Assembly (NCBI GenBank): GCA_963695985.1
Contig: CAVOIC010000001.1
Span: 33,188 to 97,187 of the forward strand
Length of the DNA: 64,000 nucleotides
Reading direction: 5' to 3'
Origin: an uncultured Gammaproteobacteria bacterium
GTDB taxonomy: Bacteria; Pseudomonadota; Gammaproteobacteria; Steroidobacterales; Steroidobacteraceae
Part shown: positions 1 to 64,000 of the stretch, piece after piece
Layout of the letters: every line of letters begins with the position of its first letter
Numbering within the stretch: the first letter of the stretch is position 1
Made by a program: the position numbers and the translations under genes
Notes under the pieces: model-generated
The model's input: only the letters and a program-made list of their open reading frames with translations
Databases searched by the model: none
Told to the model about the DNA's origin: nothing

Positions 1-1
1 C

Positions 2-1123
2 AAGGCGGGTACACGCAATCCCGTCCTGATGCTCGATGAGATCGACAAGCTGGGGGCCGGCATTCACGGCGATCCGTCGTCGGCGCTGCTCGAAGTGCTC
101 GACCCGGAGCAGAACAACACTTTTCGCGATAACTATCTCGGTGTGCCGTTCGATCTGTCCCGCGTGCTGTTCATCGCCACGGCTAACGTGCTCGATACGA
201 TCCCCGGGCCGCTGCGCGATCGCATGGAGCTCATCGAACTGACCGGCTACACCGAGGAGGAAAAAGTCGAGATCGCCAAGCGCTATCTCGTGCGGCGTCA
301 GCTCGAGGCCAACGGCCTCAAGGCCGAACAGGCCTCGATCACGGACGAGGCGCTGCGCCACATTGCGCGCGACTACACGCGCGAGGCCGGCTGTCGCAGC
401 CTCGAGCGCACCATCGGTGCGGTACTGCGCAATGTCGCGGTTCGCATCGCCGAAGGAACGCTCGTGCAGCGCACGGTCGAGCCGGATGAGTTGGACGCGA
501 TTCTCGGCGCACCGCGCTTCGAGAGCGAAACCGCCATGCGCACGAGCGTGCCGGGTGTCGCCACCGGGCTCGCCTGGACGCCGGTTGGCGGCGACATCCT
601 GTTCGTGGAATCAACGCGCATTCCCGGGAGCGGGCGCCTGATCCTGACCGGCCAGCTCGGCGACGTCATGCGTGAGAGCGCGCAGGCGGCGCTGTCGCTG
701 GTGAAATCGCGCACCGATTCGCTGGGTATCGATCCGCAGCTATATAAGAAGAGTGACCTGCATATTCACGTGCCGGCGGGGGCAATCCCCAAGGACGGCC
801 CCAGCGCGGGCGTCGCGATGTTCACCTCGCTGGTATCGCTGCTCACCAGCAAGACCGTGGCCAGCGATGTCGCGATGACCGGCGAGATCAGCCTGCGCGG
901 ACTCGTGCTGCCGGTCGGCGGAATCAAGGAGAAAGTGATCGCCGCACATCGCGCCGGGATCCGTACCGTGCTGCTGCCGGCGCGCAACCGCCGCGATTTC
1001 GAAGATGTGCCCGAAAGCGTTCGCAAGGAAGTCCGCTTCGTCTTCTGCGACCGGGTGGACGATGCGCTGCGCGCCGCGCTCGGCATCACGACGCCCGTTG
1101 CGGAGTTGCGGCCAGCGGTCTGA
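2..1123 (+). CDS. lon: Lon protease, C-terminal part (5' end lies outside the window)
   Basis: The reading frame is open from the window edge ([21 protein letters not shown]+ region). The Lon proteolytic domain is present with DGPSAG (catalytic Ser) and [14 protein letters not shown] (catalytic Lys). Stop TGA at 1121-1123. Confidence 0.95.
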
Positions 1124-1156
1124 CGACGCGGCGCCCCGAGGCAATCTCGCGACCAA

Positions 1157-1183
1157 GGTGCGGCGCCGTGCAGGCGCCGCACC
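1157..1183. terminator. Bidirectional stem-loop between convergent lon and gfa
   Basis: Perfect inverted repeat GGTGCGGCGCC-gtgca-GGCGCCGCACC (11-bp GC-rich stem, 5-nt loop) lies in the 68-bp gap between two convergent stops. There is no clear U-tract. Confidence 0.5.
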
Positions 1184-1191
1184 TGAGAGTG

Positions 1192-1761
1192 TCAGGCGAG
1201 TACGCCTTTTGCCTTTGCCGTATGAGTCGCGATCGCGTCCATCAGCGGGGGCGATAGGCAGTCGTACGGCTCGAGCTTCAGCTCCTTGAGACGCGCCCGC
1301 ACTGCGCCCATCGTCTCCGGCTTGGCACCGGATTCGATGATCGACGATACGAAGGCGGCGAATTCCGGCGCCGCCCAGCCCTTGTCCTTCGACAACTCGA
1401 CGTGAACGAAGTCCAGGCCGTAGAACGGGTGCGACTTGTTCTCGATGCGGCCGTACATGTGCACGCCGCAGCCGGTGCAGGCATGGCGTTGAATCGTGGC
1501 GCTGGGGTCGACCACCTTGAGCTTTTGCCCGTTACTGGTCACGGTCACGTTGTCGCGGCCCACCACCGCGACCACTGAGAACAGGGCACCCTGCGGCTTC
1601 CAGCACTTGGTACAGCCACACGCGTGGTTATGAGCCACGTTGCCCTTGATGCTGACGGTGACCGGATTCTGTGCGCACTTGCACGTCAGGGTTCCACCCT
1701 TGAAGTCCTTTGATCCAGGCTTTACGCCGCCGTCGACGGCGGGATGAATTGAGATCGCCAT
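1192..1761 (-). CDS. gfa: S-(hydroxymethyl)glutathione synthase (glutathione-dependent formaldehyde-activating enzyme)
   Basis: From the internal ATG (cat at 1759-1761) the 189-aa product reads [12 protein letters not shown]...CKC...[13 protein letters not shown]...[14 protein letters not shown]...[14 protein letters not shown]...[12 protein letters not shown]. This closely matches the Gfa pattern I know from Paracoccus. The longer ORF-track N-terminus is Arg/Ala-rich and unlikely to be coding. Confidence 0.85.
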
Positions 1762-2002
1762 AGCGGTTTGCCCCTCTTTAACGTTGTTGCTGGCGCGAGC
1801 CTCGCGGGCTGGTCCAGGCCGCGAAAGCGCGCGACCAGCACGGCTGCACGGCGCACTGTGGCGCGCAACGTCGTTCGATGCAAGCGCGCGTCCTCTACGC
1901 AGTTTCCGCAATGCACTAGGCAAAGGCGCGCATGTCGTGAGCTCGGCCGACCCGGCATGATCCTTTAGCAGTTGCCCCATGCGCAGAGGGAGGTAAGGAG
2001 CA

Positions 2003-2356
2003 ATGACCGCAGCGACAACCGGGCGCGAGATTCCCGGGACCCGCATTTTCGGCGCCGCCGAGGCTCGTCGCGGCTACGCGCTCAACCGCATGTGTTTCTC
2101 TTTCAACAACGCGGAGAACCGTGCCGCCTTTCTGAAGGACGAGGAAGCGTACTGCGCCATGTACGGCCTTGATGAAGCGCAGCGCGATGCCGTGCGCCGC
2201 CGCGACGTGCTGGCCCTGATCGAGGCGGGTGGCAACATCTACTACCTAGCCAAGCTTGCCGGCATCTTTAACCTGGATGTTCAGGACATCGGTGCGCAGC
2301 AGACCGGCATGACGGTCGGCGCCTTCAAGGAAAAACTCGTCGCAGCGGGGAAGTGA
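2003..2356 (+). CDS. ligA: Protocatechuate 4,5-dioxygenase alpha subunit (LigA family)
   Basis: The 117-aa product contains the LigA-type region ([31 protein letters not shown]...IYYLAKL). A strong SD (GGAGGTAAGGAG) precedes the ATG, and the gene lies 3 nt upstream of the beta subunit. Confidence 0.85.
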
Positions 2357-2359
2357 GCC

Positions 2360-3280
2360 GTGGCAAAGATAGTCGGCGCCCTGATGACGTCACACGTTCC
2401 GGCGATCGGCGGCGCAATCGCACGCGGAGTTCAGCAAGAGGCCTACTGGAAACCGTTCTTCGACGGCTTCGACGCCGTGCATGCGTGGCTCGATCGCGTG
2501 CGTCCCGATACGGTCGTGATCTTCTACAACGATCACGGGCTCAACTTTTTCCTCGACAAGATGCCGACCTTCGCGGTCGGCGCCGCGCCCGAGTACCGCA
2601 ACGCGGATGAAGGCTGGGGCTTGCCGGTCCTGCAACCCTTCCCGGGTGATCTGGACCTTTCATGGCACGTGATCGAGCAGCTCGTGCAAGCCGACTTCGA
2701 CATTACGACGTGTCAGGAAATGCTGGTCGACCATGCGTTCGTCGTACCGATGTCGCTGCTCTGGCCGGGTGCCGACGCGCGCCCGGTACGTACGGTGCCC
2801 ATCGCCATCAACACGGTCCAGCATCCAATGCCATCGGCCGCGCGCTGTTTCGCGCTCGGTCACGCGGTCGGTCGTGCCATCGAATCGTTCCCGCGCGATG
2901 CGCGCGTGCTCATCTTGGGAACGGGTGGCCTTTCGCACCAGCTCGATGGACAGCGCGCCGGGTTCATCAACAAGGAATTCGACCTGATGTGCATGGACAA
3001 GCTCGTCGACGATCCGGCTGCGCTGACCGGCTACTCGAACCCTGAGCTCATCGAGCTTGCGGGCACGCAGGGCGTCGAGCTCGTGATGTGGATCGCCGCC
3101 CGCGGCGCGCTGCTGCATGGCGCGCGCAAGCTCCACAGCAACTATCACATTCCGATTTCGAACACCGCCGCTGGCCTGCTGCTGCTGGAAAATCCTGCTT
3201 TCGGTACCCCCGAACAGTACGCCCTGTCAGTGCCGCTTGCAGCGACGGCGTCCCCGCCGCGCCAGCGCCCGCGCGTGTAA
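2360..3280 (+). CDS. ligB: Class III extradiol dioxygenase beta subunit (LigB family, protocatechuate 4,5-dioxygenase-like)
   Basis: The N-terminus MAKIVGALMTSHVPAIG and the pattern FYNDHG...GTGGLSHQL are typical of LigB catalytic subunits. The gene is tightly linked to ligA. Confidence 0.85.
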   Translation: MAKIVGALMTSHVPAIGGAIARGVQQEAYWKPFFDGFDAVHAWLDRVRPDTVVIFYNDHGLNFFLDKMPTFAVGAAPEYRNADEGWGLPVLQPFPGDLDLSWHVIEQLVQADFDITTCQEMLVDHAFVVPMSLLWPGADARPVRTVPIAINTVQHPMPSAARCFALGHAVGRAIESFPRDARVLILGTGGLSHQLDGQRAGFINKEFDLMCMDKLVDDPAALTGYSNPELIELAGTQGVELVMWIAARGALLHGARKLHSNYHIPISNTAAGLLLLENPAFGTPEQYALSVPLAATASPPRQRPRV

Positions 3281-3323
3281 CCTTCTCCCTCAGGTTGCAC
3301 GCCGGGCGTTGTGCGCCGGCGAT

Positions 3324-3428
3324 TTACTCCGACGTTGCATCGCGTTCGCCAACTTCGTACCAGATGGCGTTCAGCACGCCAAAAGCCAGGGCGAAAGCGA
3401 GTCCGAGAATCCAGCTGAAGTACCACAT
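3324..3428 (-). CDS. cydX: Cytochrome bd oxidase small subunit CydX (34 aa, not in the ORF track)
   Basis: The reverse strand reads ATG TGG TAC TTC AGC TGG ATT CTC GGA..., giving MWYFSWILGLAFALAFGVLNAIWYEVGERDATSE then TAA. The MWYFxWILG start is the CydX signature. A GGAG sits 9 nt upstream, and the ORF starts 18 nt after the cydB stop. Confidence 0.8.
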   Translation of the reverse strand: MWYFSWILGLAFALAFGVLNAIWYEVGERDATSE

Positions 3429-3446
3429 GAGTGCCTGCTCCGCAGA

Positions 3447-4580
3447 TCAATAGAAACCAAGGTGACGCCGTATTTCCTCCAGGGTGATCCGGCCACGCAA
3501 CACCCGAAACGTCCATGCCGTGTAGGCGAGCACCACCGGCAGCAAGACGATCACCGCGATCAGCATGATGGTCAGGGTCTTCGCGCTGCTGGAAGCGTCC
3601 CAGACCGTGAGCCCGTGGCCTGGGTGGGTGGAGGAGGGCATCAGGAATGGAAACAGCGCGATGCCTGCAGTTAGGATCGTGCCCGCCTGAGTGATGGCGC
3701 TCGCGAGAAAGGCGAGGCTCGAACGTCCGGAGCGCAGCAGCAGTTGCGCGAACAGCGCTCCCGCCACGGCGCCCGCCGGCGCCAACCACAAAAGGCCGTG
3801 CGCGCGAAAGTTGGCGAGCCATGCCCCACGTTCGACGATTACGTCTTTCAAGATCGGATTCGAAGGAGCGCTGGTGTCTATCGCCGACATGATGCGCTGA
3901 CCGTCCAGGGCACTGACCCAAACACCGGCCGCGATGAAGGCAATGACGAACACCAGCGCTGCCCAGCGGCCCACCGTGGCTGCGCGCCGGGCAATCGAGG
4001 CATCGACCTTGCCGGCTGCGTACACGGCACCGTGCAGGATGAACATCGACAGACTCACAAGCCCGCACAGTAACGCGAAGGGGTGCAGCAGGTTAAGAAA
4101 GCCCCCCGCGTAGAGTGGACGCTGCAGCTCATCGAAGTGAAACGGAATGCCGAGGAACAGGTTGCCGAAGGCGACGCCGAACAGCAGCGCAGGTACAGCG
4201 CCGCCGACGAACAAGGACCAGTCCCAGACGTTGCGCCATGCCGGGGCTGACAGCTTGCCGCGAAACGCGAAACCGACCGGCCGCAGAATCAGCGCGACCA
4301 GCACCAGGAACATGGCGAGATACAGCGCCGAAAACGACGCCGCGTACAGCAGCGGCCATGCCGCAAAGGCGGCACCACCGCCGAGGATGAACCAAACCTG
4401 GTTACCCTCCCACACCGGTTCGATCGATTCGAGCAGCGCGCGGCGCTCTTCGTCCGTGCGGCCGACGAAACGGAAGATCGCGCCCACACCCATGTCGAAC
4501 CCATCGGTCACGGCGAATCCGATGAGGAGCACGCCGAGAATCAGCCACCAGATCAGACGCAGGGTTTCGTAGTCGAGCAT
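3447..4580 (-). CDS. cydB: Cytochrome bd ubiquinol oxidase subunit II
   Basis: The 377-aa polytopic membrane protein starts MLDYETLRLIWWLILGVLLIGFAVTDGFDMG, which is typical of CydB. It lies immediately downstream of cydA. Confidence 0.95.
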   Translation of the reverse strand: MLDYETLRLIWWLILGVLLIGFAVTDGFDMGVGAIFRFVGRTDEERRALLESIEPVWEGNQVWFILGGGAAFAAWPLLYAASFSALYLAMFLVLVALILRPVGFAFRGKLSAPAWRNVWDWSLFVGGAVPALLFGVAFGNLFLGIPFHFDELQRPLYAGGFLNLLHPFALLCGLVSLSMFILHGAVYAAGKVDASIARRAATVGRWAALVFVIAFIAAGVWVSALDGQRIMSAIDTSAPSNPILKDVIVERGAWLANFRAHGLLWLAPAGAVAGALFAQLLLRSGRSSLAFLASAITQAGTILTAGIALFPFLMPSSTHPGHGLTVWDASSSAKTLTIMLIAVIVLLPVVLAYTAWTFRVLRGRITLEEIRRHLGFY

Positions 4581-4713
4581 GTCGCGACCCTCCGCTCAGC
4601 GCGCACCGGCCATTTGCGGCCGATCGGGCGCTGGCTGCGGCCAGTAGCCGAGCCCATCCGGCCCGAGCCGAATCATGCGCGTCATCAAATACGCATCGAC
4701 GGCGGCGAGGGCG

Positions 4714-6168
4714 CTATAGAAAACGAACGAAGCCCGTGAGCGACAGCCACACGTTCGTGGCCGTAGTCGTGGATACGCCGAGGAATGTGGGCAGCACTCC
4801 GTCTATGGCCCACGGTTGCCGTCCGTATTCGGCCACGATCCATCCGAGCTCGGCAGCGAGCCAGGGCAGCGGCAGACTCAGAAACGCGAGCCGCAGAAAC
4901 CATCGATTGCGCTCGAAGCCGTGGCTGGCGGAGAGGTAGAACGCAGCGCCGAACAGGAAAATGAAGAACAGCCCCAGCGCGACCATCACCCTGAAGCTCC
5001 AGAACAATACCGGGACGTTCGGTACCGTGGACCAGGCTGCGCGCGTGATCTCCTCGGGCGTTGCGGTCGCGGGGTTGGGCGTGTAACGCAACAGCAGCAG
5101 GCCGTATCCGAGGTCGGTCCGGTGCGCTTCGAACTCGGCCTGCGCCGCGACGTTGCCCGGATCGGCGCGCAGCGCCTGAAGCGCAGCGTGAGCACGCATG
5201 CCGCTTCCCACGCGCTGGCGCGCGCGTTCGACCAGCTCGTAGATGCCAGGTACCTCCTGGTCGAGCGAGCGCGTTGCAATCAACCCCAGCACCCACGGTA
5301 CCTTCAGTTCCGCGTGTGTCTTGTGTGCGGCGACGTCCGGCCATCCGAGCACCGTGAAGCCGGCCGGCGCCGGCTCGGTATGCCACTCCGCTTCGATGGC
5401 GGCGATTTTCATCTGCTGGTTTTCGCTTGCGACGTAGCCGGATTGATCGCCGAGCACGACGACGGACAGCGAGCAGGCAAGGCCGAAACTGGCCGCCACC
5501 GCCATGGAGCGTCGCGCCACCGCGAGATTGCGGCCGCGCAGCAGGTACCAGGCGCTCACGGCCAGCACGAACACGGAGCCGACGACGTAGCCTGCCGCGA
5601 CCGTGTGCACGAACTTCGCCTGCGCCACCGGATTGAAGAGCACCGCGCCAAAAGAAGTGAGCTCCATGCGCATGGTGCGGTAGTTGAATTCGGCTCCGAT
5701 CGGATATTGCATCCAGGCATTCGCCACCAGTATCCATAGCGCCGACAGGCTGGAGCCCAGTGCCACCAGCGCAGTAACGATCAGGTGTGCCACCTTCGAG
5801 AGTCGATCCCAGCCAAAGAAGAACAGGCCCACGAATGTCGATTCCAGAAAGAAGGCCATCAGTCCTTCGAGAGCGAGCGGGGTGCCGAAGATGTCGCCGA
5901 CAAAGTGCGAGTAGTAGGCCCAGTTGGTGCCGAACTGGAATTCCATCGTGACGCCGGTGGCCACTCCCATCGCGAAGTTGATGCCGAACAGCAGTCCCCA
6001 GAAGCGCGTCATGCGTTTCCAGATCTCGCGGCCGGTCATCACGTACACCGATTCCATGATGACGAGGATCATCGACAGTCCGAGCGTCAGCGGCACGAAC
6101 AAAAAGTGATACAGCGCGGTGAGGGCAAACTGCAGGCGCGACGGGTTCACCACAGCGAAATCGATCAT
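4714..6168 (-). CDS. cydA: Cytochrome bd ubiquinol oxidase subunit I, with the 3' end displaced by a +1 frameshift (corrected stop at 4596-4598)
   Basis: The N-terminus MIDFAVVNPSRLQFALTALYHFLFVPLTLG, GWDRLSK, a long Q-loop and the EYGRQPW motif are all present. The ORF stops after ...SLTGFVRFL. The adjacent frame continues with the canonical tail SFVFYSALAAVDAYLMTRMIRLGPDG... to TGA 4596-4598, 15 nt before the cydB ATG. Confidence 0.9.
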   Translation of the reverse strand: MIDFAVVNPSRLQFALTALYHFLFVPLTLGLSMILVIMESVYVMTGREIWKRMTRFWGLLFGINFAMGVATGVTMEFQFGTNWAYYSHFVGDIFGTPLALEGLMAFFLESTFVGLFFFGWDRLSKVAHLIVTALVALGSSLSALWILVANAWMQYPIGAEFNYRTMRMELTSFGAVLFNPVAQAKFVHTVAAGYVVGSVFVLAVSAWYLLRGRNLAVARRSMAVAASFGLACSLSVVVLGDQSGYVASENQQMKIAAIEAEWHTEPAPAGFTVLGWPDVAAHKTHAELKVPWVLGLIATRSLDQEVPGIYELVERARQRVGSGMRAHAALQALRADPGNVAAQAEFEAHRTDLGYGLLLLRYTPNPATATPEEITRAAWSTVPNVPVLFWSFRVMVALGLFFIFLFGAAFYLSASHGFERNRWFLRLAFLSLPLPWLAAELGWIVAEYGRQPWAIDGVLPTFLGVSTTTATNVWLSLTGFVRFL

Positions 6169-6434
6169 GGCGCTTCGCTCCGCGGGTCAGGGTGCGGGGT
6201 CGGGATGGCAGTTGGCTGTGCGGCGACGGCGAAACGACTGGCGGCGATGTGTGCATCGACGACTTGTCGCTGCGCGGGCGAGAAGAACAGTGCCCACAGG
6301 GTGAGCAGCAGGGCGAGCTTGGCGAGCACCAGCCACACGATCTCGGTTCGCAAGCGTCGTCGCCAGTTGCCGTGCAGTCCGCCAGCACTCACAAGAACGT
6401 CTCCGTTGAGCTCGTACGGGACGCGGGCTCTCAC
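6165..6434 (-). CDS. Small single-pass membrane protein upstream of cydA (possibly a CydP-like accessory subunit)
   Basis: The product has one hydrophobic helix (IVWLVLAKLALLLTLWALFF). Its stop overlaps the cydA ATG (ATGA, 6165-6168). Its GTG start overlaps the corrected rhomboid stop (GTGA, 6431-6434). Identity is uncertain and the start codon is uncertain. Confidence 0.45.
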   Translation of the reverse strand: MRARVPYELNGDVLVSAGGLHGNWRRRLRTEIVWLVLAKLALLLTLWALFFSPAQRQVVDAHIAASRFAVAAQPTAIPTPHPDPRSEAP

Positions 6435-7487
6435 CCGGCAATGTTACCGCGGCGCCAGTGACGCAGGGTGAGGTACGCGCCCACCATGCCTCCGAGGTGT
6501 GCGAAGTGCGCGATGCCCTGTGAGGTTCCGAAAATGCCGCTCACCAGCTCGACGAGTCCATACAGCACGACAAAGAGCCATGCCGGCATGGGTATCGGTG
6601 GGTATGAGCAGGATCACGGTGCGCCTGGGATAGAGCACGGCGAACGCCAGCAGAATCCCGAAGACACCGCCCGACGCCCCGACGGTCGGGTAGGGGGTCC
6701 CGCTGAAGTTGATCGATGTCACGGCCAGTTGTACCAAGGCCGCGGACAGCACCGCGGCGAGGTAGAGACTGAGGAAGCGACCGGTTCCCAGCGTGCGCTC
6801 GACATCACGCCCGAACATGTAAAGCCCGAACATGTTCAGCGCGACGTGAGTGACATTGGCGTGCAGGAAGGCCGACGTGAGGAGCTGCCACGGCTGAAAG
6901 CCGACCGTGGCCTGCAGTTCCGGCAGGAAATGCCGCCCCACCGGCCAGAGGGCAAAGTTCACCAGCAGCGCGTCGCCGTACCAGGCCTGCAGCGCAAAGA
7001 CCGCGAGGTTGATCAGGATGAGCAGGCGCGTCACGGCCGCCATCATACGATGCGCCCGCCCCAACGCGGGCGCGCGATCATCACCGCCGGCCCCGCTATG
7101 CGCGCACTTTTGCGACGCGTCCGACAGCAGGCGTCGCACTTCCTCCGCGGTCGCCCGCAGCGCAGGATTGCCGGTGCGCTCCATGGAAGCCACCGGATCG
7201 ACAGCCGCCACTTCGATCTGACCGTTGGCCGTCTCGCGCACGATCACGTTGCACGGCAGCAGGACGCCGAGCTTGTCTTCGAGCTTGAGCGCCTCGTGTG
7301 CGAAGCGTGGATTGCAGGCACCGAGAATCCGGTACTTGTCGATCTGGGCGCCTATCTTTGACTTGAGGGTCGCCTGCACGTCGATGTCGGTGAGAACACC
7401 GAAACCTTGCTCCTTCAGACGGGCGGTGACGTCTGCAACGACCGCATCAAATGATCCGCTGACGGTCTTCGCGATGTAGTAGCTCAT
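6431..7487 (-). pseudogene. DUF302 domain joined in frame to a rhomboid intramembrane serine protease; the rhomboid part is frameshifted near 6599
   Basis: The N-terminal ~125 aa look like DUF302 (MSYYIAKTVSGSFD...YRILGACNP...LLPCNVIV). The rhomboid core follows (FLHANVTHVALNM, GASGGVFG catalytic Ser). After LLIP the listed frame becomes Arg-rich. The adjacent frame gives PIPMPAWLFVVLYGLVELVSGIFGTSQGIAHFAHLGGMVGAYL (catalytic His) and ends at TGA 6431-6433. The ORF-track coordinates are 6444..7487. Confidence 0.8.
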
Positions 7488-7509
7488 GAACTGCTCCTGC
7501 TGACCAGAG

Positions 7510-7854
7510 TCAGCGCCGGCAAAACTCCTGGTGCAACACTCCGATCAGCCTCGTGACGACGCCCGGCGGCAGCGAGTAGAGAATGCTCTGTGCGGTACGA
7601 TTGGTGGTGACGACTCCGGACTCACGCAGCACCGCCAGGTGCTGCGACAAGGCGGACTGGCTGAGCGGCAGCCCTGCATTGATCTCGCCCACGGAGCGCG
7701 GGCCCTGGACCAGCTGGCACAGGATCATCAGACGTTGCTCGTTGGCAAGTGCCTTCAGCAGCTGCGCGGCGCCGCTCGCATGGGGACGCATGTCACGTGC
7801 AGCTCGCGCCAGCCTCAGCGAATCGGCAGCGGATCGGGAGCGGGTACCTCGCAC
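7510..7854 (-). CDS. ArsR/SmtB-family transcriptional regulator, two-cysteine SqrR/BigR-like type
   Basis: A winged-HTH core is present (LKALANEQRLMILCQLVQGPRSVGEINAGLPLSQSALSQHLAVLRESGVV). There are only two Cys, 66 residues apart. I prefer the GTG start at 7854 (GGAGG 6 nt upstream). Alternatives are GTG 7884 and ATG 7791. Confidence 0.85.
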   Translation of the reverse strand: MRGTRSRSAADSLRLARAARDMRPHASGAAQLLKALANEQRLMILCQLVQGPRSVGEINAGLPLSQSALSQHLAVLRESGVVTTNRTAQSILYSLPPGVVTRLIGVLHQEFCRR

Positions 7855-7905
7855 GCGGGTCCTCCGTTGGTCATCTCGCAGCACATCATAATAAGCACTA
7901 TCTAA

Positions 7906-7921
7906 ATTAGCAATTGCTAAT
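7906..7921. promoter_or_regulatory. Perfect 16-bp palindrome ATTAGCAATTGCTAAT in the divergent promoter region (candidate ArsR operator)
   Basis: The sequence is self-complementary. It abuts TATAAT (7921-7926, plus strand). It also covers a TTGCTA -35 on the minus strand that lies 17 nt from TATGAT (plus-strand coordinates 7885-7890). It sits in the only AT-rich patch of the region. Confidence 0.55.
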
Positions 7922-8054
7922 ATAATGTACTGGTGCCGGGGCTGGATGCCTAGGTATTTTCCACAACTGGCTTGCCGCAGCTACGGATGCACCCGGCACG
8001 GCATTTTGACGACATTAGGCGGCGCACTGTCCGGAGCACCGGAGGGAGTTTCCA

Positions 8055-8258
8055 ATGAGCATCGACCGAATCGTACTGGCCTTTGCGGGCACCATGATCC
8101 TGCTGAGCCTGTTGCTCAGTCAGCTGGTCAGCCCGTGGTGGCTGCTGCTGGCAGCGTTCGTGGGGCTCAACCTCCTGCAGTCGGCCTTCACCGGCTTTTG
8201 CCCCCTGGCAATCATCCTGAAGAAGCTGGGCGTCAGACCTGGCGCGGCATTCGGCTGA
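8055..8258 (+). CDS. DUF2892 (YgaP-like transmembrane domain) small membrane protein
   Basis: The 67-aa product has two hydrophobic helices and the motif [14 protein letters not shown], which is typical of DUF2892. It is the first gene of the plus-strand operon. Confidence 0.85.
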
Positions 8259-8285
8259 TCCTTCGCGTTCGAGAGGTACGAGGCC

Positions 8286-9356
8286 ATGCGTGTGCGAGAG
8301 ACGATCGCGACGCTCTGCGTTGGCACTGTGCTGCTTGCAGGCTGTAGCCGGTCTAACGCGCCGCCAGTGGCGCAAAGTGCGCCAGCGGTCAGGGCAGTGG
8401 TCCTGCAGCCGACCCTTACTCCAGTGGAGCGCAGGCTCGATGGCGTCATCGAGGCCGTCAACCAGGGTACCGTCGCGGCGCAGACTTCGGGACGCGTCGA
8501 AGCGGTTCTCTACGATGTCAACGATTTCGTACCCGCTGGCGCAGTGATCTTACGCCTGCGCGCCACGGAGCAGCGTGCCGGTCTCCTGCAGGCGCAAGCC
8601 GCGCTGCGCGAGGCGACGGCGCGCGAGGCCGAAGCGCAGCAGCGCTATCGACGGATTGCCGACATGTACGAGCGCAAGGTCGTACCTAAGGCCACACTCG
8701 ATGAGGCCACGGCCAATCGGGACGCAGCGGTTGCCCGGCTGAGTGCCGCGCGCGCCGCGCTCGAGAGCGCGCAGGAAGGCGTTGCGTACACCGAAGTCCG
8801 GGCACCGTACGCGGGCATCGTGACCAAGCGCCTGGTCGAGGTCGGCGAGACCGTCGGTCCCGGCACGCCGCTGATGAGCGGCCTGTCGCTGCAATATCTG
8901 CGGGTGACGGTCGATATTCCGCAGTCGATCGTCGCGCAGGTACGCCGCATCAAGAAGGCGGCGGTCTACGTCGACGGACGCCGTATCGAGGCGACCAAGG
9001 TCACCGTGTTTGCGGAAGCCTCATCGCCCTCGAACACGTTTCGCGCGCGGCTCGAGCTCCCGGAAAACGCGACCGATCTGTTTCCCGGGATGTTCGTGAA
9101 GGCCGGCTTCGTGACCGGCGAGGCCGAGCGCCTTCTAGTGCCGGCAAGCGCGCTCGTCGTGCGCAGCGAAGTGACGGCCGTCTACGTGCTCGATTCGAGT
9201 GGACGCACGTCCATGCGACAGGTGCGCGTGGGCAGCCGCTTCGGCGACACAGTCGAGGTGCTCTCGGGGTTGGTCGCAGGCGAGCGTGTCGCGGTCGACC
9301 CGCTGGTCGCCATGAAAGACCTCAAGCCCGCGACGTCGTCAGGTCCGGGCGCATGA
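8286..9356 (+). CDS. Efflux RND transporter periplasmic adaptor subunit (membrane fusion protein)
   Basis: A lipoprotein signal is present (LLAGCS). The product has HlyD-type alpha-hairpin and beta-barrel architecture (VRAPYAGIVTKRLVEVGETVGPGTPL). Confidence 0.9.
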   Translation: MRVRETIATLCVGTVLLAGCSRSNAPPVAQSAPAVRAVVLQPTLTPVERRLDGVIEAVNQGTVAAQTSGRVEAVLYDVNDFVPAGAVILRLRATEQRAGLLQAQAALREATAREAEAQQRYRRIADMYERKVVPKATLDEATANRDAAVARLSAARAALESAQEGVAYTEVRAPYAGIVTKRLVEVGETVGPGTPLMSGLSLQYLRVTVDIPQSIVAQVRRIKKAAVYVDGRRIEATKVTVFAEASSPSNTFRARLELPENATDLFPGMFVKAGFVTGEAERLLVPASALVVRSEVTAVYVLDSSGRTSMRQVRVGSRFGDTVEVLSGLVAGERVAVDPLVAMKDLKPATSSGPGA

Positions 9357-9393
9357 TTGATGCGGGCGTTGGTGGGGGTCGGAGTACCGCGCC

Positions 9394-12300
9394 GTGAGCG
9401 ATGCGGTCGGCTTCAGCGGCCGCGTGGCGCAGCGGTTCCTGGGGAGCCAGCTCACACCGCTCCTGGCGCTCGCGGCCCTGCTTGATGGGTGTCTTCGCCG
9501 TGCTCGTGACGCCGCGCGAGGAAGAGCCGCAGATCGATGTCACGTTCGCCAACGTTTTCGTCGCCTTTCCCGGAGCTTCAGCCGAGCAGGTGGAGAACCT
9601 CGTGGCCTCGCCCCTGGAGCAGGTGCTCGGGGAAATTTCGGGCGTGGATCACATCTTCTCCACGTCCCGCCCAGGCCTCGCAATCCTCAGCGTTCAGTTC
9701 AAGGTGGGCGAGCGGCGCACGGACGCCATCGTGCGGCTCTACAACGCCATCTACTCGAACCTCGACTGGCGGCCGCCGAATGCGGGAATTCTCGCAGCCG
9801 TTGGTGAAGCCAAAAGGTATCGACGATGTTCCGATCGTCACGCTGACGCTCTGGACCGAGGATCCGAAACGCGGCACGCACGAGTCGGGGCAGGTTGCGC
9901 ACTCGATCGAGACTGAGATCAAGCGCGTGCCCGGTACACGCAACGTCTACACGATCGGCAGCCCGCAGAGCGTCATTCGCGTGGAGCTGGATCCGCAGAA
10001 GCTCGCCGGCTACGGCCTGACGACTGCTGACCTCTCGCGGGCATTGGTGGCGGCCAATGTCGTGCAGCACGTCGGCGCGCTGGTGGGCGAGAATCGCGTC
10101 ACGCCGGTGGACGCGGGGGAATTCCTGGCCAACCGCGATGATGTCGCGGGGCTCGTCGTCGCGGTCGATCGCGGCCGTCCGGTCTATCTGGAAGAAGTGG
10201 CCGACGTATCGGCACAGGCCGAACAACCCGGATCGTATGCCTGGCTTGGAACGGGTCCGGGCGCGGCTACGCGCGGGCTGCCGGATATCGCGCATGCTCC
10301 TGCGGTCACGATCGCGGTTTCGAAGCAGCCGGGCGTCAACGCGATCAGCGTCGCCCGCCAGGTGATCCAGCGAATCGAGCACCTGCGCGGCACCTACGTG
10401 CCTGAAGGCGTCGAGCTCACCGTGACGCGCAACTACGGCGAGACGGCCAACGACAAGGCCAAGAAGCTCATCGAGAAACTGCTCTTCGCCACAGCGTCCG
10501 TCGTGCTTCTGGTGATGCTCACCATGGGCCGACGGGAAGCCGTGGTCGTCGGCGCGGCAGTGACCGTCACTCTGGCAGCCACGTTGTTCGCTTCCTGGGC
10601 CTGGGGCTTCACGATCAACCGCGTTTCTCTGTTCGCGCTCATCTTTTCGATCGGCATCCTGGTGGACGATGCCATCGTGGTGGTGGAGAACATCCACCGC
10701 CACATGCGCCTGGGCGGCGGCACGCTGACCGAACTGATTCCGCGCGCCGTGGACGAGGTCGGCGGACCCGACCATCCTGGCTACCTTCACGGTCATCGCG
10801 GCACTGTTGCCGATGGCGTTCGTGAGCGGCCTGATGGGGCCATACATGAGCCCGATACCCATCAACTCGAGCATGGGCATGCTCATATCGCTCGCGGTCG
10901 CGTTGATCTTTACGCCGTGGCTGTGCCGCAAGCTTCTCGGCAGGAGCCACGCCAGCGAGGGCACACAGGAAGCCGCATGGTTGACGCGCGTGTTCGAGCG
11001 GCTCGTGCGCCCCTTTCTGGGCGCCGGCGCACGCCCGCGGCGCCACAAGCTCTATTGGGGAATTCTGGCGGCGATCTTGCTCGCGGTCGGACTGGTTACA
11101 GTGAAGCTGGTGGTATTGAAGATGCTGCCCTTCGACAACAAGTCCGAGTTTCAGGTCGTCGCCAATTTGCCCGAAGGGACCACGTTGGAAACGACTGCGC
11201 GGCTGCTGGATCAGTTGTCGCATGTCATCGAGCGCGTACCGGAAGTGAGCGACTACCAGGCTTACGCGGGCACTTCCGCACCGATCAACTTCAATGGGCT
11301 CGTGCGCCAATATTACCTGCGCCAGAGTCCCGAGCTGGGCGACGTCCAGGTCAATCTCGTCGACAAGCGCCACCGCAGCCGCAAGAGTCACGAGATTGCG
11401 CTTGCGGTCCGACCCCAGCTTGCCGCCATCGGCAGCAAATACGGCGCGTCGGTTCAGGTCGTCGAAGTGCCGCCGGGTCCGCCGGTACGGGCCCCGATCG
11501 TGGCCGAAGTGTACGGGCCGCGCTATGCCGAGCAGCGGCGCCTGGCGCAGCAGATCCGCGCAGTCTTCGACACTACCAAGGACGTCGTCGACGTGGACGA
11601 CAGCATCGAGGCATCGTCCCCGCGCTACGTGGTGGCTGTCGACCGGCAGAAGGCGGCACTGCTCGGCATCTCCGAGGAGCAGATCGTGCAGGCGATGGCC
11701 GCGGGACTGCAGGGCTCGGACGTCACCTACGTGCACCTGGGGCGCGAGCGCTATCCGATCCCGGTGCGCCTGCAACTGCCGGTGGCCAACCAGGCGAGTA
11801 TCGGGCAATTGCTCGAGCTCGAAGTCCGCTCGACGGGTGGCGCGCTCGTACCCTTGTCTGAACTCGTGAATGTACGCACCACCGAGTGGGACGGCGCCAT
11901 CCATCACAAGGATCTGCTCCCGGTGGCCTACGTCACGGGAGACATGGCCGGGCATCTCGATAGCCCGCTGTACGGCATGTTCGACATCGTCGGGCGCATC
12001 GGCCGGGAGTTCGCCGGCGCCGCGAAAATTGAACAACGCTTCGTGAGCCAGCCAGACGATCCGAACGCACAGACAATCAGGTGGGACGGGGAGTGGCGGA
12101 TCACCTACGAGACATTCCGCGACATGGGCATTGCCTATTCGGTGGGTCTGCTCCTCATCTATCTGCTGGTCGTAGCGCAGTTCGGTTCCTATGCGCTGCC
12201 GCTGATCATCATGGCGCCGATCCCGCTCACCATCATCGGCGTGATGCCGGGACACGCGCTCCTCGGCGCGCAGTTCACGGCGACTTCCATGATCGGGATG

Positions 12301-12609
12301 ATCGCGCTGGCCGGCATCATCGTGCGCAACTCTATCCTGCTGGTGGATTTCATCGATACGGAGCTGCGCGCGGGCCGCAGTCTCGAGGATGCCGTCATCC
12401 GTGCCGGTGCGATCCGGGCCAGGCCGATTGCGCTCACGGCGTTGGCGGCCATGATTGGCGCGTTTTTCATTCTCGACGATCCGATCTTCAACGGGCTCGC
12501 CGTGTCACTCATCTTCGGCATCTTCGTCTCGACCGTGCTCACGCTGCTGGTGATCCCGGTCCTTTACTACGCCTATCTCAACCGGAGCACGGCGCGCGCT
12601 GCGCGCTGA
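9394..12609 (+). pseudogene. RND efflux permease (AcrB/CzcA superfamily), interrupted by three +1 frameshifts
   Basis: A continuous RND-like protein can only be read by changing frame three times. The first change is near 9484 (..QLTPLLALAALL | MGVFAVLVTPREEEPQIDV). The second is near 9791 (..DWRPPNAGI | SQPLVKPKGIDDVPI). The third is at 10767 in a CCC run (..AVDEVGG | PTILATFTVIAALLPMAF). The total is ~1070 codons. The conserved SIGILVDDAIVVVENI motif is present. Confidence 0.9.
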
Positions 12610-12620
12610 GGAGGAACATC

Positions 12621-13901
12621 ATGGCTCACGTTGCAATCATCGGTGCGGGCATCGGTGGCGTGCCTTGCGCCTATGAGCTGCGCAAGCGACTCGGCAAGCA
12701 GCATCGCATCACCCTGATCGGAAGCGCGCCCCACTTCGAATTCACACCGTCGAACCCCTGGATCGCGGTCGGCTGGCGCAAGCGCGAGCAGACGCGCGTC
12801 GCTCTGCATGAGCCGCTCGAGAAGAAGGGCATCCAGTGGCTGGCGGAAGCCGTGACCCTGATCGACCCGGCCACCAGGACGCTTACCCTGCACGATGGGC
12901 ATCGGCTCGAATACGACTACCTCGTGATCACCACCGGGCCGAAGCTCGCCTTCGAGGAAGTACCCGGCCTGGGCCCGGAAGGCCACACGCAATCGATCTG
13001 CACCCAGGAACATGCGGCACGCGCGTGGGAGAAGTATCAGGAGTTCCTGCAGAACCCGGGCCCGGTAGTAGTCGGGGCCGCAGCGGGCGCGAGCTGTTTC
13101 GGGCCGGCGTATGAGTTCGCGATGATCATCGACGCGGACCTGCGCAAGCGCAGATTGCGCGATCGCGTGCCGATAACGTTCGTTACCAGCGAACCCTACA
13201 TCGGACATATGGGTCTCGGCGGCGTCGGGGACAGCAAGGGACTCATGGAGTCGGAGCTGCGCCAGCGCCATATCAAATGGATCACCAACGCCAAGATCAC
13301 CGCCGTCGCGGCCGGATTGATGTCCGTGACCGAGGTCGACGATGAAGGCAAGCCGAGGAAGGAAGCGCAGCTGCCATTCCAGTATGCGATGGTCATTCCA
13401 GCCTTCAAGGGTGTCGATGCCGTCGCAGCCGTGCCGGAGCTGTGCAATCCGCGCGGCTTCGTGCAGATCGACCCGCACCAGCGCTCGAAGAAGTATCCCA
13501 ACATCTACTCGGCCGGTGTGTGCGTCGCGATTCCTCCGGTCGAGGTGACACCGGTGCCTACGGGAGCGCCCAAGACCGGCTACATGATCGAATCGATGGT
13601 GAGCGCAATCTGTGAAAACATCGCAGCCGAGCTGGCCGGCCAGCCGGCGAGCGCGCAGGCCACCTGGAACGCGATCTGCCTTGCCGACTTCGGAGATACC
13701 GGGGCGGCGTTTGTTGCCCTGCCGGAGATTCCGCCGCGCAACGTCACATGGACGAAGGTCGGCAAGTGGGTCCACGTGGCGAAGATTGCCTTCGAGAAGT
13801 ACTTCCTGCGCAAGGTGCGCACCGGCTCGGTCACACCGGTGTACGAGAAGTACGTGCTGAAGGTGCTCGGCATCGCGTCGTTGAAGCAGGTTCGGCCATG
13901 A
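12621..13901 (+). CDS. sqr: Sulfide:quinone oxidoreductase, type I-like
   Basis: ATG at 12621 is preceded by GGAGGA. The N-terminal FAD fold is VAIIGAGIGG. Cys127 (SICTQ), Cys159 (GASCFGPAYEF) and Cys352 (AICLADFG) are present. The product is 426 aa. Confidence 0.9.
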   Translation: MAHVAIIGAGIGGVPCAYELRKRLGKQHRITLIGSAPHFEFTPSNPWIAVGWRKREQTRVALHEPLEKKGIQWLAEAVTLIDPATRTLTLHDGHRLEYDYLVITTGPKLAFEEVPGLGPEGHTQSICTQEHAARAWEKYQEFLQNPGPVVVGAAAGASCFGPAYEFAMIIDADLRKRRLRDRVPITFVTSEPYIGHMGLGGVGDSKGLMESELRQRHIKWITNAKITAVAAGLMSVTEVDDEGKPRKEAQLPFQYAMVIPAFKGVDAVAAVPELCNPRGFVQIDPHQRSKKYPNIYSAGVCVAIPPVEVTPVPTGAPKTGYMIESMVSAICENIAAELAGQPASAQATWNAICLADFGDTGAAFVALPEIPPRNVTWTKVGKWVHVAKIAFEKYFLRKVRTGSVTPVYEKYVLKVLGIASLKQVRP

Positions 13902-15205
13902 GCGCGCGCCGGGCGGCGCAACCCTTCGCGCTGGCGTTGCTCGTAGCACTCACGTCACCAGGTGCACTCGTGGCAGAGACGCTGCAGGACGCCTGGCAGC
14001 TGGCCGTCGCCCGGGACAAGGCGCTCGCCGCAGCGACTCTCGATGTGGAAGGTGCGCAAGCCGAGGAACGCGCGGTGCGCGGTGCGCGTTGGCCATCGCT
14101 GGAAGCCGGCGCGGGCTACACGTTTCTCAACGAGTCCCCACGGTTCGATATCTCGACGTCGACCGGGACCTTTCGCTCCGGACCGATCTTCGAGGACGAC
14201 CAGTTTCTCGCCGCCACCGTGCAAGTAAAGCTGCCGCTGTACACCGGTGGGCAGATTCGGGCGCGAATCAATGCCGCCCAGCAGGCCGCACTGGGCGCAT
14301 CCGAGAACGAGCAGGCCACAGCTATGGCGTTGAGGCTTGATGTAGCCGAGGCCTACGTCAGCGTGCTGCGCGCGCGGCGCGCTCTGCGAGCGGCCGAATC
14401 GAGCGTGGAGAGCCTCACAGCTCACGTCGGCGACGTGCAACAGATGGTGGAGCGCGACCTGGTGCCGACGAGTGACCTTCTGGCGGCGCGGGTTGCTCTC
14501 GCCAACGCCGAGCAGCGCCGTGTGCGTGTGGCCAATTCGGTCGAGATCGCGCAGGCCACATACAACCGCCGCCTGGGCGAACCGCTGGCGCGCTCACCCG
14601 AGCTGGATGAGACGCTACCGGTCGATGCCTCGCTCCCCGACACGCCGATCGAGGAGCTGATTGGGCGCGCCGTCGAATCCCGCAGCGAGCTCAAGGTCCT
14701 GCAGGCGCAGGCCGACGCCTTAGCCTCGCGGTCGCGCGCCGAGAAGGGCAGGCTTCTGCCACAGCTGGCGCTGACAGGCGGTTATGCGCATCTCGACAAC
14801 GAAATACTGGATCGCCAGGATGTCTCGATGATCGGCGTCGGGTTTGCCTGGAACGTGTTCGATGGCGGACAGGCGCGCAATCACGCCGCGGCGCTGGACA
14901 GCGCAAGCCGCGCCACGAGGAGTCGACTGGAGGACCTGCACTCGATGATCGAGCTGGAAGTGCGCCAGGACTGGCTGGGCGTGCAGGAGGCGCGGGCGCG
15001 GGTGAAGGCCTCGCGCGAGGCCGTCGCACAGGCGCAAGAGAACCTGCGGATCTCGCGCGAGCTTTATGGCGGGGGCCTCGGCACCAACACCCAGGTGCTG
15101 GATGCCGTCACGCTGGAGGTCGAGGCGATCAATAACCAGAACAACGCCAATCTTGACGAATCGCTCGCCACGTTGCGCCTCGCGCGGGCGGTCGGTGCCC
15201 TCTGA
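13898..15205 (+). CDS. TolC-family outer-membrane efflux factor
   Basis: A signal peptide is present (ALALLVALTSPGALVA). Two repeated coiled-coil/OEP halves follow (LLPQLALTGGYAH...). The start overlaps the sqr stop (ATGA). Confidence 0.9.
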   Translation: MSARRAAQPFALALLVALTSPGALVAETLQDAWQLAVARDKALAAATLDVEGAQAEERAVRGARWPSLEAGAGYTFLNESPRFDISTSTGTFRSGPIFEDDQFLAATVQVKLPLYTGGQIRARINAAQQAALGASENEQATAMALRLDVAEAYVSVLRARRALRAAESSVESLTAHVGDVQQMVERDLVPTSDLLAARVALANAEQRRVRVANSVEIAQATYNRRLGEPLARSPELDETLPVDASLPDTPIEELIGRAVESRSELKVLQAQADALASRSRAEKGRLLPQLALTGGYAHLDNEILDRQDVSMIGVGFAWNVFDGGQARNHAAALDSASRATRSRLEDLHSMIELEVRQDWLGVQEARARVKASREAVAQAQENLRISRELYGGGLGTNTQVLDAVTLEVEAINNQNNANLDESLATLRLARAVGAL

Positions 15206-15227
15206 TAACATCATCCCGGGGTGACTC

Positions 15228-15989
15228 ATGCTCAAGCTCTACCACGCGGAACCCGTTGCCAACTCGCTCAAGGCGCTGATTGCCCTGAAGGAGAAAGGAC
15301 TCGAGTTCCAGAGCATCTATGTCGATCTGCACAAGTTCGAGCAGCACGAGCCCTGGTTCGTCGCCATCAACCCGGAGGGCCAGGTACCGGTGCTGGACCA
15401 CGATGGGTTCATTGTCACGCACACCACCGTGATCAATGAGTACCTCGAGGATGCATTCCCGGAGGCGCCGGCGCTGCGGCCCGCCGACCCGCAGGGCAAG
15501 GCGCGCATGCGCTACTGGAACAAGTTCTGCGACGAGCACGTCATGAACTACGTGTCCATGCACGGCTGGCATCGCATGGTCGCGATCATTGCGCGGTCGG
15601 TCGACGCGGGTGAGTTCGAGCGGCTGATGGCACGCATCCCGCTGCACGAGCAGCGCGAGAAGTGGCGCACGGCGCGCTCGGGCTTCAGCCCGGCGGATCT
15701 CGCCAACGCCACGCGCAAGATCGAAGTGGCGGTGGACAAGGTGGAGAAGCAGCTCGCTGCGACACCGTGGCTGGCGGGATCGATGTATACCCTCGCCGAT
15801 GTAAACTTCTTCGCCTATTGCGGCGTGTCGCTGCAACGCATGTTTCCGGAGATGAAGCTCGAGACGCGTGCGCCACGTCTGCTCGACTGGCTGGCGCGCG
15901 TGCGCGCACGTCCCGGCGTGAAGGCGGCGCTGGCGATGCCGGATCGTACGAACCCGGCGCTACGAACCTTCACGGGCGAGGCGCGCTGA
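15228..15989 (+). CDS. Glutathione S-transferase family protein, LigF-like (beta-etherase clade) by motif resemblance
   Basis: KLYH..ANSLK..IALKEKGLEF....VDLHKFEQHEPWF..INPEGQVPVLDHDG..VT....I.EYLEDAFPE...LRPADP resembles the Sphingobium LigF N-terminus as I remember it. The gene starts 22 nt after the OMF stop. Confidence 0.8.
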   Translation: MLKLYHAEPVANSLKALIALKEKGLEFQSIYVDLHKFEQHEPWFVAINPEGQVPVLDHDGFIVTHTTVINEYLEDAFPEAPALRPADPQGKARMRYWNKFCDEHVMNYVSMHGWHRMVAIIARSVDAGEFERLMARIPLHEQREKWRTARSGFSPADLANATRKIEVAVDKVEKQLAATPWLAGSMYTLADVNFFAYCGVSLQRMFPEMKLETRAPRLLDWLARVRARPGVKAALAMPDRTNPALRTFTGEAR

Positions 15990-16014
15990 GGAGGCAGGTA
16001 GGGCACAGCGGCGC

Positions 16015-16821
16015 TCAGCCGCGGTCGACTGCAGTGGGGAAGTGGACGACGTTGGAGTGTGCGGTGCCTGTTCGCAGTGCCTGTGTGATCGCCTGCTCGA
16101 TGACCTGCTCGATCGCGGCGGCGTGCTCCTCGATCAGCCGTACGCTCGGGTCCGGAAGTGTGAACCTGCCGTGATGGCTGATCCCTCGCGCCATATCCAA
16201 CAGCTCTTGCATCTCGTGGCGTGCGTAAGCACGCAGGGTTCGCACCCGGTCCTCGCGTGATACCGACGTCGACTCGGCGCCGCCATTGCGGCTGCGGCGG
16301 ATGCGGTAGTACCCATCCAGCAGCAGATCGACATGACAGCGCCAGCGTTCGGGCCCCGAATGCGCGTGATCGTCGCGGGTTCCCCAGAAGCCAAAGTCAC
16401 CGTCGAACATGCACTCGCGTGCATGCTGGCGCGCCACCAGCAGCTCACGGCTGCCACTGACACCTTCGAAGCGCTCGTCGACTGCAAAATGCAGTTCTCC
16501 CGGGTGTGCATCGAGCCAGGCGATGAGCTCGCTCGTGCAGCGCTGAGGCACTCCCGGCAATACGCGGCTATGAAGACGAGTGCGCACGAAGCGATCGATG
16601 CGCAGCATTCCCTGGCCGTAGCTGCTGCGGCGGAAGTGCTCGCCTTGGCCATCCAGGCCGCGCCGCGCAGCTGAACCCGGCTCGATCATTCCAGGCTCGG
16701 CAGCACCGGCCGCGAGCAACGCCGTGGGCCTTCCAAGGTATTGCGCGCAGATGTATTGATCCGTTACGAAGTAACGGAACAGAACGCCGTCGTGCGGCGG
16801 CGGCAGCGGAACAAAACGCAT
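16015..16821 (-). CDS. Hypothetical protein, no recognisable domain
   Basis: The 268-aa ORF starts at the ATG (cat 16819-16821), 4 nt after the PAP2 stop. It has good GC3 coding bias and no signal peptide or TM segment. Confidence 0.5.
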   Translation of the reverse strand: MRFVPLPPPHDGVLFRYFVTDQYICAQYLGRPTALLAAGAAEPGMIEPGSAARRGLDGQGEHFRRSSYGQGMLRIDRFVRTRLHSRVLPGVPQRCTSELIAWLDAHPGELHFAVDERFEGVSGSRELLVARQHARECMFDGDFGFWGTRDDHAHSGPERWRCHVDLLLDGYYRIRRSRNGGAESTSVSREDRVRTLRAYARHEMQELLDMARGISHHGRFTLPDPSVRLIEEHAAAIEQVIEQAITQALRTGTAHSNVVHFPTAVDRG

Positions 16822-16825
16822 GGAC

Positions 16826-17641
16826 TCAGCGCCCTCCGAACCCGAACTGCCAGCGAATCTCGCCACCGCCCGGCTGCGGGACGAACGCGAGTGAGGCGTT
16901 GGCACCACCATGACTGAGGAAAGCCTCATCGAAGAACGCTGCCGAAAAGTTTCCTAACGCCATGCCAAAGAGCGTATCCGAAGGAAAATGCGCGCCCGCC
17001 TCGACTCGCGCCCAGGCCGTTCCGATCGAGAGGGCATCGAGGCCGCCCGTCAGCGTGAGGCGAGTAGCGCGACTCAGGTCCATCCAGCCGAGATTGTCGG
17101 CCGCAAGGCGGGTGTAGACCGCCGATGTCGTGGCGTGACCGGAGGGAAAACTCTCGGTGTCCTGCCCACTGGGACGCTCACGATCAGTCACGTTCTTGAG
17201 CAGGCTGCTGGTCTCGATCGCGGCGGTCGCGGCGAGCAGCTGCGCGCCGTAGCCCTTGGCCTTGTTCACGAGCCACTCTTCACCCATGTCTCCACTGGGC
17301 GTGAAAATGACCGTGGCGAAGTGTGCGACCACCGAGGCGCTGCGCAGGTTATCGCTCCAGCGTTCCGCATCGGCCTGTGAACCAAAAATCGGTGTCCCCC
17401 GGCGCGCCCAGTCCGAAATCCTGTGATCCCAATCGTCGATCTGCACTGTCGCAGCGCCGAGGAGCGGCGCCCAGGTCCAGGGATCCTTCGCTGCGTTGAC
17501 CGCGGAGACGCGAATCTGTTCCCAGCCGGGCGCGAGGGTCGCGCCATCGCCCCAGACGTGGCCGTTCGGCAGCGTGGTGCAGGCGCTGAGGCAAAGTACA
17601 GACGCAGCCAATCCTTGGCCTGCAGAGAGAGCAGGGCGCAT
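16826..17641 (-). CDS. PAP2-superfamily phosphatase, lipoprotein
   Basis: A lipobox is present (LCLSAC). The three PAP2 motifs are present: KNVTDRERP, PSGH and ARVEAGAHFPSD. Confidence 0.8.
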   Translation of the reverse strand: MRPALSAGQGLAASVLCLSACTTLPNGHVWGDGATLAPGWEQIRVSAVNAAKDPWTWAPLLGAATVQIDDWDHRISDWARRGTPIFGSQADAERWSDNLRSASVVAHFATVIFTPSGDMGEEWLVNKAKGYGAQLLAATAAIETSSLLKNVTDRERPSGQDTESFPSGHATTSAVYTRLAADNLGWMDLSRATRLTLTGGLDALSIGTAWARVEAGAHFPSDTLFGMALGNFSAAFFDEAFLSHGGANASLAFVPQPGGGEIRWQFGFGGR

Positions 17642-17692
17642 CGAGTGGAAAGACGTTCGCGACGGGAGATGTCAGTCGAGACTAAAGAATTC

Positions 17693-19114
17693 TTAATGAT
17701 CGGCTGTGCGGGAGCGCGCCGACGTGAGCATCAGCGGCGGCCGCCCGGCTGCCGACAGCGTCCTGAGGAAGCGCGAATGCCACGCATTGAGGTCGCTGCG
17801 CCGCAGAGCCTCGAGCATCTGCTGATGGCGCTCGCGCCGCTCCGCGAGCGGCATGTTGAAGGCCATCTCGATGGCGTGGCCCATGGCGCGCGTATCGTAG
17901 GGATTGACCTGTACCGCGCCGATGAGCTCGCGCGCTGCGCCCGCCAATGTGGAAAGAATGAGTACGCCGGGATCGGCCGCGTCCTGAGCGGCCACGAACT
18001 CCTTGGCGACGAGATTCATGCCGTCACGCACCGGCGTCACGATGCCCACGAGCGCTGACCGCAGGAAGCTCATGAGCACGTCGTGCGGGAAGTTCTTGTT
18101 GAGGTAACGGATCGGCGTCCAATCGGTGTCCGCGAACCGGCCATTGGTGCGTCCCGCCGCCTGCTCGAGCTCGCGCCGGATCTCCGAATACGCGCGCACA
18201 TCCGAGCGTGAGAGCGGCGCAATCTGCAGGAACGTGATGTGATTCTGGTTGCCGGGATGAGTCTCGAGGAAGCGCTCGTACGCGCGAAAGCGCTCCACCA
18301 GGCCCTTGCTGTAGTCCAGACGATCGACGCCGATCATCAGCTTGCGGCCCAGCAGGCCGGCGGCCATGCGTTTGTGTGCGTCACTGGCCTGCGCCTCCAG
18401 GGCTTCGCGCTGCACGCCGTCCACGTCGATGCCGATCGGAAATACGCCTGCGGTCACGCGCCGATCGCCCACCAGTAGACGGCCATCGGCACCGATTGCG
18501 GTGGATCCCCACATCGAGGTGACCGCGGAATGAAAGGCGGCGAGATCGTTCTCGGTCTGAAACCCAAGGACGTCGTAGGCGAGCAGTGCCTGCAACAGCT
18601 CGCCGTAAACCGGCAGCGCCCGCAACACCTCAATGTTCGGGAAGGGAATGTGCAGGAACAGCCCAAGCGGCTGAGTGGCGCCGCACTCGCGCAGTTTCTG
18701 AGCGAGCGGGATCAGGTGGTAATCGTGCACCCAGATCAGGTCGTCGGGTTCGAGCAGCGGCATGAGCTCGCGCGCAAAACGCTGATTGACGCGCTGATAG
18801 GCATCGTACTGTTCGTCCGAGTAGCGGAAGCTGTCGAGGAAGTAGTGAAACACCGGCCACAGCACACCGTTGCTGAAGCCGACGTAGTAGTCCCGGTATT
18901 CATGCTTGTCGAAGTCGAACGTGGCGTAAGTGACTCCTTCACGGCGCATGACCTCGGTCGGGCCCGGCACGCCTTCGACCACTTCGCCGCTCCACCCGAG
19001 CCACAAGCCGCCGCGCGACTGCATCGCTGCGAGCAATCCGACGGCGAGACCGCCCGGCGCACTACGGCGGCGCGGTACCGAGACGCGGTTGGACACCGCC
19101 ACGAGCCGACTCAT
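17693..19114 (-). CDS. otsA: Alpha,alpha-trehalose-phosphate synthase (UDP-forming)
   Basis: MSRLVAVSNRV..., GGLAVGLL, WVHDYHL and LVSTPVRDGMNLVAKE-like motifs are present (here VTPVRDGMNLVAKEF). The product is 473 aa. Confidence 0.95.
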   Translation of the reverse strand: MSRLVAVSNRVSVPRRRSAPGGLAVGLLAAMQSRGGLWLGWSGEVVEGVPGPTEVMRREGVTYATFDFDKHEYRDYYVGFSNGVLWPVFHYFLDSFRYSDEQYDAYQRVNQRFARELMPLLEPDDLIWVHDYHLIPLAQKLRECGATQPLGLFLHIPFPNIEVLRALPVYGELLQALLAYDVLGFQTENDLAAFHSAVTSMWGSTAIGADGRLLVGDRRVTAGVFPIGIDVDGVQREALEAQASDAHKRMAAGLLGRKLMIGVDRLDYSKGLVERFRAYERFLETHPGNQNHITFLQIAPLSRSDVRAYSEIRRELEQAAGRTNGRFADTDWTPIRYLNKNFPHDVLMSFLRSALVGIVTPVRDGMNLVAKEFVAAQDAADPGVLILSTLAGAARELIGAVQVNPYDTRAMGHAIEMAFNMPLAERRERHQQMLEALRRSDLNAWHSRFLRTLSAAGRPPLMLTSARSRTADH

Positions 19115-20910
19115 GACGCTTCATCCCAGGTGCGACTCAGGCGCAACGCGCTGTTGATGACGCCGACCATGCTGTAGGTCTGAGGAAAGTTGCCCCACAG
19201 CATGCCGGTCGCCGGATCGATGTCTTCCGACAGCAGACCCAGCGGATTCCTGCGGGCCAGCAGTCGGCCGAAGTGGTCGCGCGCTTCGTCCACGCGCCCG
19301 ATCAGCGCGAGCGCGTTGACATACCAGAACGCGCAAACCGTGAAAGCGCTGCGCGGCGTCCCGAAGTCGTCCGCATGTCGATAGCGAAACACCAGGTCGC
19401 CCTCACGCAGCTCGCGCCCAATCGCCTCGACCGTGGAATGAAATCTGCGGTCGTCCGCCGCCAGGAGGCCGAGCTCCGGCAGGAGCAGCGCGGTCGCGTC
19501 GAGGTCCTGGCCACCAAACGCGCCAACGAACGCTTTGCGCTCCTCGCTCCAGGTCCGCTCCAGGATTCGCGCGCGCATGCTGTCAGCGCTGCGCCGCCAG
19601 CGGTGCGCAGTATCCATGTCGCCCAGCCGGGCCGCGATGCGTGCGAGCCGGTCGCAGCCAGCCCACGAGATCGCGGCGGAGAAGGTGTGGGTCTGCAGCT
19701 TGCCGCGCCGCTCCCACGGCCCCGCATCCGGCATTTCATACACGGCAGTGGCACGGTTACCGAGGGACTGCAGCCGTTCGAACAACGAATGGTCGCCGAC
19801 CTGCGCCAGCCGCTCATCGAAAAACAGCTGTGCAGTGGCGAGAATGACCGAGCCGTACACATCGTGTTGCACCTGGGACGCGGCCTGGTTGCCCACGCGA
19901 ACCGGCCCCATGCCGCGGTATCCGGCCAGTGTCGTCACCGTGCTCTCTTCTGTATTGGTATCACCCCGGATGCTGTAGAGCGGCTGCAAGTCGCCGTCGT
20001 TGGAGCGCGCCAGGATGTGATCGAAGTAGTGCAGATAGGCTTCCATCGTTCGGGTGGCCCCGAGCCGGTTGAGCGCCTGGATGACGAAATAGCTGTCACG
20101 CAGCCAGCAATAGCGATAGTCCCAGTTGCGCTCGCTATCCGCAGCCTCCGGTATGGAAGTCGTGAGTGCGGCGAGCACAGCGCCTGAATCTTCGTAGGTG
20201 CAGAGCTTGAGCGTTATGGCGGCGCGGATGACGGCTTCCTGCCAGTCAAATGACACGGCCAGAGTCCGTACCCAGTCCTGCCAGTACGCGCGTGTTTCCT
20301 CAAGGAAGGCGCGCGCGAGAGTGGCGGGTGCCTCCTGGATGGTTTCGTCGTGACCGAGGATGAAGACCAGCGGCTGCGTCAGCACGGCCGGACGATCCTC
20401 CTGTACCAGGCAGAGCGAGGCGTCGGTCGTGATGCGGTACTCGAGATCGCCTGCCGTGAAGCGCAAATGGTGACTGCCAAAGCGTGCCGACGCTGATTCG
20501 CGGCCGTAATCGCTGGTCGGCCTCAAGCGCAGGCGCACAACGGGGCGACCGGCGACAGGCTCAATGATCCGTACCAGCATCATCGGCCTGAACATGCGCC
20601 CGCGCGCGCGGTACCTGGGACAGAAATCCGTGATGCGAACGGCGCCGCCGCTTGCATCGTGCAACGTGGTCTCGACGATCGCAGTGTTGCGCACATAGCG
20701 CTGTTCCCGGTGCGCAAGATTCACCAGATCGACGGCAAATACCCCACTCGCCGCGGCGCCGCCCTCCGCCGAGAGGAGCGCGGAGAAAACCGGGTCGCCG
20801 TCGGGTGCGGGTAGGCAGGTCCAGACGATGCGTCCCAGCTCATCGATGAGGGCCGCAACCTGACAGTTGCCAATCACCGCCAGGTCCAGATTTGGGGGTT
20901 GTGCAGTCAA
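19111..20910 (-). CDS. Glycoside hydrolase family 15 (glucoamylase/trehalase-like)
   Basis: The 599-aa product contains the GH15 pattern (SLPE..DSERNWDYRYCWLRDS...WGNFPQTYSMVG). It has 4-nt overlaps with otsB and otsA. Confidence 0.9.
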   Translation of the reverse strand: MTAQPPNLDLAVIGNCQVAALIDELGRIVWTCLPAPDGDPVFSALLSAEGGAAASGVFAVDLVNLAHREQRYVRNTAIVETTLHDASGGAVRITDFCPRYRARGRMFRPMMLVRIIEPVAGRPVVRLRLRPTSDYGRESASARFGSHHLRFTAGDLEYRITTDASLCLVQEDRPAVLTQPLVFILGHDETIQEAPATLARAFLEETRAYWQDWVRTLAVSFDWQEAVIRAAITLKLCTYEDSGAVLAALTTSIPEAADSERNWDYRYCWLRDSYFVIQALNRLGATRTMEAYLHYFDHILARSNDGDLQPLYSIRGDTNTEESTVTTLAGYRGMGPVRVGNQAASQVQHDVYGSVILATAQLFFDERLAQVGDHSLFERLQSLGNRATAVYEMPDAGPWERRGKLQTHTFSAAISWAGCDRLARIAARLGDMDTAHRWRRSADSMRARILERTWSEERKAFVGAFGGQDLDATALLLPELGLLAADDRRFHSTVEAIGRELREGDLVFRYRHADDFGTPRSAFTVCAFWYVNALALIGRVDEARDHFGRLLARRNPLGLLSEDIDPATGMLWGNFPQTYSMVGVINSALRLSRTWDEAS

Positions 20911-21692
20911 GGGGATTGTTCCTGCCGCTCCACGAACGATCTCAGCCAGTTGCGTACTGCGGCCGGATCAGGCAGCTGCCACTGCGTTGACACCCGATTG
21001 CCCACCGCGATCGCCAGTCCTCCATGCTTGAGCACCGCCGCGAAGCCATCGCGGTCCGTGACGTCATCGCCCAGGAAGACGGGCATCCGGCCCGCGAACG
21101 GCGCTTCGCGCAGAAACGCCTCCACCGCGCTCGCCTTGCTATGGGACCCCGGCTTGATTTCGAGCACTGCATCGCCCGCGAGCAGCTCGAAGTCGGGCAG
21201 CAGTGAAGTCTGTAGCTGCGCCAGCTTGTGCCGCACGAGCGCTTCAAGCTGCGGGGCGCGCCGGTAGTGCAGGGCGAGCGCCGACTGCTTGTCCTCGAGC
21301 AGCAGTCCCGCGTGTGCGGCCACCAGCTGCTCGAGCTCTGCGCGCGCGGATTGCAGGTGCTTGCTCGCGAACGTCTGCCGGTGCAGCGCACCGCGGGCAT
21401 CGCGACGTTCGAAACCGTGCACGCCCGCCGCAGGCAGTCGCAGGGGAGCGAACAGGCGATCGAGATCGTCGATGGTGCGGCCGCTCACCAGCGCGAGGGC
21501 ACCTTGCGTCCGCTGTGCGGTCGCACCGAGCAGGTCTATCAATTCCGCGTCGACGCCGACACGGTCCGGTGCCAGCGCAAAGTCGAGCAGAGTTCCGTCG
21601 ACATCGAGAAAGAGACAGGCATCGGCGTCCGGCACGGGTGCCGGGGACGCCGTGCTGCGCCTCCCCGACATCCTTGCGGCGCAGCTCTTCAT
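20907..21692 (-). CDS. otsB: Trehalose-6-phosphate phosphatase
   Basis: The HAD motif FLDVDGTLLDFA, the SGR motif and the C-terminal GDDVTD are present. The start could be the second ATG, 7 codons in. Confidence 0.9.
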   Translation of the reverse strand: MKSCAARMSGRRSTASPAPVPDADACLFLDVDGTLLDFALAPDRVGVDAELIDLLGATAQRTQGALALVSGRTIDDLDRLFAPLRLPAAGVHGFERRDARGALHRQTFASKHLQSARAELEQLVAAHAGLLLEDKQSALALHYRRAPQLEALVRHKLAQLQTSLLPDFELLAGDAVLEIKPGSHSKASAVEAFLREAPFAGRMPVFLGDDVTDRDGFAAVLKHGGLAIAVGNRVSTQWQLPDPAAVRNWLRSFVERQEQSP

Positions 21693-21693
21693 G

Positions 21694-21713
21694 TAGTTTA
21701 TTATATGAAACTA
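21694..21713. promoter_or_regulatory. Inverted repeat TAGTTT-N8-AAACTA in the AT-rich otsB/marR divergent region
   Basis: TAGTTTATTATATGAAACTA lies directly next to the otsB start. A third related half-site (TAGTAAAC) is at 21721-21728. This is a candidate MarR operator. Confidence 0.3.
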
Positions 21714-21793
21714 TTAAAATTAGTAAACCAAATCGCCTGCAGCGTGTAACTGTTGCACGGCAGGTGCGCCAAGCGAGGAAGCCTGACTTGCCA

Positions 21794-22318
21794 ATGCGAC
21801 GCAAGGTACGACACGGTTCTGCAGCAGGACGCGGTGCAGATCGCAGGCAGCTCGAGCGCGCCGCTTTACTCGCGGCGCGGACTCTGGTCGATCGCATGCG
21901 AACGCTGTATCGCGAGCTGGAGCGGCAGACCGATGCTCCCATTACGATGCATCGCGCGCTCAACTGCATCAGTGCAAGCCCGGGTATGACGGCATCGAAT
22001 CTTGCGACTGTGCTCGGGATGCAGCGGCCGGCCGTGAGTCACACTTTGAGAGGACTCGCAGAGCGCGGCTGGATCGAGCGCAGGCGCCACGCTTCCGATC
22101 AGCGTTCGGTGAGCCTGCACGTGACGTCGGCGGGCCAGCATGTACTCGGCGCGACCGCGGGCCGCGCAGTGGGCACGCTGCAACGTTGCGTGCGCACGTT
22201 GTCGCCGGAGGAGCTGCGCGGGCTGGCCGCGGGACTGGAAGCGTTGCTGATCAATCTTCCACCGCCCCCGCCGACACAAAGAGTCCGGCGGTACCGGCGG
22301 GCGTCCAGCCGGAACTAG
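21794..22318 (+). CDS. MarR-family transcriptional regulator
   Basis: From ATG 21794 the 174-aa product has a wHTH region (MTASNLATVLGMQRPAVSHTLRGLAERGWIERRRHASDQRSVSLHVT). The upstream part of the 371-aa track ORF is antisense to otsB. Confidence 0.85.
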   Translation: MRRKVRHGSAAGRGADRRQLERAALLAARTLVDRMRTLYRELERQTDAPITMHRALNCISASPGMTASNLATVLGMQRPAVSHTLRGLAERGWIERRRHASDQRSVSLHVTSAGQHVLGATAGRAVGTLQRCVRTLSPEELRGLAAGLEALLINLPPPPPTQRVRRYRRASSRN

Positions 22319-22354
22319 TCGGCATCACTCGGCGGGCAGCGACCGCTCCACGCC

Positions 22355-23131
22355 TTACCGTCTTGCTGCCGCACGTGCGCGGCCGCGTTGCGCGGTCAAT
22401 TCGGAAGTGAGGAGCTTTGCAGATGAGACGATGAGAAGGACGAGACGTCGCTCAAGCATGTCATCGAGCCTGGCGGCGGGTACTACGAGACTCAGGCTCC
22501 CCATGAGCGCGCGCTCCATGACCGAGATGGGCGCAGCGATGCCGACCATCTTCTTATCCACTTCGCCCCGCGTGATCGAATAGCCACGCTTGCGAATGGC
22601 CGCGAGCTCATCGCGAAACTTGCTCACGCTCTTCGGGACGAGGGTCGCATCCGCCGACGCACTGTCGAGGAGCTTGCTGAGACGCCGCGGAGGCAACTGC
22701 GCCAGAATCACCTTCGCAGTAGCACCGCGAGTCAGTGGGCGCGGTCGGCCGCGTTCATAACTGGTGTGCACCCCATCCTCAACTGATGTGTAATCGGCGA
22801 TGCACATCACCCTGTCGTCATAGAGTCTGGATAAGAAGGCCACACACGGCACGCGTGCCTGCACCACCACGTCGCGCAGGAGCGATGTCCCGAACCGATA
22901 CAGCGGATCAGTTTTCCGTACCAGCCGATCAAACTCGATGAAGCACGCCCCAAGGCGGTAACGAGCTGCGGTTGCCGACTCCAGGAAGTCGGTGGCCACC
23001 ATCTCCCTTACCGTGCGATAGACGGTGCTTACGGGCAGCTTGAGCGCGCCCGCCATCTCAGCCACCGACCAGTCAGCGCGCTCCTCGCTGAAGAGGCGTA
23101 GCACCGACACATAGCGACTCAGCCCGCCCAT
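22355..23131 (-). CDS. IclR-family transcriptional regulator
   Basis: From ATG (cat 23129-23131) there is an N-terminal wHTH (WSVAEMAGALKLPVSTVYRTVREM) and a C-terminal IclR effector domain (GYSITRGEVDKKMVGIAAPI). Confidence 0.85.
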   Translation of the reverse strand: MGGLSRYVSVLRLFSEERADWSVAEMAGALKLPVSTVYRTVREMVATDFLESATAARYRLGACFIEFDRLVRKTDPLYRFGTSLLRDVVVQARVPCVAFLSRLYDDRVMCIADYTSVEDGVHTSYERGRPRPLTRGATAKVILAQLPPRRLSKLLDSASADATLVPKSVSKFRDELAAIRKRGYSITRGEVDKKMVGIAAPISVMERALMGSLSLVVPAARLDDMLERRLVLLIVSSAKLLTSELTAQRGRARAAARR

Positions 23132-23141
23132 GACTTGGTGA

Positions 23142-23158
23142 TTATCACAAAGTGATAA
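23142..23158. promoter_or_regulatory. Palindrome TTATCAC-AAA-GTGATAA (candidate IclR operator)
   Basis: There are perfect 7-bp arms, 11 nt upstream of the IclR start. A further TTATCAC half-site is at 23241-23247, near the start of the divergent operon. Confidence 0.45.
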
Positions 23159-23203
23159 AAGAGCCTCAACGAACCTGCGGCAACTACGTATTACCAGATT
23201 ATT

Positions 23204-23218
23204 AGTTTCTGAGAAACT
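23204..23218. promoter_or_regulatory. Palindrome AGTTTC-TGA-GAAACT in the same divergent region
   Basis: There are perfect 6-bp arms in the AT-rich intergenic DNA between iclR and the CoA-transferase operon. Confidence 0.35.
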
Positions 23219-23277
23219 GTGCACATAGGGTTCACGCGCATTATCACAATGCGAGTGCAGAGCTAAGGGGCGCGGGC

Positions 23278-24237
23278 GTGTTCGGCCTGGCGAACCGGGT
23301 TCAGGAGTTCTGTGGGGACTGCGGAGGACACACCTTGGCTGACAAGGTGAAGAGCATTGCCGAGGTCATCCGAACCATCCCCGACGGCGCACATGTTGCC
23401 CTCGGGGGGTTCGCTATTGCCCGAAACGTCATTGCCGCGGTTCATGAGTTGATCCGCCAGGGCAAGCGCAATCTCACGGTGTCGCAGGGTGTCGCGGGTC
23501 TGGACACGGACCTCCTGGTTGGGGCCGGGGCCGTCAGCCGACTCATCATCGGGGGAGGGTCGCTGGACCGCTTCGGCCTGCTCTATTGTGTAAACCGCGC
23601 CCGGGAAGGGAAGACGTTGCGCGCGGAGGATTACACAAGTCTGTCCGTGAGCTTTCGCTATCTCGCCGGCGCGCTGGGTCTTTCCTTCATCCCGATCAAG
23701 TCGCTGCTCAGCTCCGAGATCCTGGAGCGGCTGGAGGCTAACTCCGCCGCTGACGATGTCAAACACATGAAATGCCCCTTCACCGGCGAGGAATACCTGC
23801 TGTTGCGGGCCCTGGTACCGGACGTTTCATTCGTGCACGTTCAGATCGTCGACCGCGACGGCAACGCGCGTATCGACGGTCCGCGTTGGGAAAACGAGGA
23901 ACAGGCGAAGGCCGCACGGCGTATCGTCCTCATCGCCGAGGAAATCGTCTCCACGGAAGAGATACAACGGCAGCCGGAGCGCACAATCATTCCCGGACAT
24001 CGCGTCGACGCCGTCGTACACGAACCCTTCGGGGCCCATCCCACCGCTGTGTTCCGCCGCTACGACTACGACGCCGAGCACTTGCAGCTCTACGTGGCGG
24101 ACTCCAAGCGGGGAGGGATTGAGGAATATCTCAACACGTATGTGTACGGCACGAAGAATCATCGCGACTACCTGGAAAAATGCGGCGGCACGTTACGCCT
24201 GCAGCGGCTGCGGGCTGCGCCGGACCTGGGGTACTGA
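23278..24237 (+). CDS. Class I CoA-transferase subunit A (glutaconate/3-oxoacid CoA-transferase-like)
   Basis: The motif IPDGAHVALGGFAIARNVIAAVHELIRQGKRNLTV is typical of the alpha subunit. The product is 319 aa, and the start may be an in-frame GTG at 23347. Confidence 0.85.
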   Translation: MFGLANRVQEFCGDCGGHTLADKVKSIAEVIRTIPDGAHVALGGFAIARNVIAAVHELIRQGKRNLTVSQGVAGLDTDLLVGAGAVSRLIIGGGSLDRFGLLYCVNRAREGKTLRAEDYTSLSVSFRYLAGALGLSFIPIKSLLSSEILERLEANSAADDVKHMKCPFTGEEYLLLRALVPDVSFVHVQIVDRDGNARIDGPRWENEEQAKAARRIVLIAEEIVSTEEIQRQPERTIIPGHRVDAVVHEPFGAHPTAVFRRYDYDAEHLQLYVADSKRGGIEEYLNTYVYGTKNHRDYLEKCGGTLRLQRLRAAPDLGY

Positions 24238-25004
24238 TGGACGCAGTACGCGCGACGGAAATCATGGCTGCCGCTGGAGCACGCGAGCTTCACGACAGCG
24301 ATACGGTCATTGTTGGACTCGGGCTACCGCAGATTGCCTGTGTCCTCGCCAAGTCAACGCATGCGCCTAATTTGGCAGCGATGCTCGAGATCGGTGTCAT
24401 CAACATGCGGCCGAAGGACACGCCCGTGGGACTTGCCGATTCACGCATCTTCTATCGGGCAACATGCTGGAGCGGCTTCCTCGACATCATGGGCACGAAC
24501 CTGCATCGCGGCGTAGTTGATGTCGGTTTCCTGGGAGCGTTGGAACTCGATCGCTATGGCAACATCAACACCACGCTGCTCAAAGAGGACGGCAAGGTGC
24601 GCTATTTCAATGGCAGCGCCGGTGGAAACGATGTTGCCTCGCTTGCCAAGCGCGTCCTCGTCATCATGCGTCACGAAAGGCGCAAGCTGCGCGCGGCGGT
24701 CGCCCACATTACGAGTCCGGGGTTTGTTGACGGCAAGACGCGCGAGCAGCTGGCACTGCGCGGCGGCGGTCCGCACCGTGTCATCACCGACAAGGCGGTG
24801 ATCGGATTTGGCGTTGAGACCCGTTCCGCGAAACTGATTTCCCTGCATCCGGGTATCAGCCTGGATGACGTTCTGGCGAACACGGAAATGCCGCTGGAGG
24901 TCCCCAAGGACATTCCAGTCACGCCGCTTCCTTCGCGTGACGAACTGCGGCTCTTGCGGGAGGAAATCGATCCCCAGGGTGTGTATCTCGGGAAGTTGAG
25001 CTAA
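24237..25004 (+). CDS. Class I CoA-transferase subunit B
   Basis: The ATG overlaps the subunit A stop (TGATG). The product is ~255 aa with a beta-subunit-like pattern (VIVGLGLPQIA..., FNGSAGGNDVASLAKRVLVIM). Confidence 0.85.
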   Translation: MDAVRATEIMAAAGARELHDSDTVIVGLGLPQIACVLAKSTHAPNLAAMLEIGVINMRPKDTPVGLADSRIFYRATCWSGFLDIMGTNLHRGVVDVGFLGALELDRYGNINTTLLKEDGKVRYFNGSAGGNDVASLAKRVLVIMRHERRKLRAAVAHITSPGFVDGKTREQLALRGGGPHRVITDKAVIGFGVETRSAKLISLHPGISLDDVLANTEMPLEVPKDIPVTPLPSRDELRLLREEIDPQGVYLGKLS

Positions 25005-25027
25005 AGGTCCAGCAGGCGAGGTGCGGC

Positions 25028-26029
25028 ATGATTTGCGACATCGAACTGAATTCCGCTGCGCACTATCCCGTGCGCGATATCGTGGAGCTCTCGCCCCAGA
25101 TCGAAGCTGCGGGCTTCGGCGCGTTCTGGAAAGGCGAATCCAACAGTACCGACCCGCTCGTGCTCCTGTCCGCGATTGCCGCGCGCACCCGGACGCTGAA
25201 GCTCGGCACGGCGATCTATCATATTTATGGCCGCAGCCCGGTCAGCCTCGGCATCCAGTCCGCGACGCTGCAGGACTTGTCGGCAGGACGGCTGCTGCTC
25301 GGCCTCGGTGTTGCCAACAAGACTATCGCCGCCTGGCACAACGGGGTCTTCGATCGTCCCTTGCGCCGCGCCCGCGAATATATCGAGATCGTGAAGAAGG
25401 TGGCCGCAGGCGAGCGCGTCGAATATCAGGGCGAGATCTATTCCACCGGGCAGCGGTTCCAGCTTTCCTGGCACCCCTCGCACCCGACATTCCCAGTCTA
25501 TCTGGCGGGTCTCGGCCCGCAGATGACCAACCTCGTGGGGAAGATCTCTGACGGCGTATTTATCAACATGGCAACGCCCGCGACCATTCGGGCGATTGCG
25601 CAGCGCGTGCGCGATGGAGCGGTCGAAGCCGGTCGCGATCCGTCGAAACTCGAGATCATCGTCAAGGTACGGGTGTCCTTGAACCCGGACCGCGCGAAGG
25701 CGCGCTCGAAGCTGCGCCAGGTCCTCACGTTCTACAACATCGCCGATCACTACAAGGACATGCTCATCGCCTCGGGCTTCGAGCCTGAAGTGACGGCAAT
25801 TCAAGAGGCGTTCAAGGCCGGAGGCTTCAAGGCGGCAGCAACCAAAGTGACGGACGAGTACATGGACAAGCTGCCGGTGATACCCGCGACGTCGATCAAG
25901 GAGGTGAAGGATCGCTTGCAGCCCTTCGTCGAGGCCGGCGCCACGCGCCTCATCGTTCCGTACGTTCCGGTTACCGAACCGGTCATCGAGGATGCGCGGC
26001 GCTTCGTCGAGGCCTGGGGCAAAGCCTGA
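25028..26029 (+). CDS. Luciferase-like monooxygenase (LLM) class oxidoreductase, probably F420-dependent
   Basis: The TIM-barrel LLM pattern is present (FGAFWKGES...LKLGTAIYHIYGRSP...GRLLLGLGV), with Mer-like length. F420 dependence is inferred only from the co-operonic F420 genes. Confidence 0.8.
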   Translation: MICDIELNSAAHYPVRDIVELSPQIEAAGFGAFWKGESNSTDPLVLLSAIAARTRTLKLGTAIYHIYGRSPVSLGIQSATLQDLSAGRLLLGLGVANKTIAAWHNGVFDRPLRRAREYIEIVKKVAAGERVEYQGEIYSTGQRFQLSWHPSHPTFPVYLAGLGPQMTNLVGKISDGVFINMATPATIRAIAQRVRDGAVEAGRDPSKLEIIVKVRVSLNPDRAKARSKLRQVLTFYNIADHYKDMLIASGFEPEVTAIQEAFKAGGFKAAATKVTDEYMDKLPVIPATSIKEVKDRLQPFVEAGATRLIVPYVPVTEPVIEDARRFVEAWGKA

Positions 26030-26079
26030 ACCGGGCTATCTCCCTCGTAAGTTCATCGTGCTCTTAATGGAGTTCAGTC

Positions 26080-27099
26080 ATGTGTGATTTTGCAGCTGAT
26101 GCGCAAGCCGCCGAACAACTCTTGGTCGGCAGGGTGCTCACCGTCAAACGCGTTCGCGAGCTTAATGCCAAGGACTATTTCTACCAGATGCTCAAGGACA
26201 ACCCGGAGATGCTCAAGATCTATCCGGGGATCGAGAACGAGCTCCTCAGAGGTGCCATCGACTGCCACATTCACGCCTACCCCGACTTCGTGCACCGCTC
26301 GCAGAATTTCATCCAGATCGCAATCGATGCCTCGAAAGCGGGCATGCGCGCGCTGGCGTTCAAGGACCATTGGAATGTTTCCGCGAACGCGGCGTATCTG
26401 GCGCAAGAGCACATCGACTATCTGGTGCAGAAGGGAGAGCTGACGCATCGCGTGGAAATCTACGGCGGCGCGGGCACCTGTTTCGGCATCAACCCGGAGG
26501 CGATCCGTGTCGCGCTGCAGTATCCGAACTTCAAGATGATCTGGTTCCCGACCTTTACCTCCTACGGCTTCTGGCGCGGCGCCGGGCATCCGGAGAAAGG
26601 CAAAGTGCGCCTGGTCGACGAAGCCTCCGGCAAAGTACTCCCCGAAGTGATCGAAGTGATGGAAATGGCGGCGGCCAAGCGCGTCGGTATCGGCTTCGGT
26701 CACACCGACTTTCAGGAACTGTTGCCGCTGGCGAAGATGGCGAAGAAAATCGGGGTGCGCGCCACGCTCGATCATCCGCTCCTGGAGCTCAACAAGCTTC
26801 TTCTCGATGAGATGAAGCAGCTCGCCGATCTTGGCATCTATGTCGGCACTTACTGCCAGCCAATGATCCCGAGCCTGTATCAACCTGTTGCTGATCCGAT
26901 GGAGACCATCAGCACGATAAAAGCCATTGGCGCCGAGCGTTGCATCATCGGCTCCGATTTTGGGCAGGTGTTGCATATGGATTCCATCGACGGCATGCGC
27001 GTATTCATCCGCGCGCTGTTGGCCTTCGGCATCAAGGAATCAGAGGTTAAGGTGATGTTGCAGGAGAATCCGGCGAAACTAATGTATTTGGACGCCTGA
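26080..27099 (+). CDS. Amidohydrolase-fold (metal-dependent TIM-barrel hydrolase-like) protein of unknown function
   Basis: An HxH-type motif (IDCHIHAYPDF) is followed later by His/Asp positions (GFGHTDF, LDHP, GSDFGQ). GGAG lies 7 nt upstream of the ATG. The family name is uncertain. Confidence 0.6.
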   Translation: MCDFAADAQAAEQLLVGRVLTVKRVRELNAKDYFYQMLKDNPEMLKIYPGIENELLRGAIDCHIHAYPDFVHRSQNFIQIAIDASKAGMRALAFKDHWNVSANAAYLAQEHIDYLVQKGELTHRVEIYGGAGTCFGINPEAIRVALQYPNFKMIWFPTFTSYGFWRGAGHPEKGKVRLVDEASGKVLPEVIEVMEMAAAKRVGIGFGHTDFQELLPLAKMAKKIGVRATLDHPLLELNKLLLDEMKQLADLGIYVGTYCQPMIPSLYQPVADPMETISTIKAIGAERCIIGSDFGQVLHMDSIDGMRVFIRALLAFGIKESEVKVMLQENPAKLMYLDA

Positions 27100-27108
27100 G
27101 GAGATCGC

Positions 27109-28263
27109 TTGTCGCAACACGAAGACCGTCAGGCCATCCGGGATGCCGTCCGCAGGATCTGCGGCGGCTTTCCAGATACCTATTGGCGCGAAGTCGACCG
27201 TAGTGAGGAATATCCACACGCCTTCGTGAAGGCACTCACTGACAGCGGCTACCTCGCGGCGCTGATTCCGGAGGAATACGAGGGCGCGGGCCTCGGCATG
27301 GTCGAGGCGAGCATCATTCTCGAGGAGATCAACCGCTCCGGGGGCAATGCGCTCGCGTGTCACGCCCAGATGTACACCATGGGCACGCTCCTCAAGCATG
27401 GCAACCCCGAGCAGAAGCGGCGCTACCTTCCCGCGATTGCACGCGGCGAGTTGCGCCTGCAGGCCTTCGCCGTCACCGAGCCGAACGCCGGTTCTGAAAC
27501 GACCAGGATCGAGACCTATGCGGCCCGGAAGGGCGACCGCTACGTCGTCAACGGGCAAAAAATCTTCATCTCGCGCGTCAAGCAATCGGACTTGATGCTG
27601 TTGCTCGCGCGGACTACGCCCTATAACGAGCTAAAGGACAAGACGCAGGGGCTGTCGGTGTTCCTGGTAGACCTCCGGAACATCCAGGGCAAGCTGGAAG
27701 TGCGTCCGCTCGAGATGATGCTCAATCATCACACGAACATGCTCTTTTTCGAGGACGTTGAAATTCCGGCGGAGAATCTGATTGGAGAGGAAGGTAAAGG
27801 CTTTCGGCATATTATTGATGGGTGGAACGCGGAGCGCGTTCTGGTCGCCGCTGAAGCCATCGGCGACGGGCGTTGGTTCGTCGAGCGCGCGTCCAAGTAT
27901 GCGAGCGAACGGGTCGTGTTCGGCCGAAGCATCGGCGCCAATCAGGGCGTGCAGTTTCCCATTGCGCGCGCCTACGCGCACGTCGAAGCGGCCGATCTCA
28001 TGCGTTTGGCCGCGGCGGAAAAGCTCGACCGCAACGAGAAATGCGGAGTCGAAGCCAACATGGCAAAGTTCCTGGCGTCGGAAGCCGCATGGGAGGCCGC
28101 CAACGCATGCCTCGACGCGCATGGCGGTTACGGTTTTGCACGCGAGTATGACGTCGAGCGCAAGTTTCGCGAGACCCGGCTTTACATGACGGCGCCGGTG
28201 GCCAATAACCTGGTGCTGGCGTTTCTCGGCCAGAACGTCCTCGGCATGCCGAAATCCTACTAG
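27109..28263 (+). CDS. Acyl-CoA dehydrogenase family protein
   Basis: The start is TTG after GAGGAG. ACAD three-domain patterns are present (AFAVTEPNAGSE, GQKIFISR, and the C-terminal ...GGYGFAREYDVERKFRETRL with the catalytic Glu region). Confidence 0.9.
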   Translation: MSQHEDRQAIRDAVRRICGGFPDTYWREVDRSEEYPHAFVKALTDSGYLAALIPEEYEGAGLGMVEASIILEEINRSGGNALACHAQMYTMGTLLKHGNPEQKRRYLPAIARGELRLQAFAVTEPNAGSETTRIETYAARKGDRYVVNGQKIFISRVKQSDLMLLLARTTPYNELKDKTQGLSVFLVDLRNIQGKLEVRPLEMMLNHHTNMLFFEDVEIPAENLIGEEGKGFRHIIDGWNAERVLVAAEAIGDGRWFVERASKYASERVVFGRSIGANQGVQFPIARAYAHVEAADLMRLAAAEKLDRNEKCGVEANMAKFLASEAAWEAANACLDAHGGYGFAREYDVERKFRETRLYMTAPVANNLVLAFLGQNVLGMPKSY

Positions 28264-29201
28264 TGGGCGTTACTAAAGATATGGATCAGCAATCTGGACT
28301 CCTGCGCTCCTGGATGTTCGTTCCAGGCGACAAGCAACGAATGCTCGAGAAGGCGCTCGGACTGCACGTCGACTCGATCATGATGGATATCGAGGACGGC
28401 GTTGCTCCGGCCGAGAAGGAAAACGCGCGCCGTCAGATCGCCGTTACATTGAATTCCACCGCGGCGCGACTCGGGAGCGATCCGGCGCTGAAGACTCCGG
28501 CTCGCTACGTACGTGTCAATGCCGTTGGTTCCGAGCGGATGCGGGATGATCTCGGGGCCGTCGTGGTGCCGGGGCTCGAGGGCCTGGTGATTCCCAAAGT
28601 CGAGACGTCCGAACAGATCGCCATCGTCGAGGGCATCCTGGGACGCCGCGAAGTCGAAGCCAAGGTGCCGGGAGGATCCGTGCGCCTGCTCGTCGCCATC
28701 GAGAGTCCCGTCGGTCTCTTCAACGCCTACAGCATCGCTTCATCTTCTCGGCGCATCGTCGGTCTTATCTTCGGTGCTGAAGATTTCTGCCGCGAGATGG
28801 GACTTCCCTTGCGGCGCGAAGCCGAAGCGAGCGATCTCACCTATGCGCGCTCCCATATTGCTACGGCTGCCGCCGCGGCCCACGTGCAAGCGGTTGATGG
28901 CGTGTGGACGGATCTGAAGGATACCGAGGGCATGCGCCGACACGCGCTTCAGGCCCGACGGCTGGGTATGTCGGGTATTTCCATTATTCATCCGAGCCAA
29001 ATCGACGCGGCCAACGCGGCGTTTACGCCGACGCGGGAGGAATTGGAATACGCCGCCGAAGTGCTGCAAGCGTTCGAGGCGGCCCGGGCGCGGGGCGACG
29101 GCGCCATCGCCTTGCGCGGGCAACTGCTTGACTATCCAATCGTCGATCGGGCACGCCAGACAGTAGCGCTGGGCAAGTCGCTGGGCGTCCCCGGGGCATG
29201 A
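28263..29201 (+). CDS. HpcH/HpaI aldolase / CitE-like acyl-CoA lyase (citramalyl-/malyl-CoA lyase family)
   Basis: RSWMFVPGDKQRMLEKAL..DSIMMDIEDGV plus the ...FGAEDF... motif are typical of CitE-like lyases. The start is either GTG 28263 or ATG 28282. Confidence 0.85.
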   Translation: MGVTKDMDQQSGLLRSWMFVPGDKQRMLEKALGLHVDSIMMDIEDGVAPAEKENARRQIAVTLNSTAARLGSDPALKTPARYVRVNAVGSERMRDDLGAVVVPGLEGLVIPKVETSEQIAIVEGILGRREVEAKVPGGSVRLLVAIESPVGLFNAYSIASSSRRIVGLIFGAEDFCREMGLPLRREAEASDLTYARSHIATAAAAAHVQAVDGVWTDLKDTEGMRRHALQARRLGMSGISIIHPSQIDAANAAFTPTREELEYAAEVLQAFEAARARGDGAIALRGQLLDYPIVDRARQTVALGKSLGVPGA

Positions 29202-29222
29202 CGTCTGACGGAGGAACCTCAA

Positions 29223-29723
29223 ATGGCCGTGAAACCAGGTTGGGAGGGGCGGTACTTCGAGGATTTCGAAGTGGGCGACATTTATCGCTGCCGTCTGGGG
29301 CGCACGCTGACCGATGCAGACAACATTTGGTTTACGCTACTCACCAATAACACCAATCAAATTCATTTCAACACCGAATACGCCAAACGTACGGACTATG
29401 GCCGGCCGCTGATCAACAGCGCGCTCACGCTCGCCATCGTCGCCGGGATGGGCGTCGCCGACGTGAGCGAGAACGGCTTTGCACTCGGCTGGGACCAAAT
29501 CGAGCTGCCCAACCCCCTGTTCGCCGGCGACACGCTTTATTCGGAATCGGAAGTCCTGGAGAAGCGCGAGTCCAAGTCCAAGCCGCAATTGGGCATCGTG
29601 AAGGTGCGCACGCGCGGCATTCAGCAGGAGGGCAAAGTCGTCATCAGATACGCGCGCAGTGTGATGGTGTGGAAGCGCGCCTATGCGCCGAACAAGAATC
29701 TCTTCCCCGAGGTCAAGTCGTGA
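29223..29723 (+). CDS. MaoC-family (R)-specific enoyl-CoA hydratase/dehydratase (itaconyl-/mesaconyl-CoA hydratase-like)
   Basis: The 166-aa hot-dog fold protein contains FEDFEVGD..., DNIWFTLLTNNTNQIHFN. Confidence 0.85.
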   Translation: MAVKPGWEGRYFEDFEVGDIYRCRLGRTLTDADNIWFTLLTNNTNQIHFNTEYAKRTDYGRPLINSALTLAIVAGMGVADVSENGFALGWDQIELPNPLFAGDTLYSESEVLEKRESKSKPQLGIVKVRTRGIQQEGKVVIRYARSVMVWKRAYAPNKNLFPEVKS

Positions 29724-30922
29724 CGACCGACGCTCCGGCGAGCCGCTCCGCGCTCACCGGCGTGCGCGTGCTGGCGCTGGAAACGTCTTTGTCAGGCCCG
29801 CATTGCACCAAGCTGCTCGCCGACCTGGGGGCGGAGGTGATCAAGATCGAGAGGCCGGGCGTCGGCGATGTTGTGCGCGGCTGGGACTCTGCCGTCAGGG
29901 GTCTCTCCTCAGGCTATATCTTTGCCAATGGCAATAAGAGGAGTCTTGGCGTCGACGTGAAGACGACGGCCGGCGCTGCTGCCGTCAAGTCGTTGGCCGA
30001 GCGCGTGGATGTCTTCCTCGAAAACTTCTCTCCGGGGGTGGCGCAGCGGCTGGGCCTTGGTCACGAGAAGCTTTGCAAGGCCAACCCACGCCTCATCTAC
30101 TGCTCGATTTCGGGTTATGGGCAAGACGGCCCGTACCGCGATGTGAAGGCGTACGACCTGCTCATCCAGGGGGAGGCCGGAATGATCGCGACCACCGGCT
30201 ATCCCGACAAACCAGCGAAAGTCGGCGTTTCGATCACTGACCTCACCTCATCGATGTATGCGGCGGTGGGAATTCTTGGCGCACTCTACGAGCGCGAAAA
30301 GACAGGGCGGGGTCAGGTCGTCGACATCTCGATGTTCGAATCGGCCGTGTCGTGGCTTGGCTACTTTCCACACCACTACTGGCACAAGGGCGAAGAGCCT
30401 CAGCGGGTCGGTTTGCGCCATCATTACATCACGCCGTATGGGCCGTATCTCGCGGCGGATGGCAAGTACGTCAATCTCGCCGTGGCCACGGAGTCCGACT
30501 GGGAGGCTTTCTGCCGCCAAGTGATCGAGCGGGCGGACTTGCTCGAAGAATCCCGTTTTGGTTCGCCCGAGCTGCGACGCAAGAATCGAACTGAGCTGGA
30601 GGAGCTGATCGAGAGTATCTTCCTCAAACGGGGCCATGAAGAATGGCTGCGCAGGCTCGCCAATGCGCGTTTGCCTCATGGCCGTGTCAACGGGATCGCC
30701 GAAGTGCTGGACCATCCTCAGATCTCCGCGCGCCATTTCATCCGCCAAGTGAATTCACCTGTGGGACCCATACCCATCGTCTCGAGCCCACTGCGCCTCT
30801 CCGATAGCGCACAGCCTTCGGGCCGAGTTCCCGCGCTGGGGGAAGACACCGAACCGTTGTTGCACGAATTAGGCTACACGGATGCCGATATCGCTCAGTT
30901 CCGACGCGACAGCGTGATCTAG
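29720..30922 (+). CDS. Family III (CaiB/BaiF) CoA-transferase
   Basis: The GTG start overlaps the MaoC stop (GTGA). LTGVRVLALE...GPHCTKLLADLGAEVIKIERPGVGD and ...ISGYGQDGPYRD are typical of the family. Confidence 0.9.
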   Translation: MTTDAPASRSALTGVRVLALETSLSGPHCTKLLADLGAEVIKIERPGVGDVVRGWDSAVRGLSSGYIFANGNKRSLGVDVKTTAGAAAVKSLAERVDVFLENFSPGVAQRLGLGHEKLCKANPRLIYCSISGYGQDGPYRDVKAYDLLIQGEAGMIATTGYPDKPAKVGVSITDLTSSMYAAVGILGALYEREKTGRGQVVDISMFESAVSWLGYFPHHYWHKGEEPQRVGLRHHYITPYGPYLAADGKYVNLAVATESDWEAFCRQVIERADLLEESRFGSPELRRKNRTELEELIESIFLKRGHEEWLRRLANARLPHGRVNGIAEVLDHPQISARHFIRQVNSPVGPIPIVSSPLRLSDSAQPSGRVPALGEDTEPLLHELGYTDADIAQFRRDSVI

Positions 30923-30931
30923 GAACGCTCG

Positions 30932-31600
30932 ATGGCTGAGCCGCCGCGGAAAATCGCGATCATCGGCGCCACTGGCGAGCTCGGCGGCGCGCTCGCCCGG
31001 CGGCTCGTGAAGGCTGGCGAAAGCGTCATCATCGGTTCACGCGACGCGGCGCGGGCACAGGCTGTTGCCTCGGCGCTCGAGAACGAGACGCGGCGTCGAG
31101 TGGCAGCCGGGTCAAACGCAGACGCCGCTGCCGCCGCGGACCTCGTGATCGTCACGGTGCCGTTTGCAGCGCAGAAAGCGACACTGCGCGAGATCGCGGC
31201 ACACGTGTCCGGCAAGATCGTGGTCGATACGACCGTGCCGCTCGTGCCGCCCAAGGTCATGCGCGTACAGCTTCCCGCGGAGGGAAGCGCAGCACAGATT
31301 GCTTCCGGCTTGCTCGGTGCAGGCACACGGGTTGTATCCGCATTCCATAACGTGGCTGCGCACAAGCTCGCCACCGACGAGAAGATCGATTGCGACGTGC
31401 TGGTGTTTGGCGATGACCCCCAGGCGCGCGATGCCGTGATTCGCATCGCCGAGTCCTGCGGACTGCGCGCCTTGCACGCCGGCCCGCTCGCCAACTCGGC
31501 AGCAGCCGAGGCGCTGACGTCGGTCCTGATATTCATGAACAAGCGGTATGCTGTCGATGGCGCAGCCATCCGCATCACGGGCGCTCTAAGCCCAGGTTGA
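30932..31600 (+). CDS. npdG: NADPH-dependent F420 reductase
   Basis: KIAIIGATGELGGALARRLVKAGESVIIGSRD has a Rossmann start. The ~222-aa length is characteristic of Fno/NpdG. The gene starts 9 nt after the preceding CDS. Confidence 0.85.
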   Translation: MAEPPRKIAIIGATGELGGALARRLVKAGESVIIGSRDAARAQAVASALENETRRRVAAGSNADAAAAADLVIVTVPFAAQKATLREIAAHVSGKIVVDTTVPLVPPKVMRVQLPAEGSAAQIASGLLGAGTRVVSAFHNVAAHKLATDEKIDCDVLVFGDDPQARDAVIRIAESCGLRALHAGPLANSAAAEALTSVLIFMNKRYAVDGAAIRITGALSPG

Positions 31601-31651
31601 CTCGATGAACCTCGAATCGACAGCTGTGCCCGCTCCAGCCCGGAGACCTTC

Positions 31652-34549
31652 GTGAGGGTTTGTGCGATCGTCGCGGCGCGCTCGCGGGGTGCCAAGAGCC
31701 GACTCGCGCCCGTGCTTTCGCCGGACGGCCGTGCTGCGCTCGCCCGCTCGATGCTGACCCAGGTTCTTCGTTCGGTGAGAGCCGCGCGCGGTATCGATCA
31801 CATCATGCTCGTGACGACGGATGAAGAAGGGCCGGTGCCCGCTGGCGTTGAGGTGGTTCGCGACGCGGGCATGGGTCAGTCTGCGGCTGTCGCGACCGGA
31901 CTTGCGCACGTCGCCGACACGGCCGACGCAGCGATCGTACTCGCCGCTGATACGCCGAACACTTCGCCGCAGGAGATTGAGCACTTGATCGCGGCCTTGG
32001 CGGACCGCGATGTCATCGTCGCCCCCGACCGGCGCGGCGAGGGCACGAATGCACTGGGGCTGCGTCTTCCCGCGCGCATTCAACTGCAATTCGGTGGACC
32101 GAGCCTGACGGCACATCTGCGCTCGGCCGAGGAGCTGGGCGCCCGGACGGCGATCATCGAGTTGCCTGGCTTGGCTCACGACATCGACCTGCCAGAGGAT
32201 CTCGTGGATGAGCCGTTGCCGCGCGAATCCGCCCTGCGGTTGGTGGAGGAGGGCGATCTTACAACCATGATGGAGCGGGCCTCGGCGTTGGCCTTGCAGG
32301 GCTTTGGCCAGCGGGTCGGCTATTCGCGCAAGGTCTTCATCCCACTCACCCAGCTCTGCCGCGATGTCTGCCATTACTGCACCTTCGCCGGCCCGGCGCC
32401 GAGACACGCACGAGCTTTTCTGACACCGGAGGAAGTGCTCAGCTTGGCGCGGGCGGGTGTGAACGCCGGCTGCACCGAAGCGCTCTTCACCTTGGGAGAC
32501 AAGCCCGAGCTGCGTTACGCGTCCGCGCGCGATGAGCTCAGAAGTCTCGGTTTCGCGACGACCCTCGAATATCTCACGCATTGCGCGCGCCTCGTGTTCG
32601 AGCACACGGGATTGCTGCCACACTTGAATCCGGGTGTCATGCAGCACGCCGATTTCGCAGCCCTGCGGCCCGTGTCGGCCTCGATGGGTATCATGCTGGA
32701 GACGAGCGCAACGCGGCTCATGGAACCAGGGATGCCGCATCACCGCTCGCCCGACAAGCATCCGACGATGCGCATCGCGACGCTGCGCGCCGCCGGGGAA
32801 GCGGCCGTGCCATTCACGACGGGTCTGTTGGTCGGAATCGGTGAAACACGGGCTGAGCGCATTGAGACGCTGCTCGCCATTCGTGAGCTGCACGAGGAGT
32901 TCGGCCACATCCAGGAACTGATCATCCAGAATTTCCGTGCTAAGCCCGGTACGCGGATGGCACGCTACCCCGAACCGCCACTCGAAGAGCTCCTCTGGAC
33001 GATAGCCGCCGCGCGCCTCCTGTTCGGTCCATCGATGTCGATACAGGTTCCGCCCAACCTGAGCCCCACGCACCTGCCAGCACTGATCAGCGCGGGTCTC
33101 AATGACTGGGGCGGCGTATCACCGGTTACGCCGGATCATGTGAATCCGGAAGCGCCTTGGCCCGACATCACCGCGCTCGAGCGCGAAACACGGGCCGCGG
33201 GGCGCTGGCTCGTGCAACGGCTGCCGATCGTGCCTTCCTTCGCAATCGATGGCGAGAGATGGCTCGACCCGGCACTTCGCACCGCGGTGCTGCGCCGGAT
33301 CGATGCGCAGGGCTATGTCCGCGAGGACGCTTGGACAGCAGGTTCCGGATCACTGCCACCCACGCGTTACGGCCGGCTGCTGGACAGAAAGTCGGAACGC
33401 GCCCCCGCGTCCCGCTCGTTGCGGGCCGTGCTCGAACGTGTTCGAGAAGGCAAGCCGCCGGACGAACAGCATATCGCGCAACTCTTCGCATCGGATGGCG
33501 CTGATTTCACGGCAGTCGTGCAACACGCTGACGCCTTACGCGAGGAGACAGTTGGCGATGCTGTCAGTTATGTGGTGAATCGGAACATCAATTACACCAA
33601 TATCTGCAGCTACTCCTGCGGCTTCTGCGCGTTCGCCAAGGGTCGTAGCGCCAAGGCGCTGCGCGGACCGGGCTACAACTTCGACCTTGACGAGATCGAA
33701 CGGCGAGTTGCCGAGGCCGCGGACCGTGGCGCGACCGAGGTTTGCCTGCAGGGTGGCATCCACCCACGCTACACGGGCCAAACGTACCTGCAGATCGTCG
33801 GGGCGGCCAAGGGCGCCGCCCCTGGTATCCACGTGCACGCGTTCTCGCCACTCGAGATCTCTCATGGCGCTGCCACTCTGGGCTTGTCATTGGCCGAATA
33901 CTTGTTGCGCCTGAAGGAGGCGGGCTTGAGCACACTGCCGGGCACCGCCGCCGAAATTCTCTGCGACGACGTGCGTGCGGTGATCTGCCCGGACAAACTG
34001 AGTTCCGCCGAATGGCTTCAGGTCATGCGCACGGCGCACGACATCGGGATCCGCAGCACCGCAACCATCATGTTCGGGCATGTCGAGCGGCCCGTGCACT
34101 GGGCCAGGCACCTGCTGGCGATCCGCAGCCTGCAGGAGGAAACCGGCGGCTTCACGGAATTTGTGCCGTTACCGTTCGTGCACATGGAGGCGCCCTTGTG
34201 GCGATCCGGCCGTGCCCGGTCCGGGCCGAGCTTCCGCGAGGCGATACTGATGCACGCGATCTCCCGAATCGTGCTGTATCCGCTGTTCCCGAACATTCAG
34301 ACTTCATGGGTCAAGATGGGCCGGCAGGGTGCGCTCGCGGCGCTCGCCGCCGGGGCTAACGATCTGGGTGGCGTGTTGATGGACGAGTCGATCACGCGCG
34401 CCGCGGGTGGCGTCAACGGCCAGCAATTGGATTCAAAAGACATGCAGGCCGCGATCCGTTCGATCGGTCGCTCGCCGCGCCAGCGGACGACACTCTATAA
34501 AGATGCTTCTCGACCGACACGGATATTCGCCGAAGCCGCTGCGGGCTGA
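31652..34549 (+). CDS. fbiC: Triple fusion: CofC/FbiD-like guanylyltransferase + FO synthase CofG + CofH (FbiC)
   Basis: The N-terminal ~195 aa are CofC-like (AIVAARSRGAKSRL..., APDRRGEGTNALGL...QFGGPS). Two radical-SAM CxxxCxxC motifs follow, CRDVCHYC (32357-32380) and CSYSCGFC (33605-33628). It is a single 965-codon ORF with a GTG start after GGAG. Confidence 0.9.
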   Translation: MRVCAIVAARSRGAKSRLAPVLSPDGRAALARSMLTQVLRSVRAARGIDHIMLVTTDEEGPVPAGVEVVRDAGMGQSAAVATGLAHVADTADAAIVLAADTPNTSPQEIEHLIAALADRDVIVAPDRRGEGTNALGLRLPARIQLQFGGPSLTAHLRSAEELGARTAIIELPGLAHDIDLPEDLVDEPLPRESALRLVEEGDLTTMMERASALALQGFGQRVGYSRKVFIPLTQLCRDVCHYCTFAGPAPRHARAFLTPEEVLSLARAGVNAGCTEALFTLGDKPELRYASARDELRSLGFATTLEYLTHCARLVFEHTGLLPHLNPGVMQHADFAALRPVSASMGIMLETSATRLMEPGMPHHRSPDKHPTMRIATLRAAGEAAVPFTTGLLVGIGETRAERIETLLAIRELHEEFGHIQELIIQNFRAKPGTRMARYPEPPLEELLWTIAAARLLFGPSMSIQVPPNLSPTHLPALISAGLNDWGGVSPVTPDHVNPEAPWPDITALERETRAAGRWLVQRLPIVPSFAIDGERWLDPALRTAVLRRIDAQGYVREDAWTAGSGSLPPTRYGRLLDRKSERAPASRSLRAVLERVREGKPPDEQHIAQLFASDGADFTAVVQHADALREETVGDAVSYVVNRNINYTNICSYSCGFCAFAKGRSAKALRGPGYNFDLDEIERRVAEAADRGATEVCLQGGIHPRYTGQTYLQIVGAAKGAAPGIHVHAFSPLEISHGAATLGLSLAEYLLRLKEAGLSTLPGTAAEILCDDVRAVICPDKLSSAEWLQVMRTAHDIGIRSTATIMFGHVERPVHWARHLLAIRSLQEETGGFTEFVPLPFVHMEAPLWRSGRARSGPSFREAILMHAISRIVLYPLFPNIQTSWVKMGRQGALAALAAGANDLGGVLMDESITRAAGGVNGQQLDSKDMQAAIRSIGRSPRQRTTLYKDASRPTRIFAEAAAG

Positions 34550-34572
34550 TCGGTGTTGGAAGCTGATCGTCC

Positions 34573-35358
34573 GTGGGCCGCGGTATGCGTACTGACAGTG
34601 AACGGTTGAGCATCACGGTTACGGGAATTTCGGATCTCGACGAGATCCGCCCGAGGGATGATCTGGGTTCTCTCCTGGCCGCAGCCCTCGGCCGGCTGAC
34701 TGTGCGTGTTCGCGCCCACGATATTCTCGTCGTAGCGCAGAAGATCGTCTCCAAGGCGGAAGACCGGTTTGTCGATCTCGGCACGGTCGAAGTATCGGAG
34801 CGCGCCCTGGAGCTCGCCGCAGTGACGCACAAGGATCCGCGCCTGGTCGAGCTGGTTCTCTCGGAATCGACCGAAGTATTGCGTGCCAAGCCCAACGTCC
34901 TGATCGTGCGGCATCGACTCGGCTTCGTCATGGCCAATGCCGGTATCGATCGCTCGAATGTTGGTGGCCGTGATCGCGCTTTGCTCCTGCCGCGGGATCC
35001 GGATGCGTCCGCCGCAATGCTCCGCACCTCTCTCGAGGCTCGTCTCGGCATTGCCATCGGGATCGTGGTGGCGGACAGCTTCGGTCGCGCGTGGCGCAAC
35101 GGCGTCACGAATGTCGCGCTCGGGGCCGCGGGGCTCCCCGCCCTGATCGACCGCCGGGGCGAGCTCGATCGCAACGGCCGAACACTCGAGGTTACGGAGA
35201 TCGCGTTCGCTGATCTGGTCGCATCGGCTGCCGGGCTCGTCATCGGTGAAGCGGCGGAGAGCTGCCCCGCGGCGCTGGTACAAGGCCTGTCCTGGCACGC
35301 GCCAAGCGTGCCTGCGAGCGCGCTTATTCGCCCGCTATCAGAAGATATGTTTCGATGA
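34573..35358 (+). CDS. cofE: Coenzyme F420-0:L-glutamate ligase (CofE only, no FbiB C-terminal nitroreductase domain)
   Basis: DILVVAQKIVSKAEDRFVDL...LIVRHRLGFVMANAGIDRSNV is the CofE signature. The product is 261 aa. An alternative ATG start lies at 34585. Confidence 0.9.
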   Translation: MGRGMRTDSERLSITVTGISDLDEIRPRDDLGSLLAAALGRLTVRVRAHDILVVAQKIVSKAEDRFVDLGTVEVSERALELAAVTHKDPRLVELVLSESTEVLRAKPNVLIVRHRLGFVMANAGIDRSNVGGRDRALLLPRDPDASAAMLRTSLEARLGIAIGIVVADSFGRAWRNGVTNVALGAAGLPALIDRRGELDRNGRTLEVTEIAFADLVASAAGLVIGEAAESCPAALVQGLSWHAPSVPASALIRPLSEDMFR

Positions 35359-35368
35359 GCCCACAGGC

Positions 35369-36322
35369 ATGAGTGAAGGTTCTGTCGTGGTGCTCACTGG
35401 CGGGATTGGGGGTGCCAAACTCTGCCTCGGGCTGCAGCGCGTGCTCACGTCCCGCTCCTTGTCGGTGATCGTCAATACCGCAGATGATTTCGAGCATCTT
35501 GGCCTGCGGATTTCGCCGGATGTGGACACGACGCTCTACACGTTGGCAGGTCTCGCAAACCCGGATCTCGGTTGGGGCCGGTGCGACGAGACCTGGACCT
35601 TCATGCGCGTGCTCGAGACGCTCGGGGGCGAGACCTGGTTCAGATTGGGCGACGGTGATCTTGCCCTGCACGTCGAACGCACCCGCCGGCTTGCAGCGGG
35701 CGAGAGCTTGAGTACGTTCACCGCCGATGTTGCCCGGCGTTTCGGCGTCAGGACGCGCATCCTGCCGATGAGCGACGATAGCGTGCGCACGATCGTGACG
35801 ACGCCCGCGGGGGAGCTCAGCTTTCAGGAGTACTTTGTGCGCGCGCGCTGCCTTCCTGTGGTCGGCCGCTTGCACTTTGCGGGCGTCGATGACGCGCGCG
35901 TTCCACCGGGCATCAACCAGGTGCTGCGCGACGCAGAACTGCGCGCCATCGTGATCGCGCCATCCAATCCGTATCTCAGCATCGATCCCATCCTTGCGCT
36001 TCCAGGCATGCGCACAGCGCTGCGAGCCGCCGGCGTACCGATCATTGCGGTTACACCCATTGTCGGCGACGTCGCCATCAAGGGTCCGACCGCGAAGATC
36101 ATGACAGAGCTCGGGCTCAGTCCCTCGCCGCTCACCGTGGCCGAACACTATGACGGTTTGCTCGATGGCTTTGTGCTCGACGAACGCGATGCGCGATTCG
36201 CCACGCGCCTCAACGTGCCCGCTCGGATGTGCGACACACTCATGTTGACGCTCGAGGACCGTGAGCGTGTCGCGCGCTGCGTACTGGAACTCGCCGCTAC
36301 GGCGCACCCGCGACGCGCGTAG
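35369..36322 (+). CDS. cofD: 2-phospho-L-lactate transferase (LPPG:FO transferase)
   Basis: From ATG 35369 the sequence reads VVVLTGGIGGAKLCLGL...IVNTADDFEHLGLRISPDVDT..Y.LAG...GWG..DETW, the classical CofD N-terminus. Confidence 0.9.
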   Translation: MSEGSVVVLTGGIGGAKLCLGLQRVLTSRSLSVIVNTADDFEHLGLRISPDVDTTLYTLAGLANPDLGWGRCDETWTFMRVLETLGGETWFRLGDGDLALHVERTRRLAAGESLSTFTADVARRFGVRTRILPMSDDSVRTIVTTPAGELSFQEYFVRARCLPVVGRLHFAGVDDARVPPGINQVLRDAELRAIVIAPSNPYLSIDPILALPGMRTALRAAGVPIIAVTPIVGDVAIKGPTAKIMTELGLSPSPLTVAEHYDGLLDGFVLDERDARFATRLNVPARMCDTLMLTLEDRERVARCVLELAATAHPRRA

Positions 36323-36402
36323 CCCCCAGCAATCCGGGCGGCGGAGGACGTATTATCGGCCTCCAGCTCGATCATGGCCCAAACGGTCTGAAGGGAACCG
36401 GC

Positions 36403-36801
36403 ATGAACACCTACCTCATCTGTTCGGCGATCCTGGTGCTTCTGTACTTCGTGCTCGCCTTCAATGTCTCGCTCTTGCGCGGGCGGACGAAGACCAGCAT
36501 CGGACCCGGTGATGATCCCTCGGGTCCTCTGGGCAAGGCGTATCGGGCGCACGGCAACGCCGCCGAATACATTCCGATCTTCGTCGCGCTGTTTCTCTAT
36601 TTTCTGATGTCGGGCGCGGGAGGTTGGGTCACGTGGGTGGTCATCGGCGTCACCGCCAGTCGTATCCTGCATGCCATGGGCATGCTGATGTCGGCCGGAT
36701 TCAAGGGGCCGCCACATCCTCTGCGTGCCATCGGCGCGCTGGGAACGTACCTCGGCGGCCTCGCACTTGGCGTAGCGTTGCTGATGCGCGCGTTCCTGTG
36801 A
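36403..36801 (+). CDS. MAPEG-family membrane protein (microsomal GST-like)
   Basis: The 132-aa product has 3-4 TM segments and the motif RAHGNAAEYIPIFVALF. Confidence 0.8.
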   Translation: MNTYLICSAILVLLYFVLAFNVSLLRGRTKTSIGPGDDPSGPLGKAYRAHGNAAEYIPIFVALFLYFLMSGAGGWVTWVVIGVTASRILHAMGMLMSAGFKGPPHPLRAIGALGTYLGGLALGVALLMRAFL

Positions 36802-36862
36802 AGCGCGCACACAGAGCCTGTCACTCACTCACGCCAGCCCTCCGGTCTGCGCTTGACCGACA

Positions 36863-37225
36863 CTAGCGCATGCATACCGCCTCGATGTTGTTGCCGTCGG
36901 GGTCGAGCAGGAACGCGCCGTAGTAGGTGGGGGCGTATTCCGTGCGCAGACCGGGTCGTCCGTTGTCGCGTCCACCGGCCTTGAGGCCCTCTGCGTAGAA
37001 GCGATCCACCGTTGCGCGGTCTGCGGCGCGAAACGCCACGTGCACGCCAGCGCCAGTCGGAGCCTTGACGGTGCCGAGCCAAAATGCAGATTCGCCCTTG
37101 GGGCCGAAGCCCGCACTCGACTCGTCATGTGAATTGAGGACGTGGCCGAGAGTCGCGAGCGTTGCCGTATAAAAACGCACGCTGGCCTGGAGGTCTTTCA
37201 CTTTCAATCCGATGTGGTCGTACAT
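36863..37225 (-). CDS. VOC-family protein (glyoxalase/bleomycin-resistance/dioxygenase fold)
   Basis: MYDHIGLKVKDLQASVRFYT... and ...YGAFLLDPDGNNIEA are typical of the fold. The product is 120 aa. Confidence 0.8.
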   Translation of the reverse strand: MYDHIGLKVKDLQASVRFYTATLATLGHVLNSHDESSAGFGPKGESAFWLGTVKAPTGAGVHVAFRAADRATVDRFYAEGLKAGGRDNGRPGLRTEYAPTYYGAFLLDPDGNNIEAVCMR

Positions 37226-37313
37226 GCTGGCCTCCCTTGAGATTCAGCCCATCCTAGGCGGATCGCTGGAGGTACTTCTTGGAGAATCTTGCGACGGGTT
37301 CGGAAATGCGGGG

Positions 37314-38153
37314 CTAGTCCGCGTCGCGGGGCTGCCGCGCGGCCTTCAGGCTACGAGCGAGGAGTCGCGCACCTCCCATGTGCGTCGCCAGCGGCGCGAA
37401 CGCGTCGGTCGGTCCGCGCCATCTCAATTCCTCGACGTCGTCAAACAGTTCGGCATCGCTCCTGAGCGTCGCCAGATCCTTGAACAGGAGCGCCAGTTCC
37501 CGCTGCTCACCGAGCACGCTCGGCGGGAAGTCCTCGATGCCGCCGTAGCGACCAATGAGACGTGCCGCGGTCGCCCGACCGATTCCCTCCAGGCCTGGAT
37601 AACCGTCTGCAGCGTCACCGACGAGGGCGAGGAAGTCCGGGATCAAGGCCGGCTCCACGCCGAACTTCTCGCGAACGCCCTCGGCATCACGAATCTTCTG
37701 CGAACGGCGATCGACCTGCACCACTCGATCACCGCGCACGCATTGCGCCAGATCCTTGTCCGGCGTCCAGATGCAGACCTTCTGCACCCGTGCATCGGCC
37801 GAGGCAATCCGGGCGGCCGAAGCGAGTGCATCGTCCGCCTCCAGCTCGCTCATGGGCCAAACGGTCACGCCCATGGCGGCAAGAGCCTCTTCGAGCGGGT
37901 GAAATTGCGCGAACAGCACCGGTTCGATGCCATCGCCCGTCTTGTAGCCTGACCAGAGCCGATTGCGGAAGGATTCGATGACGTGATCAGTCGCCACACC
38001 GAGGTGCGTGGCGCCCTCTTCGAACATCTGCAGTACAGTATTCAACACTCCAATTACGGCGCCGAAGGGCGCATCAGCGCCCTTGTTGAAGCGGCGCAGG
38101 CCATAGAAATGCCGGAACAACTCGTAGGTGCCGTCAACGAGGTGAACGATCAC
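37314..38153 (-). CDS. 5'-3' exonuclease / flap endonuclease family protein
   Basis: A PIN-like N-domain (VHLVDGTYELFR, EADDALAS) and an H3TH region (GYPGLEGIGRATAARLI) are present. The start is GTG. Confidence 0.85.
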   Translation of the reverse strand: MIVHLVDGTYELFRHFYGLRRFNKGADAPFGAVIGVLNTVLQMFEEGATHLGVATDHVIESFRNRLWSGYKTGDGIEPVLFAQFHPLEEALAAMGVTVWPMSELEADDALASAARIASADARVQKVCIWTPDKDLAQCVRGDRVVQVDRRSQKIRDAEGVREKFGVEPALIPDFLALVGDAADGYPGLEGIGRATAARLIGRYGGIEDFPPSVLGEQRELALLFKDLATLRSDAELFDDVEELRWRGPTDAFAPLATHMGGARLLARSLKAARQPRDAD

Positions 38154-38310
38154 GAAACGCCTCTGTCGAGAGAATCCTGGGAACGGACGCCATCTTGGCC
38201 GCTGCCGCTCGGGGCAGGGCGTGTACTTTTAGTCGAGCACGAAAGGAGCCGGGAAGGGAAGTCCCATTCACACCGGGTCAGCCGACCGATCGACGAACAG
38301 GAGAAGGAGC

Positions 38311-39018
38311 ATGTCATCAGGTACCCAGCCAATGCCCAAGGTCGTCTCGCAAGAGGAATGGCGTGCGGCTCGTAACGCGTTGCTCGCCAAAGAAAAGGAA
38401 TTCACACGTGCGCGGGATGCACTCGCTGCAGAGCGGCGCCGTTTGCCCATGGTACGGATCGACAAGGCCTACGCCTTTGATGCTGCGGGCGGCAATGTGT
38501 CGCTGCTCGACCTGTTCGAGGGACGAACACAGTTGCTCCTGTACCACTTCATGTTCGCGCCAGGCGTGGATGGCTGGCCATCGGCCGGCTGCCCGGGCTG
38601 TTCGATGTTCCTGGACAACATCGGTCAGTTCACGCTCATTCACCTGCGCGCACGCGATGTATCGTTCGCAGCGGTGTCGCGCGCGCCGCTGGCGAACATC
38701 CAGGCGTATAAGAAGCGCATGGAATGGGCTGCGCCCTGGGTCTCCTCCGCCGGCAACACGTTCAACGTCGATTTTGGCCTCACCACCAGCGACGACGAGC
38801 TGCACGGGCTCAGTGTCTTTGTGCGCGATGGCGACGATATCTTCCGGACCTATTTCACCTCTGCTCGAGGTCTCGAGGCGGTCGGCAGTGTGTGGACGTT
38901 CCTCGACCTCACACCTTACGGGCGCCAGGAAGAATGGGAGGACTCACCGCCGGGCTGGCCGCAGACTGCGCCGTATCAGTGGTGGCGTCGTCACGATGAG
39001 TACGGCAACGCGCAGTGA
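38311..39018 (+). CDS. DUF899 thioredoxin-fold protein
   Basis: VSQEEWRAARNALLAKEKEFTRARDALAAERRRLPMV, LLLYHFMF and GCPGCS are characteristic of DUF899. Confidence 0.85.
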   Translation: MSSGTQPMPKVVSQEEWRAARNALLAKEKEFTRARDALAAERRRLPMVRIDKAYAFDAAGGNVSLLDLFEGRTQLLLYHFMFAPGVDGWPSAGCPGCSMFLDNIGQFTLIHLRARDVSFAAVSRAPLANIQAYKKRMEWAAPWVSSAGNTFNVDFGLTTSDDELHGLSVFVRDGDDIFRTYFTSARGLEAVGSVWTFLDLTPYGRQEEWEDSPPGWPQTAPYQWWRRHDEYGNAQ

Positions 39019-39115
39019 TCTGCTGGAGGCACCTGTTGGCGCCGCTCGTCCACGGTCGTAGGACTACGCCGGCAGTCGGACCCAACCGTAAGCCGGCGCG
39101 CGCAGCCATTTGCCG

Positions 39116-39814
39116 TCACTGCATCAGGACGTTCAGGCCGAGCGTCACCCAGGGCGCGTTATCGATAGCATCGTCGTAGCCGATCAGCACATCGACGTCC
39201 ACGGAATCGCTGAGCGCGTAGTTGAAGCCGAGCTGACCGACACGCAGGCCGTCATCCTGGGCGTAGAACTCCGCTATCAGCGAGAAGTTCTCTGCCAGCG
39301 CGTGCTCGATGCCCACGCCGCCGGTGGCTCTGCCGCGTGCGCCGCGCAGCTCAAGCCAGCCAAGATTGACGTGTACCATGAGACGATGTTCCTCATCCAG
39401 GCTAAAACTGGCGGGCACATTGACCGTCCAAGCCACGATGCGGTCGGTTTCGGTGCTGTAAGTGATGCCGGCAGAGGTCCCAATATCGAACCGATCGCCC
39501 TCAAAGTCGCGCCACAAGTGTTTGGCGTCGAGACTCAGAATCGGCCCGTACTTTGGGCCAAAGAACTGAGTGATGCCGAGACTGAACTCCGTGTCGAAAC
39601 GATTGCAGGCGGGAGCGATGCTCAACTGCTGCCCCGGCGAAAAGGCTCGCACCCAGGTCTCGATCTGACAGCGGCCTGCCGGGGTAACCGTCGCATCGTC
39701 AACGAGCAGGCTGCCTCCGGCGTGCGCACCGGCGCCAAACAGGAGGACCATGCAAGCGCTGAGGAGCCTGATGCGATGACCCAGGTCAGAGGTTCTTGCT
39801 CGCGGTGCAAACAC
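39116..39814 (-). CDS. Putative outer-membrane beta-barrel protein
   Basis: A signal peptide is present (LLSACMVLLFGAGAHA). Alternating amphipathic beta-strand patterns run throughout. No specific family is recognised. Confidence 0.5.
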   Translation of the reverse strand: MFAPRARTSDLGHRIRLLSACMVLLFGAGAHAGGSLLVDDATVTPAGRCQIETWVRAFSPGQQLSIAPACNRFDTEFSLGITQFFGPKYGPILSLDAKHLWRDFEGDRFDIGTSAGITYSTETDRIVAWTVNVPASFSLDEEHRLMVHVNLGWLELRGARGRATGGVGIEHALAENFSLIAEFYAQDDGLRVGQLGFNYALSDSVDVDVLIGYDDAIDNAPWVTLGLNVLMQ

Positions 39815-39881
39815 GCACGCGCCGTATGCCCCAACCCTTGTTCAAAATCAACCTTGTCGCCGGGAAACTCCGATCAGAGCT

Positions 39882-40256
39882 GTGATTGCCAATAGCCGGC
39901 GCCTCGCACCGGTGGCCGTTGCCTGTCTCGTGCTCTGGGCGTGTGTACCGCTCGCGGGTCGCGAGTCGCGGGCCGCCGAATCGAGCCTTGGCTGCATGCA
40001 GCGCGTCCGTGACGAGCGGCTTCCGGTGGGCGTGGACGATGACACGAAGCATTGCGTTGCGGCAGGCCTGATCGCTCGTTACTGCAGCCGTGCTGAGGCC
40101 TGGATGGCCAGCTATGGCAAAGAGATCGAAGATGCTTTTGGGCACGGTGATGCCCAGTGGAGTGACATCAAAGCTGACCGACGCGGGGTGACTTGCGCAC
40201 GCGCGGCCAGCACCGATGAGCAGTTGCGTCACGTGTTGCGAGTCGCTCAAGGGTAG
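39882..40256 (+). CDS. Secreted hypothetical protein (Cys-containing, 124 aa)
   Basis: There is an N-terminal signal-like segment (LAPVAVACLVLWACVPLAG). The mature part has four Cys. No family is recognised. Confidence 0.45.
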   Translation: MIANSRRLAPVAVACLVLWACVPLAGRESRAAESSLGCMQRVRDERLPVGVDDDTKHCVAAGLIARYCSRAEAWMASYGKEIEDAFGHGDAQWSDIKADRRGVTCARAASTDEQLRHVLRVAQG

Positions 40257-40397
40257 CAACCAGTACCCGTAGGCTCTCGGTACTTTGCCGGCCAGCCCGA
40301 GTAAAGTACTCTCTCACCTCGGCGCAGCAGTCGGTTTCCCCTGGCACCCGAGCCGGCGCGCGACTGCGGACCGTCGCCCACACAGAAGGAAATCACG

Positions 40398-41426
40398 ATG
40401 AGCGTACAGGCGCCCAACGCCGAACGGCAGATCTGGATCTTCACCCAGATGTTGCGCATCCGCGCATTCGAGGAACGCGTCAAGCGGACCTTCACCGAAC
40501 ACCCGGGCGTGATCCGCGGTCATACGCACCTGGCCGACGGAGCCGAGGCGTCGATCGTCGGCTCGCTCGCCCACTTCCGGCCGGGCGACGCCGCGCTGGC
40601 GACCTACCGCTGTCACGGTTACCCGCTCGTTCTCGACAGCGACCCGAAGGCGATGATGGCCGAGATCTACGGTCGCGCGGACGGTTTGTGCAAAGGCCTA
40701 GGCGGGTCCATGCACTTGACCGACGTCAAGCGCGGCTTTCTCGGCACGTCGGGCATCGTCGGCGCGGGCATTCCCCACGCCGCAGGCGCCGCCTGGGCCG
40801 CGCAGATTCGCAAGAAGGGCGAGGTCGTCCTTTCCTTCTTTGGTGACGGCGCCTCAAAGCAGGGCGCCTTCCACGAGACGCTCAACATCGCCTCGCTGTG
40901 GAAGCTGCCGGTGATCTTTGTGATGGAGAACAACGGCTACAACGTCGTCACGACCACTGCGCAGGAAGACGCGAATGCCGCCGCCGGCGAGCCGCTGTCG
41001 ATCAAGGCGAAGGCCTACTCGATGCCCGGCGTGACCGTCGACGGCTTCGACCCGTTGGCCGTGTTCGCCACGGTCGGCGAGGCGGTCGAGCGGGCCCGCG
41101 CAGGTAAAGGCCCTACGCTGGTCGAATCGAAGGTCTACCGTCTGTCGGCGCACGGGAACATCATCGCTCCTCCTGGCGTGCCGCTGCACTACCCCGAGCA
41201 TGAAGCGATCACGGTGTTCGGCAAGCGCGAAGAGTACGAAGCAGCCCTGCGCGGCGACCCGGTTCCGCGCTTTCGCGGCGTGTTGGTGAAGAGCGGCGTC
41301 TTGAGCCCCGGCAAGGCCGACGAGCTCGCGGCGCAGGCGGCCAAGGAAATGGACGCAGCCGTCGCGTTCGGCCTCAAGAGTCCTTTCCCCAAGCTCGAGT
41401 CCGCGCTCGAGAACGTCTACGCATAG
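40398..41426 (+). CDS. Thiamine-diphosphate-dependent 2-oxoacid dehydrogenase E1 alpha subunit (set 1)
   Basis: The TPP-binding pattern GDGASKQGAFHETLNIASLWKLPVIFVMENNGY and the motif GLGGSMH are present. Confidence 0.9.
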   Translation: MSVQAPNAERQIWIFTQMLRIRAFEERVKRTFTEHPGVIRGHTHLADGAEASIVGSLAHFRPGDAALATYRCHGYPLVLDSDPKAMMAEIYGRADGLCKGLGGSMHLTDVKRGFLGTSGIVGAGIPHAAGAAWAAQIRKKGEVVLSFFGDGASKQGAFHETLNIASLWKLPVIFVMENNGYNVVTTTAQEDANAAAGEPLSIKAKAYSMPGVTVDGFDPLAVFATVGEAVERARAGKGPTLVESKVYRLSAHGNIIAPPGVPLHYPEHEAITVFGKREEYEAALRGDPVPRFRGVLVKSGVLSPGKADELAAQAAKEMDAAVAFGLKSPFPKLESALENVYA

Positions 41427-41439
41427 GCTGGAGTGACCC

Positions 41440-42408
41440 ATGGCACAGCTTCCGTTCATCGCCGCAATCGATGCGGGCATCCACCAGGAGATGCGGCGCG
41501 ATCCGAGCGTCCTCTACTTCGGCCAGAACATGGCGACGACGGAGAACCATGAGTTCGTCGCCGCCTATGGACACGACCGCGTGCGGGTGACGCCCATTTC
41601 CGAGACCGCGGAGATCGGCATCGCCATCGGCGCGGCCTTGGCGGGCCTGCGCCCGGTCGTCGAGCTCTACATGGCGGAGTTCATGCTCGTCGCCATGGAC
41701 CAGGTCGTCAACGAAGCGCCACGGTTCCGGTACATGTCCGGCGGGCAGGTCAAGGTGCCGCTCGTGCTCAAGGCTGGTTTCGGTTTCACGGCGGGTTGGG
41801 CGGGGCAGCACACGGGCTCGCTGACCGCGATGTTCATGGGCGTCCCCGGCCTCAAGGTCGTCGTCCCGTCCACCGCCGCGGACGCCAAGGGGTTGATGGC
41901 GACGGCGATTCGCGATGACAACCCGGTCGTCTTCCTGCACCACTACATGCTGACGCTTGAGCCGGGCGAAGTGCCCGACGGCGAGCACCTGGTCCCGTTC
42001 GGCAAGGCCGAGGTTCGCCGTTCCGGCGGCGATGTCACGATCGTCGCCACCGGATGGATGGTTCACCGCTCGCTCGCCGCAGCCAAGAAGCTCGCCGACG
42101 AAGGGATCCAGGCGGAAGTGATCGACCCGCGCACCGTCGCCCCGCTCGACCTGCAGACGATTCTCAAGTCCGTCGCCAAGACGGGGCGGCTCGTGCTCGT
42201 CGATCAGGCGCCACGCCATGTCTCAGTGAGCGGCATCATTGCTGGCGATGTCGCCGAGCACGGCTTCTCGTCGCTCAAGGCGCCAATCGTGCAGGTCACG
42301 GCGCGCGACGCGACCGTTCCCTACAGCGAGCCGCTCGAGGCTTACGTGATCCCGGACGAGGAGCGGATCATCGCTGGCGTCCGAAGCGTGCTGAAGGGTC
42401 GCCGGTAG
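41440..42408 (+). CDS. 2-oxoacid dehydrogenase E1 beta subunit (set 1)
   Basis: The transketolase-like pyrimidine-binding and C-terminal domains are present (RVTPISETAEIGIAIGAALAGLRPVVE...). The gene starts 13 nt after the alpha subunit. Confidence 0.9.
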   Translation: MAQLPFIAAIDAGIHQEMRRDPSVLYFGQNMATTENHEFVAAYGHDRVRVTPISETAEIGIAIGAALAGLRPVVELYMAEFMLVAMDQVVNEAPRFRYMSGGQVKVPLVLKAGFGFTAGWAGQHTGSLTAMFMGVPGLKVVVPSTAADAKGLMATAIRDDNPVVFLHHYMLTLEPGEVPDGEHLVPFGKAEVRRSGGDVTIVATGWMVHRSLAAAKKLADEGIQAEVIDPRTVAPLDLQTILKSVAKTGRLVLVDQAPRHVSVSGIIAGDVAEHGFSSLKAPIVQVTARDATVPYSEPLEAYVIPDEERIIAGVRSVLKGRR

Positions 42409-42444
42409 ACTTACCGGCGGCCTGCCAATCGCGGCGTACCGCCG

Positions 42445-43644
42445 CTACTGCAACCGCCAGTCGAGACCCTCGAGCCGCTCGACGAGGCGCGCGAGGAACT
42501 CCGAGGCCATGCGTCCGTCAGCCACGCGATGATCCACGGTCAGCGTGAGCTCGGACAGCGGGCACACCTCGATGCTTCCATTGCGCGGCACGACGCAGTT
42601 TCGTTGCCGGCCGACGGCAAGAATCGCTGATTGCGGCGGATTGATCAGCGCGGTGAAGCGGTCGGGGCCTTCCGCGCCGAGGTTCGAGATGCTGAACGTC
42701 GCGCCGTCGAGCTCTTCGGCCTTCAATCGACCCTGCAGGGCGCGCTCGACGCAATCCGCGCGGCGGCGCGCGAGCTCCGCGAGGCTGAGCCGCTCGACAT
42801 CGTGGAGTACCGGAACGAGCAAGCCGTCCTCCACGGCGACCACCAGGCCGATGTGCGCTCCACTTGCCGGCACGATGCGCGCGTCGGGCGAGTCCGGATC
42901 CCCCGAGAACGTCCCGTTCAACGCGGGAAACTCGATGAGTGTCCGTGCGACGGCCTGAAGCAGGAAGTCGTTCACCGACAGCTTGGGCGAGCCTTGCGCC
43001 AGCTTCGCGGAGAACTCGCCACGCACGGCCTGCAGCACGGTCCAGTCGACCGCACGCTCGACCGTGAACTGCGGAATGGTCGCGTTACTCAGAGTCATCG
43101 CGCGCGCCATTGCGCGGCGCATCGGTGGCAGCCGTTGCAATGCTGGCGCGGGAGCAGGCGATGCCTTTCCTCCTGCTTGCAGGTCGACAGCTCGCCTCAC
43201 ATCCTCGAGTTGCACACGTCCCCGCGGTCCCGATCCTGCGATCCGGTCGAGATCGAGGCCGTGTTCGGCAGCAAGCTTGCGTGCGACGGGAGAACTTCGG
43301 ATGCGCTCGCCGACGTGCGCTTCGAACGTGGCGGGCGAGGGCGGCGCAACTTCAGGCTCGTTGGTCCGGGGCTTTGGCGCCGATGGGCCTGCAGGCTGGG
43401 CCGCTCCCGTCTCAATCCAGGCGATCTGGTCGCCGACACTCGCCTCCTGATCCACCTGCACCAGGATTTCCGTCAGGCGCCCACTGACCGTCGCCTCGAT
43501 TTCGACGACCGACTTTTCCGTTTCCACTTCGACCAACGGCTCCCCCTGCGTCACGGTGTCGCCCACGCTCTTGAGCCAGCGAGTGACCCGGACCGCCTCC
43601 ATCACGAGCCCGACTTTAGGTATTTCCTGCGCAACCAAAGTCAC
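42445..43644 (-). CDS. Dihydrolipoamide acyltransferase E2 component
   Basis: A lipoyl domain (VEVETEKSVVEIEA), a peripheral-subunit-binding domain (SPVARKLAAEHGLDLDRIAGSGPRGRV) and a catalytic domain with DHRVADG are present. Confidence 0.9.
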   Translation of the reverse strand: MTLVAQEIPKVGLVMEAVRVTRWLKSVGDTVTQGEPLVEVETEKSVVEIEATVSGRLTEILVQVDQEASVGDQIAWIETGAAQPAGPSAPKPRTNEPEVAPPSPATFEAHVGERIRSSPVARKLAAEHGLDLDRIAGSGPRGRVQLEDVRRAVDLQAGGKASPAPAPALQRLPPMRRAMARAMTLSNATIPQFTVERAVDWTVLQAVRGEFSAKLAQGSPKLSVNDFLLQAVARTLIEFPALNGTFSGDPDSPDARIVPASGAHIGLVVAVEDGLLVPVLHDVERLSLAELARRRADCVERALQGRLKAEELDGATFSISNLGAEGPDRFTALINPPQSAILAVGRQRNCVVPRNGSIEVCPLSELTLTVDHRVADGRMASEFLARLVERLEGLDWRLQ

Positions 43645-43650
43645 GTTTCG

Positions 43651-44640
43651 TTACTCCTGAGTCGGTGCTTCAAGGCCGAGCAGTTGGCGCACCGCGCGCA
43701 CGATGTCCCTGCTGCCTGGCAGGAGCGCCCGCTCGAGCTCCGGAGCGAAAGGAATCGGCGCGAAGGGGCAACCAACGCGCAGCACCGGAGCGTCGAGTTC
43801 GTCGAACAGCTCAGTGCCGATGCGCGCCGCAATCTCGGCGCCTGCGCCACCGTTGCGCACCGCCTCGTGCGCAATCAGCACGCGGTGGGTCTTGGCCACC
43901 GACGCGGCGATGGTCGCCATATCGAGCGGCACCAGCGTTCGCAGATCGATGACTTCAGCCGAGACGCCCGCACGCGCCAGGGTCTCCGCCGCTTCCAGTG
44001 CATCTCGCACCATGGCCGAATACGCGATCACGGTGACATCCCTTCCCGAGCGCGCGATCCGAGCCTTGCCGATCGGCGGCAGCTCCGCGCCGTCCGCCAG
44101 CGCCTCTTTCATGGCGTAGAGACGCTTGTGCTCAATGAAGAGTACCGGGTCGCCGAGACGGATCGCACTCTTGAGGAGCCCGTAGGCCTCGGCGGGCGAT
44201 GAGGGCGCCACCACCACCAGCCCGGGCACATGGATGAACCAGGCCTCGAGGCTCTGCGAGTGCTGTGCTGCTGCGCCGCCCGCGGCACCAGCCTGGGTGC
44301 GCACGACCAGAGGAACGGCGAGTTGACCGCCCGACATGTAACGGTACTTCGCGGTCTGATTGACCAGGCAATCCATCGCCAGGGTTGCGAAATCGATGAA
44401 CATGATTTCGAGCACGGGCTTGAGACCACACAGCGCCGCACCCGTGGCGAGGCCCGTGATCGCCGCTTCGCTGATCGGCGTATTGCGCACGCGCTTTTCG
44501 CCGTGCTTCTGCGCGAGGCCTTTGGTAACCCCGAACGCCCCGCCGGCCGCGACGTCTTCGCCCAGCAGATAGACCGAGGCGTCACGCGCCAACTCCTCGT
44601 CGAGCGCACGGCGAAGAATTTCGATGAAGGTGTGCTCCAT
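43651..44640 (-). CDS. 2-oxoacid (acetoin-type) dehydrogenase E1 beta subunit (set 2)
   Basis: The motif VRNTPISEAAITGLATGAALCGLKPVLE is present. The stop is 6 nt before the E2 start. Confidence 0.9.
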   Translation of the reverse strand: MEHTFIEILRRALDEELARDASVYLLGEDVAAGGAFGVTKGLAQKHGEKRVRNTPISEAAITGLATGAALCGLKPVLEIMFIDFATLAMDCLVNQTAKYRYMSGGQLAVPLVVRTQAGAAGGAAAQHSQSLEAWFIHVPGLVVVAPSSPAEAYGLLKSAIRLGDPVLFIEHKRLYAMKEALADGAELPPIGKARIARSGRDVTVIAYSAMVRDALEAAETLARAGVSAEVIDLRTLVPLDMATIAASVAKTHRVLIAHEAVRNGGAGAEIAARIGTELFDELDAPVLRVGCPFAPIPFAPELERALLPGSRDIVRAVRQLLGLEAPTQE

Positions 44641-44646
44641 GGACGC

Positions 44647-45633
44647 TCAGCCGGGTATCGCGTTGAGGGAGGGCGAGCGGTAAACATAGTCCCGCACTGT
44701 CGCCGGATCGGGGCGCGGCGCGGCGCGGGCGCGTTCGACCGCCTGCTGCACCTCGAGCTTGGCACGCTCACCGATGGCGGCGAGCTCGTCCTCCTTGACA
44801 CCACGGTCTACGAGGTGGCGCTTCAGGCGCTCGATCGGACATTTCTCACGAATCGCTGCAAGCTCTTCCTTCGAGCGATACTGCTGCGCGTCGCCCACGT
44901 AGTGGCCTGCCATGCGGAACGTCATGCACTCGAGCAGATATGGGCATTCGCCCCTGCGCAGTGTTTCGATTGCCTCGCGCGCGGCCGCATACACGGTGGG
45001 CAGGTCGTTGCCGTCGATCGTCTTCGTGGGTATGGAGTACGGCGCGGCGAAGCTGCTGACGTGCGTGACGTTGGAGTGCTCTTCGCGACTGGTGAACTCG
45101 GCATAGCCGTTGTTCTCGCAGACGAAGAGCACCGGCAGCCGCCACAGTGCGGCGAGGTTCAGCGTTTCGTGGAACGCGCCGGCGCCCGTCGCACCGTCGC
45201 CGAAGAACACGACACTGATGTTCTGCTTGCCCTGCGCTTGCGCCGCCCACGCGGCGCCTGCAGCGAGAGCGAGGTTGCCCGCCACGACACCGGTCGCGCC
45301 CAATACGCCGTTTGCGGCGTCGACCAGGTGCATCGAGCCACCGCGACCGCGGCACAGGCCATCCTCGCGGCCGAGGATTTCGGCGAATGTCGTTTGCAGG
45401 TCGCTGCCCTTGGCGAGCACGTGGCCGTGACCGCGATGACTGGTGAACAATACGTCGTCGCTGGAAAGGTGCGCACAGATGCCGACGGCAACTGCTTCCT
45501 GCCCGGTCGACAGGTGTGGAAATCCCGGAATCTCGCCGGCGGCGGCAAGCCGCTGCACCTGACCTTCGAATAGCCGTATCCGCCAGAGCGCGTGATACAT
45601 CTGCTTCCAGTCATCTAGCGTCGGCGCAGCCAC
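44647..45633 (-). CDS. 2-oxoacid (acetoin-type) dehydrogenase E1 alpha subunit (set 2)
   Basis: GRGGSMH and [33 protein letters not shown] are present. This is the first gene of the E1alpha-E1beta-E2 string. Confidence 0.9.
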   Translation of the reverse strand: [328 protein letters not shown]

Positions 45634-45771
45634 ATTCTCGCCTCATTGTTGGAACATTGGTTTCGACCCCTAGGATAATAGACTCTCCCGGCACAATTCG
45701 ACGCTGCTTTGGATGAGAATAGTCGAGGCATCACATGGCTGCGCGCCATCGACTTTGACTGTCGAAGCCAA

Positions 45772-47190
45772 CTAGGCCGCCAGTACCTTGCCCGGATTCA
45801 TCAGGCCGTGGGGATCGATCGCATGCTTGACGGCGCGCATCAGATCGAGCTCCACAGTCGACTTGTAGCGTGCGGCCTCGTCGCGGCGGAGGATGCCAAG
45901 CCCGTGTTCTGCGGAGATGGAACCGCCCGCAGAGGTTACGGCGTCGTGGACGATTCGGTTCAGCTCAGGTTCTGCTGCCAAGAAAGAACCGCGATCGGCG
46001 CCGTTTGCGGGAGACAAGTTGAAATGCAGATTGCCGTCACCCGCGTGCCCGAACACGACTAGCCGAATGCTCGGCCATCGAGCCTCGATTGCCTTACTGG
46101 TTGAGTCGACGAATGCTGCCAGGCGCGATAGCGCCAACGAGATGTCGTGCTTAATCGCCGGCCCCTCGCGACTCTGTGATTCAGAGATATTCTCGCGCAA
46201 CGACCACAACTGGCGCGCCTGTGCGAGTGATCCGGCAACGACACCATCGCTCGTGATTCCAAGTTCGAACGCGCGCACGAGAAGCTCGTGGAGACCAGAC
46301 TCTGCATTCTGATCGCTGGTCGGATCTGAGACTTCAATGAGGACGTACCACGGGGAGGGTTGCTCGAGAGGTGAGCGTTGTGTGGGATGATGTCGCAGGA
46401 CGAGATCCAGACAGGAGTGGGACTCGAGCTCGAAAGCCGTCAGCCGACTGTCCAGCGCATCGCGAGCGAGGTCTAGTAATTCAATAGCGGCGTGTACGGC
46501 CTTGACGGCGAGAAACGCTACTGCTCGTCCCTTGGGCCTGGCATGCAGTCGCAGTACGGCGGCTGTAATGACGCCGAGCGTGCCCTCGGAGCCAATGAAC
46601 ATGTCGCGCAGATCGTAGCCCGCGTTGTTCTTGCGCAGACCGTGCAGTCCATTCCAGACGATGCCATTCGGTGTGACAACCTCAAGCCCAAGACAGAGAT
46701 CGCGCGCATTACCGTAGCGAAGAACGCCTGTGCCGCCGGCGTTGGTTGCCAGGTTTCCGCCAATCGTGCATGACCCTTCCGCGGCCAGGCTGAGTGGGAA
46801 GAACTTTCCCGCGCTTGCCGCTGCCTCTTGCACGTCGCGCAGAATGCAGCCGGCCTCTGCTATCAGGGTGCTGTTGTAGCCATCGATAGCGCGAATCCGG
46901 TTCAGTCGGGCGAGCGACAGCAGGAGTGACTGGCCAGATTCGTCCGGCACCGATCCACCCGATAGACCCGTGTTGCCGCCCTGGGGCACGACGGGAATCC
47001 CACGCGCCGCGCACCAGCGCACGACTGCAGCGACGTCGTCGGTCGTGTCGGGTTGCACAACGCAGCGCGCGCGGCCTGTCCACTTTTGGCGCCAGTCGGT
47101 CAGAAACGGTGCCATATCTGACGGGTCGGTGAGGAGTCGGCCCGTGAACACTGCCCGCAGTGTGCCGAGATCAAGCGCGTCATTCATCAC
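45772..47190 (-). CDS. FAD-linked oxidase (GlcD / D-2-hydroxyacid dehydrogenase family)
   Basis: An FAD-binding PCMH domain (VVPQGGNTGLSGGSVP) and a C-terminal FAD-oxidase domain (GSISAEHGLG) are present. Confidence 0.85.
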   Translation of the reverse strand: MMNDALDLGTLRAVFTGRLLTDPSDMAPFLTDWRQKWTGRARCVVQPDTTDDVAAVVRWCAARGIPVVPQGGNTGLSGGSVPDESGQSLLLSLARLNRIRAIDGYNSTLIAEAGCILRDVQEAAASAGKFFPLSLAAEGSCTIGGNLATNAGGTGVLRYGNARDLCLGLEVVTPNGIVWNGLHGLRKNNAGYDLRDMFIGSEGTLGVITAAVLRLHARPKGRAVAFLAVKAVHAAIELLDLARDALDSRLTAFELESHSCLDLVLRHHPTQRSPLEQPSPWYVLIEVSDPTSDQNAESGLHELLVRAFELGITSDGVVAGSLAQARQLWSLRENISESQSREGPAIKHDISLALSRLAAFVDSTSKAIEARWPSIRLVVFGHAGDGNLHFNLSPANGADRGSFLAAEPELNRIVHDAVTSAGGSISAEHGLGILRRDEAARYKSTVELDLMRAVKHAIDPHGLMNPGKVLAA

Positions 47191-47247
47191 GGGCGGCCTT
47201 AGCAGTGACTTCCCACGGCTGGATACGTGGACCTGTGTCAGGTCGGA

Positions 47248-48003
47248 CTACTGCGGCCGATGTGCGGCTGTGAGCCCACCATCGATGATCCAGTCCTGAC
47301 CATTGACATACGAGGCCGCGCCAGAGAGGAGGAACGCGACGACCTCCGCAATTTCTTCCGGCCGACCGAATCGATGATTCGGAACCTGCGCTTTCATCGC
47401 CTCTGCGACTGATGGTGGCAGGTCGCGCTCATTGAACTGTCCAGTGTTGACGTAGCCGGGGCTGACCGAATTGACGCGGATGTCGCGGGGTGCCAGTTCC
47501 ACGGCCAAACCCTTGACCAGACAGGCGAGTGCCGCCTTAGTGGGCGAGTACAGCGTGGCCCCGGCCAGACCACGGTGGTAGGTCCACGAGGCATTGACGA
47601 CGATAGCGCCGCCGTCCCGCATCACCCCTAGAGCCTTCTGGATCGTGAAGAACGTTCCCTTGTAGTTGACACTTGTAAGGAAATCGAAGTCGCCTTCGGT
47701 CCACTGACTGAATGGCTTGAAAAGCCCGAGCCCGGAGTTTGCAAACAGCACGTCGATTCTTCCGAACCGCGACTGGATCTTATCGACCAGAGCGTCGACG
47801 TCGGCGAGCCGGGCGCCATCGGCGACCACTGGGACTACGGCGTCCTGCCTCGCAAAGTCGCGGTGGGCTGCATGCAGTTTCGCTTCGTGGCGGCCGGTGA
47901 TAATGACGGTCGCGCCGTGCTGGTTCAGGAGTCTGGCCGTCGCCAGTCCGATCCCCGATGAACCCCCGGTGATCAGGGCAATCCGCTGTTCGAACCCAGG
48001 CAT
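47248..48003 (-). CDS. SDR-family oxidoreductase
   Basis: From ATG (cat 48001-48003) the motifs ALITGGSSGIGLA, NASW..., YSPTKAA and a PG motif are present. Confidence 0.85.
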   Translation of the reverse strand: MPGFEQRIALITGGSSGIGLATARLLNQHGATVIITGRHEAKLHAAHRDFARQDAVVPVVADGARLADVDALVDKIQSRFGRIDVLFANSGLGLFKPFSQWTEGDFDFLTSVNYKGTFFTIQKALGVMRDGGAIVVNASWTYHRGLAGATLYSPTKAALACLVKGLAVELAPRDIRVNSVSPGYVNTGQFNERDLPPSVAEAMKAQVPNHRFGRPEEIAEVVAFLLSGAASYVNGQDWIIDGGLTAAHRPQ

Positions 48004-48035
48004 TCCGCTGACCCGTTGAGTACGTGTTGGCCGAG

Positions 48036-49037
48036 TTACGGCGCTTGTTGGTGGAACGACTCGAGCGGAGCCGCCGACCGCCAAGTTCGAGTGTCGGTCT
48101 CGACTTTCCGAGGGCCACGTTCACGGCTCCTCAAGATGTCAATAAACCGATGGGCCACCGGCGGCAGGGTCCGGCCCTTGAGGTAGCTAATGCTCGGCTC
48201 ACAGTAGAGCACGTCACACTGATCCATGCGCAGCTCGACCAAGGTGCCTGTCGCGAGCTCTCTTTCAAAAAGCCTGCGAGGTCCACCGGTAATGTAGTTG
48301 GCCCGACTGACCAGGTTACGCAGCAGCGGGATGTTCCGGCACTGAATGCGATGGATCGCAGCGTAGTACGCCTGTGGCGACATATCGCTGGGTGCATGCT
48401 CGGTGAGCCAGACACGCAGCCGCTCGCTCATCCTCGGCAGCGCCAATGGAAATTCGAGAAAGTCACTCGGCGCCACGCGCTTGTCGGCGGCGAGCGGGTG
48501 CTCCGGTCGACAGACGAGGATGTTTTCGACTTTTCCGAGCGAGATGACCTCAAGGTCCGCCTCGTCCTGCAGCCGTGCGATGTCGACGACGAAAAGGTGC
48601 AGGTCACCCTGTCGCACCAGTCTTGGCAGGTTGGACCAGTCGTCGACTATGACCTCGATGCGCACGTCCGGCAGTTCCTCAACAAGCATCGAAAGTGGCT
48701 CGGGGAGCACCGATTCGGCCATGATTGGCCCCGTCCCGATCTTCAGTTCGCCCCCGCACTGTTGCTCAAGCGAGTCCAGCCGGTGATTCATCTCATCGAG
48801 CTCGACGAATACTCGGTGCGCGTGTTCCAGGATCACTTCACAAGATGGCGTCGGTGCAATGACCCCGGCGTGCCGATCGAACAGCGTGACCCCAAGCATT
48901 GATTCGAGGTGCTGAATGCTCTTGGTCAAGGCGGGCTGGGAAATGCAGAGTGATTCCGCGGCCCGACGGAAGTTCTTGTACCGATCGAGCTCGAGGATGT
49001 GTCTCAGCTGCCGCATGTCCAGCATTCTCGAGGTCAT
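48036..49037 (-). CDS. LysR-family transcriptional regulator
   Basis: There is an N-terminal HTH (LRHILELDRYKNFRRAAESLCISQPALTKSIQHLE) and a LysR substrate-binding domain. The start may be an internal ATG a few codons in. Confidence 0.9.
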   Translation of the reverse strand: MTSRMLDMRQLRHILELDRYKNFRRAAESLCISQPALTKSIQHLESMLGVTLFDRHAGVIAPTPSCEVILEHAHRVFVELDEMNHRLDSLEQQCGGELKIGTGPIMAESVLPEPLSMLVEELPDVRIEVIVDDWSNLPRLVRQGDLHLFVVDIARLQDEADLEVISLGKVENILVCRPEHPLAADKRVAPSDFLEFPLALPRMSERLRVWLTEHAPSDMSPQAYYAAIHRIQCRNIPLLRNLVSRANYITGGPRRLFERELATGTLVELRMDQCDVLYCEPSISYLKGRTLPPVAHRFIDILRSRERGPRKVETDTRTWRSAAPLESFHQQAP

Positions 49038-49081
49038 TGTCTATCTCCCATTGTTTGAGGGGTCGCCACCTTGTCAGCTCA

Positions 49082-50767
49082 CTACATACTCTGACGGGTG
49101 GTGCCCTTGGACCTCAGTTCGGCGAGCCGTCGGAATGCGTTGATGCGTTCGAGACTCGTCTTGATGTCGACAACGACTGGCCCGTCCTGCTCGAGCGCCT
49201 CACGGATTACAGCGCTGACGTCACCCGGGGATGAAATCGTCAGCCCCGTGGCCCCGAAAGACCGCGCGAGCGCTGCAAAATCCGGATTCGATAGATTAGT
49301 CGCGATTACGCGCCCCGGGTACGCAGCCTCCTGGTGGGCGCGAATCACGCCATAGCTGCCATTGTTGGCGATCAGGATTTTGGGCGTCGCGCCAGTGGCC
49401 ATCGCCGTAGCAAGCTCGTTGCCGGTCATCATGAATCCGCCGTCCCCAACGAGCGCTACGATCTGCCGCTCGGGGTAACGCAATGAGGCGGCGACCGCGG
49501 CTGGCACTGCCAGGCCCATCGAGCCACCTACTGCGCCGACCATATCCTGTGTCGCGCGAAACCGAACGTGAGCGTGAATCCAAGAGACGAAATTGCCCGC
49601 GTCGAGCGTAACGATCGCGTCGTCGGCAAGCCGGCGGCCAAGCTCCAGTGCGACTCGCCCAAAATCGACCCCGTCGTCCATGTCGGCCGGTGTGTAGCTC
49701 GACAATTGGTCGCGTACCGCTCGAAGTCTTTCGATCCATGCTAGCCGCCGCGGTTGACCGCGCGGCGGTTGCGCGCAAATGGCGGCGAGCACGGGCTGCG
49801 CGTTCGCGACAATGGGCAGCTCGGTCCTGTGATTGCGGCCTACGACTGCGGCATCCGGATAGATGTGGATCAGCGCCTGGGCCGGTGTCGGTGCCAACGG
49901 GAACCGATAACGCTGTGTGCTGATGTCCCCGAGTCGAGTGCCAAGGCCGATGATCAGATCGGCCTCCGCGAGTACCTTGGCGAGCGCCGGAGGGACGATG
50001 AATCCGATGTGGCCGATCCAGTGGTCATGATCGTTGGGGAATACGCATTGATGCTTGTTGGTTGCAGCGACCGGCACTGACCAAGACTCGCTGAACGCCA
50101 GCAACTCGGACCGCGCTGCGCGCGGCTCGCAGTCGCCCCCCGCGAGCACCATCGGACGCTCGGAGCGCGCTACCATCTCGGCGAGCGCCTGGACGTCGAC
50201 TTGACCGGGAGCCATCGGGCGGGCGGGCCGCGCCGCCGCGATGGATGCCTGCGTGCGTTCCTCAAACACGTCCTCGGGCACAGAAATGACAACCGGTCCG
50301 GGCGTGCCCGCGGTGGCTTCGTGTACAGCACGGGCAACGAATTCGGACACACGTGAAGGGTCACGGACTTCAATGGTCCATTTGGCAAGGTCCGAATACG
50401 TTTTGATGTAGTCGACTTCCTGAAAGGCGCCACGACCCAGATTCGACCGCTCGACCTGACCAATGATGAAGATGACTGGCACGGCGTCTTGCTGGGCCAC
50501 ATGCACAGCCAGCGTCGCGTTGGCGGCGCCCGGGCCTCTGGATACGAAACATGCACCGACCTTTCCGGTGAGGCGTGCGTCCGCGACGGCCATAAGACCA
50601 GCGCCCCCTTCGTGCCGACAGCACACAAGATCGATGGCCGGCTCGTCGTAGAAGGCATCCAGGGCAGCGATGTAGCTTTCGCCGGGAACGCAGAAGACAC
50701 GATCGACACCCGCCGTTCGGAGCGTTTTGACCAGCGCTTGTGCACCGGTGATGAAGAGTGTCGACAT
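49082..50767 (-). CDS. Thiamine-diphosphate-binding enzyme (acetolactate synthase large subunit-like family)
   Basis: The three-domain pattern is present, including the TPP motif GDGGFMMTGNELATA...NNGSYG. Specific activity cannot be assigned. Confidence 0.85.
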   Translation of the reverse strand: MSTLFITGAQALVKTLRTAGVDRVFCVPGESYIAALDAFYDEPAIDLVCCRHEGGAGLMAVADARLTGKVGACFVSRGPGAANATLAVHVAQQDAVPVIFIIGQVERSNLGRGAFQEVDYIKTYSDLAKWTIEVRDPSRVSEFVARAVHEATAGTPGPVVISVPEDVFEERTQASIAAARPARPMAPGQVDVQALAEMVARSERPMVLAGGDCEPRAARSELLAFSESWSVPVAATNKHQCVFPNDHDHWIGHIGFIVPPALAKVLAEADLIIGLGTRLGDISTQRYRFPLAPTPAQALIHIYPDAAVVGRNHRTELPIVANAQPVLAAICAQPPRGQPRRLAWIERLRAVRDQLSSYTPADMDDGVDFGRVALELGRRLADDAIVTLDAGNFVSWIHAHVRFRATQDMVGAVGGSMGLAVPAAVAASLRYPERQIVALVGDGGFMMTGNELATAMATGATPKILIANNGSYGVIRAHQEAAYPGRVIATNLSNPDFAALARSFGATGLTISSPGDVSAVIREALEQDGPVVVDIKTSLERINAFRRLAELRSKGTTRQSM

Positions 50768-50821
50768 GAGAACTCAGCCTCGCGCGAATTCGGCCGCAGG
50801 TCGCGGTTCTGCTGACAATCG

Positions 50822-51688
50822 TTAGATGCCCCGGAACTTGGGCGTCCGTTTGCTGGCAAAGGCAGCCAAACCCTCCGCCCGATCCCAGGACGATCGGTGC
50901 AGCTTTAGCATCTCCTTCTCATTGGTTAGCGCCTGTTCCAACGAGACCAGTAATGCGCGGTCTACAAGAGTCTTCATGCGCTTCAGCCCGAGCGGCGAGC
51001 GACTCGCTATCCTGGCAGCCAGTCGGTTGACCGCGTCGTGGAATTCTTCAGGCAAAAAGACACACTGTATCAATCCGCATGCGAGCAGCCGCTCAGCTTC
51101 GATCAGGTCGCCGGTGAATGACAGCCACTTCGCTGCGGCGGCGCCGATGCGGCGTGGCAACCGTGCCGATGCTCCGCCGCCGGGCAGGAGTCCGTAGCGG
51201 GCGTGGCCATCGCCTACCCGCGCATCGGTCCGCGCGACGATCAAGTCAGCGCACAGCGCCAACTCCAGACCGGCCCCGAGTGTCGTTCCGTTGAGGGCGG
51301 CGATGACCGGGAATGGCAATCGCTCAATCCGATTCAGCACCTCGTTCACGTCCTCGATGAATCGTTCCAGTTGACGCTCACGATCATTGTCGTCCTCACC
51401 GCCTACGAATCCGAGATCAGAGCCGCTGCAGAAGGAATCGCCGGCTCCGGTCAGCACGATTGAGCGAATAGCCGAGTCCGCTTCGATTGCATCGAGTGCA
51501 GTGCGCAGTGACGCCAACAACGTGGGATTAACGGAGTTCAGAGCAGCCGGCCGATTCAACGTGAGCCACACGACGTGGTCCCTACGCTCGATCAGAAGTT
51601 CGTCCGAGCCGGGTATGCTGCTCGCCATGGCGATTGAGTTCGTTGACTGTGACCGCGATGCATTGCATATTGCCACTGTCATACTCAC
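50822..51688 (-). CDS. Enoyl-CoA hydratase/isomerase (crotonase) family protein
   Basis: WLTLNRPAALNSV and LTGAGDSFCSGSDL are present, plus the ...ALNGTTLGAGLELALCADL oxyanion-hole pattern. Confidence 0.85.
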   Translation of the reverse strand: MSMTVAICNASRSQSTNSIAMASSIPGSDELLIERRDHVVWLTLNRPAALNSVNPTLLASLRTALDAIEADSAIRSIVLTGAGDSFCSGSDLGFVGGEDDNDRERQLERFIEDVNEVLNRIERLPFPVIAALNGTTLGAGLELALCADLIVARTDARVGDGHARYGLLPGGGASARLPRRIGAAAAKWLSFTGDLIEAERLLACGLIQCVFLPEEFHDAVNRLAARIASRSPLGLKRMKTLVDRALLVSLEQALTNEKEMLKLHRSSWDRAEGLAAFASKRTPKFRGI

Positions 51689-51778
51689 TGGTCAAAAAAA
51701 CAACCAACGCGTCCATACTGATGGTAGTTTCGCAAGGACCGTGTTCGGCGGTCCGCGGCGACGAACAGAGGTATTCGC

Positions 51779-52360
51779 ATGAGCCGAGAGAGTCTATATG
51801 CGGTGGTTGTGCTGTTGGCGGTCGTGGCCTTCGGTGTGGCCGGCCCTGCCATCGCGGATCCACCCGAGCAACACAACGGTCGTCCCGGCGTTTACCCCGC
51901 GGATTTCGGCATGACGCTGGACCAGCAGGGTGCACGCAAGTTTACCGCCAACGACATCAGAAGCTTCGTGTATCACGTGTTCTCGATGTACGAGCGGGCC
52001 ACCAGCAATACCCGACGCGTGGGCCCGGAGGCGTTCCGGCTTTTCGTTGATGACAACGTGCGCATCGATTTTCCTGACTACAAGATCGCGAACTGGTCCC
52101 AATTCGTCGAATGGCACAAATGGATTCATGGGCGCCTGATCGGCGATGACCATGTACTTGGGCCGATCGAAGTCAAGTTCATGAGCGACGGCAGCTATCA
52201 GGTGCACTTCGTGGTCGTGTGGCGGGCACTGTTCAAGACGGGCGAGTACACAGAGGCCCGAATTGAGCAGACCTGGAGGCTGCGTGAGCAGGAGGACCGG
52301 GACCTCCCAGTCATTGAGACTTATGTGGCGAAGATCGCCGACCCTCGCGTCCTTGACTGA
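51779..52360 (+). CDS. Secreted hypothetical protein, NTF2/SnoaL-like fold suspected
   Basis: A signal peptide is present (AVVVLLAVVAFGVAGPAIA). The ~165-aa mature part has a pattern reminiscent of SnoaL-like proteins. This is a low-certainty fold guess. Confidence 0.45.
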   Translation: MSRESLYAVVVLLAVVAFGVAGPAIADPPEQHNGRPGVYPADFGMTLDQQGARKFTANDIRSFVYHVFSMYERATSNTRRVGPEAFRLFVDDNVRIDFPDYKIANWSQFVEWHKWIHGRLIGDDHVLGPIEVKFMSDGSYQVHFVVVWRALFKTGEYTEARIEQTWRLREQEDRDLPVIETYVAKIADPRVLD

Positions 52361-52495
52361 GTAAGCACCTCACGAAGCAACTTGGGTTCACACTCTGCTG
52401 CCTAGTCAGTTCACATACCAGAGGGTATGATTCCTGTCGCTCGGGTCGGTCATGGTCGAATGCCCGGGCAAGTACATTTGGAACGGGAGCGGTCG

Positions 52496-53671
52496 ATGGG
52501 ACGCGCGTCGAGGGCCTTTATCGTCGGCGTTGGCGAAAGCGCGTATACGAGATGGGGCGCGATGACGGACCAAAGCGAATTGGGTATGGCGCTTGAGTCC
52601 GTCACGGCCGCGGCCAGGGATGCCGGCATCGCCACGAGCGACATCGACGGGTTCGCTTCCTACTCCAACGACGCCAATCTTCCCGCGCAGATGCAGCTCG
52701 GCCTCGGCGTTCCGATGTTGCGCCACGCGTCGATGGTGTGGGGCGGAGGTGGAGGCGGGTTGCTCGGAGCTGTCGCCCACGCTGTCGCGGCGGTCGAAGC
52801 GGGCCATGCAAACTGCATCGCCGTGTTTCGCGCGCTCGCTCAGGGCCAGCGCGGACGGCTGGGCCAGGGCGGCAAGGCCGGTCCGACATTCAATGCGACG
52901 GCGCCGTTCGGGCTACTGATTCCCGCCCAGCAGGCTGCACTGATGATGCGGCGTCACTTTCATGATCATGGCACCTCACCAGACACGCTGGCCGAAATCG
53001 CCGTAGTGTGTCGCGAGAACGCGCAAGCGAACCCGAAAGCACTGATGTGCGGCCGACCGATGGATCGGGCTGCTTATTTCGAATCCCGCATGATATCCGA
53101 TCCCCTACGCCTGTTTGATTGCTGCCTTGAGAGCGATGCAGCGGCGGCCGTGCTGGTAACGACAGCTGATCGAGCGAAGGACCTGCGCGCCGTGCCAGTA
53201 GAGATCCTGGCGGTCGGCGTCGGCGGTGGGCAGGCTTGGGGCATGGGATTTCTGGGCGGCCACAACATGCCGGTCGAGCGCTATTCGCACGGCAATGCGA
53301 ATGAACTCGGGGCCGAACTCTTCGCTCGCGCGGGCATCGCGCCCGACGACGTCGATGTTGCTCAGCTGTACGACGCATTCACTCCGATGGTCGTGCAGGC
53401 ACTCGGCGACTACGGCTTCTGCGCGCACGATGAGGTGGCCCAATTCGTGGCGAGTGGTGCACTGCGCCGGGGCGGCTCCCTGCCGATCAACACATCCGGG
53501 GGCTCCCTATCTGAAGCATACGTGCACGGAATGAATCTGCTGATCGAACTCGTTCGCCAGCTCAGGGGCGAAGCCTTGAATCAGGTCGAGCATGCGCAGC
53601 TGGGGTTCATTGCCGGCGGCCCAGGCGTGGCGCCGACAAGCGCGGCGGTGCTCGCAAGGCGCTCCCCTTGA
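52496..53671 (+). CDS. Thiolase-fold lipid-transfer-protein-like enzyme (SCP-x / Ltp type)
   Basis: ATG 52496 follows GGGAG. AFIVGVGES, LFDCCLESDAAAAVLV and INTSGGSLSEAYVHGMN are typical of Ltp-type thiolases that pair with DUF35 proteins. Confidence 0.85.
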   Translation: MGRASRAFIVGVGESAYTRWGAMTDQSELGMALESVTAAARDAGIATSDIDGFASYSNDANLPAQMQLGLGVPMLRHASMVWGGGGGGLLGAVAHAVAAVEAGHANCIAVFRALAQGQRGRLGQGGKAGPTFNATAPFGLLIPAQQAALMMRRHFHDHGTSPDTLAEIAVVCRENAQANPKALMCGRPMDRAAYFESRMISDPLRLFDCCLESDAAAAVLVTTADRAKDLRAVPVEILAVGVGGGQAWGMGFLGGHNMPVERYSHGNANELGAELFARAGIAPDDVDVAQLYDAFTPMVVQALGDYGFCAHDEVAQFVASGALRRGGSLPINTSGGSLSEAYVHGMNLLIELVRQLRGEALNQVEHAQLGFIAGGPGVAPTSAAVLARRSP

Positions 53672-54099
53672 GCTACCTGAGCACAAACATGCCGGCTCCG
53701 GTGCCCGATATCGATGACGCGCCGTTCTGGGAGGCCGCTGCGCGCCAGCGACTTATTTTCCAACGCTGCGTCAGCTGCAACACGCATCGGCATCCACCAT
53801 CGCCGATGTGCCCGAACTGCCAATCGGCCCGAAGTGAGTGGACTGAAGCGCCGCCAAGAGGTGAGCTTTTCTCCTATACCGTCACTCACGTCGCGCCACA
53901 TCCGGAACTTCGAGATCGGACGCCTTATGTGGTCGCCCTTGTTTGCTTCCCGACGCTCGACAACGTGCGCATCGTGACCAACATAGTCGATGCAGCGCCG
54001 GAGGAGCTTCAGATCGGCGTCGAAGTTGAGCTCGCGTGGGAGCCGATTGGCGCGGAAATGTGGGTTCCGCGATTCAAATTTGTGAGGGGCCCTCGGTAG
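53668..54099 (+). CDS. Zn-ribbon / OB-fold DUF35 protein
   Basis: FWEAAARQRLIFQRCVSCNTHRHPPSPMCPNC (a rubredoxin-like Zn ribbon) is followed by an OB fold. There is a 4-nt overlap with the thiolase gene. Confidence 0.85.
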   Translation: MSYLSTNMPAPVPDIDDAPFWEAAARQRLIFQRCVSCNTHRHPPSPMCPNCQSARSEWTEAPPRGELFSYTVTHVAPHPELRDRTPYVVALVCFPTLDNVRIVTNIVDAAPEELQIGVEVELAWEPIGAEMWVPRFKFVRGPR

Positions 54100-54111
54100 A
54101 GGGCTGGCGCG

Positions 54112-55098
54112 GTGAAAGCGGTACTAATGAGGCAACACGGGTCGCTTGATGGTCTATACATAGGCGATCTGCGCGAGCCCGTGCCCGGGGCCGGCGACCT
54201 GTTGATTAGCGTAAAGGCCGCAGGCGTCAATCCGGCAGACTGGAAGATCATCGAACGAGGATTTCCAGGCTGGACGTATCCGAAGGCGATCGGCCTCGAT
54301 GTTGCCGGCGTCGTTGCGGCTACCGGGGCGGGGGTCACCGGCTTTGTGCCGGGAGACCGGGTCTACTACCACGGAAGCTTCGCGGGTCTGGGCGCTTATG
54401 CGGAACAGGTTGTCACACCCAGCCATGTCGTCGCCAAACTGCCCGACTCGGTCGCATATGAGGTCGCGGCAGCGATTCCGACCGCAGGCTTTACCGCCTT
54501 TCAAGTTATCGAAGAGCGCTTTCGCCTCGGGCCACAGAACATCGCATTGATTCATGCTGGGGCCGGAGGTGTGGGCGGGATTGCCATCCAATTGACGAAG
54601 CGCAAGCGCGCGACCGTCATTACCACGTGTTCTGCCGAGAACGCGAGCTACGTTCGGCGCCTCGGCGCCGATCACCACGTCGACTATGTCAAAGAGGATC
54701 TCGCAAAGCGCGTTGCGGAGCTGACCAATGGGCGCGGCGTTGACGCGATCCTCGACACGGTCGGTCCTAGTGTGGGCGGCAGGGCGATCGCCATGCTCGC
54801 CTTCCAGGGCCATCTAGCGTGTTGCGCGGGTCTGCCTGATTTAGCGTCGCTGCAACCGTTGCCGCGTGGTGTACAGATCGCGGACATTGCTCTGGGTTGG
54901 GCGTATCTGAGCGGGGATACGCGGGCACAGACGAGGCTAGCGCACTACGGCGAGGAGATGGCCAAGCTCGTGGCTGCAGGCGCGGTGGATCCCATGATCG
55001 CAGAAGTGGTCGAATTCGATCGGGCCATCGACGCGCTCAAGAGAAGCAGATTGGGTCGCCAGCGCGGCAAGCTCGTGATCCGCGTGGCGTCAGCGTGA
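54112..55098 (+). CDS. Zinc-type alcohol dehydrogenase / quinone oxidoreductase (MDR) family protein
   Basis: AAGVNPADWK and ..IHAGAGGVGGIAIQL (Rossmann) are present. The product is 328 aa. Confidence 0.85.
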   Translation: MKAVLMRQHGSLDGLYIGDLREPVPGAGDLLISVKAAGVNPADWKIIERGFPGWTYPKAIGLDVAGVVAATGAGVTGFVPGDRVYYHGSFAGLGAYAEQVVTPSHVVAKLPDSVAYEVAAAIPTAGFTAFQVIEERFRLGPQNIALIHAGAGGVGGIAIQLTKRKRATVITTCSAENASYVRRLGADHHVDYVKEDLAKRVAELTNGRGVDAILDTVGPSVGGRAIAMLAFQGHLACCAGLPDLASLQPLPRGVQIADIALGWAYLSGDTRAQTRLAHYGEEMAKLVAAGAVDPMIAEVVEFDRAIDALKRSRLGRQRGKLVIRVASA

Positions 55099-55105
55099 AC
55101 CTGGG

Positions 55106-55906
55106 GTGCGACGAATGAACGACAACTTCGATATGGGGGGTCGAGTGGTGCTGGTGACAGGCGCCGGTCAGGGCGTCGGCCTGCGGACGGCAGAGCTGCT
55201 GGCTGAACACCATTCGGGCGCTGTTGTGGTGAATGACTATCATCTGGAACGCGCAAAGGCGGCGGCCGCTCGCATTGAATCCCTCGGTGTCCGCGCACTG
55301 GCAGTTCAGGCCGACGTCGGCGATTTCGCCCAGGTGCAGGCGATGTTCCGCGCGGCACACGAGAAATTCGGTCGCGTCGATGTGCTGGTAAACAACGCGG
55401 GAAACGCCGGTCCAATCGCGGATACGGCGGCTCACATGAATCAATTCTGGGAAACGACGCCGCAAGAGTGGCAGCTGTGGCTGCACACCAATCTCTACGG
55501 CGTCATGATGTGCACCCACGCAGCGATGCCGGGTATGGTCGAGCGCAACTACGGCAGGATCGTAACCGTCATTTCGGACGCCGGCCGTCTGGGCGAGCCA
55601 CATCTTGCCGTCTATTCGGCCGCGAAGGGAGGAGCCGCGTCGTTCATGCGCGCGATCGCGAAAGCAGGCGCGCGCTACGGCATTGCCGCGAACTGCGTCT
55701 CTCTGGGTGCGATGTCGACGCCGGCGCTGGAGGCACGATTGTCGGATCCCGAGCGACGCAAGAAGATACTGAGCCACTATCTGGTGCGCCGGTTGGGAAC
55801 GGCCGACGACGCCGCGCTGGCCATTCTTTATCTCGCGTCCGACGCCGCTTCTTGGGTTACCGGACAGACCCTTCCGGTGAACGGCGGCTATGCGCTCTCC
55901 ATGTAA
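55106..55906 (+). CDS. SDR-family oxidoreductase (FabG-like)
   Basis: VLVTGAGQGVG, NNAG, YSAAKGG and a C-terminal VNGG are present. The start is either GTG 55106 or ATG 55115. Confidence 0.9.
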   Translation: MRRMNDNFDMGGRVVLVTGAGQGVGLRTAELLAEHHSGAVVVNDYHLERAKAAAARIESLGVRALAVQADVGDFAQVQAMFRAAHEKFGRVDVLVNNAGNAGPIADTAAHMNQFWETTPQEWQLWLHTNLYGVMMCTHAAMPGMVERNYGRIVTVISDAGRLGEPHLAVYSAAKGGAASFMRAIAKAGARYGIAANCVSLGAMSTPALEARLSDPERRKKILSHYLVRRLGTADDAALAILYLASDAASWVTGQTLPVNGGYALSM

Positions 55907-55933
55907 CTCTCCGAAATAGCCGCGACATCCACC

Positions 55934-56923
55934 ATGCGTGACCCGATATTTTCCACAAGAATTACCAAACTGTTCGACATTCGCCACCCCATTCTGTGCG
56001 GTGGCATGCTGCACCTCTCGGACGCTCGCTACGTGGCGGCAGTCGTCAATGCCGGAGGCATGGGTTTCATTGGCGCGTGGAACTTTCCCGACCCCGGCGA
56101 ATTCCTGAGCGAAGTCCGCATGTGCCGGGAACTGACCGAGGGCAAGCCCTTTGGAGTGAATATTTCCGTATCGCGGCGCCCCGGCGTCAACGAGTTGTTG
56201 AAGCCGCACGTCGACATCGTGATCCGCGAGGGTGTCAAGTACGTCGAGACCTCGGGTTCGAGCCCAGCGCACATCCTCGGCCCGCTGCAGGGCGCCGGCG
56301 TGAAGGTCATTCACAAAGTGCCGTCGGTGCGCTACGCACTGACCGCGCAGCGCGAGGGAGTCGACGCGATTACAGTGGTTGGTGCGGAATGCGGCGGCCA
56401 TCCGGGTTACATGATGACGGGCACCATGGTGCAGGCGGGCCTGGCAGCCGAGCAAATCAGCGTGCCGCTGGTGCTCGCGGGAGGAATCGGCACGGGGCGG
56501 CAGATCGCAGGTGCATTGGCGATGGGTGCCGATGGGGTACTGCTCGGGTCGCGCATGCTGGTGGCAGAGGAGCTTCGTTCGCACCCGCGATACAAGCAGC
56601 GAGTGATCGAGGGTCGCGGCGAGGACAGCTGCATCGTGATGGCGTCGTTCAAACGCCATCACCGCGTGCTGCACAATGACGCCGCAGGGAAGGTACTGGA
56701 GATGGAAGCGGCAGGCATCAAGGACATCGATGCCTACACCGGGCTGATTTCCGGAACACAGGTGCGCAAGGCCTACGAAACCGGCGACTACTCAATCGGG
56801 ATGCTTGATTACGGCCAGGCGGTCGCGTTCGCGAAAGAGATCAAGCCAGTCGAGGCGATTTTCGATGAACTGATCGACGGAATGATTGCGGCCAGGCGCC
56901 GCTTTGCCACGTTGATGGTGTGA
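55934..56923 (+). CDS. Nitronate monooxygenase / FMN-dependent enoyl reductase (NMO, FabK-like) family protein
   Basis: ITKLFDIRHPILCGGM..., ..AGGIGTGRQIAGALAMGADGVLLGSR are typical of the NMO family. Confidence 0.85.
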   Translation: MRDPIFSTRITKLFDIRHPILCGGMLHLSDARYVAAVVNAGGMGFIGAWNFPDPGEFLSEVRMCRELTEGKPFGVNISVSRRPGVNELLKPHVDIVIREGVKYVETSGSSPAHILGPLQGAGVKVIHKVPSVRYALTAQREGVDAITVVGAECGGHPGYMMTGTMVQAGLAAEQISVPLVLAGGIGTGRQIAGALAMGADGVLLGSRMLVAEELRSHPRYKQRVIEGRGEDSCIVMASFKRHHRVLHNDAAGKVLEMEAAGIKDIDAYTGLISGTQVRKAYETGDYSIGMLDYGQAVAFAKEIKPVEAIFDELIDGMIAARRRFATLMV

Positions 56924-56971
56924 GGAACGCTTCGGGAATCAGAATGAAGCGTTCTCTCCGGAGTCAGGAGC

Positions 56972-58528
56972 GTGAGGGCAATCGATTTCTTTGACCGCTC
57001 CGCGGAGTATTTTGCCGATCGCTCTTGCGTGCGCGACGAGTGCGACGACTTCTCGTACGCAGAGGTCCGGCGCCGCTCGCTCAAGCTGGCACGGAGGCTT
57101 GTCGCCGAGGGTCTTGCCGAAGAGGCCAAGGTCGGCGTCCTATGCCCCAACGTCGCCGCAGCAATTCCGGCGGTCCTCGGTGTCATCAGGTCGGGTTGCT
57201 CGTGGCTGCCTGTAAATGCCCGCAATTCGATGGCCGACAACGTTTCGATTCTGACCAATAACGACTGCGAGTGGCTGCTATATCACAGCGATCACGAAGT
57301 GATGGCGGAATACCTGCTGGCGCAATGTCCCGGCACCAAGGGTGCCATCTGTATCGACGGTGCGAGCAAGCTCGGGCCCGCCCTGGACGAATGGGTCCGG
57401 GCGTGCGACGAGCAGGCGGTCGAGCGCGGACTCGGCCGGGATCACGTCTACAAACTCGCCCTGAGCGGCGGTACTACCGGCACGCCCAAAGGGGTCATGC
57501 ATACGAATCTGAACGCTCAAGTCATGATCTCGAGCCTCCTGCTGACATTCCCGCATACGCGACCGCCAGTGTTCCTGTGCGCTGCGCCGGTGACCCATGC
57601 GGCCGGGAATCTCTGCCTGTGGATATTGGCCGCGGGAGGCACCATCGCACTGATGCAGAAAGCAGATGCCGGTCTCATGCTCAAGAACATTGAAGCGTAC
57701 GGCGCAACGACGCTGTTTGCACCGCCGACCGTTATCTACAACATGCTCGCTCATGCGGATCTTCAGCGATTCGACTATTCGAGTATCGAGTACTTCCTGT
57801 ACGGCGCTGCGCCTATGTCGGTGCCGAAGCTGAAGCAGGCAATTGCGACCTTTGGGCTCAAGATGGCGCAGATCTATAGTCAGGCGGAAGCCACGATGGC
57901 CCTGACATTCCTGCGCCGCGAAGATCACGACGTCATCGGCGATCCCGAGAAGGAACAACGTCTGCGCAGCGCGGGCAGGCCTGGACCCTTGGTGCGCATT
58001 CGGATCGTTGACGAGAAAGGAGGCGAACTACCACCTGGAAAGCGAGGCGAACTCGTGGTTCACAGTGATCTGATCTGCAAGGGCTACTACAAGAACCCGG
58101 AAGCGACGGCTGCAGTCATGCGTGACGGGTGGCTGATGACGGGTGACATCGCCTATCGCGACGATGCGGGATTTGTCTACCTCGTGGATCGCAAACGGGA
58201 CCTCATCATCACCGGCGGCTTCAACGTCTATCCGAGCGAGGTCGAGCAGGTGATCTCGGAGTTGCCGGGAGTCCTCGACGTGGCCGTCGTCGGCGCGCCT
58301 GACGACAAATGGGGTGAAAGTGTCGTTGCGGTGGTCGCGCTGCGCCCGGACGAGCAGATCAGCGAAGACCGCGTGATCCAGCACTGTAAGACGCGGCTAG
58401 GCAGCGTCAAGGCACCGAAGCGCGTCGAGTTCCGGTCGAGCCTGCCGAAGAGCGCTAACGGCAAAGTGCTGAAGCGCATGGTGCGCGAGGAATTCTGGAA
58501 GGACCGCGACAACCAGCTGACGGCATAG
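56972..58528 (+). CDS. AMP-dependent acyl-CoA synthetase/ligase
   Basis: The AMP-binding motif LSGGTTGTPKGV, then GWLMTGDIAYRDDAGFVYLVDRKRDLI and the C-terminal ..PKSANGKVLKR are present. Confidence 0.9.
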   Translation: MRAIDFFDRSAEYFADRSCVRDECDDFSYAEVRRRSLKLARRLVAEGLAEEAKVGVLCPNVAAAIPAVLGVIRSGCSWLPVNARNSMADNVSILTNNDCEWLLYHSDHEVMAEYLLAQCPGTKGAICIDGASKLGPALDEWVRACDEQAVERGLGRDHVYKLALSGGTTGTPKGVMHTNLNAQVMISSLLLTFPHTRPPVFLCAAPVTHAAGNLCLWILAAGGTIALMQKADAGLMLKNIEAYGATTLFAPPTVIYNMLAHADLQRFDYSSIEYFLYGAAPMSVPKLKQAIATFGLKMAQIYSQAEATMALTFLRREDHDVIGDPEKEQRLRSAGRPGPLVRIRIVDEKGGELPPGKRGELVVHSDLICKGYYKNPEATAAVMRDGWLMTGDIAYRDDAGFVYLVDRKRDLIITGGFNVYPSEVEQVISELPGVLDVAVVGAPDDKWGESVVAVVALRPDEQISEDRVIQHCKTRLGSVKAPKRVEFRSSLPKSANGKVLKRMVREEFWKDRDNQLTA

Positions 58529-58555
58529 CGTTCGCGCGACTCGCCTGTCAGAACG

Positions 58556-59314
58556 CTACTTTGACTCTTTGGTCAGAAAGGGTGCGATGCGGTTCAAGAA
58601 GTCTTCCGATTTGAAGCAATTCTCCTGCGTGATTGCTTCGAACTCGAGTGTCTGCTCGAGCGTGATCGGCATGTTCTGCAAGAACTGTTTTGTGAAGGCG
58701 AATGCGCGTTTCGGCTGATGTGCCAGCAGCTGTGCAACCTTCAAGGCGGTTGACTGTACCTGATCGTCCTCGACCACCCGATCGACCAGGCCGATCTCCA
58801 GCGCGCGCGCAGAATCCACCAGCTCCGCCATCAAGAATAGCTCGCGCGCCCTGGATGTGCCGACGCGGCGGCTGACGGTAAACATAGTGCCCCAATCGGG
58901 AACGAAGCCGATCTTCAGGAACGAGAATCCGATCCGTGCAGATCGCCCCATGACGATATGGTCGCAGCACATGGCAAGAGCGAGGCCCCCGCCAACACCT
59001 ACGCCTTCAATGGCAGCCACCGCAGGCTTGTCGAAGCTGCAGAGCTTCAGCACCAGCTTGTGACCCCTTTTCAGATATTGCCGGAATTCGGTCTTGTCGA
59101 CCTGCATCAATCCCTGGAGGTCGCCGCCCGCACTGAACTCCCCTCCCGCACCCGATAGAATCAGTGCTGCGACGCCGGGATCGGTCGTCAGCGCTTCGAT
59201 TCGCTCGGTCAGCGCCTCGCGCATCGCCGCATTCATCGCGTTCTTCTTGCCGGGCTGGCTCATCACGAGCTGGACGATGCCCGGCGCGGCAAGCCGCTCC
59301 TCGAGATATTTCAT
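58556..59314 (-). CDS. Enoyl-CoA hydratase/isomerase family protein
   Basis: LSGAGGEFSAGGDL and AAIEGVGVGGGLALAMCCD are present. There is a 4-nt overlap with the upstream TetR gene. Confidence 0.9.
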   Translation of the reverse strand: MKYLEERLAAPGIVQLVMSQPGKKNAMNAAMREALTERIEALTTDPGVAALILSGAGGEFSAGGDLQGLMQVDKTEFRQYLKRGHKLVLKLCSFDKPAVAAIEGVGVGGGLALAMCCDHIVMGRSARIGFSFLKIGFVPDWGTMFTVSRRVGTSRARELFLMAELVDSARALEIGLVDRVVEDDQVQSTALKVAQLLAHQPKRAFAFTKQFLQNMPITLEQTLEFEAITQENCFKSEDFLNRIAPFLTKESK

Positions 59315-59976
59315 CGCCCGCGGGCCCTGCGGGCATCGGGCCTTGCGATCCCGTCGAAGACGAACTTGATGAGCTCGTCGGCGATCTGCTCGCCACCCAT
59401 CTGGCCCTCCGAGGAATACCAGTGGTGGATGTTGCGGATCGCGCCCATCACGAAGAATTCGATAAGCCGCGGATCGCAGTCGCGAAACTGGCCTCCGGCG
59501 ATACCCTCCTGCACGAATCCCCGGAAGACTCGATTCCAGTTACGGCGGTTATCCTGCACCGTGGCGAGATGTTCCGGACTGAGCGCGCTGTCCTCAGACA
59601 TGAGGCCGCCTCCACCAAGCTTTTCGATCAGGCTGACCGTGTAATGGCGAAGCAGCATCTCGAGTTTTTCCCTGCCATTCTTGCCGTTCTTTTCCGCGTA
59701 CGCCCGCGCCTCGGCGCCATACTGGAACGCAAGTTGGTAGCAAAGAAACAGCAATTCCTGCTTGTTCTTGACGTAGTAGTAAACGACGGCCTTGCTGACG
59801 TTCAGGAACTTGGCGACGTCGTCCATCGATGTGTTGGCATAGCCCTTCTTGCGGAAGATCTGACTCGCCGTAGCCACCAGCGCCCGCCGCTTAGCCTCGT
59901 GGACTTCCTGGCGCGTTACCCCGACGCCGATCCATTTCGCATTCCGAGTCTCATTCGTCAGCTGATTGCGTGCCAT
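59311..59976 (-). CDS. TetR/AcrR-family transcriptional regulator
   Basis: The N-terminal HTH reads ASQIFRKKGYANTSMDDVAKFLNVSKAVVYYYVKNK. Confidence 0.9.
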   Translation of the reverse strand: MARNQLTNETRNAKWIGVGVTRQEVHEAKRRALVATASQIFRKKGYANTSMDDVAKFLNVSKAVVYYYVKNKQELLFLCYQLAFQYGAEARAYAEKNGKNGREKLEMLLRHYTVSLIEKLGGGGLMSEDSALSPEHLATVQDNRRNWNRVFRGFVQEGIAGGQFRDCDPRLIEFFVMGAIRNIHHWYSSEGQMGGEQIADELIKFVFDGIARPDARRARGR

Positions 59977-60101
59977 GTGTCGAGCCGTCCGATGTGTGCT
60001 GGAACTGTGATGGTTCGGGTCGCGAGCGCAATTCTAAGGCCTGCGTAGCGTCCCATCCATGTGACGCATCTACCACCATACGGGCCAGTAGCATATTATA
60101 T

Positions 60102-60116
60102 CTTTCCAGTAGAAAG
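60102..60116. promoter_or_regulatory. Short inverted repeat CTTTC-CAGTA-GAAAG with flanking CCAGTAG direct repeat (candidate TetR site)
   Basis: It lies in the AT-rich part of the tetR/aldehyde dehydrogenase divergent region. CCAGTAG occurs at 60085-60091 and 60106-60112, 21 bp apart. The arms are only 5 bp. Confidence 0.25.
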
Positions 60117-60165
60117 TTTGACGAAGAAATAATGACAATCGATTGCGCGACTGCGGGGTCCGTCG

Positions 60166-61611
60166 ATGGGTGAATTCGCCGAGCTTGGTCATTTCGTCCA
60201 TGGGAAGGTCGTGGCTACCGGTGACGGTGGAGTCATTCCGCTTATTAACCCTGCTAACGGTCAGACCGTCGCAACTATTCCTCAGGCAAGCGAGCAGCTA
60301 CTTGCGACAGCGGTGGAATCGTCGCGCCACGGTTTCGCAAACTGGTCCAGGACGTCTGCCTACGACCGCGCCAAAGTTCTCCGACACGCTGCGCAGCTTA
60401 TTCGTGAGCGCATCGAGATGCTCGCGCGAATCATGACGACCGAGCAAGGTAAACCGCTCGCAGAGTCGCGTGTGGAGTGGTTGATGTGCGCGGACGCCTT
60501 TGAGTGGGCCGGGGACGAGGGCCGCCGAGTCTATGGCCGCGTCATACCGTCACGCGCAATCGGCGTCAGTCAGGTGGTGCACAAGTTCCCGATCGGTCCC
60601 GTCGCGGCCTTTACGCCCTGGAATTTCCCGGCGTTTTCGCCGACACAGAAGGTCGCCCCGGCCCTTGCCGCCGGCTGCTCGGTCATTCTCAAGCCCGCGT
60701 CAGATACGCCAGCGTCTTCGACCCATCTCGCACGCATTCTTCACGAGGCCGGCTTGCCGGACGGCGCGCTGAATGTCGTTCACGGCAAGGCGGCGATGGT
60801 CTCGCAGTGCCTGATCGAATCGCCGGTTGTTCGCAAAGTGTCCCTGACCGGCTCGGCCGACGTCGGGCGGACGCTCGCAGCCCAAGCGGGGCGGAATCTG
60901 AAGAAATGCACGATGGAGCTGGGCGGGCACGCACCAGTGATCATTCTGCGCGACGTCGAGGTGGAGCGCATCGCGCCGCTTGCCGTTGCGGCGAAGTATC
61001 GCAATGCCGGACAGGTTTGTACGTCGCCCACGCGTTTCTTGATTGAAGATCCGGTATACGACCGCTTCGTATCCGGTTTCTTGGCACATGCCGCTGCCAT
61101 CCGCACGGGTGACGGCCTTGCGGATGGAGTGCAGATGGGCCCGCTCGTCAGCACGCGACAAATGCATACCATGATGCGGCTGGTCGAAGACGCCCGCTCG
61201 CGAGGCGCGACGGTGTCGCTCGGCGGCAGGCGCATCGAGGTGGATCAAGGTGGGTTCTTTTTTGAGCCGACCGTCATCGAGAAAGTACCGGACGATGCTC
61301 AAGTACAGCACGAAGAGCCATTTGGCCCGATCGCCATCATGATTCGCGTGCAAGATGTTGATGAGGCAGTCCGGCGCGCGAACGCTTTGCCATTCGGACT
61401 GGCCGCCTACTGCTTCACCAAGGATTCAACCCACATCGATCGCATCTCTCGCGAAGTCGAGGCTGGCATGCTCGCATTCAACCAGTTCCAGGCCGGCGCG
61501 ATCGAAGCGCCATTCGGCGGGGTCAAGGATTCCGGCTTCGGCGCGGAAGGAGGCACCGAGGGAATCGACGGTTACCTCGTTACGAAGTTCGTCTCGCATC
61601 GTGCTCTCTGA
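60166..61611 (+). CDS. NAD(P)-dependent aldehyde dehydrogenase (succinate-semialdehyde dehydrogenase-like)
   Basis: FTPWNFP, MELGGHAP, the catalytic Cys region (NAGQVCTSPTR) and EEPFGP are present. Confidence 0.9.
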   Translation: MGEFAELGHFVHGKVVATGDGGVIPLINPANGQTVATIPQASEQLLATAVESSRHGFANWSRTSAYDRAKVLRHAAQLIRERIEMLARIMTTEQGKPLAESRVEWLMCADAFEWAGDEGRRVYGRVIPSRAIGVSQVVHKFPIGPVAAFTPWNFPAFSPTQKVAPALAAGCSVILKPASDTPASSTHLARILHEAGLPDGALNVVHGKAAMVSQCLIESPVVRKVSLTGSADVGRTLAAQAGRNLKKCTMELGGHAPVIILRDVEVERIAPLAVAAKYRNAGQVCTSPTRFLIEDPVYDRFVSGFLAHAAAIRTGDGLADGVQMGPLVSTRQMHTMMRLVEDARSRGATVSLGGRRIEVDQGGFFFEPTVIEKVPDDAQVQHEEPFGPIAIMIRVQDVDEAVRRANALPFGLAAYCFTKDSTHIDRISREVEAGMLAFNQFQAGAIEAPFGGVKDSGFGAEGGTEGIDGYLVTKFVSHRAL

Positions 61612-61630
61612 AAACAGCCCGCTCGGCGCG

Positions 61631-62707
61631 ATGACCGGCACCCTTGTTCTCGACCCGAACCGCCTGCGTGAGGTCGTCGCTTCGATCTTCGAGTTCCACG
61701 GCTGCGCTCCAGGGGAGGCGAACGCTGTAACCCGCCATCTACTCGAAGCGGACCTTTATGGGCATCCGAGTCACGGTTGCGGGCTGGTGCCGCTGTATAT
61801 CGCAAACCTGATCAAGGGCGAGGTGCTACCCAACCAGACTCTGCAGCGGCTACCGCCCGGGCAGGGCTTTCTGCTGTTCGACGGGGGCAGTGGCTTCGGC
61901 CAGTCGCTCGGCATGCAGCTGGTAGAACAGGTCCTCGCTCACTCAAAGGACGCCGGCATCGCAGTATTCGGACTGCGCAACGCGCACCACCTCGGACGAA
62001 TCGGCGACTACGGTGAACGGTTCGCCGCGGCGGACTTTGCGTCAGTCATGTTCGTGAATACTGTGAGCCGACCAATCGTCGCGCCGTTTGGCGGGGCGGA
62101 GGCACGGATGGGCACGAATCCCGTCTGCATCTCTGTCCCGCGGCGTAATTTGCCTCCGATCGTGCTGGATTTCGCTACCAGCGCGATCGCCGTAGGGAAG
62201 TGCAGGGTGGCTCTTGAAAAAGGCGAGCCGATTCCGCAGGGCATGGCCGTGAATGCAGCGGGCGAGCCAACCACAGATCCGGGCGTGCTTTATGCGTCGC
62301 CACAGGGAGCGCTTAGGCCGATGGGGGGATACAAGGGCTCAGGGCTCAACCTGATGAGCGAGCTCCTTGCTGCGTGTATTGGCGGTCTCACCATGTCGGA
62401 CGCTCGTCCGCAATCAGGCAGCGTAATCAATAGCCTGGTTGGTATGTGCTTTCGCACGGCACAGCTGCCCGACGCCCTCGAGCACATCGAGTCGGTGGTC
62501 CGGTATTTCCTGGCGACACGGCCGGCGCGCGAAGACGGGCCGGTCAAGTTGCCGGGTGCGACTGAGCGGGAAGCTTACATGCAGCGCCGCGCCGCAGGCG
62601 TGCCGATGGCGCGATCGACCTGGGCAGCCATCGCCGAGCTCGCGCGCGGGGCAAAGGTTCCCGAGGTCGAGATTCGCGGGGTGGCCGTTGCGGGTCACGA
62701 CCACTAA
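61631..62707 (+). CDS. Ldh family 2 (malate/L-lactate/ureidoglycolate dehydrogenase-type) oxidoreductase
   Basis: From ATG 61631, ..LLEADLYGHPSHG.., NAHHLGRIG, ..APFGG.EARMGTNP and GYKGSGLNLM are typical Ldh_2 motifs. Confidence 0.85.
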   Translation: MTGTLVLDPNRLREVVASIFEFHGCAPGEANAVTRHLLEADLYGHPSHGCGLVPLYIANLIKGEVLPNQTLQRLPPGQGFLLFDGGSGFGQSLGMQLVEQVLAHSKDAGIAVFGLRNAHHLGRIGDYGERFAAADFASVMFVNTVSRPIVAPFGGAEARMGTNPVCISVPRRNLPPIVLDFATSAIAVGKCRVALEKGEPIPQGMAVNAAGEPTTDPGVLYASPQGALRPMGGYKGSGLNLMSELLAACIGGLTMSDARPQSGSVINSLVGMCFRTAQLPDALEHIESVVRYFLATRPAREDGPVKLPGATEREAYMQRRAAGVPMARSTWAAIAELARGAKVPEVEIRGVAVAGHDH

Positions 62708-64000
62708 TGTCAACCGAGGAACAGTTCGACTACGTCGTGATCGGCGCTGGATCGGCCGGCTGCGCCGTTGCCGCGCGCTTGGCTGAGGGTCGTACGCATC
62801 GTGTGCTGGTGCTCGAAGCAGGTCCCTGGGATCGCTCGATCTGGATCCACGTGCCCAGCGGCTTCTTCAAGTCCGTGTCTAACCCCCGCTATAACTGGGG
62901 CTATGTGGCTGAGTTCGACGAGTCGGCTGCGGCACGGCGAGTCGCTTGGCCGCGGGGCCGCGTGATCGGAGGCAGCAGCTCCATCAACGGATTGGTTTAC
63001 GTCCGGGGTCAGCGCGAAGACTATGACGGTTGGCAAGGCAGCTCGGCGGCCGGCTGGGGTTGGGCCGGTGTCGGTCCGTATTTCGACAAAGCCGAATCGG
63101 GCCCCGTCGGAGTGTCAGATGCCCGTTACACCCACCCTCTCTGCGACGCGTTCATCGAGGCGGCAGAACGATGCGGAGTCACGCGCGTGCGGGACTTCAA
63201 CGGCCCGCGTCAGGCGGGCGCCGGCTACTTCCAGCTGAACACACGCCACGGCAGAAGAAGCAGCGCTGCCGTTGCTTATCTGCACCCCTCACGGCATTAC
63301 CGAAATCTCGACATTCGCACCGAGAGCGTGGTGGAACGGCTTGACATCGGTCACGGCCAGCTGCGCGGCGTTTGGTATCGCCGACGCGGGCTGAGACATT
63401 TCGCTGCAGTCACCCGCGAAGCGATCCTCTGCGCTGGCGCGATCGGCTCGCCGCAGCTGCTGCAGATCTCCGGCATCGGCTCCGCCGACGTACTGGACCG
63501 CGCTGGCGTCGAAGTCGTGCAAGACCTGCCGGCCGTCGGCAGGAACTTGCAGGATCACTTTGCCTCACGCGTGATCGCGCATGTGGTGCACTCAAGAACA
63601 CTGAACGAGATGTCGCGGTCGTGGCTGGACCGGCTCGGTATGGGCCTCCACTACGTCGTCGCCCGACGCGGCCCGTTGACGCTCGGCGCAGCCATGGCCG
63701 GCTCGTTCGTCTCGGTGGAAGGTAGCGACAAACGCCCGGATGTCCAGTTGCTCTTCGGGCCGCTAAGCAGTGACGACCCGACCAAGGGACTTCACGAGTT
63801 TCCCGGCATGACCCTCACCGTCTGCCCACTGAGACCGAGGAGCCGAGGCTGGCTTGCGATTCGATCCGCCGATCCACTCGAGCATCCGCGCATCGTCGCC
63901 AACTATCTCGAAGACGAATACGACCGCCGCCTTCTCGTCAAGGGCCTGCGCTACGCCCGGATGCTTCTCGATACGGAGCCGCTCAAACGGTACGTAGGGG
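62707..64000 (+). CDS. GMC-family (choline dehydrogenase-like) FAD oxidoreductase, 3' end outside the window
   Basis: I translated this by hand because it is not in the ORF track. It reads MSTEEQFDYVVIGAGSAGCAVAARLAE..VLVLEAGP...RGRVIGGSSSINGLVYVRG...GAIGSPQLLQISGIG. The frame is open to the window end. The ATG overlaps the preceding TAA. Confidence 0.9.
   Translation, partial: MSTEEQFDYVVIGAGSAGCAVAARLAEGRTHRVLVLEAGPWDRSIWIHVPSGFFKSVSNPRYNWGYVAEFDESAAARRVAWPRGRVIGGSSSINGLVYVRGQREDYDGWQGSSAAGWGWAGVGPYFDKAESGPVGVSDARYTHPLCDAFIEAAERCGVTRVRDFNGPRQAGAGYFQLNTRHGRRSSAAVAYLHPSRHYRNLDIRTESVVERLDIGHGQLRGVWYRRRGLRHFAAVTREAILCAGAIGSPQLLQISGIGSADVLDRAGVEVVQDLPAVGRNLQDHFASRVIAHVVHSRTLNEMSRSWLDRLGMGLHYVVARRGPLTLGAAMAGSFVSVEGSDKRPDVQLLFGPLSSDDPTKGLHEFPGMTLTVCPLRPRSRGWLAIRSADPLEHPRIVANYLEDEYDRRLLVKGLRYARMLLDTEPLKRYVG

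Follow-up and report, generated by a model that had tools for sequence, protein, structure and literature searches.

Gene content and organisation of the sulfide-response locus

In the window (the whole stretch of 64,000 nucleotides that was analysed), a plus-strand run of five genes encodes a DUF2892 protein, a lipoprotein adaptor, an RND permease, a type I sulfide:quinone oxidoreductase (SQR) and a TolC-like channel. These genes and the associated features are as follows:

3447-4580, minus strand: cydB, cytochrome bd oxidase (Pfam Cyt_bd_oxida_II, 1.5e-100)
4714-6168, minus strand: cydA, cytochrome bd oxidase (Pfam Cyt_bd_oxida_I, 4.6e-162)
7510-7884, minus strand: two-Cys ArsR-family repressor, SqrR/BigR/HlyU type (Pfam HTH_5, 3.6e-14)
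7903-7924, strandless: predicted palindromic operator with the halves TAAATTAGCAA and TTGCTAATATA (inverted repeat in the divergent promoter region)
8055-8258, plus strand: DUF2892/YgaP-like small membrane protein, 67 aa, first cistron (Pfam PF11127, YgaP-like_TM, 3.7e-13)
8286-9356, plus strand: periplasmic adaptor (MFP) lipoprotein (lipobox LLAGC in the translation; Pfam HlyD_D23, 5.8e-17)
9394-12609, plus strand: RND permease of a distinct HAE-1-like subfamily, with three single-base insertions (Pfam ACR_tran)
12610-12615, plus strand: GGAGGA, the sqr ribosome-binding site (direct sequence reading)
12621-13901, plus strand: type I SQR, 426 aa (homology to solved SQRs; Pfam Pyr_redox_2, 8.9e-21)
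13898-15205, plus strand: TolC-family outer-membrane factor, OMF (Pfam OEP, two repeats, 6.9e-56)

The coordinates of the five ORFs and of both sqr junctions, as given in the initial annotation of this DNA, were reproduced when the sequence was read again. The intergenic distances from the DUF2892 gene to the omf gene are 27, 37, 11 and -4 nt. The permease stop codon (TGA, 12607-12609) is followed immediately by GGAGGA and then by the sqr ATG at 12621, and the sqr stop overlaps the omf start in the ATGA at 13898-13901. A scan of positions 7400-16100 detected no plus-strand terminator-like sites; since the sole promoter-like site in this region is on the minus strand (7913-7885), no internal promoter is indicated. 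According to NCBIfam, the adaptor matches the RND_mfp model with 201 bits (cut-off 94.9), and the OMF matches the TolC family with 134 bits, which is under that model's cut-off.

The SQR shows similarity to the solved Acidithiobacillus ferrooxidans SQR (3sz0/3t2z) with E = 3.5e-166 over residues 2-423, and to the Aquifex SQR 3hyv with E = 1.1e-115. Its motifs SICT, GASCFGPAYE and NAICLAD line up with the three Cys motifs of the A. ferrooxidans enzyme, in line with the type I assignment made initially. The Pfam scan of the ~49 window ORFs found no persulfide dioxygenase (PDO), rhodanese or TauE domains, as had also been stated. Cytochrome bd oxidase is sulfide-insensitive, and cydA/cydB homologues are found beside SQR again in about 10 related loci; cydAB (3447-6168) is probably an accessory of the sulfide locus that lies outside the operon.

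Comparison of the divergently encoded repressor with solved structures (phmmer) revealed similarity to HlyU (2e-22), BigR 3pqj (3e-18), SqrR 6o8l (6e-18) and YgaV (3e-15). With the NCBIfam BigR model the protein scores 82.9 bits, short of the 155 required. Cys56 and Cys122 align with the conserved Cys residues of HlyU, and both are invariant in all 31 homologues encoded beside these loci. The GTG at 7884 probably lies upstream of the actual start of the protein, which may be, e.g., Met32. The predicted operator consists of two directly abutting inverted 11-nt halves (91% complementary) and overlaps both a TATAAT facing the operon (7921-7926) and the -35 element of the promoter-like site on the minus strand (7913 to 7885). 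The motif CTAAATTAG...CTAATATAA recurs in the regulator-operon intergenic DNA of loci L002-L017, L018, L027, L047 and L056, while Burkholderiales loci carry a CsoR/RcnR-family regulator in place of ArsR. The initial annotation had overlooked the repressor, the conserved operator and the adjacent cydAB, which together make this recognisable as a sulfide-response locus.

Pump class and state of the permease gene

The C-terminal half of the permease matches Pfam ACR_tran (1e-76) and scores 217 bits with a multidrug-type model versus 137.5 bits with the CusA/CzcA model. Its best solved relatives are MdtB, TriC, CmeB, MexB and AcrB, and no CusA/CzcA chains are among the 60 best solved relatives listed. 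The fourth transmembrane helix contains VDDAIVVVEN, which we take to be the HAE-1 type of this motif and not the metal-pump type. Judged by sequence, the pump is HAE-1-like rather than metal-type. The proton-relay residues are kept; among 105 intact orthologues, D424/D425, R977 and R1007 are invariant, 32% of positions are at least 95% conserved, and no conserved periplasmic Cys, Met or His cluster was found. Homologues of the DUF2892 protein are present in 83 of 160 loci and share the motif FVGxNLxQxxFTxFCP, in which the Cys of FCP is invariant; the gene adjoins the pump even in loci without a nearby SQR.

The permease reading frame runs 1 to 2 to 3 to 1 owing to three single extra bases relative to intact orthologues (9482, 9793 and 10766/10767). 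The initial annotation had listed three frameshifts as a caveat; these are present in the sequence, but they are unique to it, and the gene is otherwise undecayed. It is possible, although doubtful, that the permease of this organism is a recently inactivated pseudogene, so that only sqr, perhaps with the adaptor and omf, still works and the coupling is vestigial here. Three independent insertions falling in a 1.3-kb part of a single gene, all outside long homopolymers, point in this direction, as do the near full-length Pfam matches of about 45 other window ORFs, none of which was noticed to be split, and the separate ribosome-binding site of sqr. However, removal of the three bases restores an uninterrupted ORF of 1070 aa, whose product departs from the consensus at only one of 311 near-invariant positions (105 orthologues); 78% of the intact genes do no better. 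In addition, a relative with a 95% identical permease has an intact gene without the three insertions; the sole other coding-region indel is in the adaptor gene and, at 3 nt, keeps the frame. Three +1 insertions summing to +3 are a pattern also compatible with local consensus errors. Since the insertions are missing in the intact relative and no other decay is seen, they are errors or, if real, of very recent origin. The pump is functional in this organism only if they are sequence errors.

Conservation of the SQR-pump linkage

Among the 80 closest SQR homologues (64-82% identity; species-level genomes), 53 have the orthologous pump at most 10 kb from sqr, and four further loci contain a partial pump module cut by the contig end. 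The 53 linked loci belong to Gamma- and Betaproteobacteria, and Alphaproteobacteria are represented in addition by an Azospirillum plasmid; Azospirillum brasilense Sp7 has a 56%-identical SQR linked to the pump. In Paracoccus pantotrophus, the pump lies within an island that also holds an ArsR regulator and genes of the PDO-like, DUF442 and YeeE-like kinds. The identities of SQR and pump to those of the window are correlated (r = 0.81 over 57 loci).

The linked loci show at least seven gene orders. In loci of the same order, including L002-L004, L006, L008, L010, L013, L014, L017 and L081, omf is directly downstream of sqr. The gap between the permease stop and sqr is 1-70 nt in 33 of the 35 loci of this layout and about 300 nt in the other two; GGAG-type sites precede sqr at this junction across 35 related loci. 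The initial annotation had regarded sqr as an internal cistron of the pump operon rather than a chance neighbour, and had made this depend on conservation in related genomes. The neighbourhood search found the arrangement conserved across three proteobacterial classes with tight junctions, so that sqr is a true internal cistron. Its embedding, however, is not essential, since relatives can have sqr at the start or end of the gene run, between adaptor and permease, or in divergent orientation.

The initial annotation was also not aware of a described SQR-RND coupling, but such a coupling was already on record. In Azospira suillum PS, one operon, Dsui_3440-3443, encodes SQR together with an RND permease, its adaptor and a small hypothetical protein (Mehta-Kolte et al., mBio 2017, PMC5358917). 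Exposure to H2S raised its expression from log2 about 1-4 to 8.6-10.6, which demonstrates H2S induction of an operon of the same content, and it was the only operon flagged by Bar-seq (PMC5358917). RND genes have also been noted beside two-Cys ArsR sulfane-sulfur regulators, which include an RND-adjacent clade (Li et al., Mol Microbiol 2025, PMC12423496).

Predicted role of the pump and known systems

The reading that we tentatively prefer (probability about 0.45) is a sulfide-stress operon under persulfide-responsive control in which the pump exports SQR-derived sulfane sulfur. Unlike the gene identities and the linkage, the repressor mechanism, the pump substrate and the DUF2892 role are put forward as predictions. 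The repressor would sit on the conserved palindrome over the -10 box of the operon. By analogy with characterised relatives, on sulfide entry sulfane sulfur would bridge its two Cys residues and release it, so that the five genes from DUF2892 to omf would be expressed in one transcript. The membrane-bound SQR would then oxidise H2S, passing electrons to quinone, with the neighbouring cytochrome bd oxidase as a plausible sulfide-tolerant outlet, and would build zero-valent sulfur (polysulfide or S8) on its Cys residues, a product that no local persulfide dioxygenase, rhodanese or sulfite exporter would process. The pump probably removes this sulfane sulfur, its predicted substrate: most likely, the HAE-1-like permease, adaptor and TolC-like channel would capture sulfane-sulfur species, which could be S8, polysulfanes or organic adducts of these, in the periplasm or outer leaflet and carry them out through the outer membrane. 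The DUF2892 protein, in which one Cys is invariant, may be an accessory of the pump module, either a subunit or a sulfur relay.

Circumstantial support for product export comes from the type I SQR of R. capsulatus, reported as periplasmic in the title of Schutz 1999, and from pump-less SQR loci in classical sulfur-oxidiser lineages (Thiodiazotropha, Sedimenticola, Chromatiaceae, Gallionella and Sulfurifustaceae are among those without the pump). Several observations count against it. Of 80 metagenomic pump orthologues, only 12 have a type I SQR in the retrieved flank; among the 22 loci that extend 2.5 kb or more in both directions, the figure is 5. The pump also lacks a conserved periplasmic Cys/Met cluster of the kind that would suggest sulfur chemistry, and the permease gene of the window carries three frameshifts. 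Deletion of sqr or of the whole operon in Azospira left the rate of perchlorate-dependent H2S oxidation unchanged (PMC5358917), which is weak counter-evidence because this rate was attributed to another enzyme.

Rather unlikely, in our estimation, is a general detoxification pump induced by sulfide or persulfide and carrying something other than the direct SQR product, such as lipophilic organic persulfides, thiol adducts or reduced quinone-like compounds formed or toxic under sulfide stress. In that case SQR and the pump would act independently of each other within the same regulon. The DUF2892-adaptor-permease module, accompanied by an ArsR regulator, often occurs where no type I SQR is nearby, and the task of the pump may therefore be broader than the SQR product. 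The neighbours of the pump loci, namely, TrxC (cluster c6, 26 loci), AhpD-domain proteins, AhpC and rhodanese, together with a GST encoded in the window, have a thiol-stress flavour, and HAE-1-like permeases are a class handling diverse hydrophobic compounds. The very tight tie to one SQR clade (53/80), with operon-tight junctions in 33/35 loci, and the strict conservation of nearly a third of the pump positions nevertheless suggest a specific rather than promiscuous task.

Export of metal sulfides or sulfide-mobilised metal cations is improbable, given the multidrug-type score of the permease, the absence of CusA/CzcA from its 60 best solved relatives listed, its presumably HAE-1-type fourth-helix motif, the lack of a conserved periplasmic Met/His cluster, and locus regulators that are persulfide-type and not metal-type. 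In its favour, the second-best NCBIfam match of the adaptor is the CzcB/NccB family (138.7 bits), and the Azospira authors suggested that sulfide-induced RND pumps export metal sulfides (PMC5358917). That SQR and the pump are functionally unconnected neighbours, brought together by hitch-hiking or by residence in one genomic island, is highly improbable and already contradicted by the conservation data: although some close SQR homologues with complete 10-kb flanks have no pump, the linkage survives rearrangement across three classes with operon-tight junctions, SQR and pump identities co-vary, and H2S co-induces all four Azospira genes.

The proposed sulfane-sulfur export by an SQR-pump operon can be compared with several known systems. 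The closest, as judged by gene content, is Azospira Dsui_3440-3443, strongly induced by H2S. Its implied order, adaptor-SQR-permease-small ORF, is also seen in L113 and L117; it has no listed OMF, and its sqr is between adaptor and permease, whereas that of the window is between permease and OMF. The RND-adjacent ArsR clade (PMC12423496) is similar in having RND genes beside such regulators. The SqrR, BigR, HlyU and YgaV regulons share a two-Cys ArsR repressor divergent from sulfide-oxidation or transport genes and an AT-rich palindromic operator (predicted here). These classical regulons combine SQR with PDO, rhodanese and TauE or YeeE transporters, whereas the only transporter of the window locus is the tripartite RND pump, without PDO or rhodanese, and its repressor scores under NCBI's BigR equivalog cut-off.

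The type I SQRs of A. ferrooxidans and Aquifex aeolicus share full-length homology and all three catalytic Cys motifs with the window enzyme, while the pump context was found here in Steroidobacteraceae, Lysobacterales and Burkholderiales loci. AcrAB-TolC and MexAB-OprM have the same architecture of a lipoprotein adaptor, a 12-TM proton-driven permease and a TolC-like channel, and AcrZ is likewise a small membrane protein encoded with its pump. However, the similarity is distant (best solved relative MdtB, E = 5e-71 over full length), the window permease has Arg in place of the TM10 Lys, and its operon holds an internal enzyme gene; DUF2892 is unrelated to AcrZ, and its putative association with the permease follows from gene adjacency only.

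The cst operon of Staphylococcus aureus is a CstR-regulated tauE-cstA-cstB-sqr. The common logic is a persulfide sensor that controls SQR and an exporter for a downstream sulfur product, and in the Burkholderiales versions of the pump locus CsoR-family regulators stand in for ArsR. The cst system oxidises sulfane sulfur further and uses a single-component exporter of the cytoplasmic membrane, whereas the window locus has no further oxidation enzyme and its exporter spans both membranes.

Gene composition of the sulfide locus and its regulator

The gene for sulfide:quinone oxidoreductase (SQR, sqr) lies in a run of five plus-strand genes. The run had been claimed in the initial annotation, and its coordinates and family assignments were borne out by the ORF listing, direct reading of the sequence, and family scans. 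A divergently oriented regulator gene located directly upstream of the operon had been overlooked.

Genes of the sulfide locus (E-values or bit scores in brackets)
7510–7884, minus strand: two-Cys ArsR-family regulator with an ArsR/SmtB-type winged-helix fold (Pfam HTH_5, 3.6e-14; HTH_metalloreg of NCBIfam, 83.8 bits, above the cut-off of 55)
8055–8258, plus strand: DUF2892, small YgaP-like membrane protein (Pfam YgaP-like_TM, 3.7e-13)
8286–9356, plus strand: periplasmic adaptor, MFP (lipobox LLAGC; RND_mfp, 201 bits, above the cut-off)
9394–12609, plus strand: RND efflux permease of the 12-TM AcrB family (Pfam ACR_tran, 1e-76)
12621–13901, plus strand: sqr (Pfam Pyr_redox_2, 8.9e-21, residues 3–302)
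13898–15205, plus strand: TolC-like outer-membrane factor, OMF, gene omf (Pfam OEP, 6.9e-56, two repeats)

According to the family scans and the lipobox, both the cognate adaptor and the outer-membrane factor of a tripartite pump are present. The two sqr junctions claimed previously were read directly in the sequence. The permease stop codon (TGA, 12607–12609) is followed by GGAGGA (12610–12615) and the sqr ATG at 12621, and the omf start shares bases with the sqr stop in ATGA (13898–13901). No terminator-like site was found on the plus strand in the region 7400–16100, and the single promoter-like site of this region is on the minus strand (7913–7885). A GST gene (15228–15989, plus strand) begins 22 nt after omf. 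No homologue of this gene was found in the 80 related genome loci; it was therefore ruled out as a member of the conserved module and represents a lineage-specific addition to the locus.

The cydB and cydA genes of a cytochrome bd oxidase (3447–6168, minus strand) adjoin the sulfide locus, and their homologues were again detected near SQR in about ten related loci (e.g., L041, L046, L069, L074, and L076; L-numbers denote the retrieved related loci). Since bd oxidase is sulfide-tolerant, it may provide an electron outlet for SQR. In addition, a 347-aa ORF (6444–7487, minus strand) contains a DUF302 domain (residues 35–98) and a rhomboid protease domain (residues 198–297), and is either a true fusion or a merged reading frame. 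In the relatives L013 and L081, a DUF302-only gene (~124 aa) adjoins the ArsR regulator.

The SQR has the pyridine-nucleotide-disulfide oxidoreductase fold, and its N-terminus contains the FAD-binding Rossmann motif (GxGxxG) in the form IIGAGIGG (residues 6–13). Against the A. ferrooxidans structures 3sz0 and 3t2z it scored E = 3.5e-166, with residues 2–423 aligned to residues 5–429 of 3sz0; this full-length alignment takes in the C-terminal membrane-binding region. The similarity to the Aquifex enzyme 3hyv was 1.1e-115, and that to Type II and human SQRs only ~1e-18. The SICT, GASCFGPAYE, and NAICLAD segments match 3sz0 column by column and correspond to Cys128, Cys160, and Cys356 of A. ferrooxidans. 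The exact alignment of the three Cys motifs agrees with the initial annotation, and the window SQR is classed as type I by sequence.

Analysis of the ArsR-family regulator showed similarity to the solved structures of HlyU (2e-22), BigR (3e-18), and SqrR (6e-18), and YgaV was also matched; these proteins represent the two-Cys persulfide-sensing branch of the ArsR family. In the printed HlyU alignments, Cys56 (ILCQL) in helix 2 and Cys122 (EFCR) close to the C-terminus line up with the cysteines of HlyU ILCML and LYCE. Both residues are invariant in all 31 ArsR homologues located beside related loci. The NCBIfam BigR equivalog model gave 82.9 bits (cut-off 155), so the regulator is a relative of BigR and not BigR in the strict sense. 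Its likeness to solved relatives starts at approximately residue 21–30. In the minus-strand promoter-like site (7913–7885), the -10 falls on the GTG start of the ORF (7884); the true start is therefore probably downstream, e.g., at Met32 near 7791.

Between the ArsR gene and DUF2892, a 22-bp palindrome (TAAATTAGCAA/TTGCTAATATA, 7903–7924) overlaps both the operon-facing TATAAT (7921–7926) and the -35 of the minus-strand promoter-like site. The motif CTAAATTAG...CTAATATAA recurs at the corresponding intergenic position in many relatives, some of which have TTGACT 17 nt upstream of the -10. This placement of the palindrome on the promoter is the layout expected for a repressor-controlled promoter, with the palindrome as the putative operator.

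Frameshifts in the permease gene and other genes of the window

As sequenced, the permease of the window is broken. The three frameshifts noted in the initial annotation were pinned, by alignment to intact orthologues, to single extra bases at 9482, 9793, and 10767. The gene as written would give a 137-aa fragment, and removal of the three bases restores an ORF without internal stops that encodes 1070 aa. A protein search identified an intact 1070-aa homologue (P0001) with 95% identity, encoded in a close relative (L164) with the same ArsR-DUF2892-MFP-RND-sqr layout and 89.7% DNA identity. In the 5.6 kb shared with L164, the coding indels are the three permease bases and a single 3-nt indel that leaves the adaptor gene in frame. 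Compared with 105 intact orthologues, the corrected permease deviates at one of 311 near-invariant positions, and it equals or surpasses 78% of the intact genes in this respect. In total, 133 loci with a permease orthologue were found, including 105 intact ones, 27 cut by contig ends, and one multi-frame locus. The latter (L029, 2–728, two frames), located at a contig end of an Alcaligenaceae MAG, is the only such related locus besides the window.

Three explanations of the lesions were rejected: a long-dead pseudogene, given the single deviation at near-invariant positions; programmed frameshifting, since the three separate sites share no common motif and are absent from the 105 orthologues; and a generally error-ridden assembly, since other genes look intact and the only other coding indel relative to L164 is in frame. 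The intact orthologues, the intact L164 gene, and the undecayed sequence indicate that the lesions are peculiar to the window sequence, and the three insertions are either very recent or artefactual.

Frame integrity elsewhere in the window was judged by near full-length Pfam coverage of approximately 45 ORFs, GC3 frame plots and greedy ORF tiling being insensitive to further frameshifts at 63% GC. An in-frame stop at 44647 was rejected as a lesion; it is the boundary between two adjoining E1 dehydrogenase subunit genes.

Two further gene groups were noted. A 965-aa ORF (31652–34549, plus strand) contains a CofC-like guanylyltransferase domain followed in the list of matches by two stretches of radical-SAM type and a C-terminal region of CofH type, which makes it resemble a fusion of the CofC-FbiC type. 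Genes for CofD and a luciferase-like monooxygenase are located near it (35246–36322 and 25028–26029, both plus strand). Such an F420-biosynthesis set is unexpected in a gammaproteobacterium. The region 50822–58528 contains enoyl-CoA hydratase, thiolase-like, ChsH2-type OB-fold/zinc-ribbon, zinc-ADH, and acyl-CoA synthetase genes, which suggests steroid or branched side-chain catabolism; outside the sulfide locus, the window encodes steroid or fatty-acid side-chain catabolism. This fits with the affiliation of the closest homologues, which belong to Steroidobacteraceae, and the source organism is probably a member of this family.

Linkage of SQR and the pump in other genomes

Conservation of the neighbourhood was first assessed from the SQR side by tblastn with the window proteins, using one genome per species for the 80 closest SQR homologues (64–82% identity). 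An orthologous permease, defined by at least 45% identity and a location within 10 kb of SQR, was found in 53 of the 80 cases, and in four more loci part of the module is present before a contig end interrupts it. The linked taxa include Steroidobacteraceae, Lysobacterales, Woeseiaceae, Solimonas, Methylophilaceae, and many Burkholderiales (Rubrivivax, Ideonella, Rhodoferax, Curvibacter, and Polaromonas). Pump-free SQR loci with full flanks include those of Thiodiazotropha, Sedimenticola, Chromatiaceae, Gallionella, Sulfurifustaceae, and Acidihalobacter. Several gene orders were observed.

Gene orders of loci with linked SQR and permease
ArsR< DUF2892-MFP-RND-SQR-OMF (the window's own): 9 loci in the genome set
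ArsR< SQR-DUF2892-MFP-RND: 8 loci in the genome set
MFP-RND-SQR-DUF2892: 11 loci in the genome set
MFP-RND-DUF2892-SQR: 9 loci in the genome set, many with a TolC-type OMF (ORF cluster c9) between DUF2892 and SQR
SQR-OMF-MFP-RND: 2 loci in the genome set
Divergent arrangement: 1 locus in the genome set
MFP-SQR-RND-DUF2892: metagenomes only (L113, L117)

Where sqr follows the permease gene (35 loci), the distance from the permease stop to the sqr start is 1–70 nt in 33 loci and ~300 nt in two, and sqr is preceded by its own GGAG-type site each time. The identities of SQR and permease to those of the window co-vary (r = 0.81, 57 loci), indicating that the two genes travel together. The sqr-RND neighbourhood proposed in the initial annotation is thus conserved, and chance adjacency of the two genes is excluded.

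The pump-side sample was obtained by a metagenome scan with the C-terminal half of the permease and comprised 80 orthologues (56–79% identity) from a pump family widespread in soil, sediment, and wastewater Proteobacteria. A type I SQR was present in the retrieved flank of 12 of these 80 orthologues, and of 5 of the 22 whose flanks reach 2.5 kb or more on each side. DUF2892 adjoins the permease in 38/80 and 14/22, respectively. A Pfam census of 150 flanking ORFs of the loci without SQR found OMF, DUF1538, thioredoxin/Trx2, ArsR, rhodanese, and AhpC, and no other dominant enzyme. In three metagenomic loci without SQR (L083, L091, and L095), a pair of DUF1538 membrane-protein genes is located directly 3' of the permease (six ORFs in total).

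All flanking ORFs were clustered to identify recurring partners. TrxC, a thioredoxin 2 with a zinc ribbon at its N-terminus (cluster c6, 142.9 bits at a cut-off of 125), recurs in 26 loci, including L011, L017, L019, L021, L022, and L027; no trxC was found among the window ORFs scanned. A second TolC-type OMF recurs in 16 loci and an AhpD-domain protein in 8. In 14 loci of Burkholderiales type (e.g., L023, L028, L037, L040, L045, L052, and L053; ~11.4–12.4 kb in full-length loci), a CsoR/RcnR/FrmR-family regulator occupies the place of the gammaproteobacterial ArsR. Its representative in L028 has a Cys pair and may resemble CstR, since the residue four positions ahead of the second Cys is Arg instead of His. 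Two unrelated sensor families, CsoR-type in Burkholderiales and ArsR in Gammaproteobacteria, thus appear to have been recruited to one module.

Annotated plasmids and chromids extend the module to Alphaproteobacteria. In Azospirillum brasilense Sp7, the genes for DUF2892 and a type I SQR with 56% identity are oriented divergently from MFP-RND-rhodanese, and ArsR and TrxC genes are located in the vicinity. In Paracoccus pantotrophus, the pump is located behind an ArsR gene, with MBL-fold (persulfide dioxygenase-like), YgaP-like, DUF6691, and DUF442 sulfur-transferase genes on the other side; a distant SQR-like flavoprotein is also encoded. Vibrio sp. HDW18 has the module alone. Together with the flanking-gene data, this indicates that DUF2892-adaptor-permease belongs to sulfide/persulfide-response islands in general, and its most frequent enzymatic partner is the SQR clade of the window.

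Possible cargo of the pump and comparison with known systems

The association of SQR and the pump is real, conserved, and biologically meaningful. Its best-supported reading is a sulfide-stress operon, derepressed by persulfide, whose SQR and pump act on the same problem. Sulfide oxidation by SQR yields poorly soluble, reactive sulfane sulfur. Genes for persulfide dioxygenase, rhodanese, and TauE are all absent from the locus, as had been noted initially, and the pump, which has an outer-membrane channel of its own, is classed as a hydrophobe/amphiphile type. For R. capsulatus, the title of Schutz et al. (1999) places the type I SQR in the periplasm. These three points suggest sulfane sulfur as the cargo. 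The most economical substrate would be SQR-derived S8, polysulfanes, or organic adducts, presumably taken up from the periplasm or the outer leaflet. The further proposal that DUF2892-adaptor-permease(-OMF) is a dedicated machine for zero-valent sulfur, by which S8 or polysulfide formed by SQR at the cytoplasmic membrane would be carried out through the outer membrane, is tentative, with a probability of about 0.3. If it is correct, no earlier RND pump family would have had inorganic sulfur as its cargo, and the pump would provide a missing sulfur-exit step for Gram-negative sulfide oxidisers that neither store sulfur nor oxidise it further. DUF2892, whose invariant Cys lies within FVGxNLxQxxFTxFCP, would then serve as a subunit of the pump or in the hand-off of sulfur.

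As the main rival, the pump may have a broader role in detoxification under sulfide stress, which is favoured by the large number of pump loci that have no SQR nearby. Metal export, suggested by Mehta-Kolte et al. (2017, PMC5358917) for sulfide-induced RND pumps of Azospira in the form of metal sulfides, is poorly supported for the window pump. The best solved relatives of the corrected permease are HAE-1 pumps (MdtB, 5e-71, then TriC, CmeB, MexB, MexK, and AcrB), with no CusA/CzcA chain among the 60 best shown. Its C-terminal half scores 217 bits with the NCBIfam multidrug-type model and 137.5 bits with the CusA/CzcA model TIGR00914. Among 105 full-length orthologues, conservation reaches 95% or more at 32% of positions, and the proton-relay residues D424/D425 of TM4, R977, and R1007 are invariant; neither a conserved Cys nor a periplasmic Met/His cluster was found. 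The higher multidrug score and the lack of a CusA/CzcA structure match and of a Met/His cluster argue against a metal pump (HME) identity. R977 is an Arg at the position of AcrB Lys940.

The SQR-linked RND subfamily, the Cys-bearing small membrane protein, and the persulfide-sensing regulators form a concrete candidate disposal route. No description was found in the literature of how cells without downstream oxidation enzymes dispose of sulfane sulfur, especially across the outer membrane. The sole current annotation of the pump family is "multidrug efflux pump", by which resistance-gene surveys could be misled. Among cultivable bacteria, the module is present in Azospirillum brasilense Sp7, Paracoccus pantotrophus, and, judged by its published gene content, Azospira suillum PS.

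The initial annotation knew of no described SQR-RND coupling; the coupling was noted already in PMC5358917 and RND-ArsR adjacency in Li et al. (2025, PMC12423496). The latter survey of two-Cys ArsR sulfane-sulfur regulators lists RND efflux pumps among the likely targets, and its supplementary tree marks a clade of regulators adjoining RND genes. Papers on A. caldus, P. putida, Methylophilus, and A. vinosum are not concerned with SQR-RND linkage, and no proposal or test of export of the SQR product by an RND pump was found. The literature searches yielded no precedent other than these two, and the coupling is documented but unexplained. In Azospira suillum, Dsui_3440–3443 encode a hypothetical protein, an RND pump, an SQR, and an adaptor. 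This operon was the only one flagged by Bar-seq under H2S and was highly induced (log2 expression from ~1–4 to 8.6–10.6 with H2S); a separate DUF2892 gene was induced ~10-fold. Deletion of sqr or of the whole operon left the rate of perchlorate-dependent sulfide oxidation unchanged, and the authors credited this oxidation to perchlorate reductase (PMC5358917). The window locus is another member of a locus type already noticed, without characterised function, and its gene content agrees with the description published for the Azospira operon.

Follow-up and report, generated by a model that had tools for sequence, protein, structure and literature searches.

Described gene sets for itaconate degradation provide a point of comparison for the locus analysed here. 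On a Burkholderia plasmid (L092), a cluster of the RipB/RipC type has a member of the acetyl-CoA hydrolase/transferase family in place of a family III CoA-transferase; the Yersinia rip operon is of the same type. The itaconate-type cluster of Pseudomonas and Cupriavidus includes an acyl-CoA dehydrogenase (ACAD), described in the literature as a methylsuccinyl-CoA dehydrogenase. On the cofactor side, luciferase-like (LLM/LLHT) oxidoreductases that use F420 have been divided into reductases and dehydrogenases (PMC6279831), and reversibility has been described for Mer and FGD, which are F420 enzymes of Class I. A previous sequence-only reading of this DNA had called the roles of F420 in proteobacteria largely undefined, in keeping with the literature, where the role of the cofactor outside the Actinobacteria is an acknowledged open question. 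A search of the literature found no description of a cluster that combines an F420-LLM with dicarboxylyl-CoA genes in this way. On balance, we lean towards reading the locus as a catabolic unit complete in itself, a cofactor together with its client, in which F420H2-dependent reduction, ring or ester hydrolysis and a C5-dicarboxylyl-CoA route would be combined, and which would give F420 a concrete, testable role in Gram-negative soil bacteria.

The cluster lies within a 64,000-nucleotide stretch (the window) from an uncultured soil gammaproteobacterium, where it spans positions 22355-36322 and consists of a divergent IclR gene and twelve plus-strand genes. The latter are ordered gctA-like, gctB-like, F420-clade LLM, DUF6282, ACAD, CitE-like lyase, Ich/mesaconyl-CoA-hydratase-like MaoC, family III CoA-transferase (CoAT3), fno, a cofC-cofG-cofH fusion, cofE and cofD, with intergenic gaps, from gctA to cofD, of -1, 23, 50, 9, -1 to 17, 21, -4, 9, 51, 23 and 10 nt. 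Open reading frames, Pfam and NCBIfam bear out the twelve genes, their spacing of at most 51 nt and the families first assigned to them (CoA_trans twice, Bac_luciferase, DUF6282, ACAD, HpcH/CitE, MaoC/MC_hydratase, CoA_transf_3, npdG, CofC/CofG/CofH, CofE and CofD). Start codons were refined for gctA (TTG 23335, with a GGAGG 8 nt upstream that is kept in L004 and L005; the ORF opens at 23278), gctB (ATG 24237, which shares 1 nt with the gctA stop), the CoAT3 gene (GTG 29720, overlapping the MaoC gene by 4 nt; the ORF opens at 29669) and cofD (ATG 35369; the ORF opens at 35246).

The 5′ end of the cluster is marked by the IclR gene (22355..23224, minus strand) and the conserved, AT-rich intergenic region of 110 nt that separates it from gctA (23225..23334). 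This region, which shares its AT-rich stretch with L004 and L005 and contains a 10-nt inverted repeat at 23233-23257, is likely a divergent promoter/operator. The regulator (Pfam HTH_IclR and IclR_C) has PcaR/PcaU as its top NCBIfam match (59 bits, under the cut-off for that family), and a homologue is equally placed in 19 related loci. On the plus strand within the cluster, sigma-70-like and terminator-like motifs were not above chance. The flanking genes, for trehalose upstream and for an exonuclease and 2-oxoacid dehydrogenase E1 downstream, are unrelated to the cluster.

The last four genes of the cluster encode F420 supply. The NADPH:F420 oxidoreductase Fno/NpdG (30932..31600) matches TIGR01915 at 184 bits (cut-off 150) and is followed by a CofC-CofG-CofH triple fusion of 965 aa (guanylyltransferase plus FO synthase; 31652..34549), in which TIGR03552 covers residues 5-185 (CofC, 145 bits, cut-off 105), TIGR03550 residues 224-546 (CofG, 480 bits, cut-off 213) and TIGR03551 residues 605-950 (CofH, 538 bits, cut-off 374); NF006687 is likewise matched above its cut-off, at 1086 bits. 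The F420:glutamate ligase CofE (34573..35358) reaches 243 bits against TIGR01916 (cut-off 181), and the 2-phospho-L-lactate transferase CofD (35369..36322) reaches 294 bits against TIGR01819 (cut-off 257). Neither an FMN-reductase domain nor any additional domain was found in CofE (261 aa) with Pfam or NCBIfam. These scores support a gene set with no step missing for F420 synthesis by the 2-phospholactate or 3-phosphoglycerate routes, Fno included, and confirm what had been read from the letters alone.

The LLM (25028..26029) forms the core of the system and is its invariant component. It is 75-96% identical in 80 genomes from at least six phylum-level lineages, every carrier found being a MAG. 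F420 LLMs account for each of the top 14 NCBIfam families for this protein (199 to 59 bits), led by TIGR04024 at 199 bits, while the first FMN family scores 57. Its nearest PDB entries by sequence are Mer (6e-34) and then Fgd, fHMAD and Adf, and Foldseek ranks 1-30 are occupied by F420 enzymes only (Mer TM 0.71). Placement in the F420 rather than the FMN clade, in line with the F420-dependent step first inferred, is therefore supported both by sequence and by fold, with Mer nearest, at scores under every curated family cut-off (TIGR04024, 199 versus 345; Mer, 156 versus 276). The N-terminal half of the structure model is poor (pLDDT 70 overall), and statements about single residues accordingly rest on sequence alignment. 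Ala62-Ile63 aligns with the cis-peptide backstop of jMer (Gly61-Val62) and Asn180 with jMer residue 178, and an invariant Glu6 stands at the end of the predicted beta1, as does the catalytic Glu6 of jMer. In contrast, Asn97 takes the position of jMer Asp96, and the LLM has neither the Asp-His of Mer (Asp35-His36) nor the aligned His of Fgd and Adf, which we take to be the catalytic base of those two enzymes. The Mer-like features and the constant presence of Fno make the reductive, F420H2-dependent direction the more likely one.

Next to the LLM, the DUF6282 protein (26080..27099; Pfam DUF6282, 130 bits) belongs to the amidohydrolase superfamily of (beta/alpha)8 metal hydrolases and is a candidate lactonase or ring hydrolase. 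Its AF2 model (pLDDT 82) matches 2i5g, LigI (4dia), a COG3618 lactonase (4dlf) and GkaP in Foldseek, and its invariant residues of metal-ligand type are H63, H65, D96, H97, H208, H232 and D293. In six loci (L011, L013, L018, L027, L037 and L067), DUF6282 is replaced by an alpha/beta-hydrolase whose sole NCBIfam match is to a lactonase family (149 bits, under cut-off), and it is on account of this replacement that we propose a coupling of reduction to ring or ester hydrolysis. However, gctAB and DUF6282 are both missing in seven otherwise complete loci; they are an optional sub-module, and the LLM reaction therefore cannot depend on the hydrolase.

The same hydrolases would suit a reaction running in the opposite direction. 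The LLM would then be an F420-reducing dehydrogenase that forms a lactone from a lactol, a hemiacetal or a secondary alcohol, much as FGD acts on glucose-6-phosphate or LigC on CHMS; as the lactonase, DUF6282 or the alpha/beta-hydrolase would pull the reaction, Fno would hand the hydride to NADP+, and the acid would enter the CoA module. The pairing of a dehydrogenase with a lactonase is classical, and Fno, like Mer and FGD, is reversible. The LigI and COG3618 sugar lactonases among the fold neighbours of DUF6282 and the weak lactonase-family match of its replacement fit this scheme, and other loci have recurrent neighbours (an ILVD_EDD dehydratase, a DHDPS-like protein, an FAA hydrolase and GMC dehydrogenases) that typify oxidative routes for sugar acids. 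We nevertheless regard it as unlikely, if far from negligible, as the LLM scores 142-199 bits against the Mer-type families versus 51-61 for the FGD/Adf ‘dehydrogenase’ group (NCBIfam), lacks a His aligning with Asp35-His36 of Mer, and is found without the hydrolase in the seven loci mentioned above, while F420H2 made only for NADP+ would bring no gain over an NADP-dependent dehydrogenase.

The remaining catabolic genes handle CoA esters. The alpha (23335..24237; Pfam CoA_trans) and beta (24237..25004) subunits of the class I CoA-transferase match glutaconate CoA-transferase (1POI_A, E 3e-44; 1POI_B, E 1e-37), and the GctB-like subunit keeps the catalytic Glu (‘MLEIG’ aligned with GctB ‘IVESG’); the second CoA-transferase that had been noted as extra is thus specifically GctAB-like and, together with DUF6282, optional. 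The ACAD (27109..28263; three ACAD Pfam domains) has its catalytic Glu apparently at the IVD-type position, and its top NCBIfam matches, both under their cut-offs, are AcrC (242 bits) and the non-decarboxylating glutaryl-CoA dehydrogenase of Desulfococcus (226 bits). It is followed by a CitE/HpcH-type beta-hydroxyacyl-CoA lyase (28263..29201; Pfam HpcH_HpaI, 176 bits), closest among solved structures to CLYBL (5vxc, 3e-36) and malyl-CoA lyases, and by a MaoC-type (R)-enoyl-CoA hydratase (29223..29723; Pfam MC_hydratase and MaoC) that matches the beta-methylmalyl-CoA dehydratase 8hgn (E 3e-33). CoAT3 (29720..30922; Pfam CoA_transf_3, 382 bits) is closest to glutarate, oxalate and mesaconate transferases, with Frc-like, YfdE and SUGCT matches in the PDB and succinate-glutarate CoA-transferase as its top NCBIfam match (269 bits versus a cut-off of 750). 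The nearest relatives of GctAB, MaoC, CitE and CoAT3 together suggest a C5-dicarboxylate character, as does the position of the LLM in three betaproteobacterial MAGs, where it comes after a B12 acyl-CoA mutase and a ligase for acyl-CoA formation.

The proposal that this part of the operon mirrors ict/ich/ccl holds at the level of families but not of curated equivalogs. The families match those of the Pseudomonas/Cupriavidus cluster, ACAD included, and the MaoC protein shares 55% identity with an annotated RipB/Ich; however, its RipB/Ich score is 186 bits where 340 are required, and the lyase, which has just 31% identity with the RipC-like L092 protein, reaches 157 for RipC/Ccl, where the cut-off is 375. 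Taken at face value, the resemblance would make the four downstream catabolic genes an orthodox itaconate/methylsuccinate (ict-ich-ccl-acd) pathway, with the LLM, DUF6282 and gctAB serving an unrelated substrate and the F420 genes adjacent because F420 islands collect F420 enzymes; on proteobacterial plasmids, F420 genes do adjoin other, unrelated LLMs. Such a division is quite improbable in view of gene order: the LLM lies immediately 5′ of acd-citE-maoC-ct3, with nothing between, in seven loci, precedes the module in at least 30, and occurs solely with CoA-handling genes. An MmgE/PrpD isomerase is also absent.

The GctAB-like subunits bear on whether the substrate is branched at all. With a linear C5 compound (glutarate, glutaconate or 2-hydroxyglutarate), the products of GctAB and the SUGCT-like transferase would be glutaryl- or glutaconyl-CoA, from which a glutaryl-CoA dehydrogenase of the non-decarboxylating type, MaoC and the lyase would yield acetyl-CoA and malonate semialdehyde; the role of the LLM would be the reduction of glutaconate, or of a precursor with an oxo or lactone group. 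Glutaconate CoA-transferase as the closest solved relative of both subunits, the top match of CoAT3 and the second-best match of the ACAD are all consistent with this route. We consider it distinctly unlikely, however, as these scores are far under the cut-offs and hardly separated from the alternatives, and MaoC and CitE are nearest to enzymes of branched C5 esters (mesaconyl-, itaconyl- and citramalyl-CoA). Moreover, we know of no precedent for cleavage of 3-hydroxyglutaryl-CoA by a CitE-type lyase.

The gene set of the cluster was found again in dozens of genomes. In 23 other species-level genomes, spanning Acidobacteriota, Dormibacterota and Alpha-, Beta- and Gammaproteobacteria, the LLM and acd/citE/maoC/ct3 have fno and cof genes no more than 10 kb away. 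These loci show four arrangements, one of them with F420 genes on both sides of the catabolic operon, and fno is present in every case. Across phyla, the catabolic proteins are 56-89% identical to those of the window versus 29-55% for the F420 proteins, which are unfused; the modules therefore differ in history, yet are repeatedly adjacent, and this, judged from sequence, favours functional coupling over shared synteny by descent. The link between the LLM/acyl-CoA module and the F420 genes, initially seen in one genome, thus extends across phyla. Production of the cofactor on demand from a single transcript is plausible for the window, but is not general, as the F420 genes are mostly on the opposite strand in the Acidobacteriota and the alpha- and betaproteobacterial loci.

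Some carriers lack the adjacency. Five loci with the acyl-CoA module (L018, L030, L036, L039 and L073) have no F420 genes nearby, and about 35 Binatia-type loci contain the LLM and DUF6282 without F420 genes within 10 kb and without ACAD, MaoC or CitE. Loci of this kind, together with LLM scores under all curated F420 family cut-offs, could indicate that the adjacency is fortuitous or the LLM FMN-dependent, and the catabolic genes functionally unconnected to F420. This is highly improbable given that 23 species, from at least five lineages of phylum or class rank, show the adjacency in four independent arrangements, and that the families and structures nearest to the LLM are F420 enzymes without exception; in addition, a second LLM in the Binatia-type loci falls at the TIGR03619 F420 cut-off (166.2 versus 166.9).

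If the cluster is instead the self-contained unit that we favour, Fno would load F420 with hydride from NADPH, and the LLM would use F420H2 to reduce an activated double bond, with Glu6 as general acid. This bond would most likely be a C=C in conjugation with the carbonyl of a carboxyl, lactone or thioester group, within a small dicarboxylic-acid precursor of C5-C6 size that is probably branched. Where present, the adjacent hydrolase (DUF6282, elsewhere the alpha/beta-hydrolase) would open the ring or ester, both CoA-transferases would esterify the resulting saturated dicarboxylate with CoA, and the ACAD would re-oxidise the ester to a 2-enoyl-CoA (methylsuccinyl- to mesaconyl-CoA type). Hydration by MaoC and cleavage by the CitE-type lyase would then give either acetyl-CoA and pyruvate or propionyl-CoA and glyoxylate, in each case an acyl-CoA with a 2-oxo acid or an aldehyde acid, with the operon probably controlled by IclR from the divergent promoter region. 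Reduction followed by re-oxidation is wasteful for itaconate itself, which Ich can hydrate directly, and this counts against our reading.

The twelve plus-strand open reading frames that the sequence-only reading had placed between 23278 and 36322 of the window were recovered by profile searches, each in the family it had named. From 23278 onward they encode, in order, the two subunits of a class I CoA-transferase (gctA and gctB), a luciferase-like oxidoreductase (LLM; 25028-26029, plus strand), a DUF6282 protein, an acyl-CoA dehydrogenase (ACAD; acd), a CitE/HpcH lyase (citE), a MaoC hydratase (maoC), a family III CoA-transferase (ct3), the NADPH:F420 oxidoreductase Fno (npdG/fno), a CofC-CofG-CofH fusion, CofE and CofD, the last ending at 36322. 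After starts had been refined through homologue alignment and ribosome-binding sites, intergenic gaps ranged from -4 to 51 nt, with overlaps at gctA/gctB and maoC/ct3, and on the plus strand inside the cluster promoter-like and terminator-like motifs did not rise above shuffled expectation. The shared strand, short gaps and lack of an internal terminator or promoter are those of an operon, with a putative single transcript. Its 5' end is marked by a divergent IclR gene (22355-23224, minus strand) and a conserved AT-rich intergenic region of 110 nt with an inverted repeat.

The LLM had been read as an F420 enzyme, and its placement among F420- rather than FMN-dependent families bears this out. 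The 14 best NCBIfam matches are all F420 LLM families, scoring from 199 to 59 bits (TIGR04024, 199; Rv3520c-type, 161; Mer, 156), and the first FMN family follows at 57. Among PDB sequences the closest match and closest solved relative is Mer (PDB 8qpl and 1z69; E 6e-34), followed by FGD, hydroxymycolate dehydrogenase and Adf. Similarly, a Foldseek search with the AlphaFold model, which is of mediocre quality (pLDDT 70), returned only F420 enzymes at ranks 1-30 (Mer, with a TM of 0.71, FGD, Adf and FGD2), and FMN enzymes entered the list from rank 31. Sequence and modelled fold place the protein within the F420 clade, in the F420-dependent luciferase-like hydride transferase group (LLHT; Class I TIM-barrel), and F420 turnover is predicted. 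Its orthogroup collapses at 50% clustering into one full-length representative at 72% identity, with the next relatives at 49, 44, 43, 41 and 39%, and by this measure is a narrow, isolated family.

Residues were compared through an alignment to Mer of M. jannaschii (jMer) and a mutational study (PMC11094777). Both proteins carry Glu6, a small plus a beta-branched residue where Mer has its cis-peptide backstop and a carboxamide residue at the end of beta6: the invariant Glu6 of the LLM closes its predicted beta1, where the catalytic Glu6 of Mer sits, the invariant Ala62-Ile63 aligns with the jMer Gly61-Val62 backstop under F420, being by alignment a candidate for the non-prolyl cis-peptide that follows beta3 in LLHTs and bears a moderately hydrophobic residue (kMer also has Ile at this position), and Asn180 occupies the carboxamide position. 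In contrast, the two are only ~26% identical, Asn97 replaces the pterin-contacting Asp96 of Mer, Gly-Glu replaces Asp35-His36 so that the Asp-His motif is absent, and the LLM scores below both Mer equivalog cut-offs (NF002619, 156 versus 276; TIGR03555, 142 versus 349), as it does for every curated family cut-off in NCBIfam. The genomic settings differ as well, being CoA-ester metabolism for the LLM and C1 metabolism for Mer. Judged from these comparisons, the LLM is Mer-like in cofactor handling and probably also in acid catalysis, but is not Mer.

Two other roles for the LLM were considered and rejected. A biosynthetic role as dehydro-F420-0 reductase is out, as in ~45 loci the gene lies with CoA-handling genes and without cof genes. 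A Baeyer-Villiger-type oxygenase that makes a lactone is out on chemistry (deazaflavins do not activate O2) and is also inconsistent with placement in the F420 clade.

The genes surrounding the LLM point to the handling of small dicarboxylic acids as CoA esters. The GctA- and GctB-like subunits are closest to the glutaconate CoA-transferase of Acidaminococcus (1POI_A, 3e-44; 1POI_B, 1e-37), and the catalytic Glu is kept in the beta subunit, where the Glu of the query 'LEIG' aligns with that of 'VESG'. Two subunits and the catalytic Glu indicate a class I, glutaconate-CoA-transferase-type enzyme of putative substrate specificity. An AibAB-type decarboxylase or IpdAB-type ring hydrolase, considered because structures of these types were matched as well, was rejected, since GctAB is far closer (1e-37 to 3e-44 versus 1e-11 to 1e-30), and the kept catalytic Glu opposes it too. 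The family III CoA-transferase resembles glutarate, oxalate and mesaconate transferases. The MaoC protein is closest to beta-methylmalyl-CoA dehydratase (that is, mesaconyl-CoA hydratase; 3e-33) and 55% identical to an NCBI-annotated RipB/Ich, and the nearest relatives of the CitE protein, which is 31% identical to a RipC-like protein, are human CLYBL (citramalyl-CoA lyase) and malyl-CoA lyases. The ACAD (27109-28263) is generic; the site of the C-terminal catalytic Glu (YEG motif) aligns with Pro, and a Glu is present in 'NAER' at the helix-G position, which we take, from the IVD and MCAD structures, to be the one used by isovaleryl-CoA and long-chain ACADs. The catalytic Glu thus appears to lie at the isovaleryl-CoA-dehydrogenase-type position and not at the C-terminal YEG.

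The itaconate/methylsuccinate cluster of Pseudomonas aeruginosa and Cupriavidus necator comprises ict, ich, ccl, an acyl-CoA dehydrogenase and an MmgE/PrpD isomerase (PMC12290011). The likeness to ict/ich/ccl seen in the sequence-only reading held for the set as a whole, in that a family III CoA-transferase, MaoC hydratase, CitE-type lyase and ACAD are co-located in both, with the same logic of hydrating and then cleaving a C5-dicarboxylyl-CoA. It did not extend to the curated equivalogs: MaoC falls below the RipB/Ich equivalog cut-off (NF038241, 186 versus 340) and CitE below that of RipC/Ccl (NF038242, 157 versus 375), suggesting that the module works like the itaconate set without being a member of it. 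Unlike that cluster, the window has no MmgE/PrpD gene but adds the GctAB-like transferase, the F420-type LLM, an amidohydrolase-fold protein and joined F420 biosynthesis.

The amidohydrolase-fold protein is DUF6282. Its AF2 model (pLDDT 82) matched mostly amidohydrolases in Foldseek at E <=1e-3 (TM 0.45-0.52), with renal-dipeptidase-like proteins, LigI, COG3618 lactonases and GkaP among its fold neighbours. H63, H65, H208, H232 and D293 are invariant and, with strands assigned from the model, fall at canonical metal-ligand positions, so that metal binding is predicted; a (beta/alpha)8 barrel in which an HxH motif follows beta1, single His residues follow beta5 and beta6 and an Asp follows beta8 fits the amidohydrolase superfamily. 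Distant relatives (~30% identity) in cultured Alphaproteobacteria lie beside genes for HpcH/citrate-lyase-like aldolases, tricarboxylate transporters, PrpD and class I fumarase, which again points to organic-acid metabolism.

The second half of the operon encodes F420 biosynthesis. CofC (145 bits versus a cut-off of 105), CofG (480 versus 213), CofH (538 versus 374), CofD (294 versus 257) and CofE (243 versus 181) are all present above curated NCBIfam cut-offs, as are the FbiC model (1086 versus 1018) and Fno (TIGR01915, 184 versus 150). The first three are domains of one 965-aa protein (31652-34549, plus strand; CofC 5-185, CofG 224-546, CofH 605-950), and the 2021 review of F420 names only the CofG-CofH (FbiC) fusion (PMC8498797). 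CofC-CofG fusions of ~440-610 aa, many of them partial, also occur in Steroidobacteraceae, Hyphomicrobiales, Lysobacterales, other proteobacterial MAGs and Pseudohalioglobus lutimaris. F420_ligase is the only domain of CofE (261 aa), which lacks the C-terminal FMN-reductase/nitroreductase domain of FbiB. That domain, the dehydro-F420-0 reductase, is required if the CofC substrate is PEP, and its absence from CofE implies use of 2-PL or 3-PG unless a reductase gene lies elsewhere.

To follow the association of these two modules, species-representative genomes were scanned for the LLM and the window proteins were mapped onto 83 loci (labelled with L numbers). The LLM recurs at 75-96% identity in Steroidobacteraceae, many Acidobacteriota, Binatia, 'Deltaproteobacteria', Alpha- and Betaproteobacteria, Dormibacterota, Verrucomicrobiia and Chloroflexota, and the nearest genomes are MAGs of Steroidobacteraceae or 'uncultured Gammaproteobacteria' (L004 and L005) with the same gene order and proteins 83-98% identical. 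In 23 species-level loci the LLM and acd-citE-maoC-ct3 lie within 10 kb of F420 genes, in four arrangements: all genes co-directional, with cofC fused to cofG and cofH, as in the window; fno (minus) and cofE (plus) upstream of IclR with cofC-cofD-cofH-cofG (minus) downstream, so that F420 genes bracket the catabolic operon (Acidobacteriota and one Dormibacterota MAG); fno (minus), cofE (plus) and cofC/D/H/G (minus) all downstream (alpha- and betaproteobacterial MAGs); and cofG-cofH-fno-cofD-cofC-cofE immediately before the LLM and co-directional with it (one Bryobacteraceae MAG). The catabolic proteins of these lineages share 56-89% identity with their window counterparts, but the F420 proteins are unfused and only 29-55% identical. 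The repeated adjacency of two modules of different evolutionary depth argues for functional coupling and against inherited synteny. The LLM and DUF6282 are 75-98% identical among Gammaproteobacteria, Acidobacteriota, Binatia, Dormibacterota, Verrucomicrobiia and Chloroflexota, which, set against the 29-55% of the adjacent F420 proteins, implies that the catabolic core either spread horizontally in recent times or is under extreme constraint. Counter-examples are five loci with the acyl-CoA module and no F420 genes in range, and ~35 Binatia-type loci with ct3-like, LLM and DUF6282 genes and no F420 genes nearby; the Binatia-type loci hold a second LLM at the TIGR03619 F420 cut-off (166.2 versus 166.9). 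The association is widespread and strongly conserved, and all of its carriers are uncultured (80/80 best genome matches of the LLM are MAGs).

Across the loci the LLM is the constant member, while gctAB and DUF6282 come and go together. Seven acidobacterial loci have IclR next to LLM-acd-citE-maoC-ct3 without gctAB or DUF6282, gctAB-LLM-hydrolase stands alone in four (L011, L013, L032 and L041), and in another group the LLM lies between a MaoC hydratase and DUF6282, adjoining an ILVD_EDD dehydratase. In six loci (L011, L013, L018, L027, L037 at 11340-12233, and L067) an alpha/beta-hydrolase follows the LLM directly, at the position of DUF6282, as a non-orthologous replacement of it; its sole NCBIfam match is the UilS N-acyl-homoserine-lactonase family, below cut-off (149 bits versus 400). 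The denominator common to all of these settings is CoA-ester chemistry, usually with a hydrolase.

The proposed mechanism combines these elements. NADPH would reduce F420 via Fno, and the LLM would pass the hydride, with Glu6 protonating, to an activated double bond in a small dicarboxylic-acid precursor, whether free acid, lactone or CoA ester. The hydrolase, where present, would open the ring or ester, the transferases would form the CoA ester, and ACAD, MaoC and CitE would convert it to an acyl-CoA and a small oxo-acid. The components of the cluster and their conserved association are the observed part of this mechanism. The main rival keeps the hydrolase as a lactonase but runs the LLM in the opposite direction, as a lactol dehydrogenase. 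Reductase and dehydrogenase branches of the F420 LLMs have been defined (PMC6279831), and NCBIfam scores set the LLM much nearer to Mer, on the 'reductase' branch, than to FGD and Adf, which represent the 'dehydrogenase' branch. Two further points argue for reduction: Fno is always present, and a single F420-reducing enzyme would serve little purpose if it only supplied hydride to NADP+. The reductive direction is therefore favoured on these indications. LxmJ provides a precedent within the LLM family for F420H2-dependent reduction of a conjugated C=C bond, and F420H2-dependent reduction of unsaturated lactones has a mycobacterial precedent in the FDOR family, an analogy under which F420H2 could likewise donate hydride to conjugated lactones in the window scheme. 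Our reading, held tentatively and with less than even confidence, is that small unsaturated dicarboxylates or lactones are broken down through an F420H2-dependent reduction not recognised before, which the Mer-like LLM carries out, usually together with DUF6282 or an alpha/beta-hydrolase. The module for this step would be horizontally mobile, would have reached Acidobacteriota, Binatia, Dormibacterota and Proteobacteria, and in several lineages would have been welded to a full F420 set. If true, the pathway would rank among the main reasons for F420 production in these Gram-negative soil bacteria, and F420H2-dependent ene- or lactone-reduction would be added to central carbon catabolism.

A furoate- or N-heterocycle-type pathway is only a lead. 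It was prompted by Mo-hydroxylase, acyl-CoA ligase and crotonase genes beside some acidobacterial loci. In several loci of Acidobacteriota and Dormibacterota (L007, L009, L010, L023 and L028) a three-subunit Mo-hydroxylase (2Fe-2S, MoCo and FAD subunits) lies upstream of fno, next to the F420/LLM cluster, accompanied by a GntR regulator, a crotonase, an acyl-CoA ligase and another alpha/beta-hydrolase; this set resembles the furoyl-CoA dehydrogenase (hmf) genes. The Mo-hydroxylase, ligase and crotonase genes do not occur in the window, and many of the loci lack them too.

Comparable logic is found in other systems. The 3-oxoadipate pathway uses dienelactone hydrolase, maleylacetate reductase and PcaIJ under PcaR, and by analogy the window resembles it in a hydrolase and reductase pair, a two-subunit class I CoA-transferase and an IclR-type regulator. 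Compared with such lactone routes, the window differs in that its reductase is an LLM and not an Fe-ADH or FDOR, its hydrolase is DUF6282, and ACAD, hydratase and lyase stand downstream where the lactone routes have thiolase. Two-component FMN LLM systems of the SsuD/SsuE type are alike in that an NAD(P)H reductase charges a diffusible (deaza)flavin for a co-encoded LLM to consume; the window, by contrast, relies on a deazaflavin, which is obligatorily a carrier of hydride and does not activate oxygen, and it also encodes synthesis of this cofactor. An 'F420 island plus client' is already known from plasmids of cultured Proteobacteria (for example, pl2WSM5005 of Paraburkholderia sprentiae and pSA2 of Novosphingobium resinovorum), which carry cofC/D/E, fbiC and npdG/fno with a putative client LLM, their FbiC being 62-64% identical to that of the window. 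Their client LLMs, however, belong to other subfamilies, CofC is unfused to FbiC, and this LLM family, its DUF6282/hydrolase partner and the C5-dicarboxylyl-CoA module (gctAB, acd, citE, maoC and ct3) are absent; no relative of the window LLM above 35% identity was found on any PLSDB plasmid.

F420 is made by some Proteobacteria and Chloroflexi. A 2021 review (PMC8498797) lists its role in Proteobacteria as an open question, states that the reason why these bacteria make it has yet to be answered, and adds that experimental work had until then reached no F420-dependent enzyme beyond the Actinobacteria. Searches of the available literature library found no paper on DUF6282, none linking F420 with itaconate, glutaconate or mesaconyl-CoA, none linking it with Acidobacteriota cof genes or with an LLHT-lactonase pair, and none describing the combination as a whole. 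The cluster names one specific, strongly conserved F420 client in a defined setting, the CoA esters of small dicarboxylic acids, gives DUF6282 its first functional context, and recurs as an LLM/F420 association in abundant uncultured soil and groundwater lineages. The question of what F420 does in these bacteria thereby comes within reach of direct tests on a few recombinant proteins.

Other settings of the LLM were also observed. In three betaproteobacterial MAGs (L003:5220-11005, L012 and L034) an LLM 85-87% identical to that of the window is last in an operon, after Amidohydro_2, an acyl-CoA ligase and the large and B12-binding subunits of a methylmalonyl-CoA-mutase-family enzyme, with a TPP enzyme and a Mo-hydroxylase near the operon. 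Five Binatia-type loci (L038, L057, L061, L065 and L070) carry CoA-transferase III, a BNR/Sortilin-like protein, a second F420-type LLM and two M24 creatinase-like proteins, followed by the LLM, DUF6282 and then an MFS transporter or DHDPS-like protein, with tartronate-semialdehyde-reductase-like and IlvD-like genes nearby.

The genes flanking the cluster in the window are unrelated to it, being trehalose genes upstream and exonuclease and 2-oxoacid dehydrogenase E1 genes downstream. No tRNA gene, sought as an element boundary, occurs in the window, and GC content is not decisive as a mark of foreign origin (0.608 in the catabolic part, 0.650 in the F420 part and 0.633 in the whole window, with similar GC3 values). 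The trehalose set (17693-22318; GT20 OtsA-like, trehalose phosphatase and GH15 trehalase-like) lies directly upstream and convergent with IclR, as does a MarR-type regulator (domain ~21947-22111). Pfam matched none of four sizeable downstream open reading frames (38195-39895 and 42631-45573; 288, 261, 523 and 447 aa) at E <=1e-3, and some of these may not be genes, given the high-GC sequence. The 2-oxoacid dehydrogenase E1-alpha gene lies at 40398-41426, 4 kb past cofD on the operon strand; in L004, one of the nearest genomes, it abuts IclR on the opposite strand (L004:1-977), so that the position or orientation of the whole 14-kb cluster differs between the two genomes, with proteins ~92% identical.
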